A DNA stretch of 63,997 nt, filler included, from Candidatus Woesearchaeota archaeon (GTDB lineage: Archaea > Nanobdellota > Nanobdellia > Woesearchaeales > CG1-02-33-12), in assembly GCA_018399355.1 (NCBI GenBank). It is 3 parts of 3 records of this genome, joined end to end, with 100 filler letters (N's around TTAATTAATTAA, not from the genome) between each part and the next. Parts side by side here need not be neighbours in the genome. Positions count along the whole stretch, not along the records: positions 1 to 26,196 come from JAGYOA010000010.1; 2 more parts are not named here. One strand, written 5' to 3'. Positions 1 through 63,997 of this stretch are shown in pieces (positions within the stretch are counted from its first letter, which is position 1; each line of letters opens with the position of its first letter). A program made the translations under genes and the position numbers. Under the pieces are notes generated by a model, which was not told where the DNA came from, did not search any database, and saw only the letters and a list, made by a program, of their open reading frames with translations.

Positions 1-89
1 ATAAGTGCTTTCCATACTTTTTCTTATTAATTATTTATTATTTAATATCTAAGTTTATATCTCAATCTAAACTGCTTAAGTAATTTAGA

Positions 90-413
90 TTATTTATCTT
101 CTTTCTCCTCTTTGTCTTGTTCTTCTTTAGCATCTGCTGTTTTTTTATCTTCATCCTTTTCTTTTTCTTTCTTTTCCTTTTTATCTTTTTTATCTTCTTC
201 TTTCTTTATCTTTTTGTCAACAAGCCATGGAGTTGCAAGCCTGTATTCAATGCTTATTATATCCTCTTCTTCAAGAAAATCAGCCCATTCCTCAACAACA
301 ACCTGGCTTACTCCAAGCTGTTTTGCAGCCTGTGGCATTGAAATCTTCTTTTTTTCTTTGATTAAGCTGACTAATTTGTCAACTCCTGTCTGAAGCAAGG
401 GTGATTTTTCCAT
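90..413 (-). CDS. Small protein, N-terminal winged-HTH-like segment plus K/E/D-rich tail
   Basis: ISMPQAAKQLGVSQVVVEEWADFLEEE resembles an HTH; low-complexity charged C-terminus. Confidence 0.55.
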   Translation of the reverse strand: MEKSPLLQTGVDKLVSLIKEKKKISMPQAAKQLGVSQVVVEEWADFLEEEDIISIEYRLATPWLVDKKIKKEEDKKDKKEKKEKEKDEDKKTADAKEEQDKEEKEDK

Positions 414-456
414 TTTATTATAAAATTATTTTTTGATTTAAATATCTATCGGATTA

Positions 457-1386
457 TTATTCTACACAATTGCATTGATAAGCACTAAGGTGGTTATCAT
501 CAAGCATAAACCATAATGGCATATTTTCTATTTGACAATCATTAGTTGATTCTGTTCCAAAGTAAATGTAATCAACAACGCTCCGACTCTTTGTCTGGAA
601 ACCCTGAGACTTGAATTCCTCAATATTCACAAGGCTTTCTATGCCATATGGCGATGATGATAGATTTCCGGCAAGCCTCATAAGAAAGCTCGGAGCAGTT
701 TCTGATTCTATGTAATATGAATTGTTGAGGTGGATTTGCAGGTTTGTTGTGTCTTCACCATCGACAAAATTAGTTATTGTTGTTTTTATTATCTTGTTTG
801 TTACTTTTCCATTACTGTTTATGCTGTATAATGCATCCTCAAACTCTTCTATGCTTATATTTGCTGTTATCTTAACATCTCTATCCCATGAGGCAGTATT
901 CTTTTTATCTTTTACATTTATTTTTATATCTACATAAACCTTTACCTCCCATGGGTTGTCATGGTAAATAATAACATCATTTATATCAAAATCAAGATTT
1001 ATATCAAGCTTTTCTGCCTCAAATTTTACCTTATCTGTCCAGTTTACAAAAGTTGATTCATTCATCAAGGCCATCTTAGAGTTGTTTATTGTCCCGTTGA
1101 GAAATGCCTCCCTAAATCTTGGCTGGAAGTCTCCTATGAATTTTCCATTTGTTGTTATGTATTGTTCCATACTCATAATGGCCCTAAATCCTGTTATGTA
1201 AACTCCTCTCTCAATGTCATTTTCAATATCCCTGATGAAATTGTCCATTGATTTAACTCTTGTTCCTATCACAACTGATTTATCCCTCAAACTGTACTTG
1301 TTGTACAATGTAAATGAGAATACAAGTATACTTATTAGAATAACAGAAATTATTGTGAAGACCATCGCCTTTTTTTTTATTGCCAT
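457..1386 (-). CDS. Class III signal peptide (pilin-like) protein, 309 aa
   Basis: Start re-called at ATG 1386: MAIKKKA|MVFTIISVILISILVF, basic N-region plus hydrophobic helix; overlaps the upstream stop. Confidence 0.7.
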   Translation of the reverse strand: MAIKKKAMVFTIISVILISILVFSFTLYNKYSLRDKSVVIGTRVKSMDNFIRDIENDIERGVYITGFRAIMSMEQYITTNGKFIGDFQPRFREAFLNGTINNSKMALMNESTFVNWTDKVKFEAEKLDINLDFDINDVIIYHDNPWEVKVYVDIKINVKDKKNTASWDRDVKITANISIEEFEDALYSINSNGKVTNKIIKTTITNFVDGEDTTNLQIHLNNSYYIESETAPSFLMRLAGNLSSSPYGIESLVNIEEFKSQGFQTKSRSVVDYIYFGTESTNDCQIENMPLWFMLDDNHLSAYQCNCVE

Positions 1387-4049
1387 GACCTCACCTCGAC
1401 TATCAATGGCCCCCACAAATAAGGCACCTGCGAAACCCACAATGCTTCTATCTCCAGATCTTCCTCATCTATATCTATGTTGATTTTTCCATTATTGTCA
1501 AAATCAAGGTTCAAAAGCAATTCATAAACTGCTTTGCTTATGCTATCCTGAGTGTTCCAGCTTATCTCTGAGTTTGTATAATTGCACTCATTTTCTCCAG
1601 AGTAATCGCTTGGTACAGATGCTGTTATAAATCCTGAGTCCTCTGTTTCGATTATCCATGTGCATCCTTCTGCATTTGGAAGCACATCGCTATAAGTTAC
1701 AGATGATTTTATTGCAGCATTGTAGATCATGCTGTTGTTTTTAGAGCATCCTGTTTCATTTTCAGGCGTGTCAGCTGTCTGGAGCTTTATTGTGTTGCTT
1801 CCATTAACTAAGTAGGTTGGAGGAATCCTCAAGACAAAGGGATCTCCTATACTGCGATAGTCCGAGCCGTAATCAGTTATGTTAAAGAGAAGGTTATCAT
1901 TAACATCAAGCATACTTGTCCAATGTGAACCAGAGTATGATAATACTCTTGCATCTATTATCCTAAGCTTGTTTGGTATGTCAACATTGTTTGTGCAACT
2001 ATTGAACTTCTCTGTTTCTATGGCAAGATCAATCTCACCAAATGAGGCAGGCTCAACAAGGGGAGTGAAATCAAATTTTATGTATGAATCAGGGTAGAGT
2101 ATTGAATTCTGGTATTGGCCCATAAGGGTTATTATCTGTGATGAATAGTTTGCCATTACAAGTATCTGCTCTCCTATATCTTCATATATTGAAGTAAGAT
2201 TTTCAACATCAGATGCATTGTAATACAATGACTCATTACATGCAATTTGTCTCATTGTGTCATGGTCTGCATTCTCTCCAAAGGCAACTGCAAAAACAAC
2301 TATTCCATTGTTGCATGCGTTCTGTCCTGCATCAATTGCCCATTGCTTATCCTGTTCACTTGAACTACCTCCTGAACTATCACCTCTTGTGCCTGAGCCG
2401 TCATAATCTGAGAATCCATTGCAATAATATGTGGGCTGCCCATCACTCATGACAACTATGAATTTTTTATTTTCACTTGTTATAACCATATCCTTTGCCC
2501 TGTTTACCCCGCAGCATATGCATGTTCCCCCATTAGCTGTATATCCATTTATCTTGCTTTCAAGCATTCCTTTATTATCTGTTATTGGTTGAAAATCATT
2601 TGCGCTTGTGCTGTAACTTACTAATCCGATTTCATTCCCACTCATATTCAATACAGTTTCTACAAACTGTAAATCTGCGTTTTTTGCAAGGTCAAGCCTT
2701 GTCTGGCAATCTGTTATCTCGTGATTTCTGGTTATTCCTGAACTGCATGTTCCACATTGATCTCCTGCACATGAGTCTGTATATTCACATTCCCTTGTTT
2801 CCCAATCCCAGCACCAGATAAACCATGAAACACAGCATTCATACCTGCATTTTGCACCAGGCAAAGGCACCTCGCATGTGCTCATACTTCCTGAAACATC
2901 AGTAACAAGAACAGAATCAGATGGCTCTCCTGATGTAATGTTCAATATCTCAGAAATATTTGTTGTCCCCAACCTTATTGGTATTGTTTTTTGGGGGAAG
3001 GGAAGTGCCTCTTCTTCTATACTAATGAACTGGTCTTCATCTGAGCCGCTCCATGAATAAGCTGTTTCGTTTCCTATGTTGAGAAAAGTTGTTTTGTTGT
3101 TGTAGAAATGGAGGTAAATATCAATATAGTTTAGATTTCCAGGGATATCAAAAGAAGAATAAAGATTTATTAGCCCATTTATTCCTGGGAAATAATAGTA
3201 GCTTATCCCAGATGTTGTGTCACTTATTAGTTGGCTTGTTTTGTAAGTTACCTTTGCATAACCTCCTGCGATATATGCTTTGTCAAGCTCTTCCTTGAAT
3301 ATTATTGAAAGGTTGTTTTCTATACCTGCCTGAAAATTGCATGATGTTATGTTCCATCTTGTTGAGCTCATGTTTTCCTCTGGAGGATTAAACAAATCAC
3401 AGAAAACCCCATTCACATACAAATCAAAATCACTTCCTGCATCAAGCTCGATAAATGCATCCTCTATTACTGCATCATCAGGAATGGTTTCTATCTCTCT
3501 TGAAATGTTTCCCTGGCCCACAAAACCACCAAAATATGCGAAGGAAGATGTTGTTTTTTCTTTTATGCTTTTGAGATACGCCCTTGCAGTTGAGCCTTTT
3601 ACAGGCCTTTCATTCTCATACCCTGAAATCATCCTTCTTGCAGATATAACTGTTTGATTTGTGGGCAAGTCTCTTGAATAAACATCATTTCCTCCAACTA
3701 TTATACTGAAACCAATATTTCTGGGAATTATTTCTGCTGTTAAATTTTCTGCAAGATTTTTACAGAGCTGTGTTTTGTTTAAAATACAAAATTCTCCTAT
3801 CTGCTCAAGTACACTTTTTTCCTGGTTTGTTATCTCACCAGAGGCTATAAGCTCCTTAACGTAAGTGTTATTTATCTCACCTATTTTTAATACAGAAAGC
3901 ACGTTAATAATATCATGCGCACAGTAATCTAAATTTGTATATTCCCTATCAGCAACATAAAATGAATCCAGTAAAATTATCCCTACTATTAACAGTGTAG
4001 CACCCATTATTGCATCTATTGTAAAAAATACCCCATTTTTTATTGCCAT
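1377..4049 (-). CDS. Large pilin-like protein with VWA domain, candidate tip adhesin
   Basis: KNG|VFFTIDA class III-like N-terminus; MIDAS elements LVTDVSGSM, GGT, VMSDG; VFAVAFG strand. Confidence 0.8.
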   Translation of the reverse strand: MAIKNGVFFTIDAIMGATLLIVGIILLDSFYVADREYTNLDYCAHDIINVLSVLKIGEINNTYVKELIASGEITNQEKSVLEQIGEFCILNKTQLCKNLAENLTAEIIPRNIGFSIIVGGNDVYSRDLPTNQTVISARRMISGYENERPVKGSTARAYLKSIKEKTTSSFAYFGGFVGQGNISREIETIPDDAVIEDAFIELDAGSDFDLYVNGVFCDLFNPPEENMSSTRWNITSCNFQAGIENNLSIIFKEELDKAYIAGGYAKVTYKTSQLISDTTSGISYYYFPGINGLINLYSSFDIPGNLNYIDIYLHFYNNKTTFLNIGNETAYSWSGSDEDQFISIEEEALPFPQKTIPIRLGTTNISEILNITSGEPSDSVLVTDVSGSMSTCEVPLPGAKCRYECCVSWFIWCWDWETRECEYTDSCAGDQCGTCSSGITRNHEITDCQTRLDLAKNADLQFVETVLNMSGNEIGLVSYSTSANDFQPITDNKGMLESKINGYTANGGTCICCGVNRAKDMVITSENKKFIVVMSDGQPTYYCNGFSDYDGSGTRGDSSGGSSSEQDKQWAIDAGQNACNNGIVVFAVAFGENADHDTMRQIACNESLYYNASDVENLTSIYEDIGEQILVMANYSSQIITLMGQYQNSILYPDSYIKFDFTPLVEPASFGEIDLAIETEKFNSCTNNVDIPNKLRIIDARVLSYSGSHWTSMLDVNDNLLFNITDYGSDYRSIGDPFVLRIPPTYLVNGSNTIKLQTADTPENETGCSKNNSMIYNAAIKSSVTYSDVLPNAEGCTWIIETEDSGFITASVPSDYSGENECNYTNSEISWNTQDSISKAVYELLLNLDFDNNGKINIDIDEEDLEIEALWVSQVPYLWGPLIVEVRSWQ

Positions 4050-4546
4050 GCATATACCACCATTCTTGCTATGCTGTTATTTTTTGCAACAATTCTTGTG
4101 ACCTTTGCAAGCTTTTTTGGGTTTTCATCTTGATTTATGTTTGTTGAATTTACGCCCGGTTTTCCTATTCCCTCTGTTGTATTGTTTATTCTTATTTTGC
4201 TTCCATCACTATTTTCAAAAAAAATATAATAATCATATATTGTTCCAAATATTTTTTTTGTGTTGCTGTAATCCATAGATAAAAAAACATCCAGTTTTTT
4301 TTGGTTTATTTTATCATCTGTGGCTATTCCTATGTGTGTTACATTTTCCGATGTCCAGTTTTTTGGATATCCCTCTGTTAACAGAGAATCAGAGATTAAT
4401 TTTGCACTTTCCAATATATCACCAAGCAGCACTTCATCCTGGTTTGATAGATTGGTTGTTGTTTTGTAATAAACAGCAATTGCAACGCCAAATATGACTA
4501 TTGCTATTATCATATCCATACAAAATATTTGCGCCTTAGTTGAGAT
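4040..4546 (-). CDS. Minor pilin-like protein, probable non-AUG start at ATC 4546
   Basis: In-frame extension upstream of ATG 4519 gives ISTKA|QIFCMDMII; GGAGG lies 8 nt upstream of the ATC. Confidence 0.65.
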   Translation of the reverse strand: MSTKAQIFCMDMIIAIVIFGVAIAVYYKTTTNLSNQDEVLLGDILESAKLISDSLLTEGYPKNWTSENVTHIGIATDDKINQKKLDVFLSMDYSNTKKIFGTIYDYYIFFENSDGSKIRINNTTEGIGKPGVNSTNINQDENPKKLAKVTRIVAKNNSIARMVVYAWQ

Positions 4547-4925
4547 TTATAATCCCTCCCTTGTTTGTTATTGTATTATTTCCTTTTTTTATGGTGCCAT
4601 TAATCTTTGGTATTCTTAAGCTGAATTCCATCTCATTCATAATTACTGTGAACTGGTTTTCATATGTTGCTATTTCGTATTCCTTTCCATCAAACTCGTA
4701 TGGAAGGTAAAATGTCCTATTGTAGCCTTCCTTAACCTGAGAGGCAAGGATTATTTCATTCTGTATCTTATAAGCAACATCCTTAATAATGATATAATCC
4801 CTTTGCCTGTTAAGCTTTTCTGTATGATCGCTAGTTGAAGAAACAAAGATTATCAACATCATAAGGCATATTCCAATAAGAACTATAAACTCCATAGCGA
4901 CCTGGGCTCTTAACCATCTACCCAT
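4536..4925 (-). CDS. Minor pilin, class III signal peptide
   Basis: RA|QVAMEF with E at +5 and hydrophobic helix. Confidence 0.8.
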   Translation of the reverse strand: MGRWLRAQVAMEFIVLIGICLMMLIIFVSSTSDHTEKLNRQRDYIIIKDVAYKIQNEIILASQVKEGYNRTFYLPYEFDGKEYEIATYENQFTVIMNEMEFSLRIPKINGTIKKGNNTITNKGGIINLN

Positions 4926-5320
4926 ACGTAACCCTCCCTTGCCTCTATTGTTATGTAATGTATTCCGGGGCTTGTTGAAACATCTCCACTTATATTAACA
5001 GAGCTTGTTTGGCTGATGTCAGATATACCGCTTTTTGTTTTTATTTTGAAACAAACCTCATAATCTTCCATAACTATGCTTTCAACGTTTTCAGGCATGT
5101 AAACCTTTATCCTTGTTTTTGAGGGCTCGCCTAGATAATAAACAGCTTCAGAGTTGTCAACTATTTTTTTTACAATCTTGTCTGCCTGGCTTGTTATTAT
5201 CTGGTAGTTTGTTGTGGCGGTATGCTGGTAGAATATTATTATCAAGGGGGTTGTTATAATAAGAACAAAACCTACTATTATCAAGTATTCCATGCTAACT
5301 TGCGCAAACTTTCCCCTCAT
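4910..5320 (-). CDS. Minor pilin, class III signal peptide
   Basis: KFA|QVSMEY with E at +5 and hydrophobic helix. Confidence 0.8.
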   Translation of the reverse strand: MRGKFAQVSMEYLIIVGFVLIITTPLIIIFYQHTATTNYQIITSQADKIVKKIVDNSEAVYYLGEPSKTRIKVYMPENVESIVMEDYEVCFKIKTKSGISDISQTSSVNISGDVSTSPGIHYITIEAREGYVWVDG

Positions 5321-5486
5321 AAAATAACTTTTCTTAAACGCATATTTAAATTTATGTAACTATTTTAAAATAAGTAATGGAAATAACAAAAAACAGCTTT
5401 AAAATAGTTAGGTTTATATATTAGTAGTTGTTAATATATCAAAAAGTATAGTAATATACTAAAAATCCAATATCAGAGGTGATATT
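5321..5486. promoter_or_regulatory. Divergent promoter region between the minor-pilin operon and the major pilin
   Basis: TTTAAA box near 5345 for the minus strand; TTTATATA near 5413; SD GAGGTGA before ATG 5487. Confidence 0.5.
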
Positions 5487-5933
5487 ATGAAAAAAGGACA
5501 AGCTGCAATGGAGTTCTTAATGACATACGGCTGGGCAATACTTGTTGTTTTGCTGGCCATAGCAGCACTGGCATATTTTGGAGTGCTTAATCCAGGAAGA
5601 TATCTGCCTGCAAGCTGCAACCTTCCATCAGGTTTAGCCTGTGTTGATCATAAAGTTGTAGGCGGAGCAGATAGTGAAGTAGTACTTGTTATCAGGAATG
5701 GAATGGGAGAAAACTTAGATCCTTTTAATGTTTCAGTAGAGGGATGCACAAGTGCAGATGGACCAGTGGAAGCTATTGAGGGTTTGAGTGATGGAGAAGA
5801 AGAAATAATTACAATAAGTTGTACTGAGGATTTATCAGGAACAAAATTCAGTGGAGACATCACAGTTCAGTACACCAAAGAGAGCGGAATTGATCATACA
5901 GTAACAGGAAGTATTACCTCTCAAATCCAGTAA
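5487..5933 (+). CDS. Probable major type IV pilin
   Basis: MKKG|QAAMEFLMTYGWAILVVL canonical archaeal prepilin N-terminus; strong SD; T-rich terminator follows. Confidence 0.85.
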   Translation: MKKGQAAMEFLMTYGWAILVVLLAIAALAYFGVLNPGRYLPASCNLPSGLACVDHKVVGGADSEVVLVIRNGMGENLDPFNVSVEGCTSADGPVEAIEGLSDGEEEIITISCTEDLSGTKFSGDITVQYTKESGIDHTVTGSITSQIQ

Positions 5934-5960
5934 ATTTTTATTTTTTTATTTTAATTTAAA

Positions 5961-6788
5961 ATGACCAACAAACAAATAGTTGATTATGTAAAACAAAACT
6001 TATCATTAGGTTTTTCTATAGAAAAAATTAAGAAGACACTTCTTGATGTTGGTTGGCAGGAGCATGAAGTTGATGATGCAATCAACGAGGCAAGAGGAAT
6101 TTCTTCAGGGAAAGTAACACCTCCATTGCCAGAAAAGAGCTCTCAAAAAACAAGTGTATTGGCTATATTATCATTAATTTTTGCATTCCTTTTTTTCCCT
6201 CTTGGATTAATTTTGGGAATAATCGCATTATCTGAAATAAAGAAAAATCCTAACCTAAAAGGAAAGGGCATTGCAATCGCTGGTATAATAATAAGCCTTA
6301 TTTTTATAATCTCTTTATTGTTTTTACTTGTAATAGGATATTCTGCGTATTCAGGGTTTTTAACCCCTTCAACATATCTTCCTTCTGAATGTACTCTCCC
6401 GGTTGGTTTGTCTTGCAATGACTTTTCTATTGTTTCAGGAAATCCAGGTTCTATAAGCCTTACAATAGAAAATGGAATGGGCTCTGGCATCATGATCAGA
6501 AGCATAGAAATAACAGACAACATAAATTATGATTGTTACATAGACCTAAAAAAAGAATCTCCTGGAGGACCTGAAATTTATAAGGGATTAGATGGTTGGC
6601 ATCTTCCAAATGGAGAAGAAAAAACAATAAACATAGTGTGCCATGTTGAAAAAACCAATACCAAAACAAAAGGAGATATAATTTTGACTTACTGCGAGGA
6701 ATATTCTTATGACAGAGTATCAAATAATGACGAGTGTGAAACATTTACACGTACTATAGAAGGCGAAATACTTACCAATATCAAATAA
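5961..6788 (+). CDS. Membrane protein with DUF4190-like TM hairpin fused to a pilin-like globular domain
   Basis: LAILSLIF...LGIIALSEIKK...GKGIAIAGII; C-terminus parallels the adjacent pilin (YLPSECTLPVGLSC vs YLPASCNLPSGLAC). Confidence 0.7.
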   Translation: MTNKQIVDYVKQNLSLGFSIEKIKKTLLDVGWQEHEVDDAINEARGISSGKVTPPLPEKSSQKTSVLAILSLIFAFLFFPLGLILGIIALSEIKKNPNLKGKGIAIAGIIISLIFIISLLFLLVIGYSAYSGFLTPSTYLPSECTLPVGLSCNDFSIVSGNPGSISLTIENGMGSGIMIRSIEITDNINYDCYIDLKKESPGGPEIYKGLDGWHLPNGEEKTINIVCHVEKTNTKTKGDIILTYCEEYSYDRVSNNDECETFTRTIEGEILTNIK

Positions 6789-6847
6789 AAATTTTTAGTT
6801 TTCTTAAAAAAGCAAATATTTTATACTACAAACTCTTATTGCCTTTA

Positions 6848-7717
6848 ATGGGGATCAGAAAACCAATTGTTGCCGGCCAGTTCTATGAAAAAGATTTTCA
6901 AAAGCTGAATAAACAGATAGAAGAATGTTTTGAAGGAGAGAATGGACCAGGGGCCTTGCCATTAAAAAAAAGGCAAGGTGATATTCTCGGCGCAATAGTT
7001 CCTCATGCAGGTTATGTTTTTTCAGGGGCGTGTGCAGCATGGTGCTATAAGAAGATTGCGGAATCCAAGTTTCCTGATTTGTTTTTAATATTGGGTCCAA
7101 ATCATTCTGGCTTTGGCACAACCTCAACTATTTTAGATGACTGGGAAACCCCTTTTGGTGTTGTAAAAACTGATAAATCATTTGCAAAAAAGCTTGTTGA
7201 AAACAGTTCAATAAAAGAAGATTCAATGGCCCACCTTAACGAGCATTCAATAGAAGTTCAGCTTCCATTTTTACAGTTTGCATCCAGGGATAATCTTGAT
7301 AATTTAAGGTTTGTTGCAACAACCTTGTCTTATGATTTCAATCTAAGTGAGCTTGCATTATCAATAAGAAAAACAATTGATGAATCAGGAAAAAAGGTTT
7401 GCATAATAGCAAGCTCTGATTTTACACATCATGGTTCTGCATACGGCTATATGCCTTTCTCAGAGAATATAAAGGAAAACATGAAAAAACTTGACTATGG
7501 CGCAATAGATTTCATAAAAAAGCTTGATTCAAAAGGGTTCTTGGACTATGTTAATGAAAAAAAGGCAACCATATGCGGAGCGTCTGCAATATCATTGTTA
7601 ATTGAGATTTTGAAAGACAAGGCCAATAAAGCAAGCCTTATGCACTACTACACTTCAGGAGATGTTATGAAAGATTACAGCAATACAGTGGGATATGCAG
7701 GAATTGTTTTCAAGTAA
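6848..7717 (+). CDS. amrB: MEMO1 family / AmmeMemoRadiSam system protein B
   Basis: RKPIVAGQFY, PHAGYVFSG, GPNH, EHSIEVQLPF, SSDFTH, TICG, VGYA motifs. Confidence 0.92.
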   Translation: MGIRKPIVAGQFYEKDFQKLNKQIEECFEGENGPGALPLKKRQGDILGAIVPHAGYVFSGACAAWCYKKIAESKFPDLFLILGPNHSGFGTTSTILDDWETPFGVVKTDKSFAKKLVENSSIKEDSMAHLNEHSIEVQLPFLQFASRDNLDNLRFVATTLSYDFNLSELALSIRKTIDESGKKVCIIASSDFTHHGSAYGYMPFSENIKENMKKLDYGAIDFIKKLDSKGFLDYVNEKKATICGASAISLLIEILKDKANKASLMHYYTSGDVMKDYSNTVGYAGIVFK

Positions 7718-7720
7718 CTA

Positions 7721-7737
7721 CCGAAAAGCTTATATAA
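7721..7737 (+). promoter_or_regulatory. BRE/TATA promoter of the plus-strand pilin operon (leaderless)
   Basis: CCGAAAAGC-TTATATAA about 22 nt upstream of ATG 7759. Confidence 0.6.
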
Positions 7738-7758
7738 ACAAAAACAAGACTTTTTAGC

Positions 7759-7884
7759 ATGATTTTACTTAAAAAAAGAGGCTTTAATATGACTCCTGAG
7801 GTGATTGTTATAATAATGCTTGCAGTTGTTTTGGCAGCCTTGTTTTTTTTGATAATAGGGAGGGCATCAAATGTTTTGCCTTAA
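7759..7884 (+). CDS. 41-aa mini-pilin, absent from the ORF track
   Basis: MILLKKRG|FNMTPEVIVIIMLAVVLAALFFLIIGRASNVLP; correct spacing from TATA box; overlaps the next gene. Confidence 0.75.
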   Translation: MILLKKRGFNMTPEVIVIIMLAVVLAALFFLIIGRASNVLP

Positions 7885-8605
7885 AAACAATAAAAAAGGG
7901 ATTACAAGAAATGTACTATTTGCATTAATCACAACATTGGTAGCTTTTTTTATAATTATTTTTGTTATTATGTCTATATGGGGTAAGGCGGATGATAATC
8001 TTAATGAGGCAACATGCAGAGCAAGCGTTCTTTCAAGAGTAAAATCAACTTTAAATATTGGACCTATAAAAGTAGCTTTTCCTTTGAGATGCAAGACACA
8101 GGAAAAAAATGCTTTAGTAGGAAATAAGGATGCAATAATGGAGCAGATATCTTATATGAGCGCAAAGTGCTGGTGGATGTTCCTTAATGGAGAATACCAA
8201 AATCTCTTTGACAGGGCAGATTTTTTAAACAATAACAAATGCTTTACATGCTATACTTTTACAGTTGAGCCGGATATCAAGATAACTTCAGAAGAGCTTA
8301 TGGAGTATATGGCAAGCCATTATTATATTGAAACAGAAGAGGCCAAGGTTACATATCTTGACTACATCCAAAGCTATAAGGGAGATGGGGCTGTTTTAAT
8401 TGGTGAAAACACAATTATAACAGGAAAAAAAGAAACACCTTACTCAATAAATTTTTTAAGTCCAGATACAACTTTTATTGGAGAATTATGGGATAGTATT
8501 GTATCATTCTTCTCTGGAGATAACTCAGATAAAGAAATGAACAGGATATACATAGATGAGCTTCAGGGACTATCAACAGACTGCATATATCTTGAGAGTA
8601 TTTAA
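7871..8605 (+). CDS. Pilin-like protein, class III signal peptide
   Basis: NKKG|ITRN then hydrophobic helix; paired Cys (CRAS, CKT, CWWMF, CFTC). Confidence 0.7.
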   Translation: MFCLKNNKKGITRNVLFALITTLVAFFIIIFVIMSIWGKADDNLNEATCRASVLSRVKSTLNIGPIKVAFPLRCKTQEKNALVGNKDAIMEQISYMSAKCWWMFLNGEYQNLFDRADFLNNNKCFTCYTFTVEPDIKITSEELMEYMASHYYIETEEAKVTYLDYIQSYKGDGAVLIGENTIITGKKETPYSINFLSPDTTFIGELWDSIVSFFSGDNSDKEMNRIYIDELQGLSTDCIYLESI

Positions 8606-8606
8606 A

Positions 8607-8759
8607 ATGAAAAAAAATAAAAAAGCAATTATGTGGAATGAAATAATACTTTGGATAATTTTCATTGTTATATTAATTGTTTTTATAATAATACAAACAG
8701 GGTTGAAAGACAAGATGATAAGCGATATAAACAATTTTTTCAACTTTTTGAGGTTTTAA
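8607..8759 (+). CDS. 50-aa mini-pilin
   Basis: Start re-called at 8607: MKKNKKA|IMWNEIILWIIFIVILIV with E at +5. Confidence 0.75.
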   Translation: MKKNKKAIMWNEIILWIIFIVILIVFIIIQTGLKDKMISDINNFFNFLRF

Positions 8760-8760
8760 A

Positions 8761-9366
8761 ATGTTAGGGCTTGATTTTATTGTTAAGGCTGCATTGGGAT
8801 TAGTTGCGCTTTTTGTTGTGCTTGGCTTGATTTATGCCTTAGTGCCTGATGCAATGAAAGAGTACATTGATAACACAGCGCTTGGAAAAATTATTCCTAA
8901 CTTTTCAATAGGATTGGATAAATACGAATCGGATTTTCAAATACCAAAAGAAATAAAAGAGAACATAGAGCAGATTGACAGTCTCATATCAAAAGAAAAA
9001 GATTGGGAATTACAAGAAGGCGAAATCAAAACAATTGAGCTTAATGATTTCACAAAAGATGATATGAGTTATAAAATCATAATAAAAAAAGATTATTACA
9101 TTGTTGAAAATATGAATGGCCAAAGGGCATACTATGAAAACGATTTAACTGCAATACCCTGTGCTATACATACAAGTGATCCGAATTATATGAGCGGACT
9201 TTTAGACGAAAATAAGTATGAAAAAAAGTTTGTTGATAGTATTACACTTAAAGATAAAAATACGATTCAACAAAAAGATGACGAATATGCCTTTTTGGGA
9301 TTGACTAAAGAAAGCAACAGCATTTGTTTTGTTTACTTTTCTCATACAGGAATGAATGCTCCTTAA
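8761..9366 (+). CDS. N-terminally anchored protein in the pilin operon
   Basis: Single N-terminal TM helix without a basic class III region; 1-nt spacing in the operon. Confidence 0.6.
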   Translation: MLGLDFIVKAALGLVALFVVLGLIYALVPDAMKEYIDNTALGKIIPNFSIGLDKYESDFQIPKEIKENIEQIDSLISKEKDWELQEGEIKTIELNDFTKDDMSYKIIIKKDYYIVENMNGQRAYYENDLTAIPCAIHTSDPNYMSGLLDENKYEKKFVDSITLKDKNTIQQKDDEYAFLGLTKESNSICFVYFSHTGMNAP

Positions 9367-9377
9367 CAGAATAAAAA

Positions 9378-9671
9378 ATGAAAAACAAAAAAGCAGTTGA
9401 ACTGAGCTTGAATGTGATTGTTATTGCCGCATTAGTGCTTATTGTTCTCATAGTTTCCATAGCCATTTTCACCGGCCTTGTAGGAGACACTGTTTCTGAT
9501 ACCAAAATTACAATGGGAAGCATTACCGGCGACTATGATGGAGATGGGATAAAAGATTTTCTTGACAAATGCCCATGCTATGCTGGAACAGCAGAATACA
9601 ATGGATGCCCTGAAGAGATTAATGAAGAAAACAGGGAGAAATACACTTCAAGGCATTGTTTAGAAGACTAA
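9378..9671 (+). CDS. Small pilin with a thrombospondin type 3-like Ca-binding motif
   Basis: KKA|VELSLN; DYDGDGIKDFLDKCP...NGCP. Confidence 0.75.
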   Translation: MKNKKAVELSLNVIVIAALVLIVLIVSIAIFTGLVGDTVSDTKITMGSITGDYDGDGIKDFLDKCPCYAGTAEYNGCPEEINEENREKYTSRHCLED

Positions 9672-9672
9672 A

Positions 9673-10899
9673 ATGAAAAACAAAAATAAATCAGAAATAT
9701 CCTTGGAATTCTTGATTGGAGTAGTGATATCTGTATTGCTGATTGTGCTAGCTATTAATATTGTAGCAAAGATGGCAGGTGTTGGCGAAGACAGCAAACA
9801 ATCATTTTACAACCTTGTTGAGATTATAAATGAAGTTAAGGATAATCCTTCTGGAACAATAAAATCAACCAGCCTGAGAATGGACAAGGAAACAGTCATT
9901 CTTGGTTTCCCAAAAAATAATGAGCCAATAAAATTTACTGTTTCTGAAGCAAGCGGTTTTGCTCCGGGATTTACAACATTATCATTTGAAAAACCAATCT
10001 CAGAAGAAAAATGCGAAAAAGACAAGGCATGTATCTGCTTGTGCGGTGAGATAGAATTAAAAGAAAAAGGCAGAGTTGTATGCAATAAAAATCATCTTAT
10101 ATGCAAAAATGTTGAGGATGTTGATTTTCCTGAATTGTCTGATAAAGAAGGAATTTCAATATATTTATCAAAAACTAATGGGTTCTTTATATCAAGATCA
10201 AATATTTTTAAAAGCTGGGAAAACTCGCAATTAAGACCTGTTTATGTTGAGAAATATGAGTCAGGAGGAAATAAACTTGTTTCTGTTTGCGAAAATCCAC
10301 AGGATGGCTCATGTCTTGACCCTAATTATAAAAAAGAAATAGATACACTTACCGGACTGACTAAATTGAAAGAATTTATTGAATCCTGTAAGGAATCCGA
10401 GATAAGAGAGGGAGATTACTGCGGATGTGGTTTATTTGCTTTTGATTATGAAATTCCTGAAGGATATGGCGTAAAGTTTTCTGAAGAAGATGAAGTTCTT
10501 TCATTAATATTAAGAAAAGATAAAAAAGACACTGAAACAAAATTAGAAATTCCTGATATAGATTTTTATGATTATTTATTGTATTCGGAAGAGAGCCAAC
10601 CCATACATCATGATAATAAGGTAGAAATTGATAATATATTATTAGAAATTGAAAGTGATTACGCCTTCTGCAAAAAAGGCACAGATAATTTTTGTGATGA
10701 AAGTGAAAGCAAAAATCAAATAACTTTTATCAAAAGCCAAAATAATCAAGTTGGAATTGTAAGCCATCCTGAAAATGAACAAGGAAGAGTTGGCTTAATC
10801 ACAGATGGATTAATTGAAAAAAAGCCAAATTCAATAGAAGTTTGTTATCTTATGTATGGTAAGTGTGGATATAGTTTAATTATTCCAGGATGCTCATAA
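9673..10899 (+). CDS. Cys-rich pilin-like protein
   Basis: NKS|EISLEF plus hydrophobic helix; CICLC and CGCG motifs. Confidence 0.7.
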   Translation: MKNKNKSEISLEFLIGVVISVLLIVLAINIVAKMAGVGEDSKQSFYNLVEIINEVKDNPSGTIKSTSLRMDKETVILGFPKNNEPIKFTVSEASGFAPGFTTLSFEKPISEEKCEKDKACICLCGEIELKEKGRVVCNKNHLICKNVEDVDFPELSDKEGISIYLSKTNGFFISRSNIFKSWENSQLRPVYVEKYESGGNKLVSVCENPQDGSCLDPNYKKEIDTLTGLTKLKEFIESCKESEIREGDYCGCGLFAFDYEIPEGYGVKFSEEDEVLSLILRKDKKDTETKLEIPDIDFYDYLLYSEESQPIHHDNKVEIDNILLEIESDYAFCKKGTDNFCDESESKNQITFIKSQNNQVGIVSHPENEQGRVGLITDGLIEKKPNSIEVCYLMYGKCGYSLIIPGCS

Positions 10900-10911
10900 A
10901 AACGAATTCCA

Positions 10912-10927
10912 CCAAAAGTAATTTAAA
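10912..10927 (+). promoter_or_regulatory. Putative BRE/TATA promoter for the 10950-14182 unit
   Basis: CCAAAAG then TTTAAA about 22 nt upstream of ATG 10950. Confidence 0.5.
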
Positions 10928-10949
10928 CTATTAATTTATATTTGCGATT

Positions 10950-11987
10950 ATGAAAAAAAGAGGTATGGCCGATTCTATGCTGGTAGCTATAGAAATAGTT
11001 GGAGCTGCCCTGGTTTCCTTCCTTTTGATAACAACTGCACTAAGATGGGCAGATTCTGAAACACCCTATAAGGAATACCTTTCAAAGGATATTGGACTCG
11101 TAATAGAATCTCTTATGGCAAGCCCGGGAAATATAAAAATAAACTACTCTAATAATGCCTCTGATTATATTATAGATATACAACAAGACTCTGTTGCTGT
11201 TTATACTGATAACAAAGATGATGGAATGCAGTCAACCTTTATTCCTTCACATAAAATAAAGATGGAAAGCGTTGAATTAAGAAATCCTGAAACTATCCAG
11301 TTTTTAAAAACAAACGATGAAATTATAATAAATGAAGAAATCCAGGAAAACCTGGATTTAGTTTATTGCTGCGAAAAAACAGGCTATAAAAAACAAAAAA
11401 TAAATCTTCTTGTTGATTTAAAAGATGAAGAAAATGAGTTAATATACCCTAAGTTGTGTGTTATTGCAAATTCTTTTATGGTAAACATTGGAAATAAAAA
11501 CTTTATTGGTAACTTAATCTCAACAAGAAAGCTAATGGAAAAAACAGATGATGAAATCTCCCAGATTAACTGCATGGATGAATCATATTCTATTCCTGAA
11601 AAAAAGGCAGATGTAATATTAAGCATAACTACAGGCAATTACAATGACGACTCAAACAATATAAAAGCATTTGTTTTATCTGGCTCTGAAAAGGAAGAGG
11701 AGAGCAAAAGATTAGCATGCCTTATAATAAATTCAATATCAAAGAGCATGATAACTGAAGATTTAGAGATTACGGGCGCTTCTGTGGTTCCTGTTAATCT
11801 GACTACAACTAATTATGATTTTCCCCTTGATTTAATCTCAAGCTACACTGAGAACCAACAAAATTTTGAAAGTGTTTTTGTAATGATTGAACTTGGGAAC
11901 ATAAACAGCGATCAGGGAAAAGATCTTATTGAAAAAATGACTCAAATAGGAGAATTAATTGCAGAGGGTTTTTCTGACTATGAATAA
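10950..11987 (+). CDS. Pilin-like protein with degenerate N-acetylmuramoyl-L-alanine amidase (Amidase_3)-like C-terminal fold
   Basis: KKRG|MADS plus TM; ordered motifs INLLVD, ADVILSI, ESKRLACLI, VMIELGNINS, IGELIAEG; Zn-ligand His residues absent. Confidence 0.6.
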   Translation: MKKRGMADSMLVAIEIVGAALVSFLLITTALRWADSETPYKEYLSKDIGLVIESLMASPGNIKINYSNNASDYIIDIQQDSVAVYTDNKDDGMQSTFIPSHKIKMESVELRNPETIQFLKTNDEIIINEEIQENLDLVYCCEKTGYKKQKINLLVDLKDEENELIYPKLCVIANSFMVNIGNKNFIGNLISTRKLMEKTDDEISQINCMDESYSIPEKKADVILSITTGNYNDDSNNIKAFVLSGSEKEEESKRLACLIINSISKSMITEDLEITGASVVPVNLTTTNYDFPLDLISSYTENQQNFESVFVMIELGNINSDQGKDLIEKMTQIGELIAEGFSDYE

Positions 11988-12465
11988 TAAAATATTTTTC
12001 TCAAAAAAAGGAAGTGGATATGAAATAGGAAAAAAGCCAACATATTATGTGGTAATATTTTTCTTTTTAACAATAAGCTTTATGCTCTTTGGATTCTTAA
12101 TAATAAGTGAGGTTTCATCATCAAGCAGCATACCTGATAATGCCAGAACAACAGTATTAATCAATAGGTTCCTTAATTCAGAAGACTGCTTTGCATACAA
12201 AGACAGCGAAACAGGAAGGGTTTACCCTGGAATAATAGACATTGAAAAATTTAATGAAAATAATCTTGAAAAATGCTATTATGCAGAGAAAAAATATGAT
12301 TCAAAATCCTTTAGGCTTACCCTTAATGGAGAAGATATAGAGAAAAAAACAATCCTGACAACAAACTGGGGGTCATCAAGATTTGGTCAGGCATCACAAT
12401 ATGTTTTATTATACAATAATGGAGAAATATCAAAAGCAAACCTTTTGATTGCTGTACAAAAATGA
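11980..12465 (+). CDS. Pilin-like protein
   Basis: Start re-called at ATG 11980; SKKG|SGYE then hydrophobic helix. Confidence 0.65.
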   Translation: MNNKIFFSKKGSGYEIGKKPTYYVVIFFFLTISFMLFGFLIISEVSSSSSIPDNARTTVLINRFLNSEDCFAYKDSETGRVYPGIIDIEKFNENNLEKCYYAEKKYDSKSFRLTLNGEDIEKKTILTTNWGSSRFGQASQYVLLYNNGEISKANLLIAVQK

Positions 12466-13067
12466 AATTATCAAACTATTTAAGGAAACTTGAAAAAAAC
12501 AAAAAAGCACTTGATCCTGACTTTACAGATGCAATAATAGCAATAATTTTTACTGCTCTAATTTTTATTTTTGCATTCATCTTTATATCTGGCAATAAAA
12601 GCGGGCTTCAGAGAGTTGCAGAGATCGAGAGCGAGAATCTTGAGAAAAATTATATCCTGATTAATTATCTCAGGACTCCAATTGAGGACAGCAGTCTTAA
12701 TATAGGAGAGTTTCTTGGTAAAAAAACAAAAACAGAGCTTTTAAGAGCAAAACATGGGATGGCAGGAATAGGTGCGTTTTGCGGATACGAAACTCTTGAT
12801 AATACTATTTCACAAAAAAGTGAAGACGGAATCTTGATTAAAGAGACAGAAAACATACTTGAAAATGTAAAAGACTGGAGATTGAATATGTATATTGATG
12901 GTAATGAATTTTGCTTTATAAGACAAGGAAAAGGAGCCATCTCTTCCAAACAAGACATAACTGGAGAGACAGTCATGATACTAATACCTTCAATCAGCAA
13001 AGATCTTGAAATAAAAATTTACTTTAAGCTAAATATATTTGGATTTTCATCACTAAGTTCACTATGA
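12462..13067 (+). CDS. Pilin-like protein
   Basis: NKKA|LDPD then hydrophobic helix; ATGA overlaps on both sides. Confidence 0.65.
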   Translation: MKLSNYLRKLEKNKKALDPDFTDAIIAIIFTALIFIFAFIFISGNKSGLQRVAEIESENLEKNYILINYLRTPIEDSSLNIGEFLGKKTKTELLRAKHGMAGIGAFCGYETLDNTISQKSEDGILIKETENILENVKDWRLNMYIDGNEFCFIRQGKGAISSKQDITGETVMILIPSISKDLEIKIYFKLNIFGFSSLSSL

Positions 13068-14182
13068 TCAAAATGGTAAAAAACAAGAAAGCAAAAATAT
13101 TCCTCACTTTTGTTTCAATATTTATACTTGTAGCTTTGCTTTTTTTTTATGGCAATTATGGGACAGGAACAGTGTTTAAAACAGGGAAGGGAGAATTGCA
13201 GCTGGAAACATTAAAAATATACCAGCAGGCCGAGAAAGCAATGCTTTACATTGACTTGGCTGCAAAATATTCTGCAGAAAAAACCATAAATGATTTAGAT
13301 AAAGAACTTCCAAAAGACACAACAAAAAAAGAGATTTATGCTTTATTTTCTGATAAATTTAATAATTACATGGATGAATACATAGAAAAATATAAAGATG
13401 AAGAACTTGAGAAAGATGGCGAGATAATAATACCAAAGAACAATTATGACTTATTGTTCAAAGAAAGCCGCTTGATTGGAATAGCAACACAAAACATAAA
13501 GATAAACAAGGAAAACATAAACTATTCTGTAAAACCATCTTTTAAAATAGAATTTAAATATGATCTATTTGAAAATTATGAACAACTTACTGAAAGAGCA
13601 GATACTGATGAAGAAATTAATTCTCAGGAACATCAAACAACAAAAGTAGAAGATTGGAATAGCTTGCCAGATGATCAGCTTGAATCTAAAATAAGAGCAG
13701 CTGCATCACAATATAACATTCCTCAACACATCGCATTAGGTATCGCAATGCAAGAAAGCAGTATGAATCATTATTATCCTGATGGCAGTGTAAAAATGTC
13801 AAATGCTAACTGTATAGGCCTTATGCAAGTTCAGCTTGATAGTCGCGACGGAACTTATAATAGTGTGTGTAGTATGAGTAAAGAGGAGTTAAAAGATATA
13901 AACAAAAATATTGATTGTGGAATGAAAATACTCAAAGGTAAGTACAATATGGTTTGTGATTCGAATAACAATCCTTTAATAAGGCGATATATAGACATGT
14001 CAGAATATGAATTAAAGATAAGGGAATGGTGCAAAATTGATGAACATTTAAAGAATTATCTTGAGTATGATGGAGATTGCGATAAGATGGCAATAAGGGC
14101 TTATAATGGATTAGGGTGTGCTGAAAATGCAGATGTTATTTATGTAGAAAGAGTATTAACCCATGCTGCAAAATACAAATAA
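13064..14182 (+). CDS. Pilin-like membrane-anchored protein with C-terminal lytic transglycosylase (SLT) domain
   Basis: NKKA|KIF plus TM; SLT motifs IAMQESS (catalytic Glu), GLMQV, NIDCGMKIL, AIRAYNG, YVERVL. Confidence 0.88.
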   Translation: MIKMVKNKKAKIFLTFVSIFILVALLFFYGNYGTGTVFKTGKGELQLETLKIYQQAEKAMLYIDLAAKYSAEKTINDLDKELPKDTTKKEIYALFSDKFNNYMDEYIEKYKDEELEKDGEIIIPKNNYDLLFKESRLIGIATQNIKINKENINYSVKPSFKIEFKYDLFENYEQLTERADTDEEINSQEHQTTKVEDWNSLPDDQLESKIRAAASQYNIPQHIALGIAMQESSMNHYYPDGSVKMSNANCIGLMQVQLDSRDGTYNSVCSMSKEELKDINKNIDCGMKILKGKYNMVCDSNNNPLIRRYIDMSEYELKIREWCKIDEHLKNYLEYDGDCDKMAIRAYNGLGCAENADVIYVERVLTHAAKYK

Positions 14183-14322
14183 ATTCAAAACAAAAAAAAT
14201 AAACAAATCCATTTAATTGCTGCTTTGCTTTTTGTAATCTTTCTAAAAAATTTAGTTAATTAAAACTTAAAATAATATTTCCAAAACCTAAAAATATATA
14301 TAAAAGCTATGGATTCCTTTTA

Positions 14323-15351
14323 ATGAACATGATAAAGATGCCCTATGATGAAATTCTTGAAAAGATAAAGCAGAAATCAGACCTCAGCGAGCAGGAAATA
14401 AAAGACAAAATTGATGCAAAGCTTAAGCAGCTTTCCGGATTAATAAGCAAAGAAGGAGCTGCCCATATACTTGCAAACGAACTTGGCATAAAGCTTTTTG
14501 ATTCCTTAGGAGGAAAGCTCCAGATAAAAAATATATTGTCAGGAATGAGAAGCGTTGAGGTTGTTGGAAGAGTTACAAGGGTTTTTGAATTAAGGGAATT
14601 TAACTCTAACGGAAGACAGGGCAAGGTTGCTTCTATGATAATAGGGGATGAGACAGGAACAATAAGAGTTGCCATGTGGGGAGAGCAGGCAGACAAAATA
14701 AATGAAATAAAAGAAGGAGATATTGTCAAGATAATAAGCGGATATGTGAGGGAGAACAGAAACAAAGAAAAAGAAATACACATGAACAACATGGGCAGAA
14801 TAGTTGTGAATCCAGAAGGTGTGACAGTAAAAGAGGTTAAGCGAACAACAACCAGCAACAGAAAAAAAATAAAAGACCTAACAGAAGATGATTCAAATGC
14901 TGAAATCCTAGGAACAATAGTTCAGGTTTTTGACCCAAGATTTTTTGAGGTATGCCCTCAATGCGGAAAAAGAGCTAGGAATGATGGAGAAGGATTTTTA
15001 TGCGAAACTCATGGTAATGTAAAGCCTTCATATTCATTTGTTCTTAATATATTCCTTGACGACGGAACAGACAATATAAGAGCAGTATTCTTCAGAGACC
15101 AGGCTCTAAAGTTATTAAACAAAACCCAGGAGCAGATGGTTGAGTACAAGGATAACCCAGAAAAATTTGAGGATATAAAAACAGAGCTTTTAGGCAATAT
15201 AATAAAGATTATCGGAAGAACAACAAAAAATGAGATGTTTAACAGGCTTGAGATTGTCAGCCAGATGGTTTTTATCAATCCTAATCCAGAAGAAGAAATA
15301 AAAAAGCTGAACAAAGAGATGGAAAGCGTTAAAGAAGAAAACGTAGAATAA
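14323..15351 (+). CDS. rpa: Replication protein A (OB folds plus Zn finger)
   Basis: GDETGTIRVAMW and LDDGTDNIRAVFF OB motifs; CPQC...CETH Zn finger. Confidence 0.85.
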   Translation: MNMIKMPYDEILEKIKQKSDLSEQEIKDKIDAKLKQLSGLISKEGAAHILANELGIKLFDSLGGKLQIKNILSGMRSVEVVGRVTRVFELREFNSNGRQGKVASMIIGDETGTIRVAMWGEQADKINEIKEGDIVKIISGYVRENRNKEKEIHMNNMGRIVVNPEGVTVKEVKRTTTSNRKKIKDLTEDDSNAEILGTIVQVFDPRFFEVCPQCGKRARNDGEGFLCETHGNVKPSYSFVLNIFLDDGTDNIRAVFFRDQALKLLNKTQEQMVEYKDNPEKFEDIKTELLGNIIKIIGRTTKNEMFNRLEIVSQMVFINPNPEEEIKKLNKEMESVKEENVE

Positions 15352-15358
15352 ATAAAAA

Positions 15359-15811
15359 ATGATGTTCTCAACACATCTTGCATGTGGTTTAATGTCCGCC
15401 GTATTCTTTTCACAATATCTTGATATTAAAAGCAAAGCAGTTTTCTTTGCAGTTGTTCTTATTTCATCAATTTTGCCAGATGTTGATATGTACAATTCAA
15501 AAATAGGAAAAAAAATAAAGCCATTATCATTTTTTTTGAATATTTTTTTCGGTCACCGCAAGATATTCCATTCACTGCTTTTTGCTTTTATTGTTTGTTT
15601 TTTAATATCTTTTTTTAATATGGAAATAGGCTTAGCCTTTTTTATAGGATATGCATCACATCTTCTTATAGACTCATTAACCCCTGGAGGAACAATGCCT
15701 CTTTATCCTTTATCAAAAAGAAAAATAAAGGGATTTATAGACACATATTCTTTTTCTGATTACGCACTTTTTGTTTTGTTTATGATTTTATTTATTTATC
15801 TGCTGCTATAA
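15359..15811 (+). CDS. Membrane-bound metal-dependent hydrolase (YdjM family)
   Basis: TH, LPDVD, GHRKIFHSL, SHLLID motifs. Confidence 0.85.
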   Translation: MMFSTHLACGLMSAVFFSQYLDIKSKAVFFAVVLISSILPDVDMYNSKIGKKIKPLSFFLNIFFGHRKIFHSLLFAFIVCFLISFFNMEIGLAFFIGYASHLLIDSLTPGGTMPLYPLSKRKIKGFIDTYSFSDYALFVLFMILFIYLLL

Positions 15812-15956
15812 CCATTGGACACTGGACATCAGCGCATAATATATTTAAAGAAAACTATTCTTAATTGTTATATTGCTTCAACTTCCTGTTGGGCTTTTTA
15901 TTTAAGGCTAGGGAAGTTTTTGAAATAAGATGCGAAGAGCAATGGAGGCGATAAAA

Positions 15957-16241
15957 ATGAACCAGGAAAATATACCTGAAAAGAAGTTTAGTACCGGCGT
16001 TATAAGCGCCACAATCTGGAAAAACAAGGGAATAGGCAGAAACGGAAACCCTGTTGATTTCAGAACAGTGTCTTTGCAGAGAAGATACAAAGACAGTAAT
16101 GACGAATGGAAATCAACGAATTCTTTAAGGACCAATGACCTTCCAAAGGCATCATTAGTGCTTGACAAGGCATACGAATACCTTGTTCTCAGGGAGGAAG
16201 GACACGACAGCGAGAATATTGAAATTGAGAAGGTTGAATAA
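15957..16241 (+). CDS. Small conserved protein, possible single-stranded nucleic acid-binding fold
   Basis: SD GGAGG before ATG 15957; ISATIWKN...VSLQRRYKD..EWKSTNSLR; lies between RPA and RadA. Confidence 0.55.
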   Translation: MNQENIPEKKFSTGVISATIWKNKGIGRNGNPVDFRTVSLQRRYKDSNDEWKSTNSLRTNDLPKASLVLDKAYEYLVLREEGHDSENIEIEKVE

Positions 16242-16320
16242 ACCTTCTCGAAATAATTTCAGAAAAAATTCAACAAACTATTTAAAGAATAAGATTCATT
16301 TTAACTAAGGGGTTGATAAT

Positions 16321-17349
16321 ATGAAACTAGAAGAACAAAAAAAATCAGAAGAAGAAAATCTTAATGAAGAACAAGAGAAAAAAATTATTGTTAAAAAAAC
16401 AAAAAAAGAGGAAAAGAAAGAACTTACTGTGCAGGACCTTCCGGGTGTGGGAGCTGCAACAGCTGAAAAGCTTGTTGATTCAGGCTATGGCAATATAATG
16501 TCTATTGCGGTTGCATCTCCTGGAGAGCTTGTTGATACAGCAGGAGTTTCAGAAGCTGCTGCAAGGAAGATGATAAACTTTGCAAGAAACCAGCTTGATA
16601 TGGGATTTGAGTCAGGAGAAGAGCTTCTTAAAAGAAGAAAAAGAGTGGATAAAATAAAGACCAGTTCAGAAGCCCTTGACAACCTTCTTGGTGGAGGATT
16701 TGAGACTTCTTCAATAACAGAATGCTTTGGTGAATATGGCTCTGGAAAAACACAGATTGGACATATTCTTGCTGTTAACTGCCAGAAACAGGATCCAGAT
16801 GCAGTTGCTGTTTACATTGATACTGAAAATACATTCAGGCCTGAAAGAATTGCCCAGCTAGCAAAGGGTGCAGGATTAGAGCCTGAAAAGGTTTTAAAGA
16901 ACATAAAGGTTGCTCGTGCTTATAACTCAGACCATCAAATGCTTTTGGCAGAAAAAGTTGAGGATTTGATAACCAAACAAAACCTTAAAGTTAGAGTTGT
17001 TATTGTTGATTCTCTTACTGCTCACTTCAGGGCAGAGTTTATTGGCCGCGGTACTTTAGCAGAAAGGCAACAAAAGCTAAATAAGCATATGCACATACTT
17101 CTTAAATTGGCAGACATGCACAATGTATGTGTTTATGTAACCAACCAGGTCATGGCCAAGCCGGATGTTTTCTTCGGAGATCCTACACAGGCAATTGGAG
17201 GCCATATTGTGGCCCACGCAAGCACCTTCAGAATTTATTTGAGAAAAGGAAAGAAAGGAAGCAGAGTTGCAAAGCTTGTTGACTCTCCAAACATGCCAGA
17301 AGGAGAAGCAGGGTTCTTTGTTACTGAGGGCGGCCTTAAGGAAATTTAA
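16321..17349 (+). CDS. radA: Recombinase RadA
   Basis: HhH LPGVG; Walker A GEYGSGKT; IDTENTFRPER; RGTLAERQQKL. Confidence 0.97.
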   Translation: MKLEEQKKSEEENLNEEQEKKIIVKKTKKEEKKELTVQDLPGVGAATAEKLVDSGYGNIMSIAVASPGELVDTAGVSEAAARKMINFARNQLDMGFESGEELLKRRKRVDKIKTSSEALDNLLGGGFETSSITECFGEYGSGKTQIGHILAVNCQKQDPDAVAVYIDTENTFRPERIAQLAKGAGLEPEKVLKNIKVARAYNSDHQMLLAEKVEDLITKQNLKVRVVIVDSLTAHFRAEFIGRGTLAERQQKLNKHMHILLKLADMHNVCVYVTNQVMAKPDVFFGDPTQAIGGHIVAHASTFRIYLRKGKKGSRVAKLVDSPNMPEGEAGFFVTEGGLKEI

Positions 17350-17402
17350 TTTTTTTATTTTTTTTAAAAACATTTAAATAAAACACAAGCTAAGAATTCA
17401 AG

Positions 17403-17573
17403 ATGGACCAGAAAAAGAAAAATTTAACAACCCTCTTGGGAGTTATATTTACTGTGATAGGTGTTATCTGGGCTGTTCCATCATTTCTGACTGAAAAATA
17501 TCTTTTTGGCGCAATTGCTTCTGTTTTGGTTATAGTTGGCCTGGTTTTGTTGGCCATTGCATTCAGTGAGTAA
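17403..17573 (+). CDS. 56-aa two-TM membrane protein, absent from the ORF track
   Basis: MDQKKKNLTTLLGVIFTVIGVIWAVP...; TTTAAATA box upstream. Confidence 0.6.
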   Translation: MDQKKKNLTTLLGVIFTVIGVIWAVPSFLTEKYLFGAIASVLVIVGLVLLAIAFSE

Positions 17574-17585
17574 AGAGGTTGAAAA

Positions 17586-17768
17586 ATGGATGAAGAGATA
17601 AAACAATTGATTGAAAAACTTGAACAGAGAATTGAGGCTTTAGAAGGCCTGGTAGAAGAACTGCAGGGCGAAGTGGAAGAAATAAAGCAGGATGTTTATG
17701 AGGATGATGGAGGGCCAGAGGAAGAAAATTCTGATGATGAAGATAAACCAAATGAATTCAAGAATTAA
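17586..17768 (+). CDS. Small acidic coiled-coil protein
   Basis: SD GAGGT; heptad pattern; acidic tail. Confidence 0.55.
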   Translation: MDEEIKQLIEKLEQRIEALEGLVEELQGEVEEIKQDVYEDDGGPEEENSDDEDKPNEFKN

Positions 17769-17770
17769 AC

Positions 17771-18175
17771 TTATTTAGTTCCTAGATCTTCAAAAAATCT
17801 TAAAAGATAACCATCTGGGTCTTTGATTAAGAATTCCTTGTTCCCAACTAATTCATTATCTTTTTTATACCAATTTTCTTTAGTCTTTACAAAAATAGAA
17901 TAATTTTTTTCTTTTAATGATTTTAAAATTGGCTCAATACTTCTGACTTCTATTTGAAAGTTTATCCCTCTTCCAAAAGGATACTTTAATTCTCCAGTTT
18001 TCCAATGCCCGTTTGATTGCTCAATCATAATTTGGCTTCCCTGAAAAGAAAGAAATGCAAACCTTGGTTCTTCCCTTTGATACTCTATTTTAAATCCAAT
18101 TGTTTTTGTATAAAATTCCAAGCTTTTTTCAAAGTTTGAAACACTTAATTCAGGGATTAGTTTATTGAATTTCAT
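17771..18175 (-). CDS. VOC / bleomycin-resistance family protein
   Basis: PELSVS..KSLEFY, PFGRGINFQI, KDPDGYLLRF. Confidence 0.9.
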   Translation of the reverse strand: MKFNKLIPELSVSNFEKSLEFYTKTIGFKIEYQREEPRFAFLSFQGSQIMIEQSNGHWKTGELKYPFGRGINFQIEVRSIEPILKSLKEKNYSIFVKTKENWYKKDNELVGNKEFLIKDPDGYLLRFFEDLGTK

Positions 18176-18254
18176 ATTATGATTGTATTATGGTTTGTCA
18201 AAGTTTATATAATTATTGTTGATTTCAGTTACATTTAAATAATTCTTTTGGTAT

Positions 18255-18800
18255 ATGGCCTGTATGAGATGCTTTATTGCTTTTGAGATTCCTGAAGAGG
18301 CCAAACAGGCCTTTGCTCAGGCCCAGTCACAGCTTGACATTAACAATGGAAAGCTAAAACTAACAAAAGACTTTCATTTGACCTTAAAATTTCTAGGAGA
18401 GATTGATGAAAATAAAGCTGAAGAATTGAAAAGCAAATTAAATGAGATTAAATTTAATCCATTTGAAACTTCTTTAACAGATATTGGTTTTTTTCCTGAT
18501 GAAAACTACATAAGGGTTATCTGGATTGGCCTCAATGACAGAGAAAACAAAATAAAAGATTTGCAAAAACAAATTGATGAAAAATTAAATGAGATTGGAT
18601 TTAAAGAGGACAAGCGTTTTCATCCGCACATCACACTTGCGAGGGTTAAATTTACAAAAGATAAAGAAAATTTATTAAAAAATCTAAAGCAGATAAAATT
18701 CAATAAAAAACCATTTAAGGTTAATGAATTCAAACTGAAAAAAAGCACTTTAACGCAAGAAGGCCCATTGTACGAAGACATGGCTGTTTTTAAAGCATAA
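18255..18800 (+). CDS. thpR: RNA 2',3'-cyclic phosphodiesterase (2H family)
   Basis: RCFIA; two HxT motifs FHLTLKFLG and PHITLAR; STLT..GP.Y. Confidence 0.92.
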   Translation: MACMRCFIAFEIPEEAKQAFAQAQSQLDINNGKLKLTKDFHLTLKFLGEIDENKAEELKSKLNEIKFNPFETSLTDIGFFPDENYIRVIWIGLNDRENKIKDLQKQIDEKLNEIGFKEDKRFHPHITLARVKFTKDKENLLKNLKQIKFNKKPFKVNEFKLKKSTLTQEGPLYEDMAVFKA

Positions 18801-18911
18801 TCCGAAATCTTTTTAAATAAATCCTTACCTCTATTGAATATTACCAAACGTCTTGCATGAGGTAATAAAAACTGCAAGTTTCTTTCTAAGGAAACTTTCA
18901 CGAGGTAAAAA

Positions 18912-19511
18912 ATGGCAGAAGAATCATTATTAGTCCCAACAGACCAGTATTTAAAAGCTGGAATACACATAGGAACCAAATTCAGGACAAAGTACATGGA
19001 GAAGTTTATTTACAAGAACAGGCCAGATGGTCTTTCCGTATTAAATCTCCAAAAGATAGATGAAAGAATAAAGATATGCGCTAACTTTCTTTCAAACTAC
19101 AAGCCTGAAGAAATAGTAATTGTAAGCAGGAGAGAAAACGGATGGAAATCCATAAAGATGATGTCAAAGCTGACCGGAGTTAAAATCTTTGCCGGAAGAT
19201 ATCCTCCAGGCGTATTGACAAATACCTCTCTTGATAAGTTTATTGAAGCAAAAATAATCTTGGTCACAGACTCATGGCCTGACAGAAACGCAATAACAGA
19301 TGCAATGGCAGTAGGAATTCCGGTTATAGCATTGTGCGATACAAACAATCAGTCAAATAACATTGACTTAGTTGTTCCGTGCAACAACAAGGGAAAGAAA
19401 AGCCTTGGCTTGTTTTTCTGGATTCTGACAAGAGAGTATATGAAAAAGACAGGAATGATAAAAAGTGATTCTGAATTCAAGGCAACAGTGGAAGACTTTA
19501 CAGAAGAGTAA
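18912..19511 (+). CDS. rps2: 30S ribosomal protein S2
   Basis: YLKAGIHIGTK, GRYPPG, PCNNKG. Confidence 0.96.
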   Translation: MAEESLLVPTDQYLKAGIHIGTKFRTKYMEKFIYKNRPDGLSVLNLQKIDERIKICANFLSNYKPEEIVIVSRRENGWKSIKMMSKLTGVKIFAGRYPPGVLTNTSLDKFIEAKIILVTDSWPDRNAITDAMAVGIPVIALCDTNNQSNNIDLVVPCNNKGKKSLGLFFWILTREYMKKTGMIKSDSEFKATVEDFTEE

Positions 19512-19513
19512 TC

Positions 19514-20173
19514 TTATTTTTTAAATATTCCTTTTTCTTTTATTTCAAATCCTTGTTTTTTTCCTTTATATTCTTCAGGTTTTCTCACTAAAATCCATCT
19601 TCTGCTGTTATCTTTTTCAAGCTCAATAAGGCATTTGCTCCAGTTTTTCAGCATCTCCCCACCCACAACAGCTATCTGGCCGTTTTTCAAGTTATCATAA
19701 ACCTGCTCTGTAAGGATGACTGGTATTCCCTGCCTTGATATTTCTGCAAGCTCACTTAACTGCAGGTCAATAGCTTTGTTTGCTTTGTAGGCATCGTCCT
19801 TTAACTTTAACCTGTAATAAATTCCTATAGTATCAACTATAATTAATGAAATCTTTCCTGTATTAACCATTTCTTTTATCTTGCTTACTTTCTCTGCCTG
19901 CTCTGCAAAGCTGTTCACTCTGAAAAGCATTATATTATGAAGAACATCATCAAAATCATCCCCGCAAAGCTGCTTCAACCTTTCTACAGAAAAACCCTTT
20001 TCAGTGTCAATAAATATTATTTTCTTGTTTTTTCTTGCCTGTTCTATTGCAGCAAGCATGGCCAGTGTTGTTTTTCCGCTTGCAGCAGGCCCGTATATTA
20101 TATTGATAACAGGCTTATAACCATTGATAAGCTCATCAACAACCTCACATCCAGAACTTATCTTTTCTTCCAT
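19514..20173 (-). CDS. radB: RadA paralogue RadB
   Basis: YGPAASGKT, IDTEKGFSVERL, no N-terminal HhH domain. Confidence 0.85.
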   Translation of the reverse strand: MEEKISSGCEVVDELINGYKPVINIIYGPAASGKTTLAMLAAIEQARKNKKIIFIDTEKGFSVERLKQLCGDDFDDVLHNIMLFRVNSFAEQAEKVSKIKEMVNTGKISLIIVDTIGIYYRLKLKDDAYKANKAIDLQLSELAEISRQGIPVILTEQVYDNLKNGQIAVVGGEMLKNWSKCLIELEKDNSRRWILVRKPEEYKGKKQGFEIKEKGIFKK

Positions 20174-20275
20174 AACTTATTAGTCTTCAATTTTCTTTAT
20201 ATAGTTTTCTTATTTTAAATGAAAATCTTTTGGTATTTCAAAAAGCTTATAAATCCTTAAAATATGCTATTTTAT

Positions 20276-20570
20276 GTAAGGCAGGTACTTAACTTACGGC
20301 CGGTTGGCTGAGGAAAGTCCACACACTTTCGTGGCCACTCTCGGAAGGGAGCTCCTGAGAAGGAGGGCGACCGCTCAGAAACGATACAACCACCATGGAG
20401 GATGATGCCAGCGAAGCTTTTCGTGAGAAAAGCGAGATAACCGGCAGACGTTCTTGGTGGAACTGGTGAAACGGCGAGTCCTGGTTTGTGCAAGTCTTTG
20501 ACGCATAGTTGAATGTTAAGACAGTCTTTCCGCAAGGAGACTGACAGAATGTGGCTTATTCCTGCCTTAC
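20276..20570 (+). ncRNA. rnpB: RNase P RNA
   Basis: P1 GTAAGGCAGG/CCTGCCTTAC; GAGGAAAGTCC; AGAAACG; TGAAACG; ACAGAA..GGCTTA; GC-rich island with upstream TATA box. Confidence 0.95.
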
Positions 20571-20616
20571 ACTTTTTAGTAATCTTTTTATATGAATTAA
20601 TCTTTACATGTTTAAA

Positions 20617-20796
20617 ATGGCACGAAATGATAAAATAAATTTACCTTCAGGAGGAGGCGGACTTATAAGGTATTTTGACGAGTACAGAAGCAAGATAAGC
20701 TTTAAGCCAGGGCATATAATAATCTTGGTTGTAATAATCATAATAATAGAGATAATTCTTCATACATGGGGCAATAGTTTTTTAGGTTTACCATAA
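20617..20796 (+). CDS. secG: Preprotein translocase subunit Sec61beta
   Basis: GGGLIRYFDE, P plus single C-terminal TM. Confidence 0.9.
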   Translation: MARNDKINLPSGGGGLIRYFDEYRSKISFKPGHIIILVVIIIIIEIILHTWGNSFLGLP

Positions 20797-20805
20797 GGTG
20801 TTTTT

Positions 20806-21147
20806 ATGTTTCCAGGAATGAATTCAAGAAAGGCAGCCCAGATGATGAAAAAAATGGGCATTCAGCAGGTTGAAATCCCGGCAACAGAGGTAATAATAAA
20901 AACACCTGAAAAAGAGATAGTAATAACAGAGCCCCAGGTAAGCAAAGTTAATATGATGGGGCAGGAAACCTTTCAGGTAGTAGGAGAGGCTAATGAAAGA
21001 GAGCTTTCATCAGAGCCAGAGATAAGCGATGAAGACATACAAACAGTTGCAGAACAGGCTAAGGTTTCAGAACAAGATGCAAAACAGGCAATCCTGGAAG
21101 CAAAAGGGGATCTTGCTGAAGCAATAATAAATTTACAGAAAGATTAA
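20806..21147 (+). CDS. nac: Nascent polypeptide-associated complex protein
   Basis: MMKKMGI, QETFQVVG, UBA-like GDLAEAII. Confidence 0.93.
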   Translation: MFPGMNSRKAAQMMKKMGIQQVEIPATEVIIKTPEKEIVITEPQVSKVNMMGQETFQVVGEANERELSSEPEISDEDIQTVAEQAKVSEQDAKQAILEAKGDLAEAIINLQKD

Positions 21148-21185
21148 TCACAAACTATTTATATTTCCAAGTCATATTTAATTCT

Positions 21186-21671
21186 ATGGAACAGTTTCAA
21201 CAAGAAATTGAAAACGCCAGACAAAAACTAAAAATAGCAGACCATATGATTTTTATGACCTATCCTCTTGTTAAAGATAACAGGCTTTTGCTTTCTGTTA
21301 TACAAAATCTTTTTTTGTCGCTTTCAAGCTCTATGTCTGCAATATTATACTATGAAAGAATGTTTAAGAAAATACCTTCTTTTAATGATAATTTTGACGC
21401 TAAATTTACTGCTTTCAGGACAAATTGCGTTGAAAGGCTTAAAATTGATGAAAAATTTGTGAAAATGATTTCAGATATAAGAGATATAATAGTTGAACAC
21501 AAAAAAAGCCCTGTTGAGTTTACAAGGCAAAACAAGTTTATTATATGTTCAGGCAGTTACCGAATGCGCACAATAACTGTGGATGAAATAAAAAAGTATA
21601 TAAGTGAAACAAGGTTGTTTATTCAAGAGGCAAACAACATAGTGAGCAGAAATGGAAGAATCTTTGCGTAG
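21186..21671 (+). CDS. Helical hypothetical protein
   Basis: Clean ORF with TATA box; ADHMIFMTYP resembles the next gene. Confidence 0.6.
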   Translation: MEQFQQEIENARQKLKIADHMIFMTYPLVKDNRLLLSVIQNLFLSLSSSMSAILYYERMFKKIPSFNDNFDAKFTAFRTNCVERLKIDEKFVKMISDIRDIIVEHKKSPVEFTRQNKFIICSGSYRMRTITVDEIKKYISETRLFIQEANNIVSRNGRIFA

Positions 21672-22122
21672 GGCAGTGGAAGAATTGAAAAGGCAAGAAC
21701 ATCTTGTGTTTGTAAGCTTAAAGTACACAAGGACAGTTGATGTTCTGAAAAACATCTTAGAGAGAATGATAAATTCTTATTCTTTTGCCTTTAATGCCCT
21801 GCTTTTGTATGCAAAAGAGCAAAAGTTAATAACAGATTATCCTGAGAACAAAGCATTGAGATGCAACATGCTGAAGGAAATTTTTCCTGATGAAAAAAAC
21901 CTTCATGCATACATTGACTATTACCTCAAGTTAAGAAAAATAATAAGGGCTGAATACAAAAAAAGGGAGGAATACAGAAGACATGTTACAATGACAGTGG
22001 TTGTTGACGGAGAAACAATAGAGGTTACAATGGACTCAGTTAGGGAAGATTATGAAAAATTAAGGGATTTTATAAAATATATAAGGGATTTTATCTTTGG
22101 AAAGCAAGAAGAAGAGTACTGA
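21652..22122 (+). CDS. Helical hypothetical protein
   Basis: Overlaps the previous gene; EHLVFVSLKYTRTVDV. Confidence 0.6.
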   Translation: MEESLRRAVEELKRQEHLVFVSLKYTRTVDVLKNILERMINSYSFAFNALLLYAKEQKLITDYPENKALRCNMLKEIFPDEKNLHAYIDYYLKLRKIIRAEYKKREEYRRHVTMTVVVDGETIEVTMDSVREDYEKLRDFIKYIRDFIFGKQEEEY

Positions 22123-22167
22123 TTCTACAGCAAGATTTATAAATTATCTGGGATTGCTTTATAGTAT

Positions 22168-22241
22168 GGCGGCAGTGGTGTAGCCTGGTAGCATAAGAGA
22201 CTGTGGATCTCTTGGGTCGAGTTCAAATCTCGGCTGCCGCC
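22168..22241 (+). tRNA. tRNA-His(GTG) with encoded G-1
   Basis: Acceptor GCGGCAG/CTGCCGC; anticodon arm AGAGA-CTGTGGA-TCTCT; TTCAAAT; C discriminator. Confidence 0.95.
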
Positions 22242-22284
22242 CTTTTAGTAACCTTTATATATCACCTATTTATCCTTTATTTAG

Positions 22285-22344
22285 AATAGCCCGAGTTCAC
22301 ATGAGCGCGCTTATAGGGTTCTATAAAGCTTATTCTCGGCTATT
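22285..22344 (+). promoter_or_regulatory. Structured 5' leader of the rps13 operon
   Basis: Nested stems AATAG-CCGAG/CTCGG-CTATT, ATGAGC/GCTTAT, TTATAG/CTATAA. Confidence 0.55.
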
Positions 22345-22356
22345 TAAACGGTTAAA

Positions 22357-22824
22357 ATGGCAGAATTCAGACACATCGTAAGGATTGCAAACACTGATTT
22401 AGATGGAAACAGGAAAATAGCTGACGCTATGAGAAAAATAAAAGGGGTCAGTTTCTCATTTTCAAACATGATATGCAATTTCGTCGGTGTTGATAAAAAC
22501 AAAAAAACAGGAAATCTCCTTGATTCTGAAATAAAGAAAATAGATGAGGCAGTAAGAAACCCAAAAAAATTCGGGGCCCCTTCATGGATTCTTAACAGAA
22601 GAAAAGACTATGAGACAGGAGAAGATATACACATTCTTGCTTCAGATTTAACCTTTGTTAAAGACAACGACATTAAGATGATGAAGAAAATAAAAAGCTA
22701 CAAGGGAATGAGGCATGCTCGCGGCCTTACAGTAAGAGGGCAAAAAACAAGAGCAAACTTTAGAAGAAACAAAGGAAAGGTCACAGGAGTGCAAAAAAAG
22801 AAAGCAAAGTTAGGTAAGGTATAA
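22357..22824 (+). CDS. rps13: 30S ribosomal protein S13
   Basis: FRHIVRIANTDLDG, NRRKD, VRGQKT. Confidence 0.97.
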   Translation: MAEFRHIVRIANTDLDGNRKIADAMRKIKGVSFSFSNMICNFVGVDKNKKTGNLLDSEIKKIDEAVRNPKKFGAPSWILNRRKDYETGEDIHILASDLTFVKDNDIKMMKKIKSYKGMRHARGLTVRGQKTRANFRRNKGKVTGVQKKKAKLGKV

Positions 22825-22826
22825 AA

Positions 22827-23390
22827 ATGGGTCTTCCAAGAAAACAAAGAAAAAAATATTCAACGCCTGTACATCCATGGCAAAAGGCCATGATAGAGGA
22901 AGATAGAAAGATTTTAGAGGAATACGGCCTTAAAAACAAAAAAGAGATATACAAAATGAGGTCTGTGTTAAAGGGATTTTCAGACCAGGCAAAACAGCTT
23001 ATTGCTTCTAAAACTCCTCAGGCAGAAAAGGAAAGGGCTTCACTTTTAAAAAAGCTTCAAAAGATTGGTCTGATAAATAAGACAGGCACACTAGACAACA
23101 TACTTGACCTTAATATTAATGATATAATGGACAGAAGACTGCAGACATTTGTTTACAAAAAAGGACTTGCAAGGTCAATAAATCAAGCAAGGCAATTTAT
23201 TGTTCACGAACATATAACTGTAGGGGGAGCTAAAATAACAACTCCTTCATATTTTGTCAATGCTGATGAGGAGAACTCAATAGTTTTTGTTGCAAATTCC
23301 AAGCTTAATGATGAAGAGCATCCTGAAAGAGTGATATTAACCAAGAAAAAATCAAAAAAGACTGTAAAAAATGAGAGAAATGCAAAATAA
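22827..23390 (+). CDS. rps4: 30S ribosomal protein S4
   Basis: [24 protein letters not shown]. Confidence 0.97.
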
Positions 23391-23808
23391 AACAAGGAAA
23401 AAGCCTTATGACCACAAAAGGGTTGAAAAGGCAGGAGTAGTTCATATATACTCTTCTTATAATAATACAATAATCCATATTACAGACATAACTGGAACAG
23501 AGACAATAGCCAGGACATCCGGCGGTCAAATGGTTAAGTCAGACAGGCTTGAAAGCTCACCAACAGCTGCAATGATGGCTGCAAAAAAGGCAGCAGAAAT
23601 AGCTATTGAAAGTGGGATAAATGCATTAGAAGTTAAGATAAAGGCGCCAGGAGGCCATAACGGTCCAAATAGTCCAGGACCTGGAGCTCAGGCAGCTGTA
23701 AGAACTTTGTCCAGGATGGGAATAAGAATAGGAAATATATCTGAGGTAACCCCTGTTCCTCATGACGGCTGCAGGAAAAAAGGCGGAAGAAGAGGAAGAA
23801 GGGTTTGA
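23371..23808 (+). CDS. rps11: 30S ribosomal protein S11
   Basis: [25 protein letters not shown]. Confidence 0.97.
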
Positions 23809-23820
23809 GGGGTGTGCTTA

Positions 23821-24636
23821 ATGATAAAAATAGAGCTTTTAAATTCAAATAAAGAACAGAAAAAGATTTCATTTTTAATCAAAGGAATAGATTCATCTTT
23901 TGCAAACTCAATCAGAAGATGTGCTATAGAAGAAGTTCCAACTATGGCTATAGAAGATGTTGAATTCAGAAATAACAGTTCTGCGCTTTATGATGAGATA
24001 ATAGCCCACAGACTTGGATTAATACCTTTAAAAACAGACTTAAAGTCATATAATCTGCCTGATAAGTGTAAGTGCGGAGGAAAAGGATGCGCCCAGTGCC
24101 AGCTTAAGCTTACATTAAAAACAAGAAGCCAGGGAACTGTTTATGCTTCAGAAATCAAGTCAAAAGATCCAAAGGTTAAGCCGGTTTATCCAAACACACA
24201 AATTGCAAAATTATTGAAAGGCCAAAAGCTTGAGTTTGAGGCAACAGCAATACTCGGCAGGGGAAAAGATCATGCAAAATGGTGTCCCGGACTGGTTTAC
24301 TATAAAAAAATGCCTGTTGTTGAAATTAAAAAAGAATGCAAAAATCCAGAGGCAGTTGTTGAGCAATGCCCGCAAAACCTTTTTGAGATAAAAAACAACA
24401 AGCTTTCATTCAAAAAAGATGAAATTGATAAATGTCACTTATGCAATGCATGCGCAGATATATGCGATCCAAAACAAGCAATAACTGTTGAAAACAGCGA
24501 TAATGAGTTTATATTTTATGTTGAATCATGGGGCCAATTAGAGCCAAATGAAATTATAGATGAATCATTAAAGATAATATCTGAAAAATCAAAAGAATTC
24601 ACAGACGAGATGAAGAAGGCACCTGAGGCAAAATAA
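23821..24636 (+). CDS. rpoD: RNA polymerase subunit D (Rpo3) with Fe-S domain
   Basis: ANSIRR, DEIIAHRLGLIP, HAKW, CHLCNAC. Confidence 0.95.
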   Translation: MIKIELLNSNKEQKKISFLIKGIDSSFANSIRRCAIEEVPTMAIEDVEFRNNSSALYDEIIAHRLGLIPLKTDLKSYNLPDKCKCGGKGCAQCQLKLTLKTRSQGTVYASEIKSKDPKVKPVYPNTQIAKLLKGQKLEFEATAILGRGKDHAKWCPGLVYYKKMPVVEIKKECKNPEAVVEQCPQNLFEIKNNKLSFKKDEIDKCHLCNACADICDPKQAITVENSDNEFIFYVESWGQLEPNEIIDESLKIISEKSKEFTDEMKKAPEAK

Positions 24637-24643
24637 AGATTAT

Positions 24644-24729
24644 GCGGGGGTGTCAGAGTCTGGTCAAATGAATACGGTTGAGGGCCGTATGCCTTAGTGG
24701 CTGCGCGGGTTCAAATCCCGTCTCCCGCA
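24644..24729 (+). tRNA. tRNA-Leu(GAG)
   Basis: Acceptor GCGGGGG/CTCCCGC; TACGG-TTGAGGG-CCGTA; long variable arm; GTTCAAATC. Confidence 0.93.
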
Positions 24730-24738
24730 TCAGAAAAA

Positions 24739-25104
24739 ATGACAAAAATAACAGGACCAACAAACAAAAGTTTGAATGAGCTCATAACAGAATTGAGAAA
24801 GAGTTCAAATAGTCATAGCTCTAGCCTTTGGAGAAGAATTGCTGATGAGCTTTCAAGACCAACAAGGCAGAGAAGAGTTGTAAACCTTTCAAGCATAAAC
24901 AGAAACACAAAAGACAACGAGAATATAATAGTTCCTGGGAAGGTACTTGCTACAGGAGAGCTTGATCATAAGGTCACAATTGCAGCCTGGCAGTTTTCAG
25001 GACAGGCTCTTGAAAAAATAAAAAAATCAAATTCAAAGGCAATTCTTATCAAAGAATTGATAAAAGAAAAGCCGGATGGAAAAGGAATAAGGATAATAGG
25101 TTAA
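24739..25104 (+). CDS. rpl18e: 50S ribosomal protein L18e
   Basis: VNLSSI, VPGKVL; start re-called after the tRNA. Confidence 0.95.
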   Translation: MTKITGPTNKSLNELITELRKSSNSHSSSLWRRIADELSRPTRQRRVVNLSSINRNTKDNENIIVPGKVLATGELDHKVTIAAWQFSGQALEKIKKSNSKAILIKELIKEKPDGKGIRIIG

Positions 25105-25105
25105 A

Positions 25106-25525
25106 ATGATAATTGATGCTGAAGATATGATATTGGGAAGGCTTGCAACATTTGTTGCAAAAAAAGCCCTTCTTGGAGAAAAAGTTGATATAGTAAACTG
25201 CGAAAAGGCAGTTATCACAGGAGGAAAAAAATATATTTTCAATGATTACAAGCAGAAAAACGAAAGGGGAACAAGGCCTACAAAGGGTCCGTTCACTCCT
25301 AAAATGCCTGACCGCTTTGTAAGAAGGACCATCAGGGGAATGCTTCCATACAAGCAGGAAAAAGGAGAAAAAGCATTTAAAAGAATAATGTGTTACATAG
25401 GCGTACCTGATGATTTTAAAGACAAGAAAATAGAAAAAATACAGAGCTGCAGTATTTTAAAATTAGGAAACCTTAAATATCAATATATTGATAGCATATG
25501 CAAGTCTATGAAGGAGAGAAAATGA
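25106..25525 (+). CDS. rpl13: 50S ribosomal protein L13
   Basis: ILGRLA, RRTIRGMLP. Confidence 0.96.
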   Translation: MIIDAEDMILGRLATFVAKKALLGEKVDIVNCEKAVITGGKKYIFNDYKQKNERGTRPTKGPFTPKMPDRFVRRTIRGMLPYKQEKGEKAFKRIMCYIGVPDDFKDKKIEKIQSCSILKLGNLKYQYIDSICKSMKERK

Positions 25526-25923
25526 AAGTAATTCAAACTTCAGGAAAAAGAAAAAGGGCAATTGCAAGGGCAAGCCTAAAACAAGGAAAGGGAGTTGTAA
25601 AAATAAACAACCTTAACCTTGATTCATTTCAGCCTAATTTTGCAAAAATGAAAATAAAAGAGCCATTGATTATTGCAGGGGATACTGCAAACAAGGTTGA
25701 TATACAAATTAATGTTAATGGCGGAGGCATAGTGAGCCAGGCAGAGGCATCAAGGCTTGCTATTGCAAGAGCATTAGTTGAATATTCAAAAGGAGACAAG
25801 CTTAAAGAGGAATTTTTAGATTATGATAGGCATTTGCTGGTTGCTGATACAAGAAGAAAAGAAGCTTCAAAGCCAAACAGGCATGGACAGGCCAGAGCAA
25901 AAAGGCAGAAGAGTTATAGGTGA
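25522..25923 (+). CDS. rps9: 30S ribosomal protein S9
   Basis: SGKRKRAIARA, GGG..SQAEA, QKSYR. Confidence 0.96.
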   Translation: MKVIQTSGKRKRAIARASLKQGKGVVKINNLNLDSFQPNFAKMKIKEPLIIAGDTANKVDIQINVNGGGIVSQAEASRLAIARALVEYSKGDKLKEEFLDYDRHLLVADTRRKEASKPNRHGQARAKRQKSYR

Positions 25924-25930
25924 TTGAAAA

Positions 25931-26128
25931 ATGATAATTCCAATAAGATGCTGGAGCTGCGGAAAACCTGTTGCCCATTTATGGGAAGAATACCAGGAAA
26001 GGGTTAACAAGGGAGAGGACAAGAAGAAAGTCATGGATGAGCTTGGCCTAGAAAGATACTGCTGCAGAGCATTGTTTTTGGGCCATGTTGATTTGATTGA
26101 CACAGTTTCAAGATTCAAGAAAAATTAG
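25931..26128 (+). CDS. rpoN: RNA polymerase subunit N (Rpo10)
   Basis: MIIPIRCWSCG, RYCCR. Confidence 0.96.
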   Translation: MIIPIRCWSCGKPVAHLWEEYQERVNKGEDKKKVMDELGLERYCCRALFLGHVDLIDTVSRFKKN

Positions 26129-26196
26129 TTCTTTTTTTGTTTTTATAGTAAAAATTTATATATTATCTCTTTTTTGTTGACTTAGAGTTAATATTT

Positions 26197-26296
26197 NNNN
26201 NNNNNNNNNNNNNNNNNNNNNNNNNNNNNNNNNNNNNNNNTTAATTAATTAANNNNNNNNNNNNNNNNNNNNNNNNNNNNNNNNNNNNNNNNNNNN
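26197..26296. other. Artificial contig spacer
   Basis: 44 N + TTAATTAATTAA + 44 N. Confidence 0.97.
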
Positions 26297-26460
26297 ACTG
26301 TGGTTTTGGCGTTCTTCTTTTATTTGTTTTAGCAGTTCTTCAGAATAATACCTGGGCCTAAATGTTATGTTTGCAGTGCAGCCAATGCCCGTGTTTATTG
26401 TTGGGTATTTAATCTTCATGGTTTAATTCTAATATAAAAAGATATTGAAATAGAATATAA

Positions 26461-27501
26461 TTATTCGAGAAGTTTGCTTATTGACTTTCTTTGATTAAGA
26501 TTAGTTATAACTTCTGCAAAATACCCTGAAACAGAAACTTCATGATACCATAGATTATCTTTTTTGAATTCATCACTATGATAAACAACATTAGTTCCTA
26601 TGACTCCATCTACAATCCCTTCTTTATATGCATTTTTTATCCTTTCTACGGCTTTTCCGTTGAACAAAGGCAGACTGCATGCAGCATAGATCTTTTCAGC
26701 TCCTCTTGATTTTGAAGATTCAAGAAGTTTGACTAATGTTCCTGCAGTATCAATTATATCATCAATAACAAGAACATTTTTTTGTTTTACATCACCTAAA
26801 ATATCTATATTTTTTATATTGTTTGCTGAACTGTAATCCCTTCTTTTATAGCCAATAGCCAAGTCAGCATTTAACATCTTGGCATAATACTCTGCTCTTG
26901 GCGCTCCTCCTGCATCAGGCGACATCACAACCATATTTTCAAGCTTGATATTTTTCTTTACATAATTAATTATATTTTTTGAAGCACGGAGATTTTCAAA
27001 TTTAGCCTTCCTGAAAAAACCTGCAATTGCCTCATTATGCACGTCTAATGTCAAGACTTGATTGACATTTAAATCTTCAATCTCCCTTGATATAGTTGAT
27101 GCACTGATTCCCTCTCTTCCTTTTTGCTTGTCCTGTCTTGCATAAGGGAAAACAGGTAAAACAACTGTTATATGGTCTGGGTCACTTCTCCAGGCAGCAT
27201 CAATTGCTGCTTTCAGAGCACCTACATTATCATAAACAGAATATTTTTTACCATTTCTCATAACTGGATTTTGAATATCTTGGAATACATACAAATCAAT
27301 TCCTCTTACACTGTTCTTTATAACATGCTTTATTTCGCTGTCTTCAAATATAACCTAATTAGATTTGATGAAAATTGGCCTAATATGTCTTAGCTCTTTA
27401 GTTTTCATTTTTGATTTGATTTTTTTCATTACTTTTTCTGCAAAGTATTTGCCTCCTTCACAGCAAAGAATTCCTAATTTTCCTCTTGTTTCATTAATCA
27501 T
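26461..27501 (-). pseudogene. prs: Ribose-phosphate pyrophosphokinase interrupted by one in-frame TAG at 27355-27357
   Basis: Continuous frame from ATG 27501 (MINETRGKLGILCC...SN*VIFEDSE...SVRG); PYARQD, SPDAGG, IDDIIDTAGT intact. Confidence 0.75.
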
Positions 27502-27613
27502 CTTGAATTTATCCCTAAATTTAAATATTTCAAAAAAGATTTAAAAATATTTGTAGTATCTAAACTATTCAATAAAGAAAACAAATAAATACAAGTAGTT
27601 TTAAATAAAAAAT

Positions 27614-29002
27614 ATGAAAGTAGGTGTTTTTGGAGCGGCCAAGACAGTCACAGGCTCCTGTTATGGAATAGAAGTGGGAAAAAAGAGGATATTAGTTGAC
27701 TGCGGACTTTTTCAGGGAGGCAAAAGCATAACAAAACTTAATTATGAGGATTTTCCATTTAATGCAAAATCTTATTCTGCTGTTCTTTTAACCCATGCTC
27801 ATCTTGATCACTGCGGAAGAATTCCAAAGCTTATCAATGCAGGTTTTAAGGGAGAGATTTATTGCACTTCAGCAACAAAAGATATATCCAGGATAGTTTT
27901 GCTTGACTCTGCAAAAATCAACAAGCATGACACAGAACTTGAAAATAAGAGAAGAGCAAGATTAGGACTTCCATTGAGAAAACCAATATACACAGAACAA
28001 GATGTAAGGAAATCAATGGCCTTTTTCAAGACAATAGTTTATGAAAAACAGATTGATTTGGGCAGTGGAATAAAAGCAACTTTCCATGATGCAGGACATA
28101 TCCTTGGCTCAGCGATAATAGAGTTAAATATAACTGAGAACGGAAAGCAGAAAACAATTATTTTTTCAGGAGATCTCGGACAGAATGGAGACCCAATAAT
28201 AAGAGATGTAACCCACTTAAATAAAGCAGATTATGTTTTTATTGAATCAACTTATGGAGACAGGCTGCACTCTCCTGTTGAAAAAAGAAAGCAAAAGCTT
28301 CTTGAGATAATTCTTGAGGCGTATGAAAATCATGGAAAGGTTCTTATTCCGTCGTTTGCAGTGGAGAGAACTCAGGAAATACTTTATGATTTAAATGAGC
28401 TTGCTGAAAAAAACCTTATACCCAGAATAAAGGTTTATGTTGACACTCCAATGGGCATAAAAGTTACAGAGGTTTTCAAGAGACATTATGCGCTTTACAA
28501 TGAAAAAATAAAAGACCTTATAAAATCAGGAGATAATCCATTTAGCTTTCCTGGGCTGGAGTTCACTGAAAAAGTTTATGACTCAATGAAGCTTAATAAT
28601 GTTAAAGAGCCGTGCATAATAATCGCAGGAAGCGGAATGTGCACCGGCGGCAGGATAAAACATCATATAAAGCACAACATATGGAATCCAAGAAACACAA
28701 TGCTTTTCGTTGGTTACCAGGCAGAGGGAACTTTAGGATATCACATAAAAAGAGGTGAAAAGATAATAAGGCTTCTTGGAACAAGCGTTGCTGTAAGGGC
28801 AAAAATACAGTCAATTGACAGCTTTTCTGCGCATGCTGACTACGGCGGGCTTTTGACATGGCTTAAGTTCTTTAACCCAAAACCAAAAAAGGTTTTTATT
28901 GTCCACGGCGAGCAAAAATCAATGGAAAGTTTTGAGAAAAAAGTCAACAATTTAGGAATTAAAACAAAAATTCCTGAAATGAATGAGAAAATAACTATTT
29001 AG
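27614..29002 (+). CDS. Beta-CASP metallo-beta-lactamase RNase
   Basis: VTGSC, THAHLDH, AGHILGS, ESTYG, FSAHAD. Confidence 0.93.
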   Translation: MKVGVFGAAKTVTGSCYGIEVGKKRILVDCGLFQGGKSITKLNYEDFPFNAKSYSAVLLTHAHLDHCGRIPKLINAGFKGEIYCTSATKDISRIVLLDSAKINKHDTELENKRRARLGLPLRKPIYTEQDVRKSMAFFKTIVYEKQIDLGSGIKATFHDAGHILGSAIIELNITENGKQKTIIFSGDLGQNGDPIIRDVTHLNKADYVFIESTYGDRLHSPVEKRKQKLLEIILEAYENHGKVLIPSFAVERTQEILYDLNELAEKNLIPRIKVYVDTPMGIKVTEVFKRHYALYNEKIKDLIKSGDNPFSFPGLEFTEKVYDSMKLNNVKEPCIIIAGSGMCTGGRIKHHIKHNIWNPRNTMLFVGYQAEGTLGYHIKRGEKIIRLLGTSVAVRAKIQSIDSFSAHADYGGLLTWLKFFNPKPKKVFIVHGEQKSMESFEKKVNNLGIKTKIPEMNEKITI

Positions 29003-29978
29003 TTTCTATTATTTTTAATATTTCATCTTTCATGCTTGTTTTTATCATAGAGTCATGGCTCGAAACAACCTGCGCAGCAACATACGAAGCTATTCTTCCT
29101 GCTTTTCTGACATCAAGATTTTTTGATAACCCATAAAGAAAAGCTCCGGCATAAGCATCTCCAGCTCCTGTTGTGTTTACAGCATTAACCTTAAATCCCT
29201 TTATCTCATAAAGTCCATGCTCATCCATAACAAAACTTCCTTTTTCTCCAATCTTTACAACTGCAATCTTGCAGAATTTTTTTATGTCTTTTATGGCTTG
29301 AACTGGTTTTTTTCCTGTTAATGCCTCTGCCTCTAATTCATTGACAAAAACAATATCTGCGTAGTTGGCTAGTATGTCCTGAATTTTTTTCCTGTGCCTA
29401 TTTATTAAGGAGGGGTCTGCCAAATCAATTGAAATTAATATATTATTTTTTTTTGCATGGCTCATTGCATAAAATACTGCTTCTGACTGCTTTTCACCAT
29501 CTAATTGATATGCTTCAATATGAAGTATTTTGGAATTTTTTATATCTTCAAGGTTTATATTGCTTTTTGTTAGACGCATCCCTGCCCCTAAGCAGGTGGC
29601 CATTGTCCTTTCAGCATCCGGCGTTACCATAACAACGCATGTTCCTTGTATTTCATTGCATGAACTGAATCTTGGAATGATTCCAACTTCCTCAACAAGC
29701 TTTTTGTAAGTTATTGAATTTTCATCATTGCCTATCATTCCTATAAAAAGGGATGTTCCTCCAAGGCTGCATACACTTGCAAGAGTGTTAGGAACGCTTC
29801 CGCCGGCAGAATCCTTTACAAAACTGTTATCAAGCATAGAGAGTATCTTTTTGCTCTGCTCTATATTTACAAGGTTCATATTGTTTCTGATTAGATTGCT
29901 CTTTATTATAAAATCCTCATCTACTTCAACAACCTTATCAAGAAGGGGATATCCAATGCCAACAACATCATATTCCAT
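28995..29978 (-). CDS. PfkB-family adenosine/nucleoside kinase
   Basis: AGGSVPNT, PDAERTM, NTTGAGDAYAG. Confidence 0.88.
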   Translation of the reverse strand: MEYDVVGIGYPLLDKVVEVDEDFIIKSNLIRNNMNLVNIEQSKKILSMLDNSFVKDSAGGSVPNTLASVCSLGGTSLFIGMIGNDENSITYKKLVEEVGIIPRFSSCNEIQGTCVVMVTPDAERTMATCLGAGMRLTKSNINLEDIKNSKILHIEAYQLDGEKQSEAVFYAMSHAKKNNILISIDLADPSLINRHRKKIQDILANYADIVFVNELEAEALTGKKPVQAIKDIKKFCKIAVVKIGEKGSFVMDEHGLYEIKGFKVNAVNTTGAGDAYAGAFLYGLSKNLDVRKAGRIASYVAAQVVSSHDSMIKTSMKDEILKIIETK

Positions 29979-30309
29979 TTTAAAAATAAAATCACAGGAA
30001 TTTATCACATATATTTTATGTAAAAAACTGCGGTGTTTTTATGCTCTCTTTATTTTTTGTTTATTTTTATCTTAGTGATTTATGATTATTTATAACTATT
30101 TCTATTTATTCACATGGGTTATGGAATAAAGAAAATTCATTACTCGTGATGATTTCCTAATTAAAATAAGTGTACTTATTTGCTGAAAAAGATATTTTTT
30201 ATTATATTTTTTATAAAATATATTTTTAAATAGATACATTTATATACTTGAACCCCTTACTGAATAATAGCTGGTTGAAACCAGTAAAAATGTTACGGAG
30301 GTGACGGAG

Positions 30310-30408
30310 ATGACAGATATATTTGATAAGAATGCAGAAACAAGCAGAGTAAGAGGAATTAGATTTTATACAGACGACATTTACAATTATAGGGACTGGA
30401 ACCTATAA
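30310..30408 (+). CDS. Candidate 32-aa peptide
   Basis: SD GGAGGTGA; TTTATATA box near 30238; MTDIFDKNAETSRVRGIRFYTDDIYNYRDWNL. Confidence 0.45.
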   Translation: MTDIFDKNAETSRVRGIRFYTDDIYNYRDWNL

Positions 30409-30652
30409 CATGATTGGTATTATGGGTATTTTTAAACCATAATTCATTGAAACTGGTTTAATTGTTGGTATATAAAACAATTGATTGAAGGTATGCCTTT
30501 CAAGCAACCTACAACTTATTAACCCCAACAATTATTCCTTTTAATTCTTTTTTAAACATTTAAATGTTCCAATGTATTGTCGAAAACAAAACAGAAGATA
30601 AAAATCAGGGTAAATGCTTAGTTTTTGAGAAGAGAATATAAGTTTAATAAAA

Positions 30653-30847
30653 CGCCGGGACTGGGACTTTCAAAGCGCTTGCAACTTTGGCTTTAATCTG
30701 ATGCTCACATTTTTGCGAGCTTCAGCGAGCTCGTCCAACTTTATGTTGGACCTGCGTGCCAGCTTAGCAAGAAGCTGTTTGAACCCAGATATCCTTTCGG
30801 AAACTGGCTCTCAAGGCCAGCGCAATACCGAGTTATGCGATCCCGGC
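30653..30847 (-). tRNA. tRNA-Ser(TGA) with 111-nt intron (30667-30777) in the T-loop at 59/60
   Basis: Acceptor GCCGGGA/TCCCGGC; CTGGC-CTTGAGA-GCCAG; long variable arm; BHB GGG-TTCA-AAC / TGAA-AGT-CCC restores TTCAAAT. Confidence 0.9.
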
Positions 30848-31079
30848 GTAAAACAGAGAACAAGACATTAATTTAAAAAACTTTTGATAAATTCTGGTAT
30901 TTTGTTTTTTAAGACTTTCGAAATCATTTAAAAGAAATTTTTATTTTAATGAATAGAAATCTTTTTAAGTTTTTTGCATAAATCGAAAGGTTTATATATG
31001 ATGACCCAGATTTATTTAAAAATATTGGTATTATAATTCAATTTTAACTTTAAAGTGTTGAAGATTGGGGGTGTTTTTT

Positions 31080-32003
31080 ATGCCAAGCTATATAAAAAAA
31101 TGTCCTGAGTGTGGTAGCATAAACCTGTTTTGGAATAAAGACAGGGGAGAAATAATTTGCCGTGACTGCGGTCTTGTTATAGAAGACAAGATGGTTGACT
31201 TCACGCAGGAATGGCACGATTTTGACAGCGAGACCGGAGAAAAAAGAAGAAGGTCCGGGGCTCCTATGACTTACACTCAGTATGACCAGGGTTTAGGAAC
31301 TGATATTGGAAGAAAAGCTGACTTAAGCGGCTTGGGAGCCAAGGATAGAAATAAGTTTTTCAGATTAAGAAAATGGCAGTATCGTATTTCAACTGCTATT
31401 GAAAGGAATTTAAAGCTTGCTCTTGCAGAGTTGAAAAGAGTTGCATCTTACCTCAAGCTTCCAGGAAGTGTTGAAGAAGAAGCTGCAAGGGTTTACACCA
31501 TGGCAGTTCAGAAAGGACTTGTCAGAGGGCGTTCTATGGAATCTGTTGTTGCAGGAGCACTTTATGCTGCATGCAGAAGACATGAAGTTCCCAGGACATT
31601 GGATGAGCTTTCAGAGGCAAGCGGAATAGAGAAAAAAGAAATAGGAAGAACTTACCGCTTTGTGACAAGAGAGCTGGGAATTACAATATTTCCAAGCAAT
31701 CCTGCCGATTACATAGCAAGATTTTCCTCAGCATTAAAACTTTCAGCTGAGACACAGTCAAATTCTATTGAGATACTTGAAAAAGCTCAGAAAGTGGAGC
31801 TTACCTCAGGAAGAGGTCCTACAGGAATCGCAGCAGCTGCATTATATGTTTCAGCATTATTGCACGGAGAGAAAAGGACACAAAGAGAAGTTGCAGATGT
31901 TGCAGGGGTTACAGAAGTTACAATAAGAAACAGATACAAGGAATTGCTTGAAAAGCTTAAGCTTGAGAAAGAAATAAAAAAGCTCAAGAAGAAGAAATCC
32001 TAA
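31080..32003 (+). CDS. tfb: Transcription initiation factor IIB
   Basis: CPECG..CRDCG Zn ribbon; cyclin repeats; [28 protein letters not shown] promoter near 30984. Confidence 0.97.
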
Positions 32004-32296
32004 AATCTGAATAAAACTTTTTCAAAATTCTTTATTTTTTTGTTTTTTATCTTTATTCCTTCTTTTTCAAGGAGTTTTATCTTTTTTCTTACACCTCCAC
32101 CATATCCTCCAATAAATCCGGTTGAGTTAACAACTCTATGGCAAGGTATTATTATTGGCTTTTTGTTGTTATGCAGCGCTGTTCCAACTGCTCTGTATGC
32201 TTTTGTGTTAAGCTTTTCAGCTATTATCTTGTATGTTGTTATTTTACCCTTTGGTATTTTTTTTGTTAAATGTAAAACCTTTTCGCTGAAATTCAT
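32000..32296 (-). CDS. ogt: O6-alkylguanine-DNA alkyltransferase
   Basis: RAVG, IPCHRVV, LLEKEG. Confidence 0.92.
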
Positions 32297-33510
32297 TTTA
32301 ACAAATTTAATATCTTGTTCAGATTTTTCTTGCTCATGTCTTTTTTATAATCAATTGCATAACCTATGACTTCATGTTTCTTTATTTTAATTCCTTTCTT
32401 TCTGAGCAATTGTTCCATTGATGTTGAGGTTATAAACTGGCAGAACTGGGTTACATTTTTCGGTTTTTTTGTTTTCCTGCACCTTTCAAAATCAATCATA
32501 ATTGGCTTTTTGTCAACTATTATGTGTTTTAAGGGGTGGTGCATCTCTTCTTTGTCAAGATTCATCTTATCCATCTTGTAAAGCTGCATGAAGACATCCT
32601 TTAATATTCTGATAATATCCTTTTTTTTGTTTTTTTCAATGAAATCAACTATAAATTCGCCTTTAACAAAATTGTAAACAAAGTAACCTTGCCCTGAAAA
32701 TAATAGCTTGGGCCCAATATTTTTTTCATTAAGCTTTTTTATCCATTTGGTTTCGTTTTCAATTCTTCCTTTTGCCTTGCTTTCAGGCAGCTTTGTCTTT
32801 ACAACAACATCTTTTTTGTTGAGATTTGCCCTGTATAAAAGGCCGCGGTGACCCTTTGCAAATATTTTTATGTTTTTAAGGCCCTTTTTTCTTAAACTCT
32901 CAAGAACCTCAGACCTTTTTATTGAGTAAACAAAAAGAGTTTCAAATGAAATCTTTTCTTGGTCTATTATCTTAAAGTTAAAACCTTTTTCTGTTATTAT
33001 CTCATCAATCTTTTCCTTGTTTGTAAGTGAGCTGAAAACAATGAGAACCTTTCCATCTTTCTTTAGGTAGTTTTCGGTTTGTGAAAGGAATTCCTCAAGT
33101 GTTTCATGGCCTTTTACTCCCCCATATATTGTTTTGTCTTTTATTCCCTGATCTTTTGGAAGGTAAGGAGGATTAAATACAATCAAATCAAATTTTGGCT
33201 TTTTCAGAAGAAAGTTTCTTATTTTTTTATTCTTTATATTTTTAATTTCCCTTGGTTTATCAAAAAAGCTGAACAAATCGCTCTTGAAGACAAAAATATT
33301 TTTTATGCCTGTGTTTTCAATGTTTTTCTGAGTCTTTTTTAATGATTCATTACTTATATCAACAGCAATAACAAATTCAGCTTTCCTAGATGCAGCTATA
33401 GCCTGTATTCCCGAGCCAGTGCCCATATCAAGAACATTATTTCTGGAATATTTTTTTACGTGCTTTTCAAGCAGCAAAGAATCCTCCATTGGTTCATAAA
33501 CTTCAAACAT
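32293..33510 (-). CDS. HemK2/PrmC-type methyltransferase fused to an atypical kinase-like domain
   Basis: VYEPMEDS, DMGTGSG, NPPY; C-terminal AKGHRG, VVVK, IDFE. Confidence 0.85.
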   Translation of the reverse strand: MFEVYEPMEDSLLLEKHVKKYSRNNVLDMGTGSGIQAIAASRKAEFVIAVDISNESLKKTQKNIENTGIKNIFVFKSDLFSFFDKPREIKNIKNKKIRNFLLKKPKFDLIVFNPPYLPKDQGIKDKTIYGGVKGHETLEEFLSQTENYLKKDGKVLIVFSSLTNKEKIDEIITEKGFNFKIIDQEKISFETLFVYSIKRSEVLESLRKKGLKNIKIFAKGHRGLLYRANLNKKDVVVKTKLPESKAKGRIENETKWIKKLNEKNIGPKLLFSGQGYFVYNFVKGEFIVDFIEKNKKKDIIRILKDVFMQLYKMDKMNLDKEEMHHPLKHIIVDKKPIMIDFERCRKTKKPKNVTQFCQFITSTSMEQLLRKKGIKIKKHEVIGYAIDYKKDMSKKNLNKILNLLK

Positions 33511-33577
33511 AGAAATATAAAAAAAGAATTGATTATTAAAACTTTTTGATTAATAAAAATAAAAAAATAAAGAGAAT

Positions 33578-33904
33578 TTATCGTCTTCTCTTTTTAACAG
33601 GCTTCTTTTTTGCTTTTTTCTTTACTGCCTTCTTTTTTACTGCCTTTTTCTTTTTAGCCTTCTTTTTTCTCTTTTTTCCGCCGCGGGCCATCTTTGCCCT
33701 TGAGACATCTCCTCTCTTGTCTATGAAGTAGAGATATCCTGATTGTTTTTTAACACCTACTTTCTGGACTTTTTCTTTTTTCTTTTTTCCTTTCTTTCTT
33801 CCACCGCGGGACATCTCGACTCTTGAGACATCTCCATTCTTGTCTATATAGTAAAGATATCCGTCTTCCTTGCAGATACCTACTTTTGCTACTTTTTCTG
33901 CCAT
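33578..33904 (-). CDS. Small basic repeat protein, candidate nucleoid protein
   Basis: Two copies of EKVxKVG..K..GYLYxIDK.GDVSR..M.RGG plus KKKAV/KKKA tail; SD GGAGGT. Confidence 0.65.
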   Translation of the reverse strand: MAEKVAKVGICKEDGYLYYIDKNGDVSRVEMSRGGRKKGKKKKEKVQKVGVKKQSGYLYFIDKRGDVSRAKMARGGKKRKKKAKKKKAVKKKAVKKKAKKKPVKKRRR

Positions 33905-34045
33905 TTTTTTACCTCCTTTTTTGTTTAAAAATACCCTCCAAAACCCAAAGGGATAAATGGATTATTGACGAGGTAGTATTTAAATCTTGCTATTTTTATG
34001 ACGGAGCCTAGACGGAAAAACCAAGAAAAAGGTATACTGATTTAG

Positions 34046-34522
34046 TTATCTACCTTTTTTTTCAAACAATTCATCTATAGATTGTATGTATTCCTTGACC
34101 CTGGCCAGTATTTCAGGTATAAGGGACTCTTCTATTTTTTTGCAGAATATCTCCTGGATTTTAAAGAATTCGCTTATGCGGTACTGGCTGCTGACTTTCT
34201 CAACAATGAAAAGATTTCTCATCCTTCTGATTTGCCTTCTTATATTGGATGAGGCTATTCCTGATAATGGCAGCTTGTGTTTTTTTCTTGTTTTAATGAC
34301 TTTTTCTTTTATTTCTTCAGAGCTTAAAGTCTTTTTCTGTTTTTTTGCTTCAAGCAGAACATAAAGAACATCAACAACAACATCGCGAGAGTCTCCTGGC
34401 TGCAGCAATCCTATGCTTAGACATAGCTTTCTTACCAACTCCCTTTTTTTAAGGCTTTGGGGCCTTTCATACTTCCTTAAGGTTATCTCTGCAAGTGGAA
34501 TGTCTTTGGATATATTTTTCAT
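34046..34522 (-). CDS. Hypothetical protein, possible winged helix
   Basis: SSNIRRQIRRMRNLFIVEK wHTH-like segment. Confidence 0.55.
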   Translation of the reverse strand: MKNISKDIPLAEITLRKYERPQSLKKRELVRKLCLSIGLLQPGDSRDVVVDVLYVLLEAKKQKKTLSSEEIKEKVIKTRKKHKLPLSGIASSNIRRQIRRMRNLFIVEKVSSQYRISEFFKIQEIFCKKIEESLIPEILARVKEYIQSIDELFEKKGR

Positions 34523-34574
34523 GATTAAAAGATTTAAGTTTAAGGTTATATTTATAATTTTTGTTTAAAGAAGT

Positions 34575-34736
34575 TTATTTTAAGATACATCCGCACTTAA
34601 CGCATATATGAACGCCTTCTTTCTCATTGAAGTTGGTGTTCACTCCATAATCTAAAACAGAGCCGCAATTTGGGCATTTTGGTTCCAAAAACTCCATAGA
34701 GTTGAATAGATTAAGTTCTTCCAAGAGATATCCCAC
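34575..34736 (-). CDS. Small Zn-ribbon protein, absent from the ORF track
   Basis: CPNCG...CVKCG; start (GTG or TTG) uncertain. Confidence 0.65.
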   Translation of the reverse strand: MGYLLEELNLFNSMEFLEPKCPNCGSVLDYGVNTNFNEKEGVHICVKCGCILK

Positions 34737-34753
34737 ATTATATTCCTGTGTTT

Positions 34754-35371
34754 TTATGTATTTAAACTTTTCGGATATTCGTAAATTACTTTAAAATTAG
34801 GGATTTGTTTGAATTCCATGGGGTAATAGCAGTCATGGTGTGTAACTTGAGGATTATTCTTGAGAAAGTCCAGTTTGCATATAGAATCTAATTTACCATT
34901 GTAAATAAGCTCGCCTTCCTTAGAAAAATCTTTTTCAAAATTAGATGCAATGACATCTTCAATGTAAATTCCTAATTTTTTTAATTCGTTTTCTTTTGTC
35001 AACAAAGAATATCTTACTCCATCTAAGTCATTATATGTTAATATTGTTACTTCAGCTAATCCTTTTTTTGTTTTTATCTGGCCTTTTTTTAAATAAGATT
35101 CTACTGTTCTGCTTATAATATCCTTTTTTAATGTGACATTACCCATTATCTGTTTTGCTTTTTCATATGGAAAACCTTTCATTACACAGGCCATCATTGA
35201 AAGATAAAAATTTTTTTTGTTTATATTCCTTGCATTGGCACTGAAGTTTTTTATAAAATAAGGTAAATTAAAATGATTATATTTTATTGCTTGTTTTGCT
35301 AATATAAACCCTGTATGCTGCCTTATAAAAGTGCCGTCAAAATCAAAACTAATTTTATTTTCTAAATTCAT
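34754..35371 (-). CDS. Divergent HAD-like protein
   Basis: N-terminal FDFDGT motif I. Confidence 0.5.
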   Translation of the reverse strand: MNLENKISFDFDGTFIRQHTGFILAKQAIKYNHFNLPYFIKNFSANARNINKKNFYLSMMACVMKGFPYEKAKQIMGNVTLKKDIISRTVESYLKKGQIKTKKGLAEVTILTYNDLDGVRYSLLTKENELKKLGIYIEDVIASNFEKDFSKEGELIYNGKLDSICKLDFLKNNPQVTHHDCYYPMEFKQIPNFKVIYEYPKSLNT

Positions 35372-35376
35372 TTTAA

Positions 35377-37833
35377 TCAACTGAAATATCTGTTTAGATT
35401 GCTTTGGTCAAGGTTCTTTATTAAATCTTCTTTTTCAAATCCCAGGACCTTGAAAATTCCCTCAACAGAGGGTATAACCTGGTTGTTAATATAATATTCA
35501 GGGTCATATTCTTCCTGGCTTACCTCTTCAGGCATTTTTGCTCTATCTCTTATTCTCTCTTTTTCCCTGCCTTTTGTTACAACATACTTTATCACTGAGC
35601 CAGGGCCAACTGGAATATCTTTTTCAATCATTCTCTGAGCAACAGCAACATGAGGGCCGAAAGAGTCATATTCGCTTATATTTTTCTGCAACTGTGTGGC
35701 TATTGTCACCTTTTCAACCGGAATTTCATTTTTCTTCAGGCTTTCAATAACATCTTTCACATAGTCAAAGGCTTTTTTAGGGTCTCCCTGTTTTAATGTT
35801 ATGTCCAACACCTTTTTCTGTGTTTCCTTTGCAACAATAGACAAGTTTCTTCTTATTGTCTCAAATCCTTTTATTATTATACTTCCTTCCTCTGAAAGAA
35901 GCGCGTATTTCTTTTTTGCCCCATAGTCTTTTTCTTTTGCTGAAACAAATATCCCTCTTGGATAAAATCCCTGGTATTCAAGTTCCATAAGGCCCGGAAG
36001 ATCTGTGTTTACAGACTCAACAAACTTTTTAGATTCTGACTTGTCTTTCCCGTCAAGGGTTAAAAATATGGAATCTGTGTCAGAGTATAAGACATTGAAT
36101 TTCTTTTTTTGCGCATCATCTATAACTTTTTTTATGTAATATCTTCCGTAGGCAGTTATACTTTTCGCGCTTTCTATTGAGTACCACCTTGCTCCAAAAA
36201 ATCCAAGGTAGCCGTACATTGCATTTGCTATTGTTTTCAGGGCATATGCCCTGGCATTGAATATCTTGAGCTTATCCTTTTCTACATTCTTCATTATCTG
36301 CTTTACCCTCATTCTTCTTGTGATGATTGCCTCAAGAACAGTAGGTATGAATCCCTTCTTTTTTGAGCAGAACCAATACTCATCAAAGCCAGGAACATGC
36401 TGTTTTTCCCTGCAGCAATCACACTTAAATGTGCTTGGAGATATATTATGAGAGGTTATTATGCTCGGATACAGGCTCCTGAAGTCAAATATTACTATAT
36501 CTTTGTATAATCCAGGATTTGGCTTGAATACAAATGCCCCAGTATAGGTGTTTTTTCTTCTTTCTCTTATTTCATCATAGCTTGGCTTGTTTGGAACAAT
36601 TTCTTTCATTGAACTTGCCTGTTTAATTAAATACCACTCAACAAGCTGCGAAAAGCTCATCCTGGTTATAGTTGACATCGGAAGCCCAATAATCTTTACA
36701 ATCTCAGTTATGCTGGGTATAAGCTCTTTGCAAAGCCTGAATGTAAGCTGAGAATCTCGAAGGTTGTATTCGCAGAATTTTTCAAGGTCTTTTGTGTTAT
36801 TGTCCCATGCATATGCAAGTCCGTCAATATCAACATCCAGCTTTTCTTCCTGAAGAATCTCATTTGCAACAGAATTAAGGTCATAACTGTCTGTTTCAAG
36901 TGTTGTTGACATAGTCCTTTTAATGAACTTAAAAATGTCAATGTGGGCTATTCCTGTGATATGAGCTGTTGTTACTCCTCTTCTGTTGATGTTGACATTG
37001 CTGCAATCAAGGCATATATCAAGCTTTATTTTGTATTTATTTGCCCTTTCTTCTATGTAAGGAAAATCAAACCCGTCTGAGAAATATCCTGTTATTATGT
37101 CAGGATTATAGTTTTCTATTGTTTCCTTGAATTTTGTTATTAATTCAACCTCACTTTCAACAAATTCAATATACTTATGGTCTGTTTTAAAGCGCTTCCA
37201 TGTTATTACTTTCTTGAAATTATCACCAAAAAAACTGACCATAACAATTGGGTCTTTTTTTGCATCTATGTTTTTCCCCCTTGGATTATATGTTTCTATG
37301 TCAAATGCAAGGATTCTTGGGTTTTCAAGAACATCGTCTGCAGTGTTTTCAACGCTTTCTGCCTTGATTACAAAAACCTTTGATTTCTTTTTTATGAATT
37401 CTCCATTTGCCTTGCATAATGTAAGAGGAATTATATCTTTGTCTATGAGATACTTTCTTGAAAATGAAAGATCATACTCATAAGTATCAATACCTTTGTT
37501 TTTTACTTCCCTCCTTAGTTCAAATATATCCCCTGGCAGCCTTGTAAATACCTTTATTACATTAACTGTTCTGCCAAAGAGCTTCATCTCTTTCGTTTCT
37601 GTTTTTGTAACAGTTATTGTTTCATTATCTTTTTTTATTGATATGTTTTCTATTTTTTCTCTTGATTTTTCCAGTTCTTGTTTTTTTGGAACAGCCAGAA
37701 AATAAGGCTGAAATGTATCATCCTGCACACAGACTTGTTTTCCGTCAGCTGTCCTTCCGAAAAGACTTACAACTGGCTTGTTGTTTTCAACACCATGGTT
37801 GATTTCAATCGGGTAAAAGGCTATTTCTGGCAT
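35377..37833 (-). CDS. polB: Family B DNA polymerase
   Basis: Exo FDIET; DFRSLYPSII, KTIANAMYG, YSDTDS, KKKY; C-terminal PIP box QSNLNRYF. Confidence 0.96.
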   Translation of the reverse strand: MPEIAFYPIEINHGVENNKPVVSLFGRTADGKQVCVQDDTFQPYFLAVPKKQELEKSREKIENISIKKDNETITVTKTETKEMKLFGRTVNVIKVFTRLPGDIFELRREVKNKGIDTYEYDLSFSRKYLIDKDIIPLTLCKANGEFIKKKSKVFVIKAESVENTADDVLENPRILAFDIETYNPRGKNIDAKKDPIVMVSFFGDNFKKVITWKRFKTDHKYIEFVESEVELITKFKETIENYNPDIITGYFSDGFDFPYIEERANKYKIKLDICLDCSNVNINRRGVTTAHITGIAHIDIFKFIKRTMSTTLETDSYDLNSVANEILQEEKLDVDIDGLAYAWDNNTKDLEKFCEYNLRDSQLTFRLCKELIPSITEIVKIIGLPMSTITRMSFSQLVEWYLIKQASSMKEIVPNKPSYDEIRERRKNTYTGAFVFKPNPGLYKDIVIFDFRSLYPSIITSHNISPSTFKCDCCREKQHVPGFDEYWFCSKKKGFIPTVLEAIITRRMRVKQIMKNVEKDKLKIFNARAYALKTIANAMYGYLGFFGARWYSIESAKSITAYGRYYIKKVIDDAQKKKFNVLYSDTDSIFLTLDGKDKSESKKFVESVNTDLPGLMELEYQGFYPRGIFVSAKEKDYGAKKKYALLSEEGSIIIKGFETIRRNLSIVAKETQKKVLDITLKQGDPKKAFDYVKDVIESLKKNEIPVEKVTIATQLQKNISEYDSFGPHVAVAQRMIEKDIPVGPGSVIKYVVTKGREKERIRDRAKMPEEVSQEEYDPEYYINNQVIPSVEGIFKVLGFEKEDLIKNLDQSNLNRYFS

Positions 37834-37949
37834 ATTTTATGTAAATAAGAGAGATATATAAATTTTGTGACTATACACTAGTTACTTTTTGATTTTGCAT
37901 CTTCACATAATTCAATAAATTTAAATAATACTCTTATTTAATTTTTTAA

Positions 37950-38864
37950 ATGGTTTATGATTTAATTGTAATTGGACAGGGTCCGGCAGGCCTCTCAGCA
38001 GGAATATATGCATCAAGATATAAGATTAATGCGCTCATTATAGGTGAAGAGCCGGGCGGAACAGCAACGCATGCTTACAAGATAGAAAATTATCCTGGGT
38101 TCAGCTCTATATCTGGTTTGGATTTAATGAAAAAATTTAGGGAGCAGATAACTGATTCTGTTGAGATAAAACAGGAAAAGGTTATTGAGTTAAAGAAAGA
38201 GGATTTGTTTATTGTTACAACAGATAAAGAGATTTACAAATCAAAAGCAGTTATTGTTGCGGCAGGAACAAAAAGAAGAGAGCTTAACATTCCTGGAGAG
38301 CACGAATTTTTAGGCAAGGGAGTCAGTTATTGCGCAACATGTGATGCGATGTTCTTTAAGGACAAAAGAGTTGCGGTTGTCGGAGGAAATGATGCGGCTG
38401 CAATGTCTGCAATGCTTGTTTCAGAGTATGCCAGCGAGGTTTTTATAATCTATAGAAAGGAAAAAATAAGGGCAGAGCCTAAAAAGGTAGAAATGATTGA
38501 AAACAACAAAAAGATAAAGATAATAAACAATACAAATGTTTTGGAGATAAAAGGAAACAATATGGTTGAATCACTGGTTCTTGACAAGGAATATAATGGG
38601 AGCAGTGAAATAAAGGTTGATGGAGTATTTATAGAAATTGGCTCAGTTCCCTCAACAGTGCTTACAAACAAAACAGGAGTTAACCTTGATGAGAATGGTT
38701 ATATAATTGTTGATGAGGGAATGAAGACAAATATAAAAGGAGTTTATGCTGCAGGAGACATAACAACAGGCTCTGACAAATTCTGGCAGATAATAACTGC
38801 TGCATCAGAAGGGGCTATAGCAGCAAAATCTGCCTATGATTTTTTGAAAAATGAAAATGCATGA
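37950..38864 (+). CDS. trxB: Thioredoxin reductase
   Basis: GQGPAG, GVSYCATCD, GVYAAGD. Confidence 0.92.
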   Translation: MVYDLIVIGQGPAGLSAGIYASRYKINALIIGEEPGGTATHAYKIENYPGFSSISGLDLMKKFREQITDSVEIKQEKVIELKKEDLFIVTTDKEIYKSKAVIVAAGTKRRELNIPGEHEFLGKGVSYCATCDAMFFKDKRVAVVGGNDAAAMSAMLVSEYASEVFIIYRKEKIRAEPKKVEMIENNKKIKIINNTNVLEIKGNNMVESLVLDKEYNGSSEIKVDGVFIEIGSVPSTVLTNKTGVNLDENGYIIVDEGMKTNIKGVYAAGDITTGSDKFWQIITAASEGAIAAKSAYDFLKNENA

Positions 38865-39033
38865 AGAATGGAAAAAAAATATTGAAAAAAAGCTTAATGA
38901 GGTTGGGCTTGATAAGATTCCTTCGGTTGTTAAAAGATGTCCAAAGTGTAACTCATTGAGTTTAGAGTTTGATGAAAAAACAGGAAGATTATTCTGCACA
39001 AAGTGCGGATTTGAGGTTCTTCTTCCAAAATAA
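38851..39033 (+). CDS. Small Zn-ribbon protein
   Basis: CPKC...CTKC. Confidence 0.65.
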   Translation: MKMHEEWKKNIEKKLNEVGLDKIPSVVKRCPKCNSLSLEFDEKTGRLFCTKCGFEVLLPK

Positions 39034-39047
39034 AGAGGTGTTAAAAA

Positions 39048-39620
39048 ATGACATTACAGCACAGGCAGCAGCGCGTAGGAGTATTCGCTGATGTGCAGAA
39101 CATGTATTATTCTGCAAAAAATATGTATAACTCAAAGGTAAACTTTATAGAAATACTAAAGGAAGCAGTAGGAAAAAGGGCATTGATAAGGGCAATAGCA
39201 TACTGCATAAAGGCAGATATTTCTGATGAAAGCAATTTTTTTGACAGATTAGAGAAAATAGGATTTGAAGTAAAGGCAAAAGATATTCAGATATTTCCAG
39301 GAGGAGCAAAGAAAGGTGACTGGGATATTGGGATAGCTATGGATATGATTGAGCTTGCTCCAAGGCTTGACACCCTGATTCTTGTAAGCGGAGACGGTGA
39401 TTTCGTTCCACTAATACAGCATTTGAAAAGAGCAGTCGGCTGTAGGGTTGAGGTTATTGCATTCGGAAGAAGCGCATCATCAAAAATTAAAGAGGAAGCA
39501 GACAGCTTTTTTGACCTGGATGTTAAAAAAGAGAAATTCCTTATACCAATAAAAAAACAGGGAAAAAGGAAAAATAATGGTGAAAATGTACAGGATAAAG
39601 GAAAAAAAGGTTCTAGCTGA
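39048..39620 (+). CDS. NYN domain protein (LabA/DUF88)
   Basis: DVQNMYY, KGDWD, SGDGDF. Confidence 0.92.
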   Translation: MTLQHRQQRVGVFADVQNMYYSAKNMYNSKVNFIEILKEAVGKRALIRAIAYCIKADISDESNFFDRLEKIGFEVKAKDIQIFPGGAKKGDWDIGIAMDMIELAPRLDTLILVSGDGDFVPLIQHLKRAVGCRVEVIAFGRSASSKIKEEADSFFDLDVKKEKFLIPIKKQGKRKNNGENVQDKGKKGSS

Positions 39621-40401
39621 AAAAACTATCTTGATTAGGATAATAGCGCCTGAAATAGCAAAAAAGGCAAGGGCAGGGAATTTTGCAATATTAAGGATTG
39701 ATGAAAAAGGAGAAAGAATACCTCTTACAATAGTTGATTATGACAAAGATACAATAACCTTTATATTTCTTGTTGTGGGAAAAACAACAAATGATTTATC
39801 AAAATTAAATGAAGGCGATTCTATTCTTGATGTTGTCGGGCCATTGGGAAATGCAATTGATGTTGAAAAATACGGCAAAGTTGTTTTTGTGGGAGGAGGA
39901 TTAGGAATTGCAGCAATCTATCCTCAATTAAAGGCACTTAAGAAACTTAACAAAATAATCTCAATAATTGGTGCAAGAACAAAAGAACTTCTTTTTCTTG
40001 TTGATGAGATTAAAGAAAATTCCAATGAAACAATTATCTGCACTGATGACGGTTCTCTTGGCAGAAAAGGGTTTGTCACAGAGGCACTAAAGGATTTAAT
40101 TGAAAATGAAAAAATTGACAGAGTTATTGCTATAGGTCCGCCAATTATGATGAAGGCTGTTTCTGATGTTACAAGAGATAAGAAAATAAAGACAATTGCA
40201 TCCATAAACACGATAATGGTTGATGGCATAGGAATGTGCGGAAGCTGCAGGGTAAGGGTTAACAATGAAATAAAATTTGCGTGCGTTGACGGTCCGGAGT
40301 TTGATGCGCATGAAATTGACTGGGACGAATTTTTGAAAAGGAATTCAAGGTATAAGGAAGAAGAGCATGAGTGTATGATGGCAAAAAATAATGGAAAATA
40401 A
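39577..40401 (+). CDS. nfnA: NfnA/SudB-type transhydrogenase small subunit
   Basis: GERIPLTI, GPLG, MVDGIGMCGSC, ACVDGPEFD. Confidence 0.92.
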   Translation: MVKMYRIKEKKVLAEKTILIRIIAPEIAKKARAGNFAILRIDEKGERIPLTIVDYDKDTITFIFLVVGKTTNDLSKLNEGDSILDVVGPLGNAIDVEKYGKVVFVGGGLGIAAIYPQLKALKKLNKIISIIGARTKELLFLVDEIKENSNETIICTDDGSLGRKGFVTEALKDLIENEKIDRVIAIGPPIMMKAVSDVTRDKKIKTIASINTIMVDGIGMCGSCRVRVNNEIKFACVDGPEFDAHEIDWDEFLKRNSRYKEEEHECMMAKNNGK

Positions 40402-41740
40402 AGAGCAAAAGCAAAAAGAGATGAGCCCTGGGGAAAGAATAAAGGGTTTTAATGAGGTATCTTTGGGTTATACAAGAGAGCAGGCAGTTAAGGAGGCAAG
40501 AAGATGTTTACAGTGCAAGGTTCCTTTGTGCGAGAGAGGATGTCCTGCAGGAATCTCAATAAAAAACTTCATAAAACATATTGCTGATGAGGATTTTGAT
40601 TCTGCTTTAAGAGTTATATTAGAAAAAAACAGCCTTCCTGGTGTCTGCGGAAGGGTTTGCCCTGCTGAGGATAATTGCAAAAGAATGTGTGTGAGTAATC
40701 CTAAAATAAACATTAACCTTCTTGAAAGGTTTGTTGCAGATAATTCTAAAAAGATTATTGCGGAATCTAAAAAAGATAAAGGAAAGATTGCTGTTATTGG
40801 TTCTGGACCTGCGGGATTATCATGCAGCTCAGACCTCGCTTTAATGGGATATGATCTTGTTTTGTTTGAGGCTTTGCACACTGCAGGAGGAGTTTTGAGT
40901 TATGGTATTCCTGAGTTCAGGCTTCCAAAAAATATTGTAAATAATGAAGTTGAGTATGTACGGAATTTAGGTGTTGAGATAAAACTTAATTCAGTAGTAG
41001 GAAAGACATTTGATTTAAGGGAAATATCAAAAGAGTATGATGCTGTCTTTATTTCAACCGGAGCAGGGCTTCCTTATTTTTTAGGAATTGATGGAGAAAA
41101 TCTAAACAATGTTTATTCTGCAAATGAATTTTTATCAAGAAACAACCTTATGAAATCTTATAAATTTCCTGAATACAAAACTCCTTTGAAGAGATCCAGA
41201 AAAACAGTTGTTATAGGGGGAGGGAATGTTGCAATTGATGCTGCAAGGACAGCAAGGCGCCTTGGTTCAGAGGTAGTTGTTGTTTACAGGCGCTCAAAAG
41301 ATGAGATGCCTGCAAGAACTCAAGAAGTAAATCATGCAGAGCAGGAAGGAATTGAGTTTAATTTATTGGCAAATCCATTAAGTATAATTGGAAAGGATGA
41401 TGTTGAAGGCATTGAATGCATAAGGATGGAACTTGGAGAGCCTGATGATTCCGGAAGGAGGAGACCCTTTCCAGTTAAAGGTTCTGAGTTTATTATAGAT
41501 TGTAGGCAGGTAATTGTTGCGATTGGACAAGGGCCAAATCCTTTAATTCAAAAAACAATAAATTTAAATACTGGAAAAAAAGGAAATATAACAATTAATG
41601 AGAGATACGAGACATCAATAAACAATGTTTATGCAGGCGGCGACATAACATCCGGATCATCAACAGTGATAAATGCAATAAGAGATGGAAAGTCAGCTGC
41701 AAAACAGATTGATGAAACATTAAAAAAGAGGAGAAGATGA
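40391..41740 (+). CDS. nfnB: NfnB/SudA-type (GltD-like) large subunit
   Basis: EARRCLQC, CGRVCP, YGIPEFRLPK, GGGNVAID. Confidence 0.9.
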   Translation: MENKEQKQKEMSPGERIKGFNEVSLGYTREQAVKEARRCLQCKVPLCERGCPAGISIKNFIKHIADEDFDSALRVILEKNSLPGVCGRVCPAEDNCKRMCVSNPKININLLERFVADNSKKIIAESKKDKGKIAVIGSGPAGLSCSSDLALMGYDLVLFEALHTAGGVLSYGIPEFRLPKNIVNNEVEYVRNLGVEIKLNSVVGKTFDLREISKEYDAVFISTGAGLPYFLGIDGENLNNVYSANEFLSRNNLMKSYKFPEYKTPLKRSRKTVVIGGGNVAIDAARTARRLGSEVVVVYRRSKDEMPARTQEVNHAEQEGIEFNLLANPLSIIGKDDVEGIECIRMELGEPDDSGRRRPFPVKGSEFIIDCRQVIVAIGQGPNPLIQKTINLNTGKKGNITINERYETSINNVYAGGDITSGSSTVINAIRDGKSAAKQIDETLKKRRR

Positions 41741-42153
41741 AGGCAATAAGAAAAAAACTTATACTGTTATTTTTATTTCTTGTTCTATCTATATTTGTTG
41801 TGAATGCCATGAGCGCTGTAGGAGATATTCTTTTAACTTATTTGATAGTTGTTTCAGGGATATATGTAAGCATGGCATACATAATAGTAACCTTTGTGCT
41901 TCACAAGCACCGCCTTCCAACGGATTCATGGATATTCTTTTCAATAGTTGCAATATTTATAGCAGCAAGCAGTTTCTTTGGAAGGTTTATGGGTAATTGG
42001 ATTGTCGCAGAGCAGTTTCTTGCAATGAGCATGATTGTTCTTTTCTTGGCGGCATTACTCAAGTTTTGGAGAGTAATGGCTCTTACTGAGAAAAACAAGG
42101 AAAAAGTTAAAAAGAAAGCAAAAATCAAGAAGAAAAGCAAAAAGAAATCATAA
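41737..42153 (+). CDS. Four-TM membrane protein
   Basis: Hydrophobic helices; basic tail; ATGA overlap. Confidence 0.6.
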   Translation: MKAIRKKLILLFLFLVLSIFVVNAMSAVGDILLTYLIVVSGIYVSMAYIIVTFVLHKHRLPTDSWIFFSIVAIFIAASSFFGRFMGNWIVAEQFLAMSMIVLFLAALLKFWRVMALTEKNKEKVKKKAKIKKKSKKKS

Positions 42154-42537
42154 TTCAACCTTAAGCAGGTTAAGCTCTTTTATCATATTCATATAGCCTT
42201 CAACAGACTTTTTGCTTTTAATTTTTTCAACCTTTTCTTTTACAGCAGAAAGAAAATTAATTATTTTTTTCTTGTCATTTTCTTGGTTTTGCATTATTAT
42301 ATTCACAGAGTTGTCAAACATTTCTTGTCCGTTGAACTTCATATGAATGTTCTTTTCCATTTTTTTAAGGTCATTAAAGATGTGCTCTGCAACCATTTCA
42401 GGATAATCAACTAATGTATGCCTCATTATCTGCTTGTTTGAGCCGTCATTAAAATCAATTTCCAAATCCACAGAGTAATCTCTTGCAGAAAAAGAATTTA
42501 CTTTTATCTTGTTTATTTTGACATTGATTATTTTCAT
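42148..42537 (-). CDS. Hypothetical protein
   Basis: Clean ORF in an overlapping minus-strand operon. Confidence 0.55.
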
Positions 42538-42725
42538 CTGTTTATCTCAACAAATTTGGCTATTGACCTATCATAGGTTTTTTCTACATCATCAGGAAAA
42601 CAGCATGCCGGTAATTCATTCCTGCTTAAGTGATATTTAAGGCACACACAACACTTTCCTTTCTTATCACAAGAATAAGTGCAGTTGCAGTTTTCCAGGT
42701 TTTTCTCCTTATCACATTCCATCAT
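42534..42725 (-). CDS. Small Cys-rich protein (DUF6485-like)
   Basis: [16 protein letters not shown]....ELPACCF. Confidence 0.75.
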
Positions 42726-44317
42726 TCTTCACTTATTTTTTTCTTTAATTCTTCAAGCTTCTCCTCAATCTCCTTGATTAAATCTTCTGTTGAAGGCCCT
42801 TCTTCTTGTTCTTCATCATCTTTTATTATCTTTCCTGTGTTTACAAAGTGGACTACTCCTTCATCTGTTTCAAAAGAAAGAACATTATTTGTTTCAGAGT
42901 CAACAAAAATAGTGTGAGAGATTCCAGCAAAGTCATTTGGAGTTATTGAAAGCATCCAGTAAAGCTTTCCATTTACAACATATGGCCTTGGTTCAATTAT
43001 AGTGAACCTTGACCAGTCTATCATTGGAAATTGTTTTCTTACATAGTCGACAACCATCACCGGACCAGTAAGAGTTTTGTCCTCATCCATCTCAAGCATA
43101 TCTATTTTTCCGGTTACAGCATCAACTAAGAATATTTTAAAAACACCATAGCTTTCTCCGTATGGCTCTGCAGCAATTATCCATTTTAATCCCTGTTCAG
43201 TCGGCATAAGGAAGGGTTGTTTGTTGTGCTGGCCGTAAACATCAGCTACTTCTATTTGGTCTTTGTGCAAGAACCATGCATTGAATACTCCAAGGTGATA
43301 CTGATATGATTCAACATACAGTCTTGCAAGCTTTTCAGGATATGCCCTATTGTTCTTAATATACTCAATATTTTGTATCTCTGATGGAGAATATTTTTGT
43401 ATTTCCCCTTCTGAGTTAACCACATAAACACCGTCAAAATAAGGAATCATCACAGGAAATTTGAATTTGTATTTTATAACAGGGGCTATTGTAAGAATAT
43501 CCCCTTCATGCATTATATAATATATTTCTCCTAACTCTACAAAATATTCTTCTTTGTAAAGGTTCCAGTAAATATTATCAGTTATTCCTATCTCTTCTCC
43601 AATCTCGAGCTGCTTGCTTATCATCTTTGTGTTCCTGCTGCTCTTTTCAGCATCAACAGCCATAAGCCCCTGAACTTTCTGCGTGAAGTAAAGTATAAAT
43701 CCATCAGGAACTCTTGGTGATGTCCATATTAAGGTGTCATTAATTTCAACAAAATCAAAATCGCCCATCTTTTCCCTTGATTTCTGTAAACTATCTTTTG
43801 CATATCTTTCTGCAACTGCAAGGGGAACTATCCTTGCCCTTGATGCATCAGGAAGCTCGTTTATTAAATGATAATTTGTATCGCTTACAATATACCTCTG
43901 GACTATCAAATCATTTAACGAGGTTACTATAAAAAAGAATATTACAAGTGCTACAATCACATAACCAATTTTGTTTTTCTTTTTCATGAATAAAAATGAG
44001 GATATAAATGCGAAGATTAAGGCGAGAATAATACTTGGATGTGTGTAAAAGAGCATGAAAAAATCATGGAACCATGGCCTGAAAAAATAAACCAACAGCA
44101 GAAAAAATATTAAAAACACCCAGAATGAAACACTTTTGTATGGATTTTTCACATCAATCACCTTTTCTTTTTTATGCGGGGAAATTTTATTTTCAATTAA
44201 ATAGCCTAGAATACCGCCTAAAATCATCCAGAATAACATGCCCCCTATAAATAATCCGATTAATGCGCCTATTAAGACTCCTATGCTCCAAAGCGGATTT
44301 CTTTTATTAATAATCAA
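42722..44317 (-). CDS. Multi-TM protein with large extracytoplasmic domain
   Basis: N-terminal TMs; repeated VDA/VDS beta motifs; SD AGGTGA before TTG. Confidence 0.6.
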
Positions 44318-44321
44318 AATA

Positions 44322-44504
44322 TCACCTTCTATAGTTTATTATGTCGCTGAGTTCTTCCATTAATCTTGATTCTTTTGGCCTTTGTTGTATATTAAAATAA
44401 TCTTTTTCCTGGTAGATTTTTCTAATATCATTTATTTCCGGACCGAAATGTACTCTGAAGTAAGTTCTTTTATTATTCAAGTATTTGTCGAAGTTTAGTC
44501 CCAT
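44322..44504 (-). CDS. Hypothetical 60-aa protein
   Basis: TTTAAATA box upstream; heads the minus-strand operon. Confidence 0.4.
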   Translation of the reverse strand: MGLNFDKYLNNKRTYFRVHFGPEINDIRKIYQEKDYFNIQQRPKESRLMEELSDIINYRR

Positions 44505-44542
44505 AACTGTATATTAGAAAAGCAATTATTTAAACTTATTGA

Positions 44543-45571
44543 TTATTTTTTCATGTAAATTGTTCTTGTTGGGAATGGAATCTTTATTCCTGCCTTTAAC
44601 AATGCTTCATGAATCATGCACCTTGCCTGCTCTGATGCTTTAAACCTTTTTGACACATCATCCACCCAGAACCTTGCCTTGAAATCAAGGGAGAAATCAT
44701 TTGCCTCTGAAAAAATAACACTTGGGGCTGGCTCTTCAAGCACATTCTCTATTTTCTTTACTGTATTAAGAACAACATCCTTAACCTTGTTTATATCAGA
44801 ACCATAAGCAACCCCGAATTCAATTACACTCCTTGCCTTAACATCCGGCTGCACATAATTATGTATTTTTGAATTGGCCATCTTGCCGTTTGGAATTATA
44901 ATTAGCTCATTATCCCAGTTTTTTATCCTGGTGCTTCTTAAGCTTATATCATAAACAATGCCTGTATCTCCTGACTCAACCTTTATTCTGTCTCCCACTT
45001 TGTAATTCTTGTCAAGTATAATTGATATTCCTCCAAAGATGTTGGAAAAGCTGTCTTTTAATGCAAAGCCTATTATTATTCCTGCAATTCCCAGGCCTGC
45101 AAAAAATCCAGTTAAATCTTTTTCCCATACCTCACTTAATATAATGAATATTCCTAATAAAAGGATCATCATTTTTGAAAATTGGTGTATTAAGGGAATT
45201 ATTGTGTCTACGCTTGACTGCGATTTTTTTGCCCAGTGTCTGGCCCATACATTAATTATCGCATCAAGAAGTATTATGGCAAAGTATGTTATGATAAGCG
45301 CTATGAAAGAGTCTATTATTCTTGATATCAGAATATTCATTATATCCAGCTTATTAATGACATATCTTGCTGCAAGAAGGATGATTGTAAAGGTTATTAC
45401 AGGGTCTGCCCTTCCAAGAAGAATATCATCAAACTTTGTTTTTGTTTTTTTGACAAATTTTCCAAGAATCTTTTTAACTATAAATCCAACTAATTTTGCT
45501 ATTACAACAAATATTGCAAATATTATTATTGATTTTACATAAGGATTGCTCAACAATTGGGTTATGTCCAT
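44543..45571 (-). CDS. mscS: Small-conductance mechanosensitive channel
   Basis: GIAGIIIGFALKD, KVGDRI, IPN, IPFP. Confidence 0.93.
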   Translation of the reverse strand: MDITQLLSNPYVKSIIIFAIFVVIAKLVGFIVKKILGKFVKKTKTKFDDILLGRADPVITFTIILLAARYVINKLDIMNILISRIIDSFIALIITYFAIILLDAIINVWARHWAKKSQSSVDTIIPLIHQFSKMMILLLGIFIILSEVWEKDLTGFFAGLGIAGIIIGFALKDSFSNIFGGISIILDKNYKVGDRIKVESGDTGIVYDISLRSTRIKNWDNELIIIPNGKMANSKIHNYVQPDVKARSVIEFGVAYGSDINKVKDVVLNTVKKIENVLEEPAPSVIFSEANDFSLDFKARFWVDDVSKRFKASEQARCMIHEALLKAGIKIPFPTRTIYMKK

Positions 45572-45605
45572 AAAATTAAGAAATCTTATTGGTATTTATA
45601 GGTTT

Positions 45606-46142
45606 TTATTTTGCTGCAGGCTTGTTTTGCCTTACAACAACAGAATAAGAGTTTGGAAGCTTTTTTGATGCTCTGTCAAGGGCTTTTTTTGCGACATCAA
45701 TTCCGCTTTTGTTGACTCTTGCAATGCATACTTTTTGTCCTTTTTTCAGCTGTGCAGCAGCTCCAATAGCCTTTCCGAATGACATCTTCATTCCAGTGGA
45801 CATTCTGTCTGCTCCGGCTCCACTTGCCAATGGATTTTCTCTTAAAATATGAAAAGGATATACCATTATCTTCATGAAGTATCCGTTTTTTCCAAGCTCT
45901 TTTTCAAGAACCCTGTTTGCGCCCTGCCTTGCTGATTCAATTGCATCGTGCCTTATCTGCAAGTTGGTTTTTGAGACAAGCTCTAGAGTATAAGTGAATT
46001 CTTTTCTTGGGTCTCCCATTTCAAACCTTACTATTTTGAGATTAGGGCTTGACCTAATAAAAGACTTATTCCTGAATTTCGAAACCCTTGTGTAGGGCCT
46101 TTCAACTTTTCTGTAAGCTGAAAACTTTCTTATTCTTGCCAT
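45606..46142 (-). CDS. rpl10e: 50S ribosomal protein L10e (uL16)
   Basis: QIRHDAIESAR, GAGADR..GM..SFGK. Confidence 0.95.
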   Translation of the reverse strand: MARIRKFSAYRKVERPYTRVSKFRNKSFIRSSPNLKIVRFEMGDPRKEFTYTLELVSKTNLQIRHDAIESARQGANRVLEKELGKNGYFMKIMVYPFHILRENPLASGAGADRMSTGMKMSFGKAIGAAAQLKKGQKVCIARVNKSGIDVAKKALDRASKKLPNSYSVVVRQNKPAAK

Positions 46143-46259
46143 GCTTTTTTGGGAAAAGAGGATAATTTAAAAAGCTTTCTAAAAGAAATAATACTTTAAT
46201 AGAAAGTTTTATAAATAATTACTATATTAGTATACATAATTCAAAAGAGGTGATCATTA

Positions 46260-46793
46260 ATGAGCTTAAATAAAAGAGGAGGGCTTGAGATTTCTATTAA
46301 TGCTATTGTAATACTGATTCTTGCTGTTACTGTGCTTGGGCTTGGCCTGACATTCATAAGAAATATGATGGGAGGGGCAATGGACCAGCTTGGAAGCGTT
46401 AGCGAGGATATAAAAAACGACATGATAGACAGGCTGAGGGAGAGCAATGAAAGACTTGCCTTTCGTGAAAACGATATTTCTGTAAAGAAAAATGAAAAAA
46501 AAGAAATATATTTTGGTTTAAGAAATGAAGAAGATCCTAAATTTTTTGATATTGATATGATATGTGACAGTTCAATGAGTGAGGACTTAACTGAGGCAGA
46601 TATTGAGAACTACGTCTCATTTGATTATTTCAGGGAAACAAAGGAAGAACTTGAAAAAGATGAAATAATAGTCTTAAAGGCAGTTGTAAAGGTATCTCCT
46701 AATGCTGTTACAACAACATATATGTGCAGTGTTAAAATTGAGGATGATTTGGGAGAGTATGCTTCAAAGACATTTTATGTAACAGTGACATGA
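46260..46793 (+). CDS. Pilin-like protein, class III signal peptide
   Basis: KRG|GLEISINAIVILILAV. Confidence 0.8.
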   Translation: MSLNKRGGLEISINAIVILILAVTVLGLGLTFIRNMMGGAMDQLGSVSEDIKNDMIDRLRESNERLAFRENDISVKKNEKKEIYFGLRNEEDPKFFDIDMICDSSMSEDLTEADIENYVSFDYFRETKEELEKDEIIVLKAVVKVSPNAVTTTYMCSVKIEDDLGEYASKTFYVTVT

Positions 46794-46797
46794 TAAA

Positions 46798-47607
46798 ATG
46801 AAATCAAAAATTATTTTTTCATTGATTATTTTTTCTTTGCTTTTTGTAAGCGGATGCAAGGAATGTAAGGTTAGCTCTGACTGCAACTCAAAGGCAAGGG
46901 ATATGTATTCTGGATATTCAACAAGCTGCCTTGATATTGAATGTGCTGATAATAAATGCGAGATAAGCGAAATAAGCAAATGCTGCGGAAATAAAAGATG
47001 CGAGAGAGATGCAGGAGAAAATGAATGCACATGCTCTACAGATTGTGGAGAATGCGAGGGAAAAGGAGAGGTTCAGATAGGCTCAAGAACTTATGATGCG
47101 CAGTATCTTGAATATGGATGCAGCACAGATAATGAATGTAAGCTTATGATTGATGATTCTTTGATAAATAAGGTTTCCCTTACTGATGACAAGGAATTTA
47201 GTTATTTTACAATAGAAATAAAATCATCTTATGATTCTCCTTTTAATATCGACAAATCAAATTTTTATGTTGATATAAAGCTTAAAGACACTGATGAAGA
47301 TTTAGTGCCCCCTGTTTCAATAACAAACCTTAAGCTGATTGAAAGAGAGCTTTTGATAGGGGAAACAGATGTTGATGAAACCCTGAGTTATATTGGTGAT
47401 TCCTCACCTATGAAGATCCCTGTAACTTATAGCATGCAGGAGATTGAGGAGGAAAAAAGAGTTAGTCTTGTAATTGATTATACATATATAATAAGGCAGA
47501 GAATAGACAGAGACAGCGAGGGAAACCCTCTTTATGAAGACAAGGTTGTAAGAGACTCATACACAAAATCATACAGTTCAAAAATGTTCTTTGTGGACCC
47601 AGAATAA
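46798..47607 (+). CDS. Cys-rich putative lipoprotein
   Basis: Lipobox-like FVSGC; CCGNKRCE..GENECTCSTDC. Confidence 0.7.
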   Translation: MKSKIIFSLIIFSLLFVSGCKECKVSSDCNSKARDMYSGYSTSCLDIECADNKCEISEISKCCGNKRCERDAGENECTCSTDCGECEGKGEVQIGSRTYDAQYLEYGCSTDNECKLMIDDSLINKVSLTDDKEFSYFTIEIKSSYDSPFNIDKSNFYVDIKLKDTDEDLVPPVSITNLKLIERELLIGETDVDETLSYIGDSSPMKIPVTYSMQEIEEEKRVSLVIDYTYIIRQRIDRDSEGNPLYEDKVVRDSYTKSYSSKMFFVDPE

Positions 47608-47608
47608 G

Positions 47609-48148
47609 ATGATGAAAAACAAAAAAGGAATAGAGCTTTCAATAAACTTCATAGTTATACTTATACTTTCAATAGTTATATTCGGCTTTGGAATAGTTTT
47701 TTTAAGGAATATGTTTATTGAAATTGGGACTATAAAGCAGGTTACAGATGAAGACTTTAAGGCTAATATAGAAAATCTTTTATGCGATTCTTCAGAAAGA
47801 ATTTGTATTGGAACAAACAGAAGAGAAATAAGAAGAAACAAGGTCGGTTTTTTTACATTGGGGATAAGAAACACATATCCGGAAAACAAGAATTTTTACA
47901 TTAATGTAGAGCAGGATGAAGATTTTGGGGATGCTGATCTTAGCACCTTAATTCACAATCAGGGGAAGATAAGCTTAAATCCCAATGAGCATGAGCAGGT
48001 TGGAATAGCTGTAGGTGTTCAAGGAAGCGCAGGAAAAGGAACTTATGTTCTGAATGTTTATGTGTGCATTGACGAAGATTCATCATGCGAAGAAGATTCT
48101 GATAAAAGGTATGGAACAACAAAGAAGATATATGTTGTTGTTAACTGA
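47609..48148 (+). CDS. Pilin-like protein, class III signal peptide
   Basis: KKG|IELSINFIVILIL. Confidence 0.8.
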   Translation: MMKNKKGIELSINFIVILILSIVIFGFGIVFLRNMFIEIGTIKQVTDEDFKANIENLLCDSSERICIGTNRREIRRNKVGFFTLGIRNTYPENKNFYINVEQDEDFGDADLSTLIHNQGKISLNPNEHEQVGIAVGVQGSAGKGTYVLNVYVCIDEDSSCEEDSDKRYGTTKKIYVVVN

Positions 48149-48734
48149 TTAATCCATTGATTAAGTCTTTTATTGCTTGTTCTTGATTTTCTGCTTTTAC
48201 AATTCCAGATGCAACAAGTATTCCTTCTGAGCCTAATTCTATTGCTTTTCTTACATCTTCTGAGTTTTTGACACCAGCTCCGCACAATACTCTTATATCA
48301 GGGTTTACTGATTTTATCGCCTTAACAGAATCTTCTATAACCTCTGGCTTGGCTGTTGATACAGAAATATCTCCCCCAATTAATTCAGGGGGCTCAACTG
48401 CAATAAAATCAGGACTTAACGATGCTATTTTTTTCGCGTCATCAGCATCTTTTGCGCACGCAACAACCTCGAGATTTATTTGTTTTGCTTTTTCTATTGA
48501 TTCTTTTAATGTTTGAAAATCAAGCCTGTGCTCTGAATGGTTTAAAATAGTTGCAACCGCTCCTGCATTTTTTACTGATTCAGGAAGTATGAATCCAGTA
48601 TTTCTTCCTGGTGTTATTGCATCAATATGCTGGCTTAACACTGGAATTGAAACATTTTCCGAGATTTTATTTATGTCTGTTACCTGCACTGAAACTGCAA
48701 TACTTGTGTTTGTTTCTTTTGCTAATCTGTCGCA
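48141..48734 (-). CDS. tpiA: Archaeal triosephosphate isomerase, 5' end lost at the contig edge
   Basis: NHSE, AVEPPELIG, LCGAGV, GILVASG. Confidence 0.93.
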   Translation of the reverse strand, partial: CDRLAKETNTSIAVSVQVTDINKISENVSIPVLSQHIDAITPGRNTGFILPESVKNAGAVATILNHSEHRLDFQTLKESIEKAKQINLEVVACAKDADDAKKIASLSPDFIAVEPPELIGGDISVSTAKPEVIEDSVKAIKSVNPDIRVLCGAGVKNSEDVRKAIELGSEGILVASGIVKAENQEQAIKDLINGLIS

Positions 48735-48735
48735 T

Positions 48736-48835
48736 NNNNNNNNNNNNNNNNNNNNNNNNNNNNNNNNNNNNNNNNNNNNTTAATTAATTAANNNNNNNNN
48801 NNNNNNNNNNNNNNNNNNNNNNNNNNNNNNNNNNN
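48736..48835. other. Artificial contig spacer
   Basis: 44 N + TTAATTAATTAA + 44 N. Confidence 0.97.
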
Positions 48836-48848
48836 ATAAAACAGGAAA

Positions 48849-50525
48849 ATGAAAATAATATCAATATGTGATAATCATGATTCAGGCGCAGCATTAGTTG
48901 TTAATAATATGATCGTGTCTGCTATATCTGAGGAAAGGCTTAACAGAATAAAATTAACTAGGCTTTTTCCTTATAAATCAATTTTGGCATTACTGAAAGA
49001 CGAGAGGATGAAAAAAGAAGATATTAATCTATTTATTATATCATCTGAAATAACCCCTACAATTCTTTTGAGATTATTCAATAATACTTACTCTAAATTA
49101 AAAAAGATATCACAATTTACTTATTGGCTTAACCTTTATATTATATATCAAAGCTTAGTCAGGCCTTTTCATTTATCAAAAATAGATCTTTTTTTATCTA
49201 GACTACTTTTAAAAAAAAAGCTAAAAACATCTAAAAGAATTATTTTTTTTGACCATCACGAATCACATGCGTATTCTGCATATTCAACTTCAGGATTAAA
49301 AAAGGCATTAGTAATAACAATGGATGCAATGGGTGATGGACTTTCCCTTACTGTAAATACAGGAGAAAATAATTGCCTAGGGAGAATATTTTCCCAATCA
49401 GGTTTTAGTTCAGTGGGGTTATACTATTCAAGAATAACAGAATTATTGGGATTTACACCAAGCAAACACGAAGGAAAGATTACTGGTTTGGCTGCTTATG
49501 GCAACTCCGATTATCTAATTGCTAAAATGAAAAAGAATATGTACTTTTGTAATAAGGGATTCAATTTTAAAAATTATTTTTTCAAACAGAATAAAGATAA
49601 AGGATTTTATAAAGAACTTAAAGATTTTTCTAGGGAGGATATCGCAGCAGCACTTCAAAAAAACCTTGAAGAAGAAGTTTGTAAATTTATTGATTATTGG
49701 GTAAAAAAGACAGACACTCATGATTTAGCTTTAGCAGGAGGATTGTTTGCTAATGTTAAACTTAATCAGAAAATACATGAGCTTGATTGCGTTAATTCCA
49801 TTTATATTTTTCCACATATGGGTGATGGAGGGTTATCTGTTGGCGCAGCTTTGGCTTATACAAAACCAGAGCCATTCAAGCTTGAGAGTGTTTATTTTGG
49901 TCCTGAATACTCAAATAATGAAATAAAAAAAGAGTTAGACAGAAACAAACTGAAATACACTCATTTTAAAAATATTGAATTAGAAATTGCTAAACTTATT
50001 GCAGAAGGATTTGTTGTTGCAAGGTTTAATGGAAGAATGGAATTTGGTCCAAGGGCATTAGGGAACAGATCGATACTCTATCAAACAAATGATAAAACTG
50101 TTAATGACTGGCTTAACAAAAAACTGAAAAGAACAGAATTTATGCCCTTTGCCCCAGCAACACTTAAAGAATATTCTGATAAATGCTATAAAAACATAGA
50201 AGGAGCTGAGTACACTGCAAAATTTATGACAATAACATTTGATTGCACTGACTGGATGAAAAAAAATTGTCCTGGGGTTGTTCATGTTGATGGAACAGCA
50301 AGGCCCCAAATTTTAAGCAGAGACGATAATCCAAGTTTTTATAAGATAATAGATGAATACAGGAAAATCACGGGAATTCCCAGCATTATAAACACAAGCT
50401 TTAATATACATGAAGAGCCGATAGTATGCTCACCAAGAGATGCTATAAGAGCATTTAAAATAGGCCATCTAGATTACTTGGCTATAGGTAACTATTTAAT
50501 TGAAAATGAGAGCATTCCAATTTAA
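48849..50525 (+). CDS. O-carbamoyltransferase (NodU/CmcH family)
   Basis: HDSGAA, EERLNRIK, HHESH, EFGPRALGNRS, HVDGTARPQ, NTSFN. Confidence 0.93.
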   Translation: MKIISICDNHDSGAALVVNNMIVSAISEERLNRIKLTRLFPYKSILALLKDERMKKEDINLFIISSEITPTILLRLFNNTYSKLKKISQFTYWLNLYIIYQSLVRPFHLSKIDLFLSRLLLKKKLKTSKRIIFFDHHESHAYSAYSTSGLKKALVITMDAMGDGLSLTVNTGENNCLGRIFSQSGFSSVGLYYSRITELLGFTPSKHEGKITGLAAYGNSDYLIAKMKKNMYFCNKGFNFKNYFFKQNKDKGFYKELKDFSREDIAAALQKNLEEEVCKFIDYWVKKTDTHDLALAGGLFANVKLNQKIHELDCVNSIYIFPHMGDGGLSVGAALAYTKPEPFKLESVYFGPEYSNNEIKKELDRNKLKYTHFKNIELEIAKLIAEGFVVARFNGRMEFGPRALGNRSILYQTNDKTVNDWLNKKLKRTEFMPFAPATLKEYSDKCYKNIEGAEYTAKFMTITFDCTDWMKKNCPGVVHVDGTARPQILSRDDNPSFYKIIDEYRKITGIPSIINTSFNIHEEPIVCSPRDAIRAFKIGHLDYLAIGNYLIENESIPI

Positions 50526-50532
50526 GAAGTAT

Positions 50533-51933
50533 TTACTTAGAAAAAACCATACTTAAAGCTGCCTTAAAATCTGTTTTAAGTTCACTAAGGGAACTTGTTC
50601 TTAAAATTTTTTTAACTAGCTGAGAAGGCCTGAAATAAAACTGGATGTACGCTTTTCTTACTTGTTCTTCAATCTCTTCTTCAGACAAAGTGCATCTGTA
50701 CCTTGGAAGAATTTTTCTGTTTTTTTCATTTGAAATAAATTTTTGCCAATAATCATAGCCTAATTGAGGCTTAAGCATTTCATAAAGTTCTGTTCCAGGC
50801 AGAGTGCTAACTTTCGAGAACTGTGCATAATCTAAATTAAGTTCTTTTGCAAGTTTAATTGTTTTTTTGATTGTTTCTTTGTTTTCTCCAGGGCTTCCAA
50901 TCATGAAGTATCCAAAAGTCATTATCTTGTTCTTTTTTGTAAGGGCTATATTTTTTCTTATTATTCCAAGGTTTGTTCCTTTTTTCAAGCTTTTTAGTAT
51001 TGATTCAACCGCAGACTCAATTCCATAATAGATTCTGTAACAGCCGGCTTTTGCCATTTCATTAAGCATTTCATCATCAACTGTGTCTATCCTTGACCTG
51101 CATGACCATGATATTTTTATGTTCCTTTTCCTTATTTCCCTGCATATACTGATAACATGCTTTTTATTTATTGTGAACTCAGGATCAAAGAAATCTATTT
51201 CTCTTACATTATGCTTATTATAACATTCCTCAATCTCATCAACAACATTTTCTGCAGACCTCATTCTGTAAATTTGGCCCCCCTGTTCGCAATATATGCA
51301 GTTAAAAGGACACCCTCTTGCAGTAATCATTGTTGCAAAATTTTTCTTTTTTGAAACAAAAGAACAATATTTCTCATTTGGAAGCTGTTCTCTTAAGGGA
51401 AAGGGAATCTTGTCAAGGTCTTTTATAAGCCCTCTTTTTTTAGTTACTACTACTTTATTTCCTTCTTTATAACATATACCTCTTACCTTTTTTAGAGATT
51501 TATTCTTTTCTAAGGCCTCTAAAAGTTCCGGAAGTGTTTCTTCTGCCTCTCCTATTATGCCATAATCAATCTCATTATGAGACATTGTTTCTTTAGGATA
51601 AAGGCCCATATGAGCTCCTCCCATAAGCGTCTTAGCCCCCGTATTCTTTTTAAGAAACCCAGCCCATTTTAAAACAGAGTAAAACATATACGTAGTTATT
51701 GTGAAAGCAATGACATCTGGATTAAATCTTTTGACTTCTTTGAGCATTTCTTCTTTTGAAAGATTTAGGGCATTAGCATCAATCAGCTTTACTTTGTGGC
51801 CTGCATTTTTTGCTATGGCCGCCACATATGAAAGATTTAATGGAGGAAAAACTCCATAATTATCTGCAACTGCCTTTATATTTGGCTGGTTTTCAACTAT
51901 TCCGAAAGGAGGGTAAACTAAGGCTATTCTCAT
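50533..51933 (-). CDS. Cobalamin-binding radical SAM protein
   Basis: PPLNL, GGAH, GEAE B12 domain; RGCPFNCIYC. Confidence 0.9.
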   Translation of the reverse strand: MRIALVYPPFGIVENQPNIKAVADNYGVFPPLNLSYVAAIAKNAGHKVKLIDANALNLSKEEMLKEVKRFNPDVIAFTITTYMFYSVLKWAGFLKKNTGAKTLMGGAHMGLYPKETMSHNEIDYGIIGEAEETLPELLEALEKNKSLKKVRGICYKEGNKVVVTKKRGLIKDLDKIPFPLREQLPNEKYCSFVSKKKNFATMITARGCPFNCIYCEQGGQIYRMRSAENVVDEIEECYNKHNVREIDFFDPEFTINKKHVISICREIRKRNIKISWSCRSRIDTVDDEMLNEMAKAGCYRIYYGIESAVESILKSLKKGTNLGIIRKNIALTKKNKIMTFGYFMIGSPGENKETIKKTIKLAKELNLDYAQFSKVSTLPGTELYEMLKPQLGYDYWQKFISNEKNRKILPRYRCTLSEEEIEEQVRKAYIQFYFRPSQLVKKILRTSSLSELKTDFKAALSMVFSK

Positions 51934-51986
51934 CTTATAAAATAAAATTATTTAATATAAAAAATGTTGCTTATTTAAAAGGTATT

Positions 51987-53069
51987 TTATTTTGTTATAT
52001 TTATATAACCTTCATCTTGTAACATTTTAACTAATTCTTCAGCATACCATTCATAAACATAAGATGGAGGGTGAATCTCTCTATACTCTTTAAATATATT
52101 TTCGGAGCATAAGGAAAAATAACCTATTTCTTCATATTCTCTGTAATTTTCAGGATTGCAATAGAGTTTTGCATTTGGATCAAATATTATTATACTCAAA
52201 TTATTGTGATTATTCAAAAAATTATTAAAATCTCTCCGATTTACAATATCTCCATAATAATCATATTTATTCTTGATTTTAGTATAATTGCTTTTTATTT
52301 CACTACCTTTTTCATCTGATGGATTAATGTCCCCAATTATTCTACTATTAAACATTGTTATGATAAACCCGTAAAATCGTGAATTAGAGACAAAAGAATA
52401 ATGAATCTTCATCAAACTGGAATTATTTGAAAAATTATAAAATAAAAAAGGTATGTTCTCTAAATATAATTCCTTATTTTTTTTGAATAATCTTGTAAAA
52501 TCTTTATTCTCTAAGAATGCCCTTCTGCCAGTATTGCCTACTTGAAAAATTAATAAATCTGGATTAAACTCTTCTATGATATAATCTGCATAGGCAACCT
52601 TTTGTGACATGACATAAGCAGATAACCCCGCATTCCAAACTTCAAATTTATTTGGAAAATTATCATCTAATATCTTCTGCATAATTGCTGGATAAGTGTC
52701 ATTATCACTTACCAAGGCACCATAAGTATTTGAACCACCCAAAATAACTATCCTAAATATTCCTTCTGGTTTTGTTTTATTTCTTTCTTTATCCCTGAAT
52801 CCTAAACTGTTTATACTTACTTTTCTAGATGAATATTTTTTTTCTTTTTTGTGCACATCGTTATAAACTTTTGATGAGCTTGGAAGGAGTTCATATAATC
52901 TATCTGAATTGTTAGAAACTCGATACACCTCTACATCTTCACCTTGATAGTATAAAGAATCCTTCAATGATTTGGTATACCCATCAGTAAATAATAAAGA
53001 AATCTCAAAAATAACTAATGTAAAGATTATAGAGATAATCAGTAAAAAAAATTCTTTTTTATATTCCAT
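51987..53069 (-). CDS. Membrane-anchored SGNH hydrolase-like protein
   Basis: INSLGFRD, LGGSNTYG, NAG, HP. Confidence 0.75.
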   Translation of the reverse strand: MEYKKEFFLLIISIIFTLVIFEISLLFTDGYTKSLKDSLYYQGEDVEVYRVSNNSDRLYELLPSSSKVYNDVHKKEKKYSSRKVSINSLGFRDKERNKTKPEGIFRIVILGGSNTYGALVSDNDTYPAIMQKILDDNFPNKFEVWNAGLSAYVMSQKVAYADYIIEEFNPDLLIFQVGNTGRRAFLENKDFTRLFKKNKELYLENIPFLFYNFSNNSSLMKIHYSFVSNSRFYGFIITMFNSRIIGDINPSDEKGSEIKSNYTKIKNKYDYYGDIVNRRDFNNFLNNHNNLSIIIFDPNAKLYCNPENYREYEEIGYFSLCSENIFKEYREIHPPSYVYEWYAEELVKMLQDEGYINITK

Positions 53070-53097
53070 TTTAAATAAACATATATTACTTTACCAA

Positions 53098-54255
53098 TTA
53101 AAAAATTTTAATTGCAGTTTTATAACTCTTTAAAATGTTGTCTGCAGTTATATCCCAAGTAAATTCTTTTTCAGCTCTTTTTCTTGCCTTTTCTTCACAT
53201 TTTTTTCTTAAATTTTCATCTTCAAGAAATTTTAAGATTCCCTTTGCAAGAGAATAAACATCCCCTGGTTCTGTCAAAATTCCAGAGCCGGAAAGCATTC
53301 TTGGAACTTCTCCTACATCACTTGCAACTATAGCTTTACCTGCTGCCATATACTCAACTATCTTTAAGGGGCTTTTTGACTTTGTTAAATCATTATCTTC
53401 AAAACAGGCAACTACAATATCAGATGCAGCAAGGTATCTTGGAACCAAATCATATTCAACTGCTCCTGTAAAAATAACTTTTTCATCAACTTTTAATTGC
53501 TTTGAAACAAATTTTAGCCGTTCCAAGTCAGCTCCGCCTCCCACAATCATAAATTTTGTTTTAGGTTTCTTTATACAGATAACTTTTATTGCCCTCAAAA
53601 GAAGTTCAGCATACTGTCCACCGTGAAGCTGCCCTAGGTACATCACCAGATTAGAGTTTATATTATGCTTCTTTCTTATTTTTGTCCCATCATTCTTTGG
53701 ATTGAATTTTTCAAGATCAGCACATACATGTGCTTCAACTATCTTATTTTCTTTTACTCCTCTCTTAATAGCTAATTTCCTTAGATTTTGGCTTGATACA
53801 GATACTGTATCAACCAACCTTGGAATTAATGTTTCCATAATGTTCAAATAAATACCCACAATCCATGAAGGAGGACTAAATTGATATATCTTAAGCTCCC
53901 AGTCATCCCAGTCATAATGAATTGGCTTATTTCTTAGATAAGCTGCAAATAATGCAGGTAATGAAGCGATTGCAAAACATTTCTGGAAATGTATAATATC
54001 TGTATCCTTAGCTAACCTATGCATTTTAACTATGTTCTTAATAAAAGACCACTTAAATCTGCTAAAAGGAATAGTTTCAAATTCCTTAAATTCCTTGCAT
54101 CTTAACTTGCCTCTTTCATTATCAGGCAATGGAAAATAGACAAGCTTTACTTCATGACCTCTCTTTGCAAATTCCTCTGCTATTGCAGTTATTCTTACAG
54201 TCCATGGTTCCATGCTTGAGTAAATGTCATGTGGATGAATCATTAATATTTTCAT
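53098..54255 (-). CDS. Glycosyltransferase family 4
   Basis: PLKIVEYMAAGKAIVASDVG. Confidence 0.9.
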   Translation of the reverse strand: MKILMIHPHDIYSSMEPWTVRITAIAEEFAKRGHEVKLVYFPLPDNERGKLRCKEFKEFETIPFSRFKWSFIKNIVKMHRLAKDTDIIHFQKCFAIASLPALFAAYLRNKPIHYDWDDWELKIYQFSPPSWIVGIYLNIMETLIPRLVDTVSVSSQNLRKLAIKRGVKENKIVEAHVCADLEKFNPKNDGTKIRKKHNINSNLVMYLGQLHGGQYAELLLRAIKVICIKKPKTKFMIVGGGADLERLKFVSKQLKVDEKVIFTGAVEYDLVPRYLAASDIVVACFEDNDLTKSKSPLKIVEYMAAGKAIVASDVGEVPRMLSGSGILTEPGDVYSLAKGILKFLEDENLRKKCEEKARKRAEKEFTWDITADNILKSYKTAIKIF

Positions 54256-54264
54256 TACATTAAT

Positions 54265-54726
54265 CGGCTAGGATACCTAGCACTTTAGTGCTAGGAGGAA
54301 TAGCCTTTCCTCCATAAGTTTTTTCTAATACTTTTGATTATGAATGAGTGCGCAACGAACTTGGCGCGCGCACCCAACCAATCTTTGTTAGCGCGAGCTA
54401 TAAAATTTTTGTTGCGCGGAGGCAACAAAAAATGAAACTAAATATGAATTCAAACAAACACAGTGTTGGTCAAAACGTCTATCATTTGGTTTTCAAGCCA
54501 AAATATGCAAGACCATTATTTAAAAATTTGCATTTCCAAAAGGTCTGCAAAGGCGCTTTGCAAATGGTTGCAGTAAGATATGGGTTTAAAATCCATGAAC
54601 TTCAAGTTATGGAAGACCATACTCTTGGTCTTTACCGGATAATAAGCTTCCTGCTTATTATCATCAAAAGCATTTAACTTCTTTTGCTTAAAGTGATACC
54701 TCGCACTTTAGTGCGAGGAGTGTCAT
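54265..54726 (+). mobile_element. Internally deleted IS200/IS605-family element
   Basis: Subterminal hairpins CCTAGCAC-TTTA-GTGCTAGG (54276-54295) and CCTCGCAC-TTTA-GTGCGAGG (54699-54718) flank a tnpA remnant; exact ends inferred. Confidence 0.85.
54432..54691 (+). pseudogene. tnpA: Truncated Y1 transposase
   Basis: YHLVFKPKYAR...VMEDH breaks inside the HUH motif; catalytic Tyr region missing; tail continues in another frame. Confidence 0.85.
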
Positions 54727-54855
54727 TTTACTCAAGACCCTGGAAACACATGAAACTTATGTATCTTTTCCCATATAACAAGATAAAGGTTTATTAAAAT
54801 TGTAAGAGCAAACAAGAATAATAGGATAAAAAATTTAAAAAACCTCTTTGACATT

Positions 54856-55896
54856 TTAATCTTGAAACATCTCTTTGTTTTCTTTTGCCCAATCTAGGAG
54901 TATCTGTATTCCTTCATTTACACTTATTTCAGGCTGCCATCCAAGCTTTTCCTTTACTTTAGATGTGTCTGAGATATAGACTTTCTGGTCAGATGGTCTC
55001 CAATCTTTGAAAGTCATCTGCATTTCATTCCCTGTTTTTTCTTTTAGTATATTCAAAAATTCAATTAGAGATATTGTATTTTCAGGACCTCCTCCTAGGT
55101 TGAACACTTCATGCTTTAAATTGCTTTTAATGAAAAGGTCATAAGCTTTTACAACATCATCTGCAAAAAGCATATCCCTCACTTGCTTTCCATTTCCAAA
55201 TATGTTTATTGGCTTTTTCATAAGAGAAGCAATAATAAACCATGCAACCCATCCCTGGTCTTCAAAGCCAAATTGTCTTCTCCCATAGATACATGACATC
55301 CTAAAGCAGCATGTTTTCATTCCATACAACCTTCCATACTCCTGGGTATAAAGATCCCCCACGTACTTGCTTGCACCATAAGGACTATGGCCTGTATGGT
55401 CAATAGGCATTTGCTCATCAACTCCTTTTAAACCTTTAAAAATATATCTTGTTTCTTTTTCTTCGATTGGAATCCTGTCAACATTTTCTCCATAAACTTT
55501 GTTTGTTGAGCAATAAACAAATGTAGCCTTATCGCATTTTTGCCTTAGATGCTCAAGAACATTAACTGTTCCAAAGGCATTTATGCTAAAATCCTCTTTT
55601 GGCATCTTCATTGATGATGGAACACCCGGCTGTGCTGCTGTATGTATTACAGCGTCAACATCATCACCAATTGCCTTTAGAACATCCTCATCATTCCTTA
55701 CATCTCCTTTTATTCTGGTTATGTTAGGATATTTTGCAAGATAATTCCAATTATACTCAACACTCTTCTTATCTGAGCCAAACAGCCTTGACCTCATAAG
55801 GTTGTCAAGGACAACAACGTCATCACCTTTTTTTGCATAGTATTCTGCTGCATGGGAGCCAATCATTCCTGCCCCTCCTGTTATTAAAACCCTAAT
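54856..55896 (-). CDS. NAD-dependent sugar epimerase (CDP-paratose 2-epimerase-like)
   Basis: TGGAGMIG, STNKVYG, YGASK, EDQGWVAWF, DWRPSDQ; start ATT 55896 or GTG 55905. Confidence 0.88.
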   Translation of the reverse strand: MRVLITGGAGMIGSHAAEYYAKKGDDVVVLDNLMRSRLFGSDKKSVEYNWNYLAKYPNITRIKGDVRNDEDVLKAIGDDVDAVIHTAAQPGVPSSMKMPKEDFSINAFGTVNVLEHLRQKCDKATFVYCSTNKVYGENVDRIPIEEKETRYIFKGLKGVDEQMPIDHTGHSPYGASKYVGDLYTQEYGRLYGMKTCCFRMSCIYGRRQFGFEDQGWVAWFIIASLMKKPINIFGNGKQVRDMLFADDVVKAYDLFIKSNLKHEVFNLGGGPENTISLIEFLNILKEKTGNEMQMTFKDWRPSDQKVYISDTSKVKEKLGWQPEISVNEGIQILLDWAKENKEMFQD

Positions 55897-55977
55897 TTTA
55901 AACACCTCACTAATTTTATAAAGGTAAAAAGAGTATTATTTAAAGCTTTCTTTAATCAAAATATTATTTTTAAGTAT

Positions 55978-57522
55978 TTAGATATTGATTTCGTAAACAA
56001 AATTTCTTTTGTTGTAAACTTCATTAAGAAAATCACATTCAATTTTTGTTTTTGATAGCACAATGTCTGCATTTGTTTGGTTTGCTATCTTTTTCTTTTC
56101 AACACAATCAGACCTGAAAAAATTAGCGCTAGCATTTATATTTGTTCCTGAGAGCTGGCCTGGGAGAATTGAAACAACATAATTTTTGCTTATTGGATAA
56201 ACTGCTGATGAAGTAAAAAGGGGGGCAATAACAACATTGTACTTGCCATAATTATCTTGAATCCAATTTATTGAGTGATAATCATAATCCTCAATTATAT
56301 TTTTTTGATATCTATCTCTATCATCTACAACATTATACTTTGATGAAAATATAGCTATGAAAATAATTAAAACAAAAAGAGCTATTAAAGGGCCCTTCCC
56401 TTTTTTGCTTAATAATAAAACATCTTTCTGTAAAAAATAACTTATTATATAGATTAAGCCCATCGCAGATAAAGGAACCAAGAAAATCATTGCAAAATAA
56501 AGGTTTCTTTGGTATGGCGAAAGCAATGAAAAGCCAAATTTATGAAAGAATGCAACCAGTCCGATTGTTATAAATGAAAATAAGACAAAAATAAGGTGCT
56601 TTTTTGTTTTAAGACAGTAAAAAATTCCAACTATTGCAAATAGGGTAGGAATAATCCCATAAAGATAGGGGAAAAAATATTTTATCTCAACTTTGCCCCA
56701 CCCTTCTTGAAATACCAATGAACTTATTATCCATTTAAAATCAGCATGAGTATATTCTATAAAGTAGTAGAATGAGAACAAAACTATAAAAGTTACACCA
56801 AGAATTAAAAATATTGTCTTTATATAAGTATACTTGTTATTCTTCATTTTTTCTATGTTAAAGCTGTCTTTTGCTTTAAAATAAAATTCTTTTAATGAGC
56901 CAATATTAAAAAGAAGGTATAGAAAACCCATAGGAAGAATTAATGTTCCAAACAAAGGATAAATAATTATAAGTGCAGATGAAAAAATGAAAGATAACAA
57001 CAGCATTTTAGTGTCTTTTTTATTAATTGCTTCAATGAAAACAAAGATGAAAAGGTATATTAGAGGTATGCATGCAGTTAAAGGTGTAAAAAATTTTATA
57101 CCTAATATATTGACGCTGCTTTTCAAGCTTGCGAAGAACAATATTGAAAAGATTCCTGCCCAAAAGCTTTTTGTAATCTTTTTAACAAGAACAAACAGCA
57201 TCAGAGAAGATAATAGAGCAAAAAAAGCAGGTAATAATCCATAATGTTTAACAGGGCCCATTCCAGTCATCAGAAATAATTCTGAAAGGATTATATGAAA
57301 TCCGGGCTCAAGATTATTATGAAATAATGGCTCTTTAAAATAAGGGTTTGCTGAAACAAACCCTTTTTCTTCTATGATTTGAATAGATTGGGCAATATGG
57401 TGGTATTCATCAATATGCATTGGGTAATTATAGTTAAAATGAAAACTGTAAACTTTTAAAAAGACAAATGCTAAAACAAGAGACAATATAATTAAATGAA
57501 ATTTTTCCTTTTTAAGAACCAT
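55978..57522 (-). CDS. Polytopic membrane protein, GT-C-like glycosyltransferase candidate
   Basis: First-loop HIDEYHH acidic motif; many TMs; soluble C-terminal domain. Confidence 0.6.
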   Translation of the reverse strand: MVLKKEKFHLIILSLVLAFVFLKVYSFHFNYNYPMHIDEYHHIAQSIQIIEEKGFVSANPYFKEPLFHNNLEPGFHIILSELFLMTGMGPVKHYGLLPAFFALLSSLMLFVLVKKITKSFWAGIFSILFFASLKSSVNILGIKFFTPLTACIPLIYLFIFVFIEAINKKDTKMLLLSFIFSSALIIIYPLFGTLILPMGFLYLLFNIGSLKEFYFKAKDSFNIEKMKNNKYTYIKTIFLILGVTFIVLFSFYYFIEYTHADFKWIISSLVFQEGWGKVEIKYFFPYLYGIIPTLFAIVGIFYCLKTKKHLIFVLFSFITIGLVAFFHKFGFSLLSPYQRNLYFAMIFLVPLSAMGLIYIISYFLQKDVLLLSKKGKGPLIALFVLIIFIAIFSSKYNVVDDRDRYQKNIIEDYDYHSINWIQDNYGKYNVVIAPLFTSSAVYPISKNYVVSILPGQLSGTNINASANFFRSDCVEKKKIANQTNADIVLSKTKIECDFLNEVYNKRNFVYEINI

Positions 57523-57540
57523 TAGATACTCCCCTAAATT

Positions 57541-58044
57541 TTAATTGGATTTGGTTATTGTTTCTTCTTCCACAGAGTTTTTGGCGCAGGTAACTATTTC
57601 TTCATTAACAGTAATTTTAGGTATGAACTTAATCTTTTTTATTTCTCCATATTTATTAAAGTTATAGTTTAGTTTTTTTGTTAATGGGTAACCTATTTTT
57701 ATTTGCAATTTTTCAATTTCGCTAATCATTGTTTCTTTTTCGCCAACAACCCAAACTATTAACCCTTTAATTTCTTGATTTCCATTATTTTCTATTGTAA
57801 ACTCTAAAAACCCATTATTTCCTTCTCCTCCATAATACACTTGGGGAAAATTATTAACAACTCCTAGTTTTAAGCTTGTTTCAGAACATTTTTGAGTTGA
57901 ATCAATTTCTCCTGATATATCTACTGTGCTACCCCAGCTCATAACAAATGCTCCGAGCGCAACAGCAAAGGCTATTAGAAGTATGGTTGCTATTAAAGGC
58001 GAAAGTCCTCTTTTTTGTTTTGTAATTAACCTCATGTAGTCCAT
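57541..58044 (-). CDS. Type IV pilin / archaellin-like protein
   Basis: KRG|LSPLIATILLIAFAVALG. Confidence 0.88.
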   Translation of the reverse strand: MDYMRLITKQKRGLSPLIATILLIAFAVALGAFVMSWGSTVDISGEIDSTQKCSETSLKLGVVNNFPQVYYGGEGNNGFLEFTIENNGNQEIKGLIVWVVGEKETMISEIEKLQIKIGYPLTKKLNYNFNKYGEIKKIKFIPKITVNEEIVTCAKNSVEEETITKSN

Positions 58045-58061
58045 ATTCTGCACCTTTTTAT

Positions 58062-59486
58062 TTAAATCTTTTCCTTTTTATTGTAAGTAAATATAAGTGT
58101 AAGGTAAAAAGGAACAACTAAAAATATTAGTATTAATCCAAGCACTAAAAAAAGGTTTTTTAACCCATATATTTGAGCTAGATAAGAGCCCAGTGGAATC
58201 ATTATTAGGTATGGGATTATTATCAAAATGCTGTAACTCGAGAAATAAATTTTTCTTTCATTTTCTGACATCAGGTCAGTTGTGAGAAGACCATGTGCAA
58301 CCCCTAGTATAGCTGCCCCTATAAATCCGATTAATGTTCCAACAGCTATTGAAACAAGGTTTGGATTGTAGTAATAAGTTAAAGGCATTATGGCCATAAG
58401 CAATGTTCCAAAAACCATCATAGGTAATTTTCCATAATCATGAGCGTTTTTTCTAACTATATAAGGCGAGAAGAAAGAAGTCATTATTGCTATTAAGAAT
58501 ATTATTGCTATATTTGTAAATCCTTTAAAATAACTATATCTAAATGTTTCATAGAGGTAGATTCCATAATAGGAATTTGCCAAGGTCTGAACCATTCCTG
58601 TTATGAGGGTTGCAACAAAAAGAGCTAATATAACCCTGTTCCTTATTAGAACAGGAATATTTTCCTTTATTTCCATTATTCTTGAATTAATATGATTTAA
58701 CACACTTGTTTTTTCAATTGAAACATGTTTTTCTTTTACAAAGGATAAGAAATAACCAGCTAAAATTGAAGATATTGCTGCAATTTGAAAGGCTATGAAA
58801 TATCCAAAAATCCTGAACTCCTGCCCAAAAATAGTTAAAGGAGTTCCAAAGGCAGGAAACTTGTCCATGATATAGCCACCCAGAACAATGCTTATTCCTG
58901 TAATAATCAGTCCATAGTGGCCTATATTTCTTAAAAGCTTGCTTCTCTCTTTTTTCATTACTTCCCTGAAAAGCTTTTGATAAAGCTCCCCATAAGAAAC
59001 TGCGCCAATACTTCCTATAAGCAAGGCAAAAGCAAACAATGGAACAGAATGAAGAAATCTTGCCATTGCCATAAAAATAAATGAAAAACCAAATATTACT
59101 CCTGTAAATCCTATAAATTTGCGGCTTACTTTCCTTAATCTGGAATATTCATCAGCAATGAAGCTTATAATCAAATTCAAGATAACTCTTATTCCATTGA
59201 TTGCTCCAACAGTAAAGTAAGACGCCCCTGTATGAAAGAACAATATATTGATGAACTGCTGGGAGCCAAAGCCGTAGCTTATTCTGTCAAAAACCTCTTT
59301 GCAGAAGAATCTTTTTATATTCTTTGATTCAATATCTTTTTTATTTGACTGGCGCGTTTTTGCATATTTTTCAATGGCTTGTTCAATTTCAGAATTAATA
59401 TGGTTCTTTCCCTTAACTTTAAAACCAAGTTCCTGAAGAGAGCTATCATCAACCTCTTTTTTCTTTTTTCCATCTTTTTTGGCCAT
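58062..59486 (-). CDS. MFS transporter-like protein
   Basis: About 12 TMs in two halves; motif A-like segments. Confidence 0.7.
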   Translation of the reverse strand: MAKKDGKKKKEVDDSSLQELGFKVKGKNHINSEIEQAIEKYAKTRQSNKKDIESKNIKRFFCKEVFDRISYGFGSQQFINILFFHTGASYFTVGAINGIRVILNLIISFIADEYSRLRKVSRKFIGFTGVIFGFSFIFMAMARFLHSVPLFAFALLIGSIGAVSYGELYQKLFREVMKKERSKLLRNIGHYGLIITGISIVLGGYIMDKFPAFGTPLTIFGQEFRIFGYFIAFQIAAISSILAGYFLSFVKEKHVSIEKTSVLNHINSRIMEIKENIPVLIRNRVILALFVATLITGMVQTLANSYYGIYLYETFRYSYFKGFTNIAIIFLIAIMTSFFSPYIVRKNAHDYGKLPMMVFGTLLMAIMPLTYYYNPNLVSIAVGTLIGFIGAAILGVAHGLLTTDLMSENERKIYFSSYSILIIIPYLIMIPLGSYLAQIYGLKNLFLVLGLILIFLVVPFYLTLIFTYNKKEKI

Positions 59487-59512
59487 TGTGAAAATATCTT
59501 TGTTTTATGTAT

Positions 59513-59953
59513 TTAAAGATTTCGTTTATTTTTTTTGTAAATTCTCAATATAAACTTAACTGAAAAATAAGATATTAAAGAAAGCGAGAATGCTATAATC
59601 AGATTGCCGGCAAGAAACCTTGTTGAAAAATTATATATTTGCTGGGATAATGTTATCTCGTACTCCTCAACAATAGAATTCCTGAATAAATACTCTCCTA
59701 TTTTATAGCTCAGCATGTAAAGAGGAGTTAAAATTAAAGGATTCCAGAAAGCTAAGCCCACAAATAATGAAATCTTGCTTATTTTTTTGAATATTAAAAC
59801 AGTTAATAATCCAAGAAGAATGCTGAAGCCATATGTTGGAAGAATTGCTATTAAAGTTCCTAAAGCAAATCCAAGAGCAATAGAATTCTCGCCTGTTTTT
59901 GTTTTAAGAACTTCTTTAAGATGATTCTTTATTTTGGCAATATACCTTTTCAT
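59513..59953 (-). CDS. DUF2062 family membrane protein
   Basis: SIALGFALG...P..G, NP...P.Y. Confidence 0.8.
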   Translation of the reverse strand: MKRYIAKIKNHLKEVLKTKTGENSIALGFALGTLIAILPTYGFSILLGLLTVLIFKKISKISLFVGLAFWNPLILTPLYMLSYKIGEYLFRNSIVEEYEITLSQQIYNFSTRFLAGNLIIAFSLSLISYFSVKFILRIYKKNKRNL

Positions 59954-60006
59954 AAATGCTTATTATTTTTGTAGTTTAAATAACTTACAATTTTACAATA
60001 AAAAAA

Positions 60007-60438
60007 TTAAGAAGAAATATCTACTACCTTGACATTAAATATCAATGTTTTCCCAACCAAAGGATGATTAAGGTCAAGAGTAACCTCTTTATCTGCAACC
60101 TCTGTTATCTTTGCAGGAAGCTGCGCTCCGTTTGGAAGACCAAGCAAAAGCATCATTCCCTCTTCCGGCTCTTTATCTTTTGGAAGCTGGTCCTTTGGAA
60201 CTTTTTTTACAAGTTCTGGATTGTAATCTCCGTAAGCTTCTGACGGCTTTAGGGTTATTTCCTTTTCCTGTCCTTTCTCCATTCCAATAACTCCATCATC
60301 AAAACCCTTTATGACTTGTTTTGAACCTACTTGAAATTCCAATGGCTTTCCCTGTTTTTCTGAACTGTCAAAAACAGTTCCGTCGTCTAACTTTCCTTGA
60401 TATTCAACTTTTATTTTATCTCCTTCTTTTATTGGCAT
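60007..60438 (-). CDS. slyD: FKBP-type peptidyl-prolyl isomerase
   Basis: DGTVFDSS, VIKGF, AYG, DLNHPL. Confidence 0.93.
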   Translation of the reverse strand: MPIKEGDKIKVEYQGKLDDGTVFDSSEKQGKPLEFQVGSKQVIKGFDDGVIGMEKGQEKEITLKPSEAYGDYNPELVKKVPKDQLPKDKEPEEGMMLLLGLPNGAQLPAKITEVADKEVTLDLNHPLVGKTLIFNVKVVDISS

Positions 60439-60574
60439 AATAAAACCCCCTTGTTAAAAACCGCAAACAAGAAAACCCATTAACGATTTAGTGTTAGATT
60501 ATGGTTATACCTTATTTTATATAAGTGTTTGGGTTTTCAAAAGCTTTAAATAAAAATTCAAATTCTCTTTTTTT

Positions 60575-60967
60575 ATGAAAATTCCAAATAAAATACAAAA
60601 AGTAGTTGACGACCAGGAGCTTTACATAATTTCAACAGCTTCAAATGAAGGGATGCCGAACACAGTTTATGTTAAATTCTTAAAAGTTTACAATGACAAC
60701 AAAGTTTTGATTGCAGACAACAAGTTCTTTAAAACAAAAAAAAATCTTGAGGAAAATCCAAAGCTTGCTTTTGTTGTTCTTGACAAGGAAACAAAGAAGG
60801 CTTACCAACTTAAAGGAAGAGTAGAGATTCATAAAGAAGGCCAGATATTTGAAGATGCAAAAAAATGGGTTGAAGATGAAACAAATTCAAGACTTAGTCC
60901 AAAATCTGCAGTAATCCTTAATGTAGAAGAAATATACTCTGGTGTTGATAAAATAAATGAAGAATAA
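60575..60967 (+). CDS. Pyridoxamine 5'-phosphate oxidase-like FMN-binding protein
   Basis: STAS.EG.PN, KT..NL.ENP, YQLKG. Confidence 0.85.
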   Translation: MKIPNKIQKVVDDQELYIISTASNEGMPNTVYVKFLKVYNDNKVLIADNKFFKTKKNLEENPKLAFVVLDKETKKAYQLKGRVEIHKEGQIFEDAKKWVEDETNSRLSPKSAVILNVEEIYSGVDKINEE

Positions 60968-60979
60968 ATAAAAAATAAA

Positions 60980-61216
60980 TTATCTTTTGTTTCTTCTCTC
61001 AGGCATAGGCCTCTTAACTGTTATAGGCAATACTCCTTTCTCAAGCTCAAGCTTTGCTATCTCAATAGGGTTGTAGTGTATTTCTTCAAGCTCTTTATCG
61101 CTTATCTTTATAAGAAAAGGAGCACCCATTGCAATCTGCAAAGCCCTTCCGCCAAGCATTCTTGCGGTTTCATACTTTGTGTATTTTATATTTTCCTGAA
61201 TTTGTTTTGCAGTCAT
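60980..61216 (-). CDS. rpoK: RNA polymerase subunit K (Rpo6)
   Basis: TKYETAR..G.RALQIAMGAP, LPITVKR. Confidence 0.95.
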   Translation of the reverse strand: MTAKQIQENIKYTKYETARMLGGRALQIAMGAPFLIKISDKELEEIHYNPIEIAKLELEKGVLPITVKRPMPERRNKR

Positions 61217-61221
61217 TCTTA

Positions 61222-62001
61222 TCACCCAATATGTTTCCTGAGCTCTTTTGATTTTTTGATTCCTATGTCAATCATTTTTTCTATATCCTTGTCACTGATA
61301 GGATTATCTCCGCCCTTCTGCAATGCGCATATTGTGCCGTCTTCCTCGACTTCAACTGTAAGCCTTGCATCTACGCATTTTTCTTCTTCTGTGTTTGGGT
61401 CAACAAGAAAATGTTCTCCTATCTTAAGCACAGTGCAGCTTGTTGGAATCTTTTTTTTGTCAACAGGAAGTGCTTTGTTGGTTTTCTTCTTGTAGTCAAT
61501 AACCTCTCCGTCATATTCAGGAAATTTTGTTTCAAGCAATGCAGCAACAACTGCAAGTGCAGATGCGTCAAAAAGGTTTCCGTCATCATTTATAGGACAT
61601 ATATCAATAAGTATAGACCATGCCTTTTCCTTTTCTTTTATACAGAGTTTCTTGAAATCAATTGCTCCAGATTCTCTTATGCCCCTGTCAACAACTCTTG
61701 CTAGCTCTATTGAATCTATTGAAGGAGGTCCTGATTCAAAATCAGGGTTTGATAATGGTAGAAGCTCTGCGTTTATCATCACTGTTCCTTTATCAGGTGT
61801 GTCAGGATAAGGAGATTCAACACTTAGCTTTACACCCGCTGTAACTATTGTATCTCCTATTGTTACTTTAGCTGAGCCCTCTGCATTTTCTGAAAATCCT
61901 TTCTCGACTTTTATCTCCCTGTAGTCCTCAAGCTTTCTTCCGTCAAGCTTTATTCCCTTTTCAAGAAAATTTAAAATATGTTGTTTTTGTTGCTTATTCA
62001 T
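61222..62001 (-). CDS. rrp42: Exosome subunit Rrp42
   Basis: AEGSA, PYPDTP, IELARVVDRGIRES, DGNLFDA. Confidence 0.95.
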   Translation of the reverse strand: MNKQQKQHILNFLEKGIKLDGRKLEDYREIKVEKGFSENAEGSAKVTIGDTIVTAGVKLSVESPYPDTPDKGTVMINAELLPLSNPDFESGPPSIDSIELARVVDRGIRESGAIDFKKLCIKEKEKAWSILIDICPINDDGNLFDASALAVVAALLETKFPEYDGEVIDYKKKTNKALPVDKKKIPTSCTVLKIGEHFLVDPNTEEEKCVDARLTVEVEEDGTICALQKGGDNPISDKDIEKMIDIGIKKSKELRKHIG

Positions 62002-62704
62002 TTTTTACCTCATACTTTTTCTTTAAAGCATCCCTTTGAATCTTGTCTATTTTCGAGCATGCCTGCTTTGCCATTTCCACAGCTGTTTTAAGCTGCTCTT
62101 TTGATATTTCTCCGTCCATCTGCAATAATGAAATTTCCTCGGTTGTTGATACAACTGCCATTGGTATGTCTGCAACTGTTCCTCCTTCATAGCTTTCCTC
62201 ACTGTAATCAAGGTCAACAACTAGTTTGTCATCAACCCTTCCTATTGAGACAGCAGCAACCATTCCTTTCATAGGTATGCCTGCATCTGCAAGAGCCATT
62301 GATGCTGCGCATATTCCGGCGCATCTTGTTCCTGCATCTGTTTGAGGCAGCTCAATAAAAACATCAACCACTGAGTTAGGAAAATTTCCCAGCTCAACAA
62401 CAGGCAGGAGAGATTTGTCAGTTACCATTGCAATCTCTTTTGCCCTTCTGTTTGCTCCCGGCCTTACCCTGTCTCCTACTGATGAGAAAGGCATCATATT
62501 GTAGTGGCATCTCAGCATTGAACCCTCAGGATTTTTAAGGAACCTTGGATATAACTCCCTTGGACCGTAGACTGCAGCATAAGCAATAGTCTTTCCTATC
62601 TTGAAGTATGCAGAGCCGTCAGCCCTCTTTATAATACCCACCTTTGCTTCGATAGGTCTTGTTTCATCGAATTTTCTTCCGTCATTTCTTTTAGTATAAG
62701 CCAT
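61994..62704 (-). CDS. rrp41: Exosome subunit Rrp41
   Basis: RADGSA, YGPRE, YNMMPFS, DAGTR, LQMDG. Confidence 0.95.
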   Translation of the reverse strand: MAYTKRNDGRKFDETRPIEAKVGIIKRADGSAYFKIGKTIAYAAVYGPRELYPRFLKNPEGSMLRCHYNMMPFSSVGDRVRPGANRRAKEIAMVTDKSLLPVVELGNFPNSVVDVFIELPQTDAGTRCAGICAASMALADAGIPMKGMVAAVSIGRVDDKLVVDLDYSEESYEGGTVADIPMAVVSTTEEISLLQMDGEISKEQLKTAVEMAKQACSKIDKIQRDALKKKYEVKNE

Positions 62705-62705
62705 T

Positions 62706-63416
62706 TTATTCCACCTTCACAATTTCAATCTTTTTCTTTGTAGTTTTCTCAAGAAACTCCCTGATTCTCTCAGTAAGGCCACTTATATGTGCCTCCTGCT
62801 CTATTTTCCTTATTGTGTTTATCACAATTATTTCATTTTCAGGTGAGCCGTTAATCCATACAACACCATTTTGTCCTACTATTATGTTGCATTCAGTGGC
62901 ATTTTTTATCATGCTGACCATAGAGCCTTTTTTGCCTATTATTCTTGGAACTTTATGTGCATTAACCTTTATTATCCTTCCGCCGGTTAATTTTCTTACT
63001 CCCGGTCCCTTCATAGAAACATCAACAAGGCACTGCGATGTTACCATTACTATCTTGGTTATAATATAATCTCCTATTTCATAATACTTTGTTAAATCAG
63101 CATCCCTTCTTATGAAGTCTTTTGCTTCCTTGACAGAAAGTATTGCGTTGTAAGATGAGTTTATGTCAATAGTCCATCCGCTCATAAGGATGTCTGTTAT
63201 TTTTCCTATTATGACATCTCCTCTCTTTGGAAGGTATCTTCCTGAAACAGGTATAACTTTTATAAGCCTTCCATTTATGCTTACAAGGCCGAGCCCTGCA
63301 GCCAGTATCTTGTCTTTTTCCCTGAATGTTCCCTCAGCTGGAAGGAAGTCCATTCCCTCAGCAAGTTTTTCTCCAGGGGTTGCTATTGTTTTGTCTTCTA
63401 CTAATAATTTTCCCAT
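62706..63416 (-). CDS. rrp4: Exosome cap subunit Rrp4
   Basis: S1 plus KH domains; PRIIGKKGSM, GQNG..W, AHISGLT. Confidence 0.95.
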   Translation of the reverse strand: MGKLLVEDKTIATPGEKLAEGMDFLPAEGTFREKDKILAAGLGLVSINGRLIKVIPVSGRYLPKRGDVIIGKITDILMSGWTIDINSSYNAILSVKEAKDFIRRDADLTKYYEIGDYIITKIVMVTSQCLVDVSMKGPGVRKLTGGRIIKVNAHKVPRIIGKKGSMVSMIKNATECNIIVGQNGVVWINGSPENEIIVINTIRKIEQEAHISGLTERIREFLEKTTKKKIEIVKVE

Positions 63417-63431
63417 TTTTCCTCCTAGTTG

Positions 63432-63997
63432 TTATTTTGTTTTAAGTATGTTTATTTCAATTTCTCCGTGAGTAAGGTCATTAAGCTTATCGAAGAAATC
63501 ATTTTTAAGACCGGCAGGAAGTTCAACAATGCATCTCCATGAGCCGTCATTCAGCCATTCATCCTTGATAATCTTAGCAAAATTCTTCACAACAGAATAC
63601 ATTTTTCCTGCATGAACAGCAGGAATCTTAACCTCGATCTCGTTAACCTCAAATTTGATTGGAAGCACAGGTCTTAATTTTTTTATTATCTCATCAATCT
63701 GGCTTTCATCTGCTTTGAACTCATCAATATTTATCTTTGCTTCTTCAAAGGCATTTTCTATTCTTGTTATAGGATGAGGCATGCCTGTTTTTGGGTCAGC
63801 TCCATTCACATGAATGTAGTTTATGATTCTTTTTTTCTTTTCGTCTCTTAATTTTTGCCTGTATTCTGATGTAAGCTGTATCTCTCCCTGCTTTATTATT
63901 ATCTTTGCAATTTCTTTTGGTTCAGTTGTGTTGAAGAGTTGCTGCATCATGTTCTCTGATGCAAGAAGTCCTTTTTTTGCGTCAGAAAATATATTCT
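63432..63997 (-). CDS. Ribosome maturation factor SBDS, 5' end outside the window
   Basis: GEIQLT.EYR, DPKT..PHP..RIE, LTHGE. Confidence 0.93.
   Translation of the reverse strand, partial: NIFSDAKKGLLASENMMQQLFNTTEPKEIAKIIIKQGEIQLTSEYRQKLRDEKKKRIINYIHVNGADPKTGMPHPITRIENAFEEAKINIDEFKADESQIDEIIKKLRPVLPIKFEVNEIEVKIPAVHAGKMYSVVKNFAKIIKDEWLNDGSWRCIVELPAGLKNDFFDKLNDLTHGEIEINILKTK

Follow-up and report, generated by a model that had tools for sequence, protein, structure and literature searches.

Four overlapping genes (A to D) of a Candidatus Woesearchaeota archaeon belong to a conserved nine-gene block that probably encodes a surface module of pilin-like, membrane-anchored proteins, presenting exchangeable murein hydrolases to bacterial walls. 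In the window, by which we mean the whole stretch of DNA that was analysed (63,997 nucleotides), the exchangeable position lies in gene D, whose product carries a predicted SLT lytic transglycosylase domain with its catalytic motifs intact. The occurrence of a conserved operon with exchanged wall-cutting enzymes in an archaeon that builds no wall of the bacterial type suggests that this group acts on bacteria.

Organisation and conservation of the locus

The four overlapping genes that the first-pass annotation of this DNA had described are present; all four ORFs lie on the same strand, with overlaps of 8 nt (A/B), 4 nt (B/C) and 4 nt (C/D). They had been regarded as a four-gene module; we find instead that A to D are a sub-operon, forming the second half of a conserved block of nine genes that encode membrane-anchored, pilin-like proteins. 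The features of the locus are as follows.

7759..7884, + strand: 41-aa ORF, a KKRG motif then a hydrophobic helix (read from the sequence); probably the first gene of the nine-gene block
7871..8605, + strand: g7871, 244 aa, membrane-anchored, its helix preceded by an RK[GA] motif
8761..9366, + strand: g8761, 201 aa, N-terminally anchored, without the [KR][GA] motif
9378..9671, + strand: g9378, 97 aa, with a TSP3-like Asp-rich motif (Pfam TSP_3, E 1.5e-4)
9673..10899, + strand: g9673, 408-aa pilin-like protein (KNKS/EISLEF...)
10911..10928, + strand: BRE/TATA-like, promoter-like element ACCAAAAGTAATTTAAAC, its core conserved in family genomes
10950..11987, + strand: A, 345 aa
11980..12465, + strand: B, 161 aa from the ATG (the TTG start called by the tool is at 11959)
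12462..13067, + strand: C, 201 aa
13064..14182, + strand: D, 372 aa
13064..13663, + strand: scaffold domain of D, with a KKA motif, a TM helix (residues 8-32), three helices and a six-stranded sheet (119-163)
13664..14182, + strand: C-terminal SLT (GH23-type) domain of D, Pfam core 13691-13957

The block was syntenic in all 16 other genomes inspected (nine loci of the same family and seven of seven loci from other families), and the RPA gene adjoined it every time. In tblastn, matches to the 41-aa ORF fell immediately upstream of the orthologue of g7871; they covered the whole ORF in five family loci and part of it in three. g7871 itself has orthologues in all eight family loci of sufficient length and in four of the seven other-family loci. 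The g9378 gene, which occurs in two to three tandem copies in genomes G010 and G036, is a candidate filament subunit. B and C are both anchored proteins, the latter with the N-terminus KKA/LDPDFTD followed by a helix, and both have orthologues in same-family and other-family loci. Neither could be assigned to a known family, and the ESM Atlas returned only unnamed archaeal clusters for them; the nearest named families there, DUF7287/7288 (score 0.83), offer a lead only. An NCBIfam search of all the block proteins yielded nothing beyond a partial likeness of D to MltC.

A promoter of their own had also been proposed for A to D, and a promoter-like element, ACCAAAAGTAATTTAAAC, is indeed present in the 50-nt gap preceding A. 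Its core was invariant in nine of nine family genomes, and a search of the whole genome (918 kb) gave a single occurrence of the full motif. The end of ATTTAAAC lies 21 nt upstream of the ATG of A, and the same spacing precedes three other genes. The BRE/TATA assignment is one that we presume from general knowledge of archaeal promoters. Among RNA sequencing runs, none was found to contain the locus.

The first-pass annotation had raised the concern that the contig might be chimeric at this point, which the surrounding genes argue against: genes for archaeal RPA and RadA are on the same contig, as is a ribosomal-protein/RpoD cluster, and other genomes share the gene order. Short contigs derived from reads of the likely source run were identical to the window and bridged the junction of g9673 with A as well as those joining B, C and D. 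Among the read-derived pieces listed for positions 6500-16500, none bridged the junction of D with RPA, and the argument against a chimera therefore rests on the synteny with the 16 other genomes.

N-terminal anchors and assembly

The sequence [KR][GA] immediately before a hydrophobic helix is conserved across relatives in A, B, C and D as well as in three upstream families, making seven of the block's eight larger families. It stands at the start of the helix in 67 of 85 D orthologues; among ORFs of this genome with an N-terminal anchor, taken as controls, it does so in 31 of 213, and the enrichment is about five-fold. The N-termini of g9378 and g9673 are typical of archaeal pilins, that of g9378 (MKNKKA/VELSLNVIV...), which is conserved among relatives, being the clearest pilin-like signal of the block. 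These features argue against a reading that we consider rather unlikely, in which the same proteins act on the same target with no pilus, the signal anchors remaining uncleaved and a membrane-bound, bindosome-like complex holding the hydrolase at the envelope.

That reading draws on the fact that A to D match neither the Class_IIIsignal family (PF04021; no match at E <= 1) nor, above noise, any pilin model of NCBIfam. The claim that all four proteins have pilin-like N-termini thus holds for the motif and the helix and fails for these models. In the D protein of the window, the KKA motif is followed directly by Lys, not by a hydrophobic residue or Gln. Genes neighbouring the block, at 4536-5320, match PF04021 weakly. 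The AlphaFold model of the D scaffold (pLDDT 75.7) also lends itself to an arrangement without a pilus, as a loop of low confidence intervenes between its TM helix and the one that follows, in place of one continuous pilin helix.

Structural comparisons of the scaffold were weak and bear on both sides. In VIA the best match was GspK (3ci0; Z 6.8, rmsd 3.0 over 94 residues), below the level that the tool calls informative, as were the matches to PilA5 (Z 5.2), PilB (7b7p; Z 5.0) and PilX (Z 5.0); pilins or pseudopilins nevertheless made up four of the top 20, all of them weak. Foldseek found nothing at E <= 0.001. A pilin fold for the D scaffold is at most suggested by these comparisons. The four-subunit tip complex of the first-pass annotation is unsupported, the pilin fold of D standing at the level of that suggestion. 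Complex prediction with the soluble parts of A, B, C and D, D being the partner, gave 0.90, 0.91 and 0.90, and controls in which D was replaced gave 0.00 and 0.00, but a control in which C was replaced gave 0.80, so that these scores speak neither for nor against a complex.

The genome encodes two Peptidase_A24 genes, three T2SSE ATPases and T2SSF platform genes, with T2SSE and T2SSF at two loci. None of the genes for the peptidase, ATPase or platform adjoins the block, which again suits a complex without a pilus. A bolder proposal, which we consider less likely than not, is that the block builds a type IV pilus-like organelle found throughout the order, with A to D as tip or priming subunits that include the hydrolase carrier. 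Were this true, the organelle would be the long-sought contact and breaching apparatus of these DPANN archaea, bacteria and not other archaea would sustain most members of the order, amounting to cross-domain episymbiosis or predation, and the exchange of hydrolases would record adaptation to differing bacterial walls.

The hydrolase domains of D and A

The C-terminal domain of D matched Pfam SLT (PF01464) over residues 210-298 with an E value of 1.2e-9 and 38.2 bits, against a cut-off of 21.3, and scored 40.3 bits in a genome-wide profile scan. E231-S232 aligns with the catalytic position of MltC, which is E in 4c5f and Q in 4cfo, 4cfp and 4chx. Further motifs are present at G252-LMQ and A346-YNG, which we take to be the GLMQ and AYNxG motifs of SLT domains. 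By these features D is a predicted family-1-type lytic transglycosylase, an enzyme kind that splits MurNAc-GlcNAc bonds and leaves 1,6-anhydro ends. The earlier description of D as ending in an SLT domain with intact motifs is thus borne out. Its view of this domain as a built-in part of the module is not, since nine relatives of the same family have a short D in which SLT is absent, and the window's SLT domain shares 64% identity with the C-terminal part of a paralogue that this genome also encodes (G000:C56:18792-20891). As judged from these sequences, the SLT domain is a recent copy from the paralogue, placed onto a scaffold that is bare in its closest relatives.

The scaffold itself is widespread. 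Of 121 genomes of the order, sampled at one per genus and with one unpublished genome (G123) in the tally, 98 contained its profile, nearly always as a single copy; so did 143 of the 201 genomes of a phylum sample, 27 of those 143 belonging to other orders of the class. The sources from which the homologues come call the order Woesearchaeota or Nanobdellota. Among 96 D orthologues scanned, 52 carried at least one murein hydrolase family above the Pfam cut-off and six carried two or more; the domains were M23 (22), SLT (19), NlpC/P60 (5), Amidase_2 (5), M15 (3), 3D (3) and glucosaminidase (1). Thus the swapping of hydrolases on this protein, for which a survey had been proposed, is found across the orthologues. 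GDSL esterase domains also occur on some of them. As 37 of the 96, like all nine family relatives, have no recognised hydrolase, the block must be able to work without one.

The position of the hydrolase varies: in G028, G036 and G031 it interrupts the scaffold just ahead of the final strand, and in the window, G026, G035 and G021 it lies C-terminally, which implies separate fusions. Supported sister pairs carry unlike cargo, namely SLT in the window and none in G002 (support 100), M23 and Amidase_2 (95), and SLT and M23 (85). On the scaffold tree, the distribution of hydrolase types resembles that of shuffled labels (49 changes, compared to 48.1 +/- 1.9) and 32 of 95 branches are supported, so that the number of exchanges cannot be counted.

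A consists of MKKRG and a helix, an N-terminal domain of helices followed by a beta sheet (residues ~38-128) and a C-terminal Amidase_3 domain (~148-345). The match of A to Pfam Amidase_3 (PF01520) is below threshold (E 0.0022, 18.5 bits, cut-off 27); P0040, a distant relative, scored 58.6 bits. The top Foldseek matches of the AlphaFold model of A (pLDDT 80) were all Amidase_3 structures (E 2.5e-6). The top 14 rows in VIA were likewise all Amidase_3, with Z scores of 13.0-16.8 and the next row at 9.0; the best matches were 4rn7 (Z 16.8), AmiB (16.6) and CwlD (16.4), with an rmsd of 2.4-2.6 over ~160 residues. The zinc-ligand motifs, DPGH and SIH in P0040, are DLKD and SIT in the window, where the three ligand columns (His/Glu/His) read D, I and T; the clade of A reads DPGY and SLR/SIT. 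Fold and ligand columns thus agree with the first-pass account of an Amidase_3-like fold lacking zinc ligands. With these ligands lost, A should be regarded as a homologue of Amidase_3 and not as a functional member.

The catalytic Glu (IELGN) is kept in A, E314 being invariant in 19 of 19 sequences. Among 151 representatives of the A family, the zinc ligand H1 is present in 72, the ligand H3 in 72 and the catalytic Glu in 130. Since half of the representatives retain zinc ligands, A probably descends from an active amidase. It is a member of a large family of similarly anchored Amidase_3 proteins, with the zinc site lost in its own clade.

Target of the hydrolases and relation to known systems

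No PBP transpeptidase or SEDS protein was found in this genome (918 kb, 97.5% complete), and the sole Mur_ligase_M match in it is FolC, within a thymidylate/folate cluster. As no genes for murein synthesis were found, bacterial walls are the most economical reading of the hydrolase target, in keeping with the target proposed in the first-pass annotation. The chemistry on which M15/VanY, Amidase_2/3 and YkuD act, involving D-Ala or MurNAc-peptide, is to our knowledge confined to bacterial murein.

On the reading that we prefer, A to D would form the promoter-proximal sub-operon of the block, with products bearing class III signal-like N-termini. The block proteins would be exported, probably cut by one of the two prepilin peptidases of the genome, and would gather at the surface of the cell, where they could form a short pilus or pseudopilus or else a complex bound to the membrane. 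D would serve as the carrier, a conserved scaffold of ~165 residues onto which murein hydrolases are fused in most lineages; its SLT domain would cleave glycan strands in the wall of a neighbouring bacterium, and the inactive amidase domain of A may hold the muropeptide stem. The purpose could be attachment, feeding or killing.

It is unlikely that the enzymes serve in scavenging, tethered to the surface and breaking down debris of walls into muropeptides and amino sugars that would feed an organism poor in biosynthesis. The small genome would fit such a diet, as would the GDSL domains on some D orthologues, and the mix of glycosidases, amidases and peptidases among the cargo could take murein apart completely; however, the cell has one hydrolase at the D position and no degradative set, and a cargo that changes between sister lineages is more in line with adaptation to particular walls than with bulk digestion. 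We think it quite improbable that they are antibacterial weapons for competition or defence: archaeal peptidoglycan hydrolases that kill bacteria have been reported, with homologues prominent in Nanoarchaeota, but the available text describes those enzymes as modular, with wall-binding domains (PLoS Biol 2025, PMC12352652). A conserved single-copy scaffold in a housekeeping neighbourhood, present in most of the order, also speaks for a core function over an accessory weapon.

A role in remodelling the producer's own wall, as for VirB1, EtgA and FlgJ, the SLT enzymes of appendage gene sets that open the wall of their producer for bacterial secretion systems and flagella, was rejected as highly improbable: SLT is encoded with surface-appendage genes in both cases and in bacteria this is the usual role of SLT enzymes whose genes accompany those for pili or secretion, but the organism of D is without detectable murein synthesis, PBP transpeptidases occur in 5 of the 121 genomes of the order as against 98 with the D scaffold, and a fixed substrate of its own would not predict switching between glycosidases, amidases and endopeptidases.

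For DPANN archaea, most of which have no known host or lifestyle, stray SLT genes and guessed bacterial partners had been published; there is now one defined and testable locus. The D scaffold, single-copy in 98 of the genus representatives and in a fixed operon, can be used as a marker gene for surveys; the block offers a short list of proteins to localise, and the substrate range of the hydrolases might indicate which bacteria are the partners. A recent case of hydrolase exchange appears to have been caught in the window.

What is known is that SLT proteins occur in these archaea; we found no paper on the operon or on its exchangeable hydrolase position. Large extracellular SLT-domain proteins (fam00969) have been described in Woesearchaeota and Pacearchaeota (Castelle et al., 2021, PMC8204110), and GH23 genes have been reported from archaea of this kind (Vigneron et al., 2022, PMC9723730). 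As far as the available portions of these papers go, the organisms are similar, the domain is SLT/GH23 and bacterial walls were proposed as the target, but those proteins are stand-alone and reach 3000 aa, whereas here the SLT domain is part of D, a protein of 372 aa encoded in a conserved pilin-like operon, and its place is taken in other genera by M23, Amidase_2, NlpC/P60, M15, 3D or glucosaminidase; the term 'pili' does not occur in that text. The bactericidal enzymes (PMC12352652) likewise bring murein hydrolase domains to archaea that have no murein, and Nanoarchaeota are noted as rich in them, but 'pilin', 'class III', a conserved operon and a carrier scaffold do not appear in the available part of that paper. 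No paper on pilin-like operons with murein hydrolases in DPANN archaea was found, and related matches in the literature concern CPR bacteria; the supplementary tables of PMC8204110 and PMC12352652 might list the proteins.

Among bacterial tip complexes of minor pilins or pseudopilins, GspK-GspI-GspJ of type II secretion (3ci0) and the type IV minor pilins resemble A to D in being small, co-encoded proteins with pilin-type N-termini, one of which is enlarged by an extra domain. They differ in that there is no sequence similarity and that the extra domain of D is an enzyme. PilB of Streptococcus sanguinis (7b7p), with its vWA module, is similarly a pilin-like domain bearing a grafted functional module; it is a bacterial protein whose module binds, unlike that of D, which would cut.

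Genes A to D and the block around them

The three contigs represented in the 63,997-base window (C2, 1-26196, followed by C3 and C13) belong to a single assembly of 85 contigs (918 kb) with a completeness rating of 97.5%, and the A-D locus lies entirely within C2. Neighbourhood across the N runs at 26197-26296 and 48736-48835 is not real. C2 is archaeal, bearing RPA (14323-15351), RadA (16321-17349) and an S13-S4-S11-RpoD-L18e-L13-S9 cluster, and homologues were labelled by their sources as Nanoarchaeota, Woesearchaeota or Nanobdellota. The features of the locus are as follows.

7759-7884, 41-aa ORF overlapping the start of g7871 (KKRG, hydrophobic helix, NVLP end)
g7871, g8761, g9378 and g9673, genes 5' of A on the same strand
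10911-10928, promoter-like element ACCAAAAGTAATTTAAAC within the 50-nt spacer 5' of A
10950-11987, A
11980-12465, B
12462-13067, C
13064-14182, D

Genes A to D overlap in turn by 8, 4 and 4 nt. Alignment of the spacer from the window and eight family relatives revealed 21 invariant columns, ACCAAAA and ATTTAAACT among them, while the proteins flanking it are only ~40% identical across these relatives. Nowhere else in the genome does the full motif occur. The end of the ATTTAAAC box is 21 nt from the ATG of A, and the same spacing was found 5' of three other genes. The element resembles an archaeal BRE/TATA pair that would drive a leaderless transcript, and the first-pass annotation was therefore reasonable in giving A-D a putative promoter of their own; its start, 10912, lies on this conserved element.

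The idea of a four-gene module was not borne out, because the block is larger, with g7871 to g9673 and the 41-aa ORF conserved alongside A-D in family relatives. Gene order there was Memo, g7871, g8761, g9378, g9673, A, B, C, D, RPA and YdjM; the block was present in eight loci, and a ninth, partly fetched, has C, D, RPA and YdjM. The 41-aa ORF is below the usual gene-caller length. Outside this family, seven genomes of the order, each from a different family, likewise had A-B-(C)-D 3' of the upstream genes, with RPA 3' of D in six loci and no RPA match reported in the seventh (genome G021). A basic N-terminus ending in [KR][GA] immediately before a hydrophobic helix was seen in seven of the eight larger protein families of the block, g9378 and g9673 being closest in appearance to archaeal pilins. 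The pilin-like g9378 product (9378-9671, 97 aa) carries an Asp-rich, thrombospondin-type-3-like motif of the calcium-binding type, and some relatives have two or three tandem copies of its gene (loci L020, 3385-3982, and L045, 11755-12552).

The genes at 457-5933 form a separate cluster and probably encode an adhesive type IV pilus. The cluster includes the gene for an 890-aa VWA-domain protein (1377-4049), a pilin-like gene (5487-5933) and, on the minus strand, Pfam Class_IIIsignal matches at 4536-4925 and 4910-5320. The pilin-like product shares a similar Cys-containing segment, YLP..C.LP.GL.C.D, with the adjoining DUF4190 protein (5961-6788), as if one extracellular domain were carried on two different anchors.

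Structure and active sites of A and D

The observation of four genes, with an Amidase_3-like A lacking zinc ligands and a D with an intact SLT domain, was confirmed. Pfam gave A an Amidase_3 match below threshold. In the AlphaFold model of A (19 homologues, pLDDT 80), a TM helix is followed by an N-domain of helices and sheet and then by a C-terminal domain, whose best structural matches were all Amidase_3 enzymes (VIA Z 13.0-16.8 in the top 14 rows and 9.0 in the following row; Foldseek E 2.5e-6). The two His-ligand positions read DLKD and SIT, and the catalytic Glu, E314, is kept. P0040, a distant relative of the same architecture, keeps DPGHGG, SIHSN and IELGN (Amidase_3, 58.6 bits). A profile search from A matched 1394 cluster representatives (E <= 0.001); in the 151 best of these, each His ligand was kept in 72 and the catalytic Glu in 130. 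Given this fold, the altered ligands and the relatives that keep them, A belongs to a large family of anchored amidases and is degenerate within it.

The SLT match of D exceeds Pfam's cut-off, GLMQ and AYNG motifs are present, and E231 lines up with the position in MltC at which mutant chains 4cfo, 4cfp and 4chx have Gln. In the model of the N-terminal 200 residues, the scaffold (pLDDT 75.7), a TM helix is followed by three more helices and a sheet of six strands. Foldseek returned no significant match for this region, and the best VIA match, the tip pseudopilin GspK (Z 6.8), and three further pilins (Z 5.0-5.2) were below the tool's informative level.

Distribution of the scaffold and its hydrolase cargo

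Among genomes of the order, sampled at one per genus, the scaffold profile matched 98 of 121 (the tally counts the unpublished genome G123, source of no fetched sequence), nearly always in single copy and in ORFs of 168-1433 aa. In the phylum sample it matched 143 of 201 genomes; 27 of these belong to other orders of the class and have mostly short ORFs. We scanned 96 D orthologues against Pfam (88 recovered of 89 fetched, the window and seven others).

Hydrolase content of D orthologues
At least one murein hydrolase family above Pfam's cut-off: 52/96
Sub-threshold hydrolase match only: 6/96
Peptidase_C39_2: 1/96
No recognised hydrolase: 37/96
M23: 22
SLT: 19
NlpC/P60: 5
Amidase_2: 5
M15/VanY: 3
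3D: 3
Glucosaminidase: 1
YkuD: 1

The predicted swapping of hydrolases was thus borne out by the families from M23 to YkuD found on D orthologues, two or three of them together in six proteins. The hydrolase is C-terminal to the scaffold in the window and in genomes G026, G035 and G021, and sits ahead of the final scaffold strand in G028, G036 and G031. Cargo differs between well-supported sister pairs on the scaffold tree; over the whole tree, which is poorly resolved, it is spread like shuffled labels, and exchange events are therefore uncountable. GDSL esterase or YkuD L,D-transpeptidase domains accompany hydrolases in some orthologues (loci L106, L133 and L122), a hint that O-acetylated or 3-3 cross-linked murein may be among the substrates.

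SLT did not prove to be a fixed part of the module: D is 160-311 aa long and without SLT in all nine family relatives, one of which, G001, belongs to the same genus. In the window's own genome, a 699-aa multi-pass membrane protein (C56) has a C-terminus with 64% identity to the SLT of D, compared with only 43% for the orthologous C-terminus of G001. The form of D with this C-terminal domain was shared by just three database proteins (53-77% identity), two of them with a Pfam SLT call. On such sequence comparisons the SLT domain of the window's D is a recent addition, and the C56 protein its likely donor.

Other SLT proteins were also noted. In P0004, a 375-aa D-plus-SLT relative, the catalytic-Glu segment is rewritten (RYENRAEYES vs MQESS) and the Pfam SLT call is lost. 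The C56 carrier, which is ~800 aa long in family relatives, lies within a locus at 17558-23805, between a 401-aa anchored protein on its 5' side and three ~310-aa tandem paralogues with lipoprotein-like signals on its 3' side. In locus L003 (C23, 32628-35094), a third SLT protein, of at least 567 aa and extending past the contig end, lies directly 3' of a 256-aa protein starting MEKRGQVSIF, a typical pilin-like signal.

The target wall and comparison with published work

The hydrolases could in principle act on the cell's own wall. No PBP transpeptidase or SEDS protein was found in this 97.5% complete genome, and its sole Mur_ligase_M match is FolC, within a ThyA-DHFR-GlyA-Tmk cluster. Across the 121 genomes, PBP transpeptidases were found in 5, SLT in 77 and the scaffold in 98. 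Several cargo types target D-Ala or MurNAc-peptide bonds, which are absent from pseudomurein. An own-wall target is very unlikely on these grounds, and a murein-directed function, as first proposed, was judged the right interpretation. The five genomes with PBP-type transpeptidase domains (G027:C1:1062871-1063686, G014:C37 and three more; ORFs of 607-1207 aa) are unexpected for archaea. In the genome of the window, two prepilin-peptidase genes were found along with genes for three T2SSE ATPases and for T2SSF, none of them adjoining the block; assembly of A-D into a tip complex stays a proposal. No RNA run was found to contain the locus.

Our literature search found no report, for these archaea, of a pilin-like operon whose hydrolases are exchangeable, and pilins are not mentioned in the available parts of PMC8204110, PMC9723730 and PMC12352652. 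Those parts do describe SLT/GH23 genes in Woesearchaeota, with bacterial partners or prey proposed (PMC8204110, PMC9723730), and bactericidal archaeal hydrolases (PMC12352652).

Follow-up and report, generated by a model that had tools for sequence, protein, structure and literature searches.

A pilin-like protein of Woesearchaeales carrying an Amidase_3-fold domain that lacks its zinc ligands

The gene at 10950..11987 (plus strand) of the window, by which the whole analysed stretch of 63,997 nucleotides is meant, encodes a modular pilin-like protein of 345 aa in which a pilin module is followed by a degenerate Amidase_3-fold domain. The protein has a pilin-type N-terminus and an Amidase_3 fold in which all three zinc ligands have been lost, this dead domain is under purifying selection, and its gene lies in a conserved cluster with hydrolases. 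This is a real feature of kinds that are already known (the modular pilin and the pseudo-amidase), and it would work like a modular adhesin pilin. The interpretation preferred here is that the protein is a minor pilin bearing a wall-binding module that does not catalyse, and that this module may hold or recognise the bacterial wall while a neighbouring pilin cuts, a reading given slightly less than an even chance. The source contig occupies positions 1-26196 of the window, the remainder of which derives from other contigs, and belongs to a genome of 918 kb that is 97.5% complete.

Domain architecture and fold

The protein begins with a short basic leader ending in Gly (residues 1-5; 10950..10964, plus strand), recognised in the sequence and with K3 nearly invariant, which runs into a hydrophobic helix. 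The pilin-like module (residues 6-139; 10965..11366, plus strand) stands alone in many relatives and is joined here by a linker with Cys140 (11367..11387, plus strand) to the Amidase_3-fold domain (residues 147-345; 11388..11984, plus strand). The original prediction, placed at 11391..11987, covered the C-terminal domain (residues 148-345) but left out the N-terminal rest of the ORF. The five family-pattern motifs on which it drew all lie in the one ORF (10950..11987, plus strand) and are colinear as it had claimed, namely INLLVDL (residues 151-157; 11400-11420), ADVILSIT (residues 220-227; 11607-11630), ESKRLACLI (residues 251-259; 11700-11726), VMIELGNINS (residues 311-320; 11880-11909), and a fifth at residues 333-344 (11946-11981).

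[quoted passage not shown] A helix is predicted over residues 4-57, with a break at 35-36 and beta strands after it (the full-length model has a helix at 4-34), and residues 1-139 folded alone reach a pLDDT of 93. The conserved Glu stands at +10 and not at +5, where the type IV pilin rule places it, and Pfam finds no pilin or Class_IIIsignal match on the protein at E<=1. Structural comparison of residues 1-139 returns nothing at Z>=5, with 8 of the 11 top rows being type IV pilins or pseudopilins at weak Z (3.4-4.2), and Foldseek returns no match to the same residues at E<=0.001. The weak neighbours are of bacterial type (PilA4, GspI, EpsI), and no archaeal pilin is named in 50 rows. Other contigs of the genome carry matches to the T2SSE ATPase (3), the Peptidase_A24 prepilin peptidase (2), and the T2SSF platform (4); within the cluster, neither an ATPase nor a platform gene was found. 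The "pilin" part of the original prediction is thus backed by the N-terminal motif, the gene cluster, and the type IV pilus machinery of the genome, but its structural match is weak (best pilin Z 4.2). The N-terminal part is likely a pilin, and a prepilin peptidase would be expected to cut it after Gly5.

The fold of the C-terminal domain, called by eye in the original prediction, is borne out by a family profile, Foldseek, and structural comparison. Pfam itself gives the domain alone a weak Amidase_3 match (E 0.00095, 19.7 bits), and its scores of 18.5-19.7 bits fall under the 27-bit cut-off. A homologue search of 1.84 billion representatives returned 240 proteins at E<=0.001, 150 of them among the matches listed, and a 138-member family profile searched against the PDB matched 14 sequences at E<=1, all of them cell-wall amidases (best 1.5e-17). 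In the AlphaFold2 model of the protein (pLDDT 94), residues 147-345 match the C. difficile amidase 4RN7 best (Z 17.1, rmsd 2.5, 161 residues). The comparison with AmiC and CwlV that had been suggested as a check gives Z 16.0 and 15.6; the model has a Zn-amidase fold. The first 14 structural rows are cell-wall amidases (Z 13.0-17.1), the next row dropping to 8.8, and Foldseek on the model agrees (E 7.2e-6). The Amidase_3 assignment exceeds chance.

The domain shares its fold with the Amidase_3 (PF01520) enzymes 4RN7, Cwp6 (5J72), AmiB (8C0J), AmiC (4BIN), and CwlV (1JWQ) at Z 15.6-17.1, superposing at an rmsd of 2.5-3.2 A across 157-170 residues, and the catalytic Glu is common to both. Unlike these enzymes, the present protein has no zinc ligands, carries Gly two positions after the second zinc His (His2+2), is fused to a pilin-type module, contains extra Cys pairs, and is encoded by an archaeon; to our knowledge, archaea make no peptidoglycan. 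It shares the Amidase_3 fold yet is probably not a functional member of the enzyme family. The three nearest Atlas clusters consist of all-archaeal hypothetical proteins, mostly from Woesearchaeota or Nanobdellota, and a protein identical to the same-genus orthologue is labelled "Candidatus Nanoarchaeia archaeon". Two intact homologues bear the label [quoted passage not shown], so the naming of intact members as amidases at NCBI is already known, but without the link to a pilin. On the strength of these labels and clusters the order is taken to be Woesearchaeales.

The zinc site and its loss among homologues

In Amidase_3 enzymes, as described in the available text of PMC7694207 and PMC5430687, zinc is held by His-Glu-His and a further Glu is catalytic. 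The corresponding residues here are D159 at the first zinc His (11424..11426, plus strand), I165 at the zinc Glu (11442..11444, plus strand; placed by helix register, the MAFFT alignment having a gap), T227 at the second zinc His (11628..11630, plus strand), and the retained catalytic E314 (11889..11891, plus strand). The replacement of both His residues and the survival of the catalytic Glu had been recognised in the original prediction, but the loss of the third ligand, the Glu, had been missed. In the alignment, E314 shares its column with the Glu of intact members, and through the family profile it corresponds to that of Cwp6.

The site alignment comprised 153 of 166 sequences, those of at least 240 aa (13 short ones were left out; 151 are distinct). 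Among these homologues, 58 still have the first His, 94 have the Glu ligand, 57 have the second His, and 119 have the catalytic Glu; one or more of the four are missing from 112 of the 153, where the substitutions are diverse. Relatives with the His residues, which had been proposed as something to look for, do exist, as all four residues (H-E-H-E) are kept in 41/153; 33 of the 38 scanned library proteins that are intact at the four positions exceed the Pfam cut-off. On a FastTree phylogeny built without the motif columns, the intact or non-intact state changes 25 times over the whole tree (shuffled mean 36), an exact number that is soft given the many long branches, and at least 11 changes of state are forced by well-supported (starred) branches. 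Because regain of four residues is unlikely, these changes point to repeated losses of the metal site. The protein falls in a clade of 13 rows (support 99), none of them intact, and an extra Cys pair (170 and 208) is present in 13/13 of these rows. C140 and C257 occur in 142 and 140 of the 153 homologues, respectively, and would probably form a Cys140-Cys257 disulfide.

Of the 89 dead rows, 64 keep the catalytic Glu, as do 51 of the 76 outside the 13-row clade, a figure biased upward by a query that itself has Glu. Among those 76 homologues, E314, G316, and N317 rank within the 11 best-kept of 199 positions, and the best-kept positions are mostly core (e.g., N261, C257, I337, L255). The dead members have diverged strongly, to about 20-30% identity, and have no common new motif. 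A pairing of Arg or Lys at the second His position with the retained Glu was considered and rejected, since its p of 0.014 in the 89 dead rows became 0.17 in the 76 rows outside the clade. A precedent is CwlM (Ami2, Rv3915), an Amidase_3 protein with both His residues changed to Arg and a regulatory role (PMC5430687, available text), and 33/89 dead homologues likewise have Arg or Lys at the second His. CwlM regulates wall synthesis in its own cell via MurA, and its residue at the position of the catalytic Glu is Asp, whereas the present protein keeps the Glu, looks exported, and is fused to a pilin.

A further difference concerns the position two residues after the second His, which in M. abscessus Ami1 (Asp117) touches the peptide via water (PMC7694207, available text). 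The residue is G229 here and Gly in 34 of the 41 intact homologues, and it is Asn or Asp in 8/8 aligned Amidase_3 proteins that are not pilin fusions; because of this Gly, the groove differs from that of the bacterial enzymes even in intact members. The non-pilin proteins with the bacterial-type His-x-Asn/Asp in the phylum include L095, L096, L098, L099, and L101-L104, two of which sit in frames of about 2500 aa, and proteins of this sort are possible donors of the fused domain. An Amidase_3 match was found in 38 of the 401 genomes of the phylum, a tally that takes in three genomes marked unpublished (G521, G118, G426), and the gene described here is the sole Amidase_3 match in its genome.

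Gene cluster, distribution and mosaicism

The gene lies in a run of pilin-like genes on the plus strand. Upstream are three (7871..9366) of 244 aa, 50 aa (8607-8759), and 201 aa, the 50-aa ORF being under the customary length cut-off and within the cluster. These are followed by a small gene of 97 aa (9378..9671) whose family occurs in 20/21 loci, and by a large Cys-rich gene of 408 aa (9673..10899) that varies among relatives. The 97-aa protein ends in a TSP_3-like repeat that is rich in Asp and contains Cys (Pfam E 0.00015, under cut-off), a possible calcium site. Immediately downstream come a conserved partner of 161 aa (11980..12465; family in 20/21 loci), a gene of 201 aa (12462..13067), and a pilin-like gene whose product ends in an SLT lytic transglycosylase domain (13064..14182; Pfam SLT E 1.2e-9, above cut-off), the SLT motifs of which, including the catalytic-type Glu, look intact. 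An RPA-like OB-fold gene (14323..15351, plus strand) forms a conserved flank in 19/21 loci. Compared across this window and 20 loci picked for long contigs, the order is conserved as small pilin-like genes, a variable one, the present gene, its ~160-aa partner, a third gene, a large cargo gene, and the RPA gene.

A scan of 41 neighbours, chosen by size in 19 of the 20 loci, detected wall-hydrolase families above the Pfam cut-off near relatives of this gene in 10/19 loci (SLT in 5, M23 in 4, M15/VanY in 2, and glucosaminidase in 1, some loci carrying two); of the remaining scanned loci, 1 had a weak M23 match and 8 had none. The third downstream gene (13064-14182; L051-L070) is an interchangeable cargo pilin, which bears SLT here and SLT, M23, M15/VanY, fn3 or TSP3 domains, or none recognised, in relatives; in the sister genus, genome G002 encodes a version of 196 aa that has no SLT. 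Complementarity between the state of the amidase site and the neighbouring hydrolases was considered and rejected, as hydrolases accompany 4/6 intact and 6/13 non-intact loci, showing no link. Three SLT genes are present in this genome, the further two (G000:C56:20358-20621 and G000:C23:34645-35025) in frames of 700 and 570 aa, and neither M23 nor Amidase_2 was found in this 97.5%-complete genome. A second pilin-like cluster lies on the minus strand (457-5933) and includes an 890-aa vWA-domain protein (1377-4049) and class III-signal genes; the small pilin at 5487-5933 is oriented divergently from this vWA cluster.

In the order, 264 of 301 genomes have a match to the family profile. Among the best 150 of the 304 order matches, which favour full-length forms, 105 reach into the amidase-like domain and 41 end inside the pilin module. 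This tally takes in seven genomes marked unpublished (G205, G201, G118, G203, G288, G181, G286); nothing else reported here depends on these or on the three unpublished genomes of the phylum tally. Other orders of the class yielded matches in 33 genomes, with 32/33 pilin-module rows in frames of <=182 aa, so that related pili can do without the amidase domain. The outgroup state would thus be a pilin on its own, onto which the amidase was grafted later. In two genomes, G019 (L114, 1306-2549) and G021 (C11:29558-30445), the arrangement is split, with the pilin module and an intact amidase domain in two overlapping frames in the former and two separate matches likewise in the latter; this is a split gene, a frameshift, or an assembly error.

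Purifying selection acts on the dead domain. Its dN/dS in 11 family pairs, which are non-independent, spans 0.19-0.52, against 0.22-0.49 in the pilin module; the pairs that include the gene of this window are near saturation. Across six sister-genus genomes the domain is 80-89% identical in nucleotides and the pilin modules fall into three groups that are 56-67% alike; with one domain allele on three pilin backgrounds, the domain acts like a module that can be separated from the rest. A stretch of 200 bases is the same in two genomes that are 84% identical in the housekeeping gene. Between G011 and G012 the housekeeping gene (presumably that for RNA polymerase subunit D) is 94% identical, the domain 85%, and the pilin module 56%. 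This genome and a congener have housekeeping genes that are 89-91% identical (radA 91%) and only 35% identity in this protein. The locus appears to be a mosaic with breakpoints near the domain borders, although chimeric assemblies are possible. A cross-species sweep of the dead domain was considered and dropped, because the housekeeping gene is equally 80-94% identical among those genomes; the pilin flanks are therefore the unusually divergent part, and mosaicism alone is claimed. The suggestion in the original prediction that the domain had been repurposed receives indirect support from the purifying selection, the domain shuffling, and the pilin-only outgroups; the peptidoglycan-binding adhesin that it proposed is a candidate role.

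Proposed role, alternatives and significance

Under the preferred reading, the protein would be a minor type IV pilin of modular build, belonging to a pilus or pseudopilus that Woesearchaeales direct at bacteria, and after prepilin peptidase cleavage the subunit would enter the minor-pilin tip complex. An amidase domain may have been grafted early in the order onto an ancestral stand-alone pilin and its metal site lost many times since, so that in this lineage the domain would no longer cut and the old substrate groove would recognise or hold the target wall, the glycan presumably being opened by the SLT-bearing pilin three genes downstream. In favour of this reading are the fold, the site losses beside intact relatives, the good retention of E314, G316, and N317 in dead homologues, the conservation of a dead domain that behaves as a separable module though pilin-only relatives exist, the wall hydrolases as neighbours, the type IV pilus genes in the genome, and the established occurrence of modular pilins. 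Against it count the Gly at the peptide-contact position, the divergence of dead members that share no new motif, the weak pilin fold match, and a site state unlinked to hydrolases; in addition, the retention of Glu may be structural, and purifying selection would be expected of any folded surface domain. Amidases have become wall receptors through loss of a zinc ligand in the non-catalytic peptidoglycan recognition proteins of animals, an analogy only, as those proteins have the Amidase_2 fold, which is unrelated to Amidase_3.

Alternatively, the domain may be a structural pseudoenzyme that binds no wall and serves the minor-pilin complex as a folded spacer or as a platform for docking (e.g., one holding the hydrolase pilin). 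The core location of most of the best-kept residues in dead homologues (N261, C257, I337, L255), the fixed gene order with the downstream pilins, the restabilisation suggested by the 170/208 Cys pair, and the example of CwlM, which as an Amidase_3 protein has its catalytic residues replaced and works via MurA (PMC5430687, available text), all speak for this possibility. The frequency of pilin-only forms (41 of the best 150 rows in the order and 32/33 outside it) and the recombination of the domain independently of its own pilin module and of the next gene, which a fixed interface would resist, speak against it, and we consider it unlikely, though to be taken seriously. It is somewhat less probable that the domain is a vestige or a variable shield, in which SLT took over cutting and the amidase decayed, is merely kept folded, or diversifies as a virus-exposed surface. 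The many and different substitutions in the 112 of 153 homologues that have lost at least one residue, and the 35% identity of this protein in two congeneric genomes with radA 91% identical, would fit such decay, but no stop interrupts the matched region in 10/10 matched genomes of the family (this one included), dN/dS is well below 1, and the full domain is kept throughout the 13-row clade. A different chemistry, in which E314 and the acidic stretch 156-161 make up a new site (enzyme or metal) or the substrate is not peptidoglycan, is very improbable, since D159 (Q, Y or P) and T227 (K or R) vary even among the nearest relatives; the points on its side are an E314 invariant in 9 family rows and the weak activity reported for CwlM despite its His-to-Arg changes (PMC5430687, available text).

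Independent of the ligand question is whether the N-terminus belongs to a filament subunit or serves a surface complex as a membrane anchor of class III type. The absence of a Pfam pilin or Class_IIIsignal match, the Glu at +10 instead of +5, and a cluster in which ATPase and platform genes were not found would suit an anchor, which is nonetheless doubtful in view of the typical small pilin-like genes in the cluster and of the type IV pilins and pseudopilins that make up 8/11 top structural rows of residues 1-139, at low Z.

Modular type IV pilins with grafted adhesion modules are established (PMC8179133), and, in the available text of that paper, S. sanguinis PilB and PilC and GspK carry a functional module on a small pilin via a short linker, as here; PilB is a weak structural match of the pilin module (Z 3.7). 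The modules named there are vWA, lectin, carbohydrate-binding, and S74 and M26 peptidase domains, whereas the present one has an amidase fold, and the words "amidase" and "peptidoglycan" are absent from the main text. Murein transglycosylases have been reported in Woesearchaeota (PMC8204110, PMC9723730, available text), and those of Woesearchaeota and Pacearchaeota (GH23, fam00969) share with this protein the lineage and a proposed bacterial-wall target (PMC8204110, PMC9723730, PMC12352652, available text). The modular wall hydrolases described in Nanoarchaeota had to have a wall-binding domain for inclusion (PMC12352652, available text), and this fusion is without one by Pfam. Amidase_3 was not found in the supplement of PMC8204110, "pilin" and "pili" are absent from the main texts of PMC8204110, PMC9723730, and PMC12352652, and "amidase" is absent from the main texts of PMC4858521 and bioRxiv 10.64898/2026.05.13.725050, although the bioRxiv supplements could bear on the point. 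In a search covering mostly literature outside subscription, no published description of a pilin-Amidase_3 fusion was found.

That Woesearchaeota may live on bacteria is argued in PMC8204110 and PMC9723730 (available text) from genes for transglycosylases and a predicted pore-forming toxin as well as from co-occurrence. The near-core gene of the order described here ties a wall-amidase fold to pilin-type subunits beside other wall hydrolases, and the amidase-pilin cluster suggests how such hydrolases reach the host. A broader and rather unlikely extension is an order-wide type IV pilus tip that attacks bacteria, in which the Amidase_3 cutter of one fixed subunit was repeatedly turned into a wall receptor whose alleles are swapped between species as host-range modules beside an interchangeable hydrolase subunit (SLT, M23, M15); if this were true, the dead domain would act as a receptor for peptidoglycan in an archaeon and could serve as bait to find which hosts an uncultured order lives on. 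The value of the finding lies in an order-wide system with directly testable natural pairs of intact and dead domains, which can be expressed and assayed on sacculi with no need to culture the archaeon. Should the dead form prove to bind walls, the conversion of enzyme to receptor would have been repeated at least about ten times, and the domain would offer a probe for the identity of the host.
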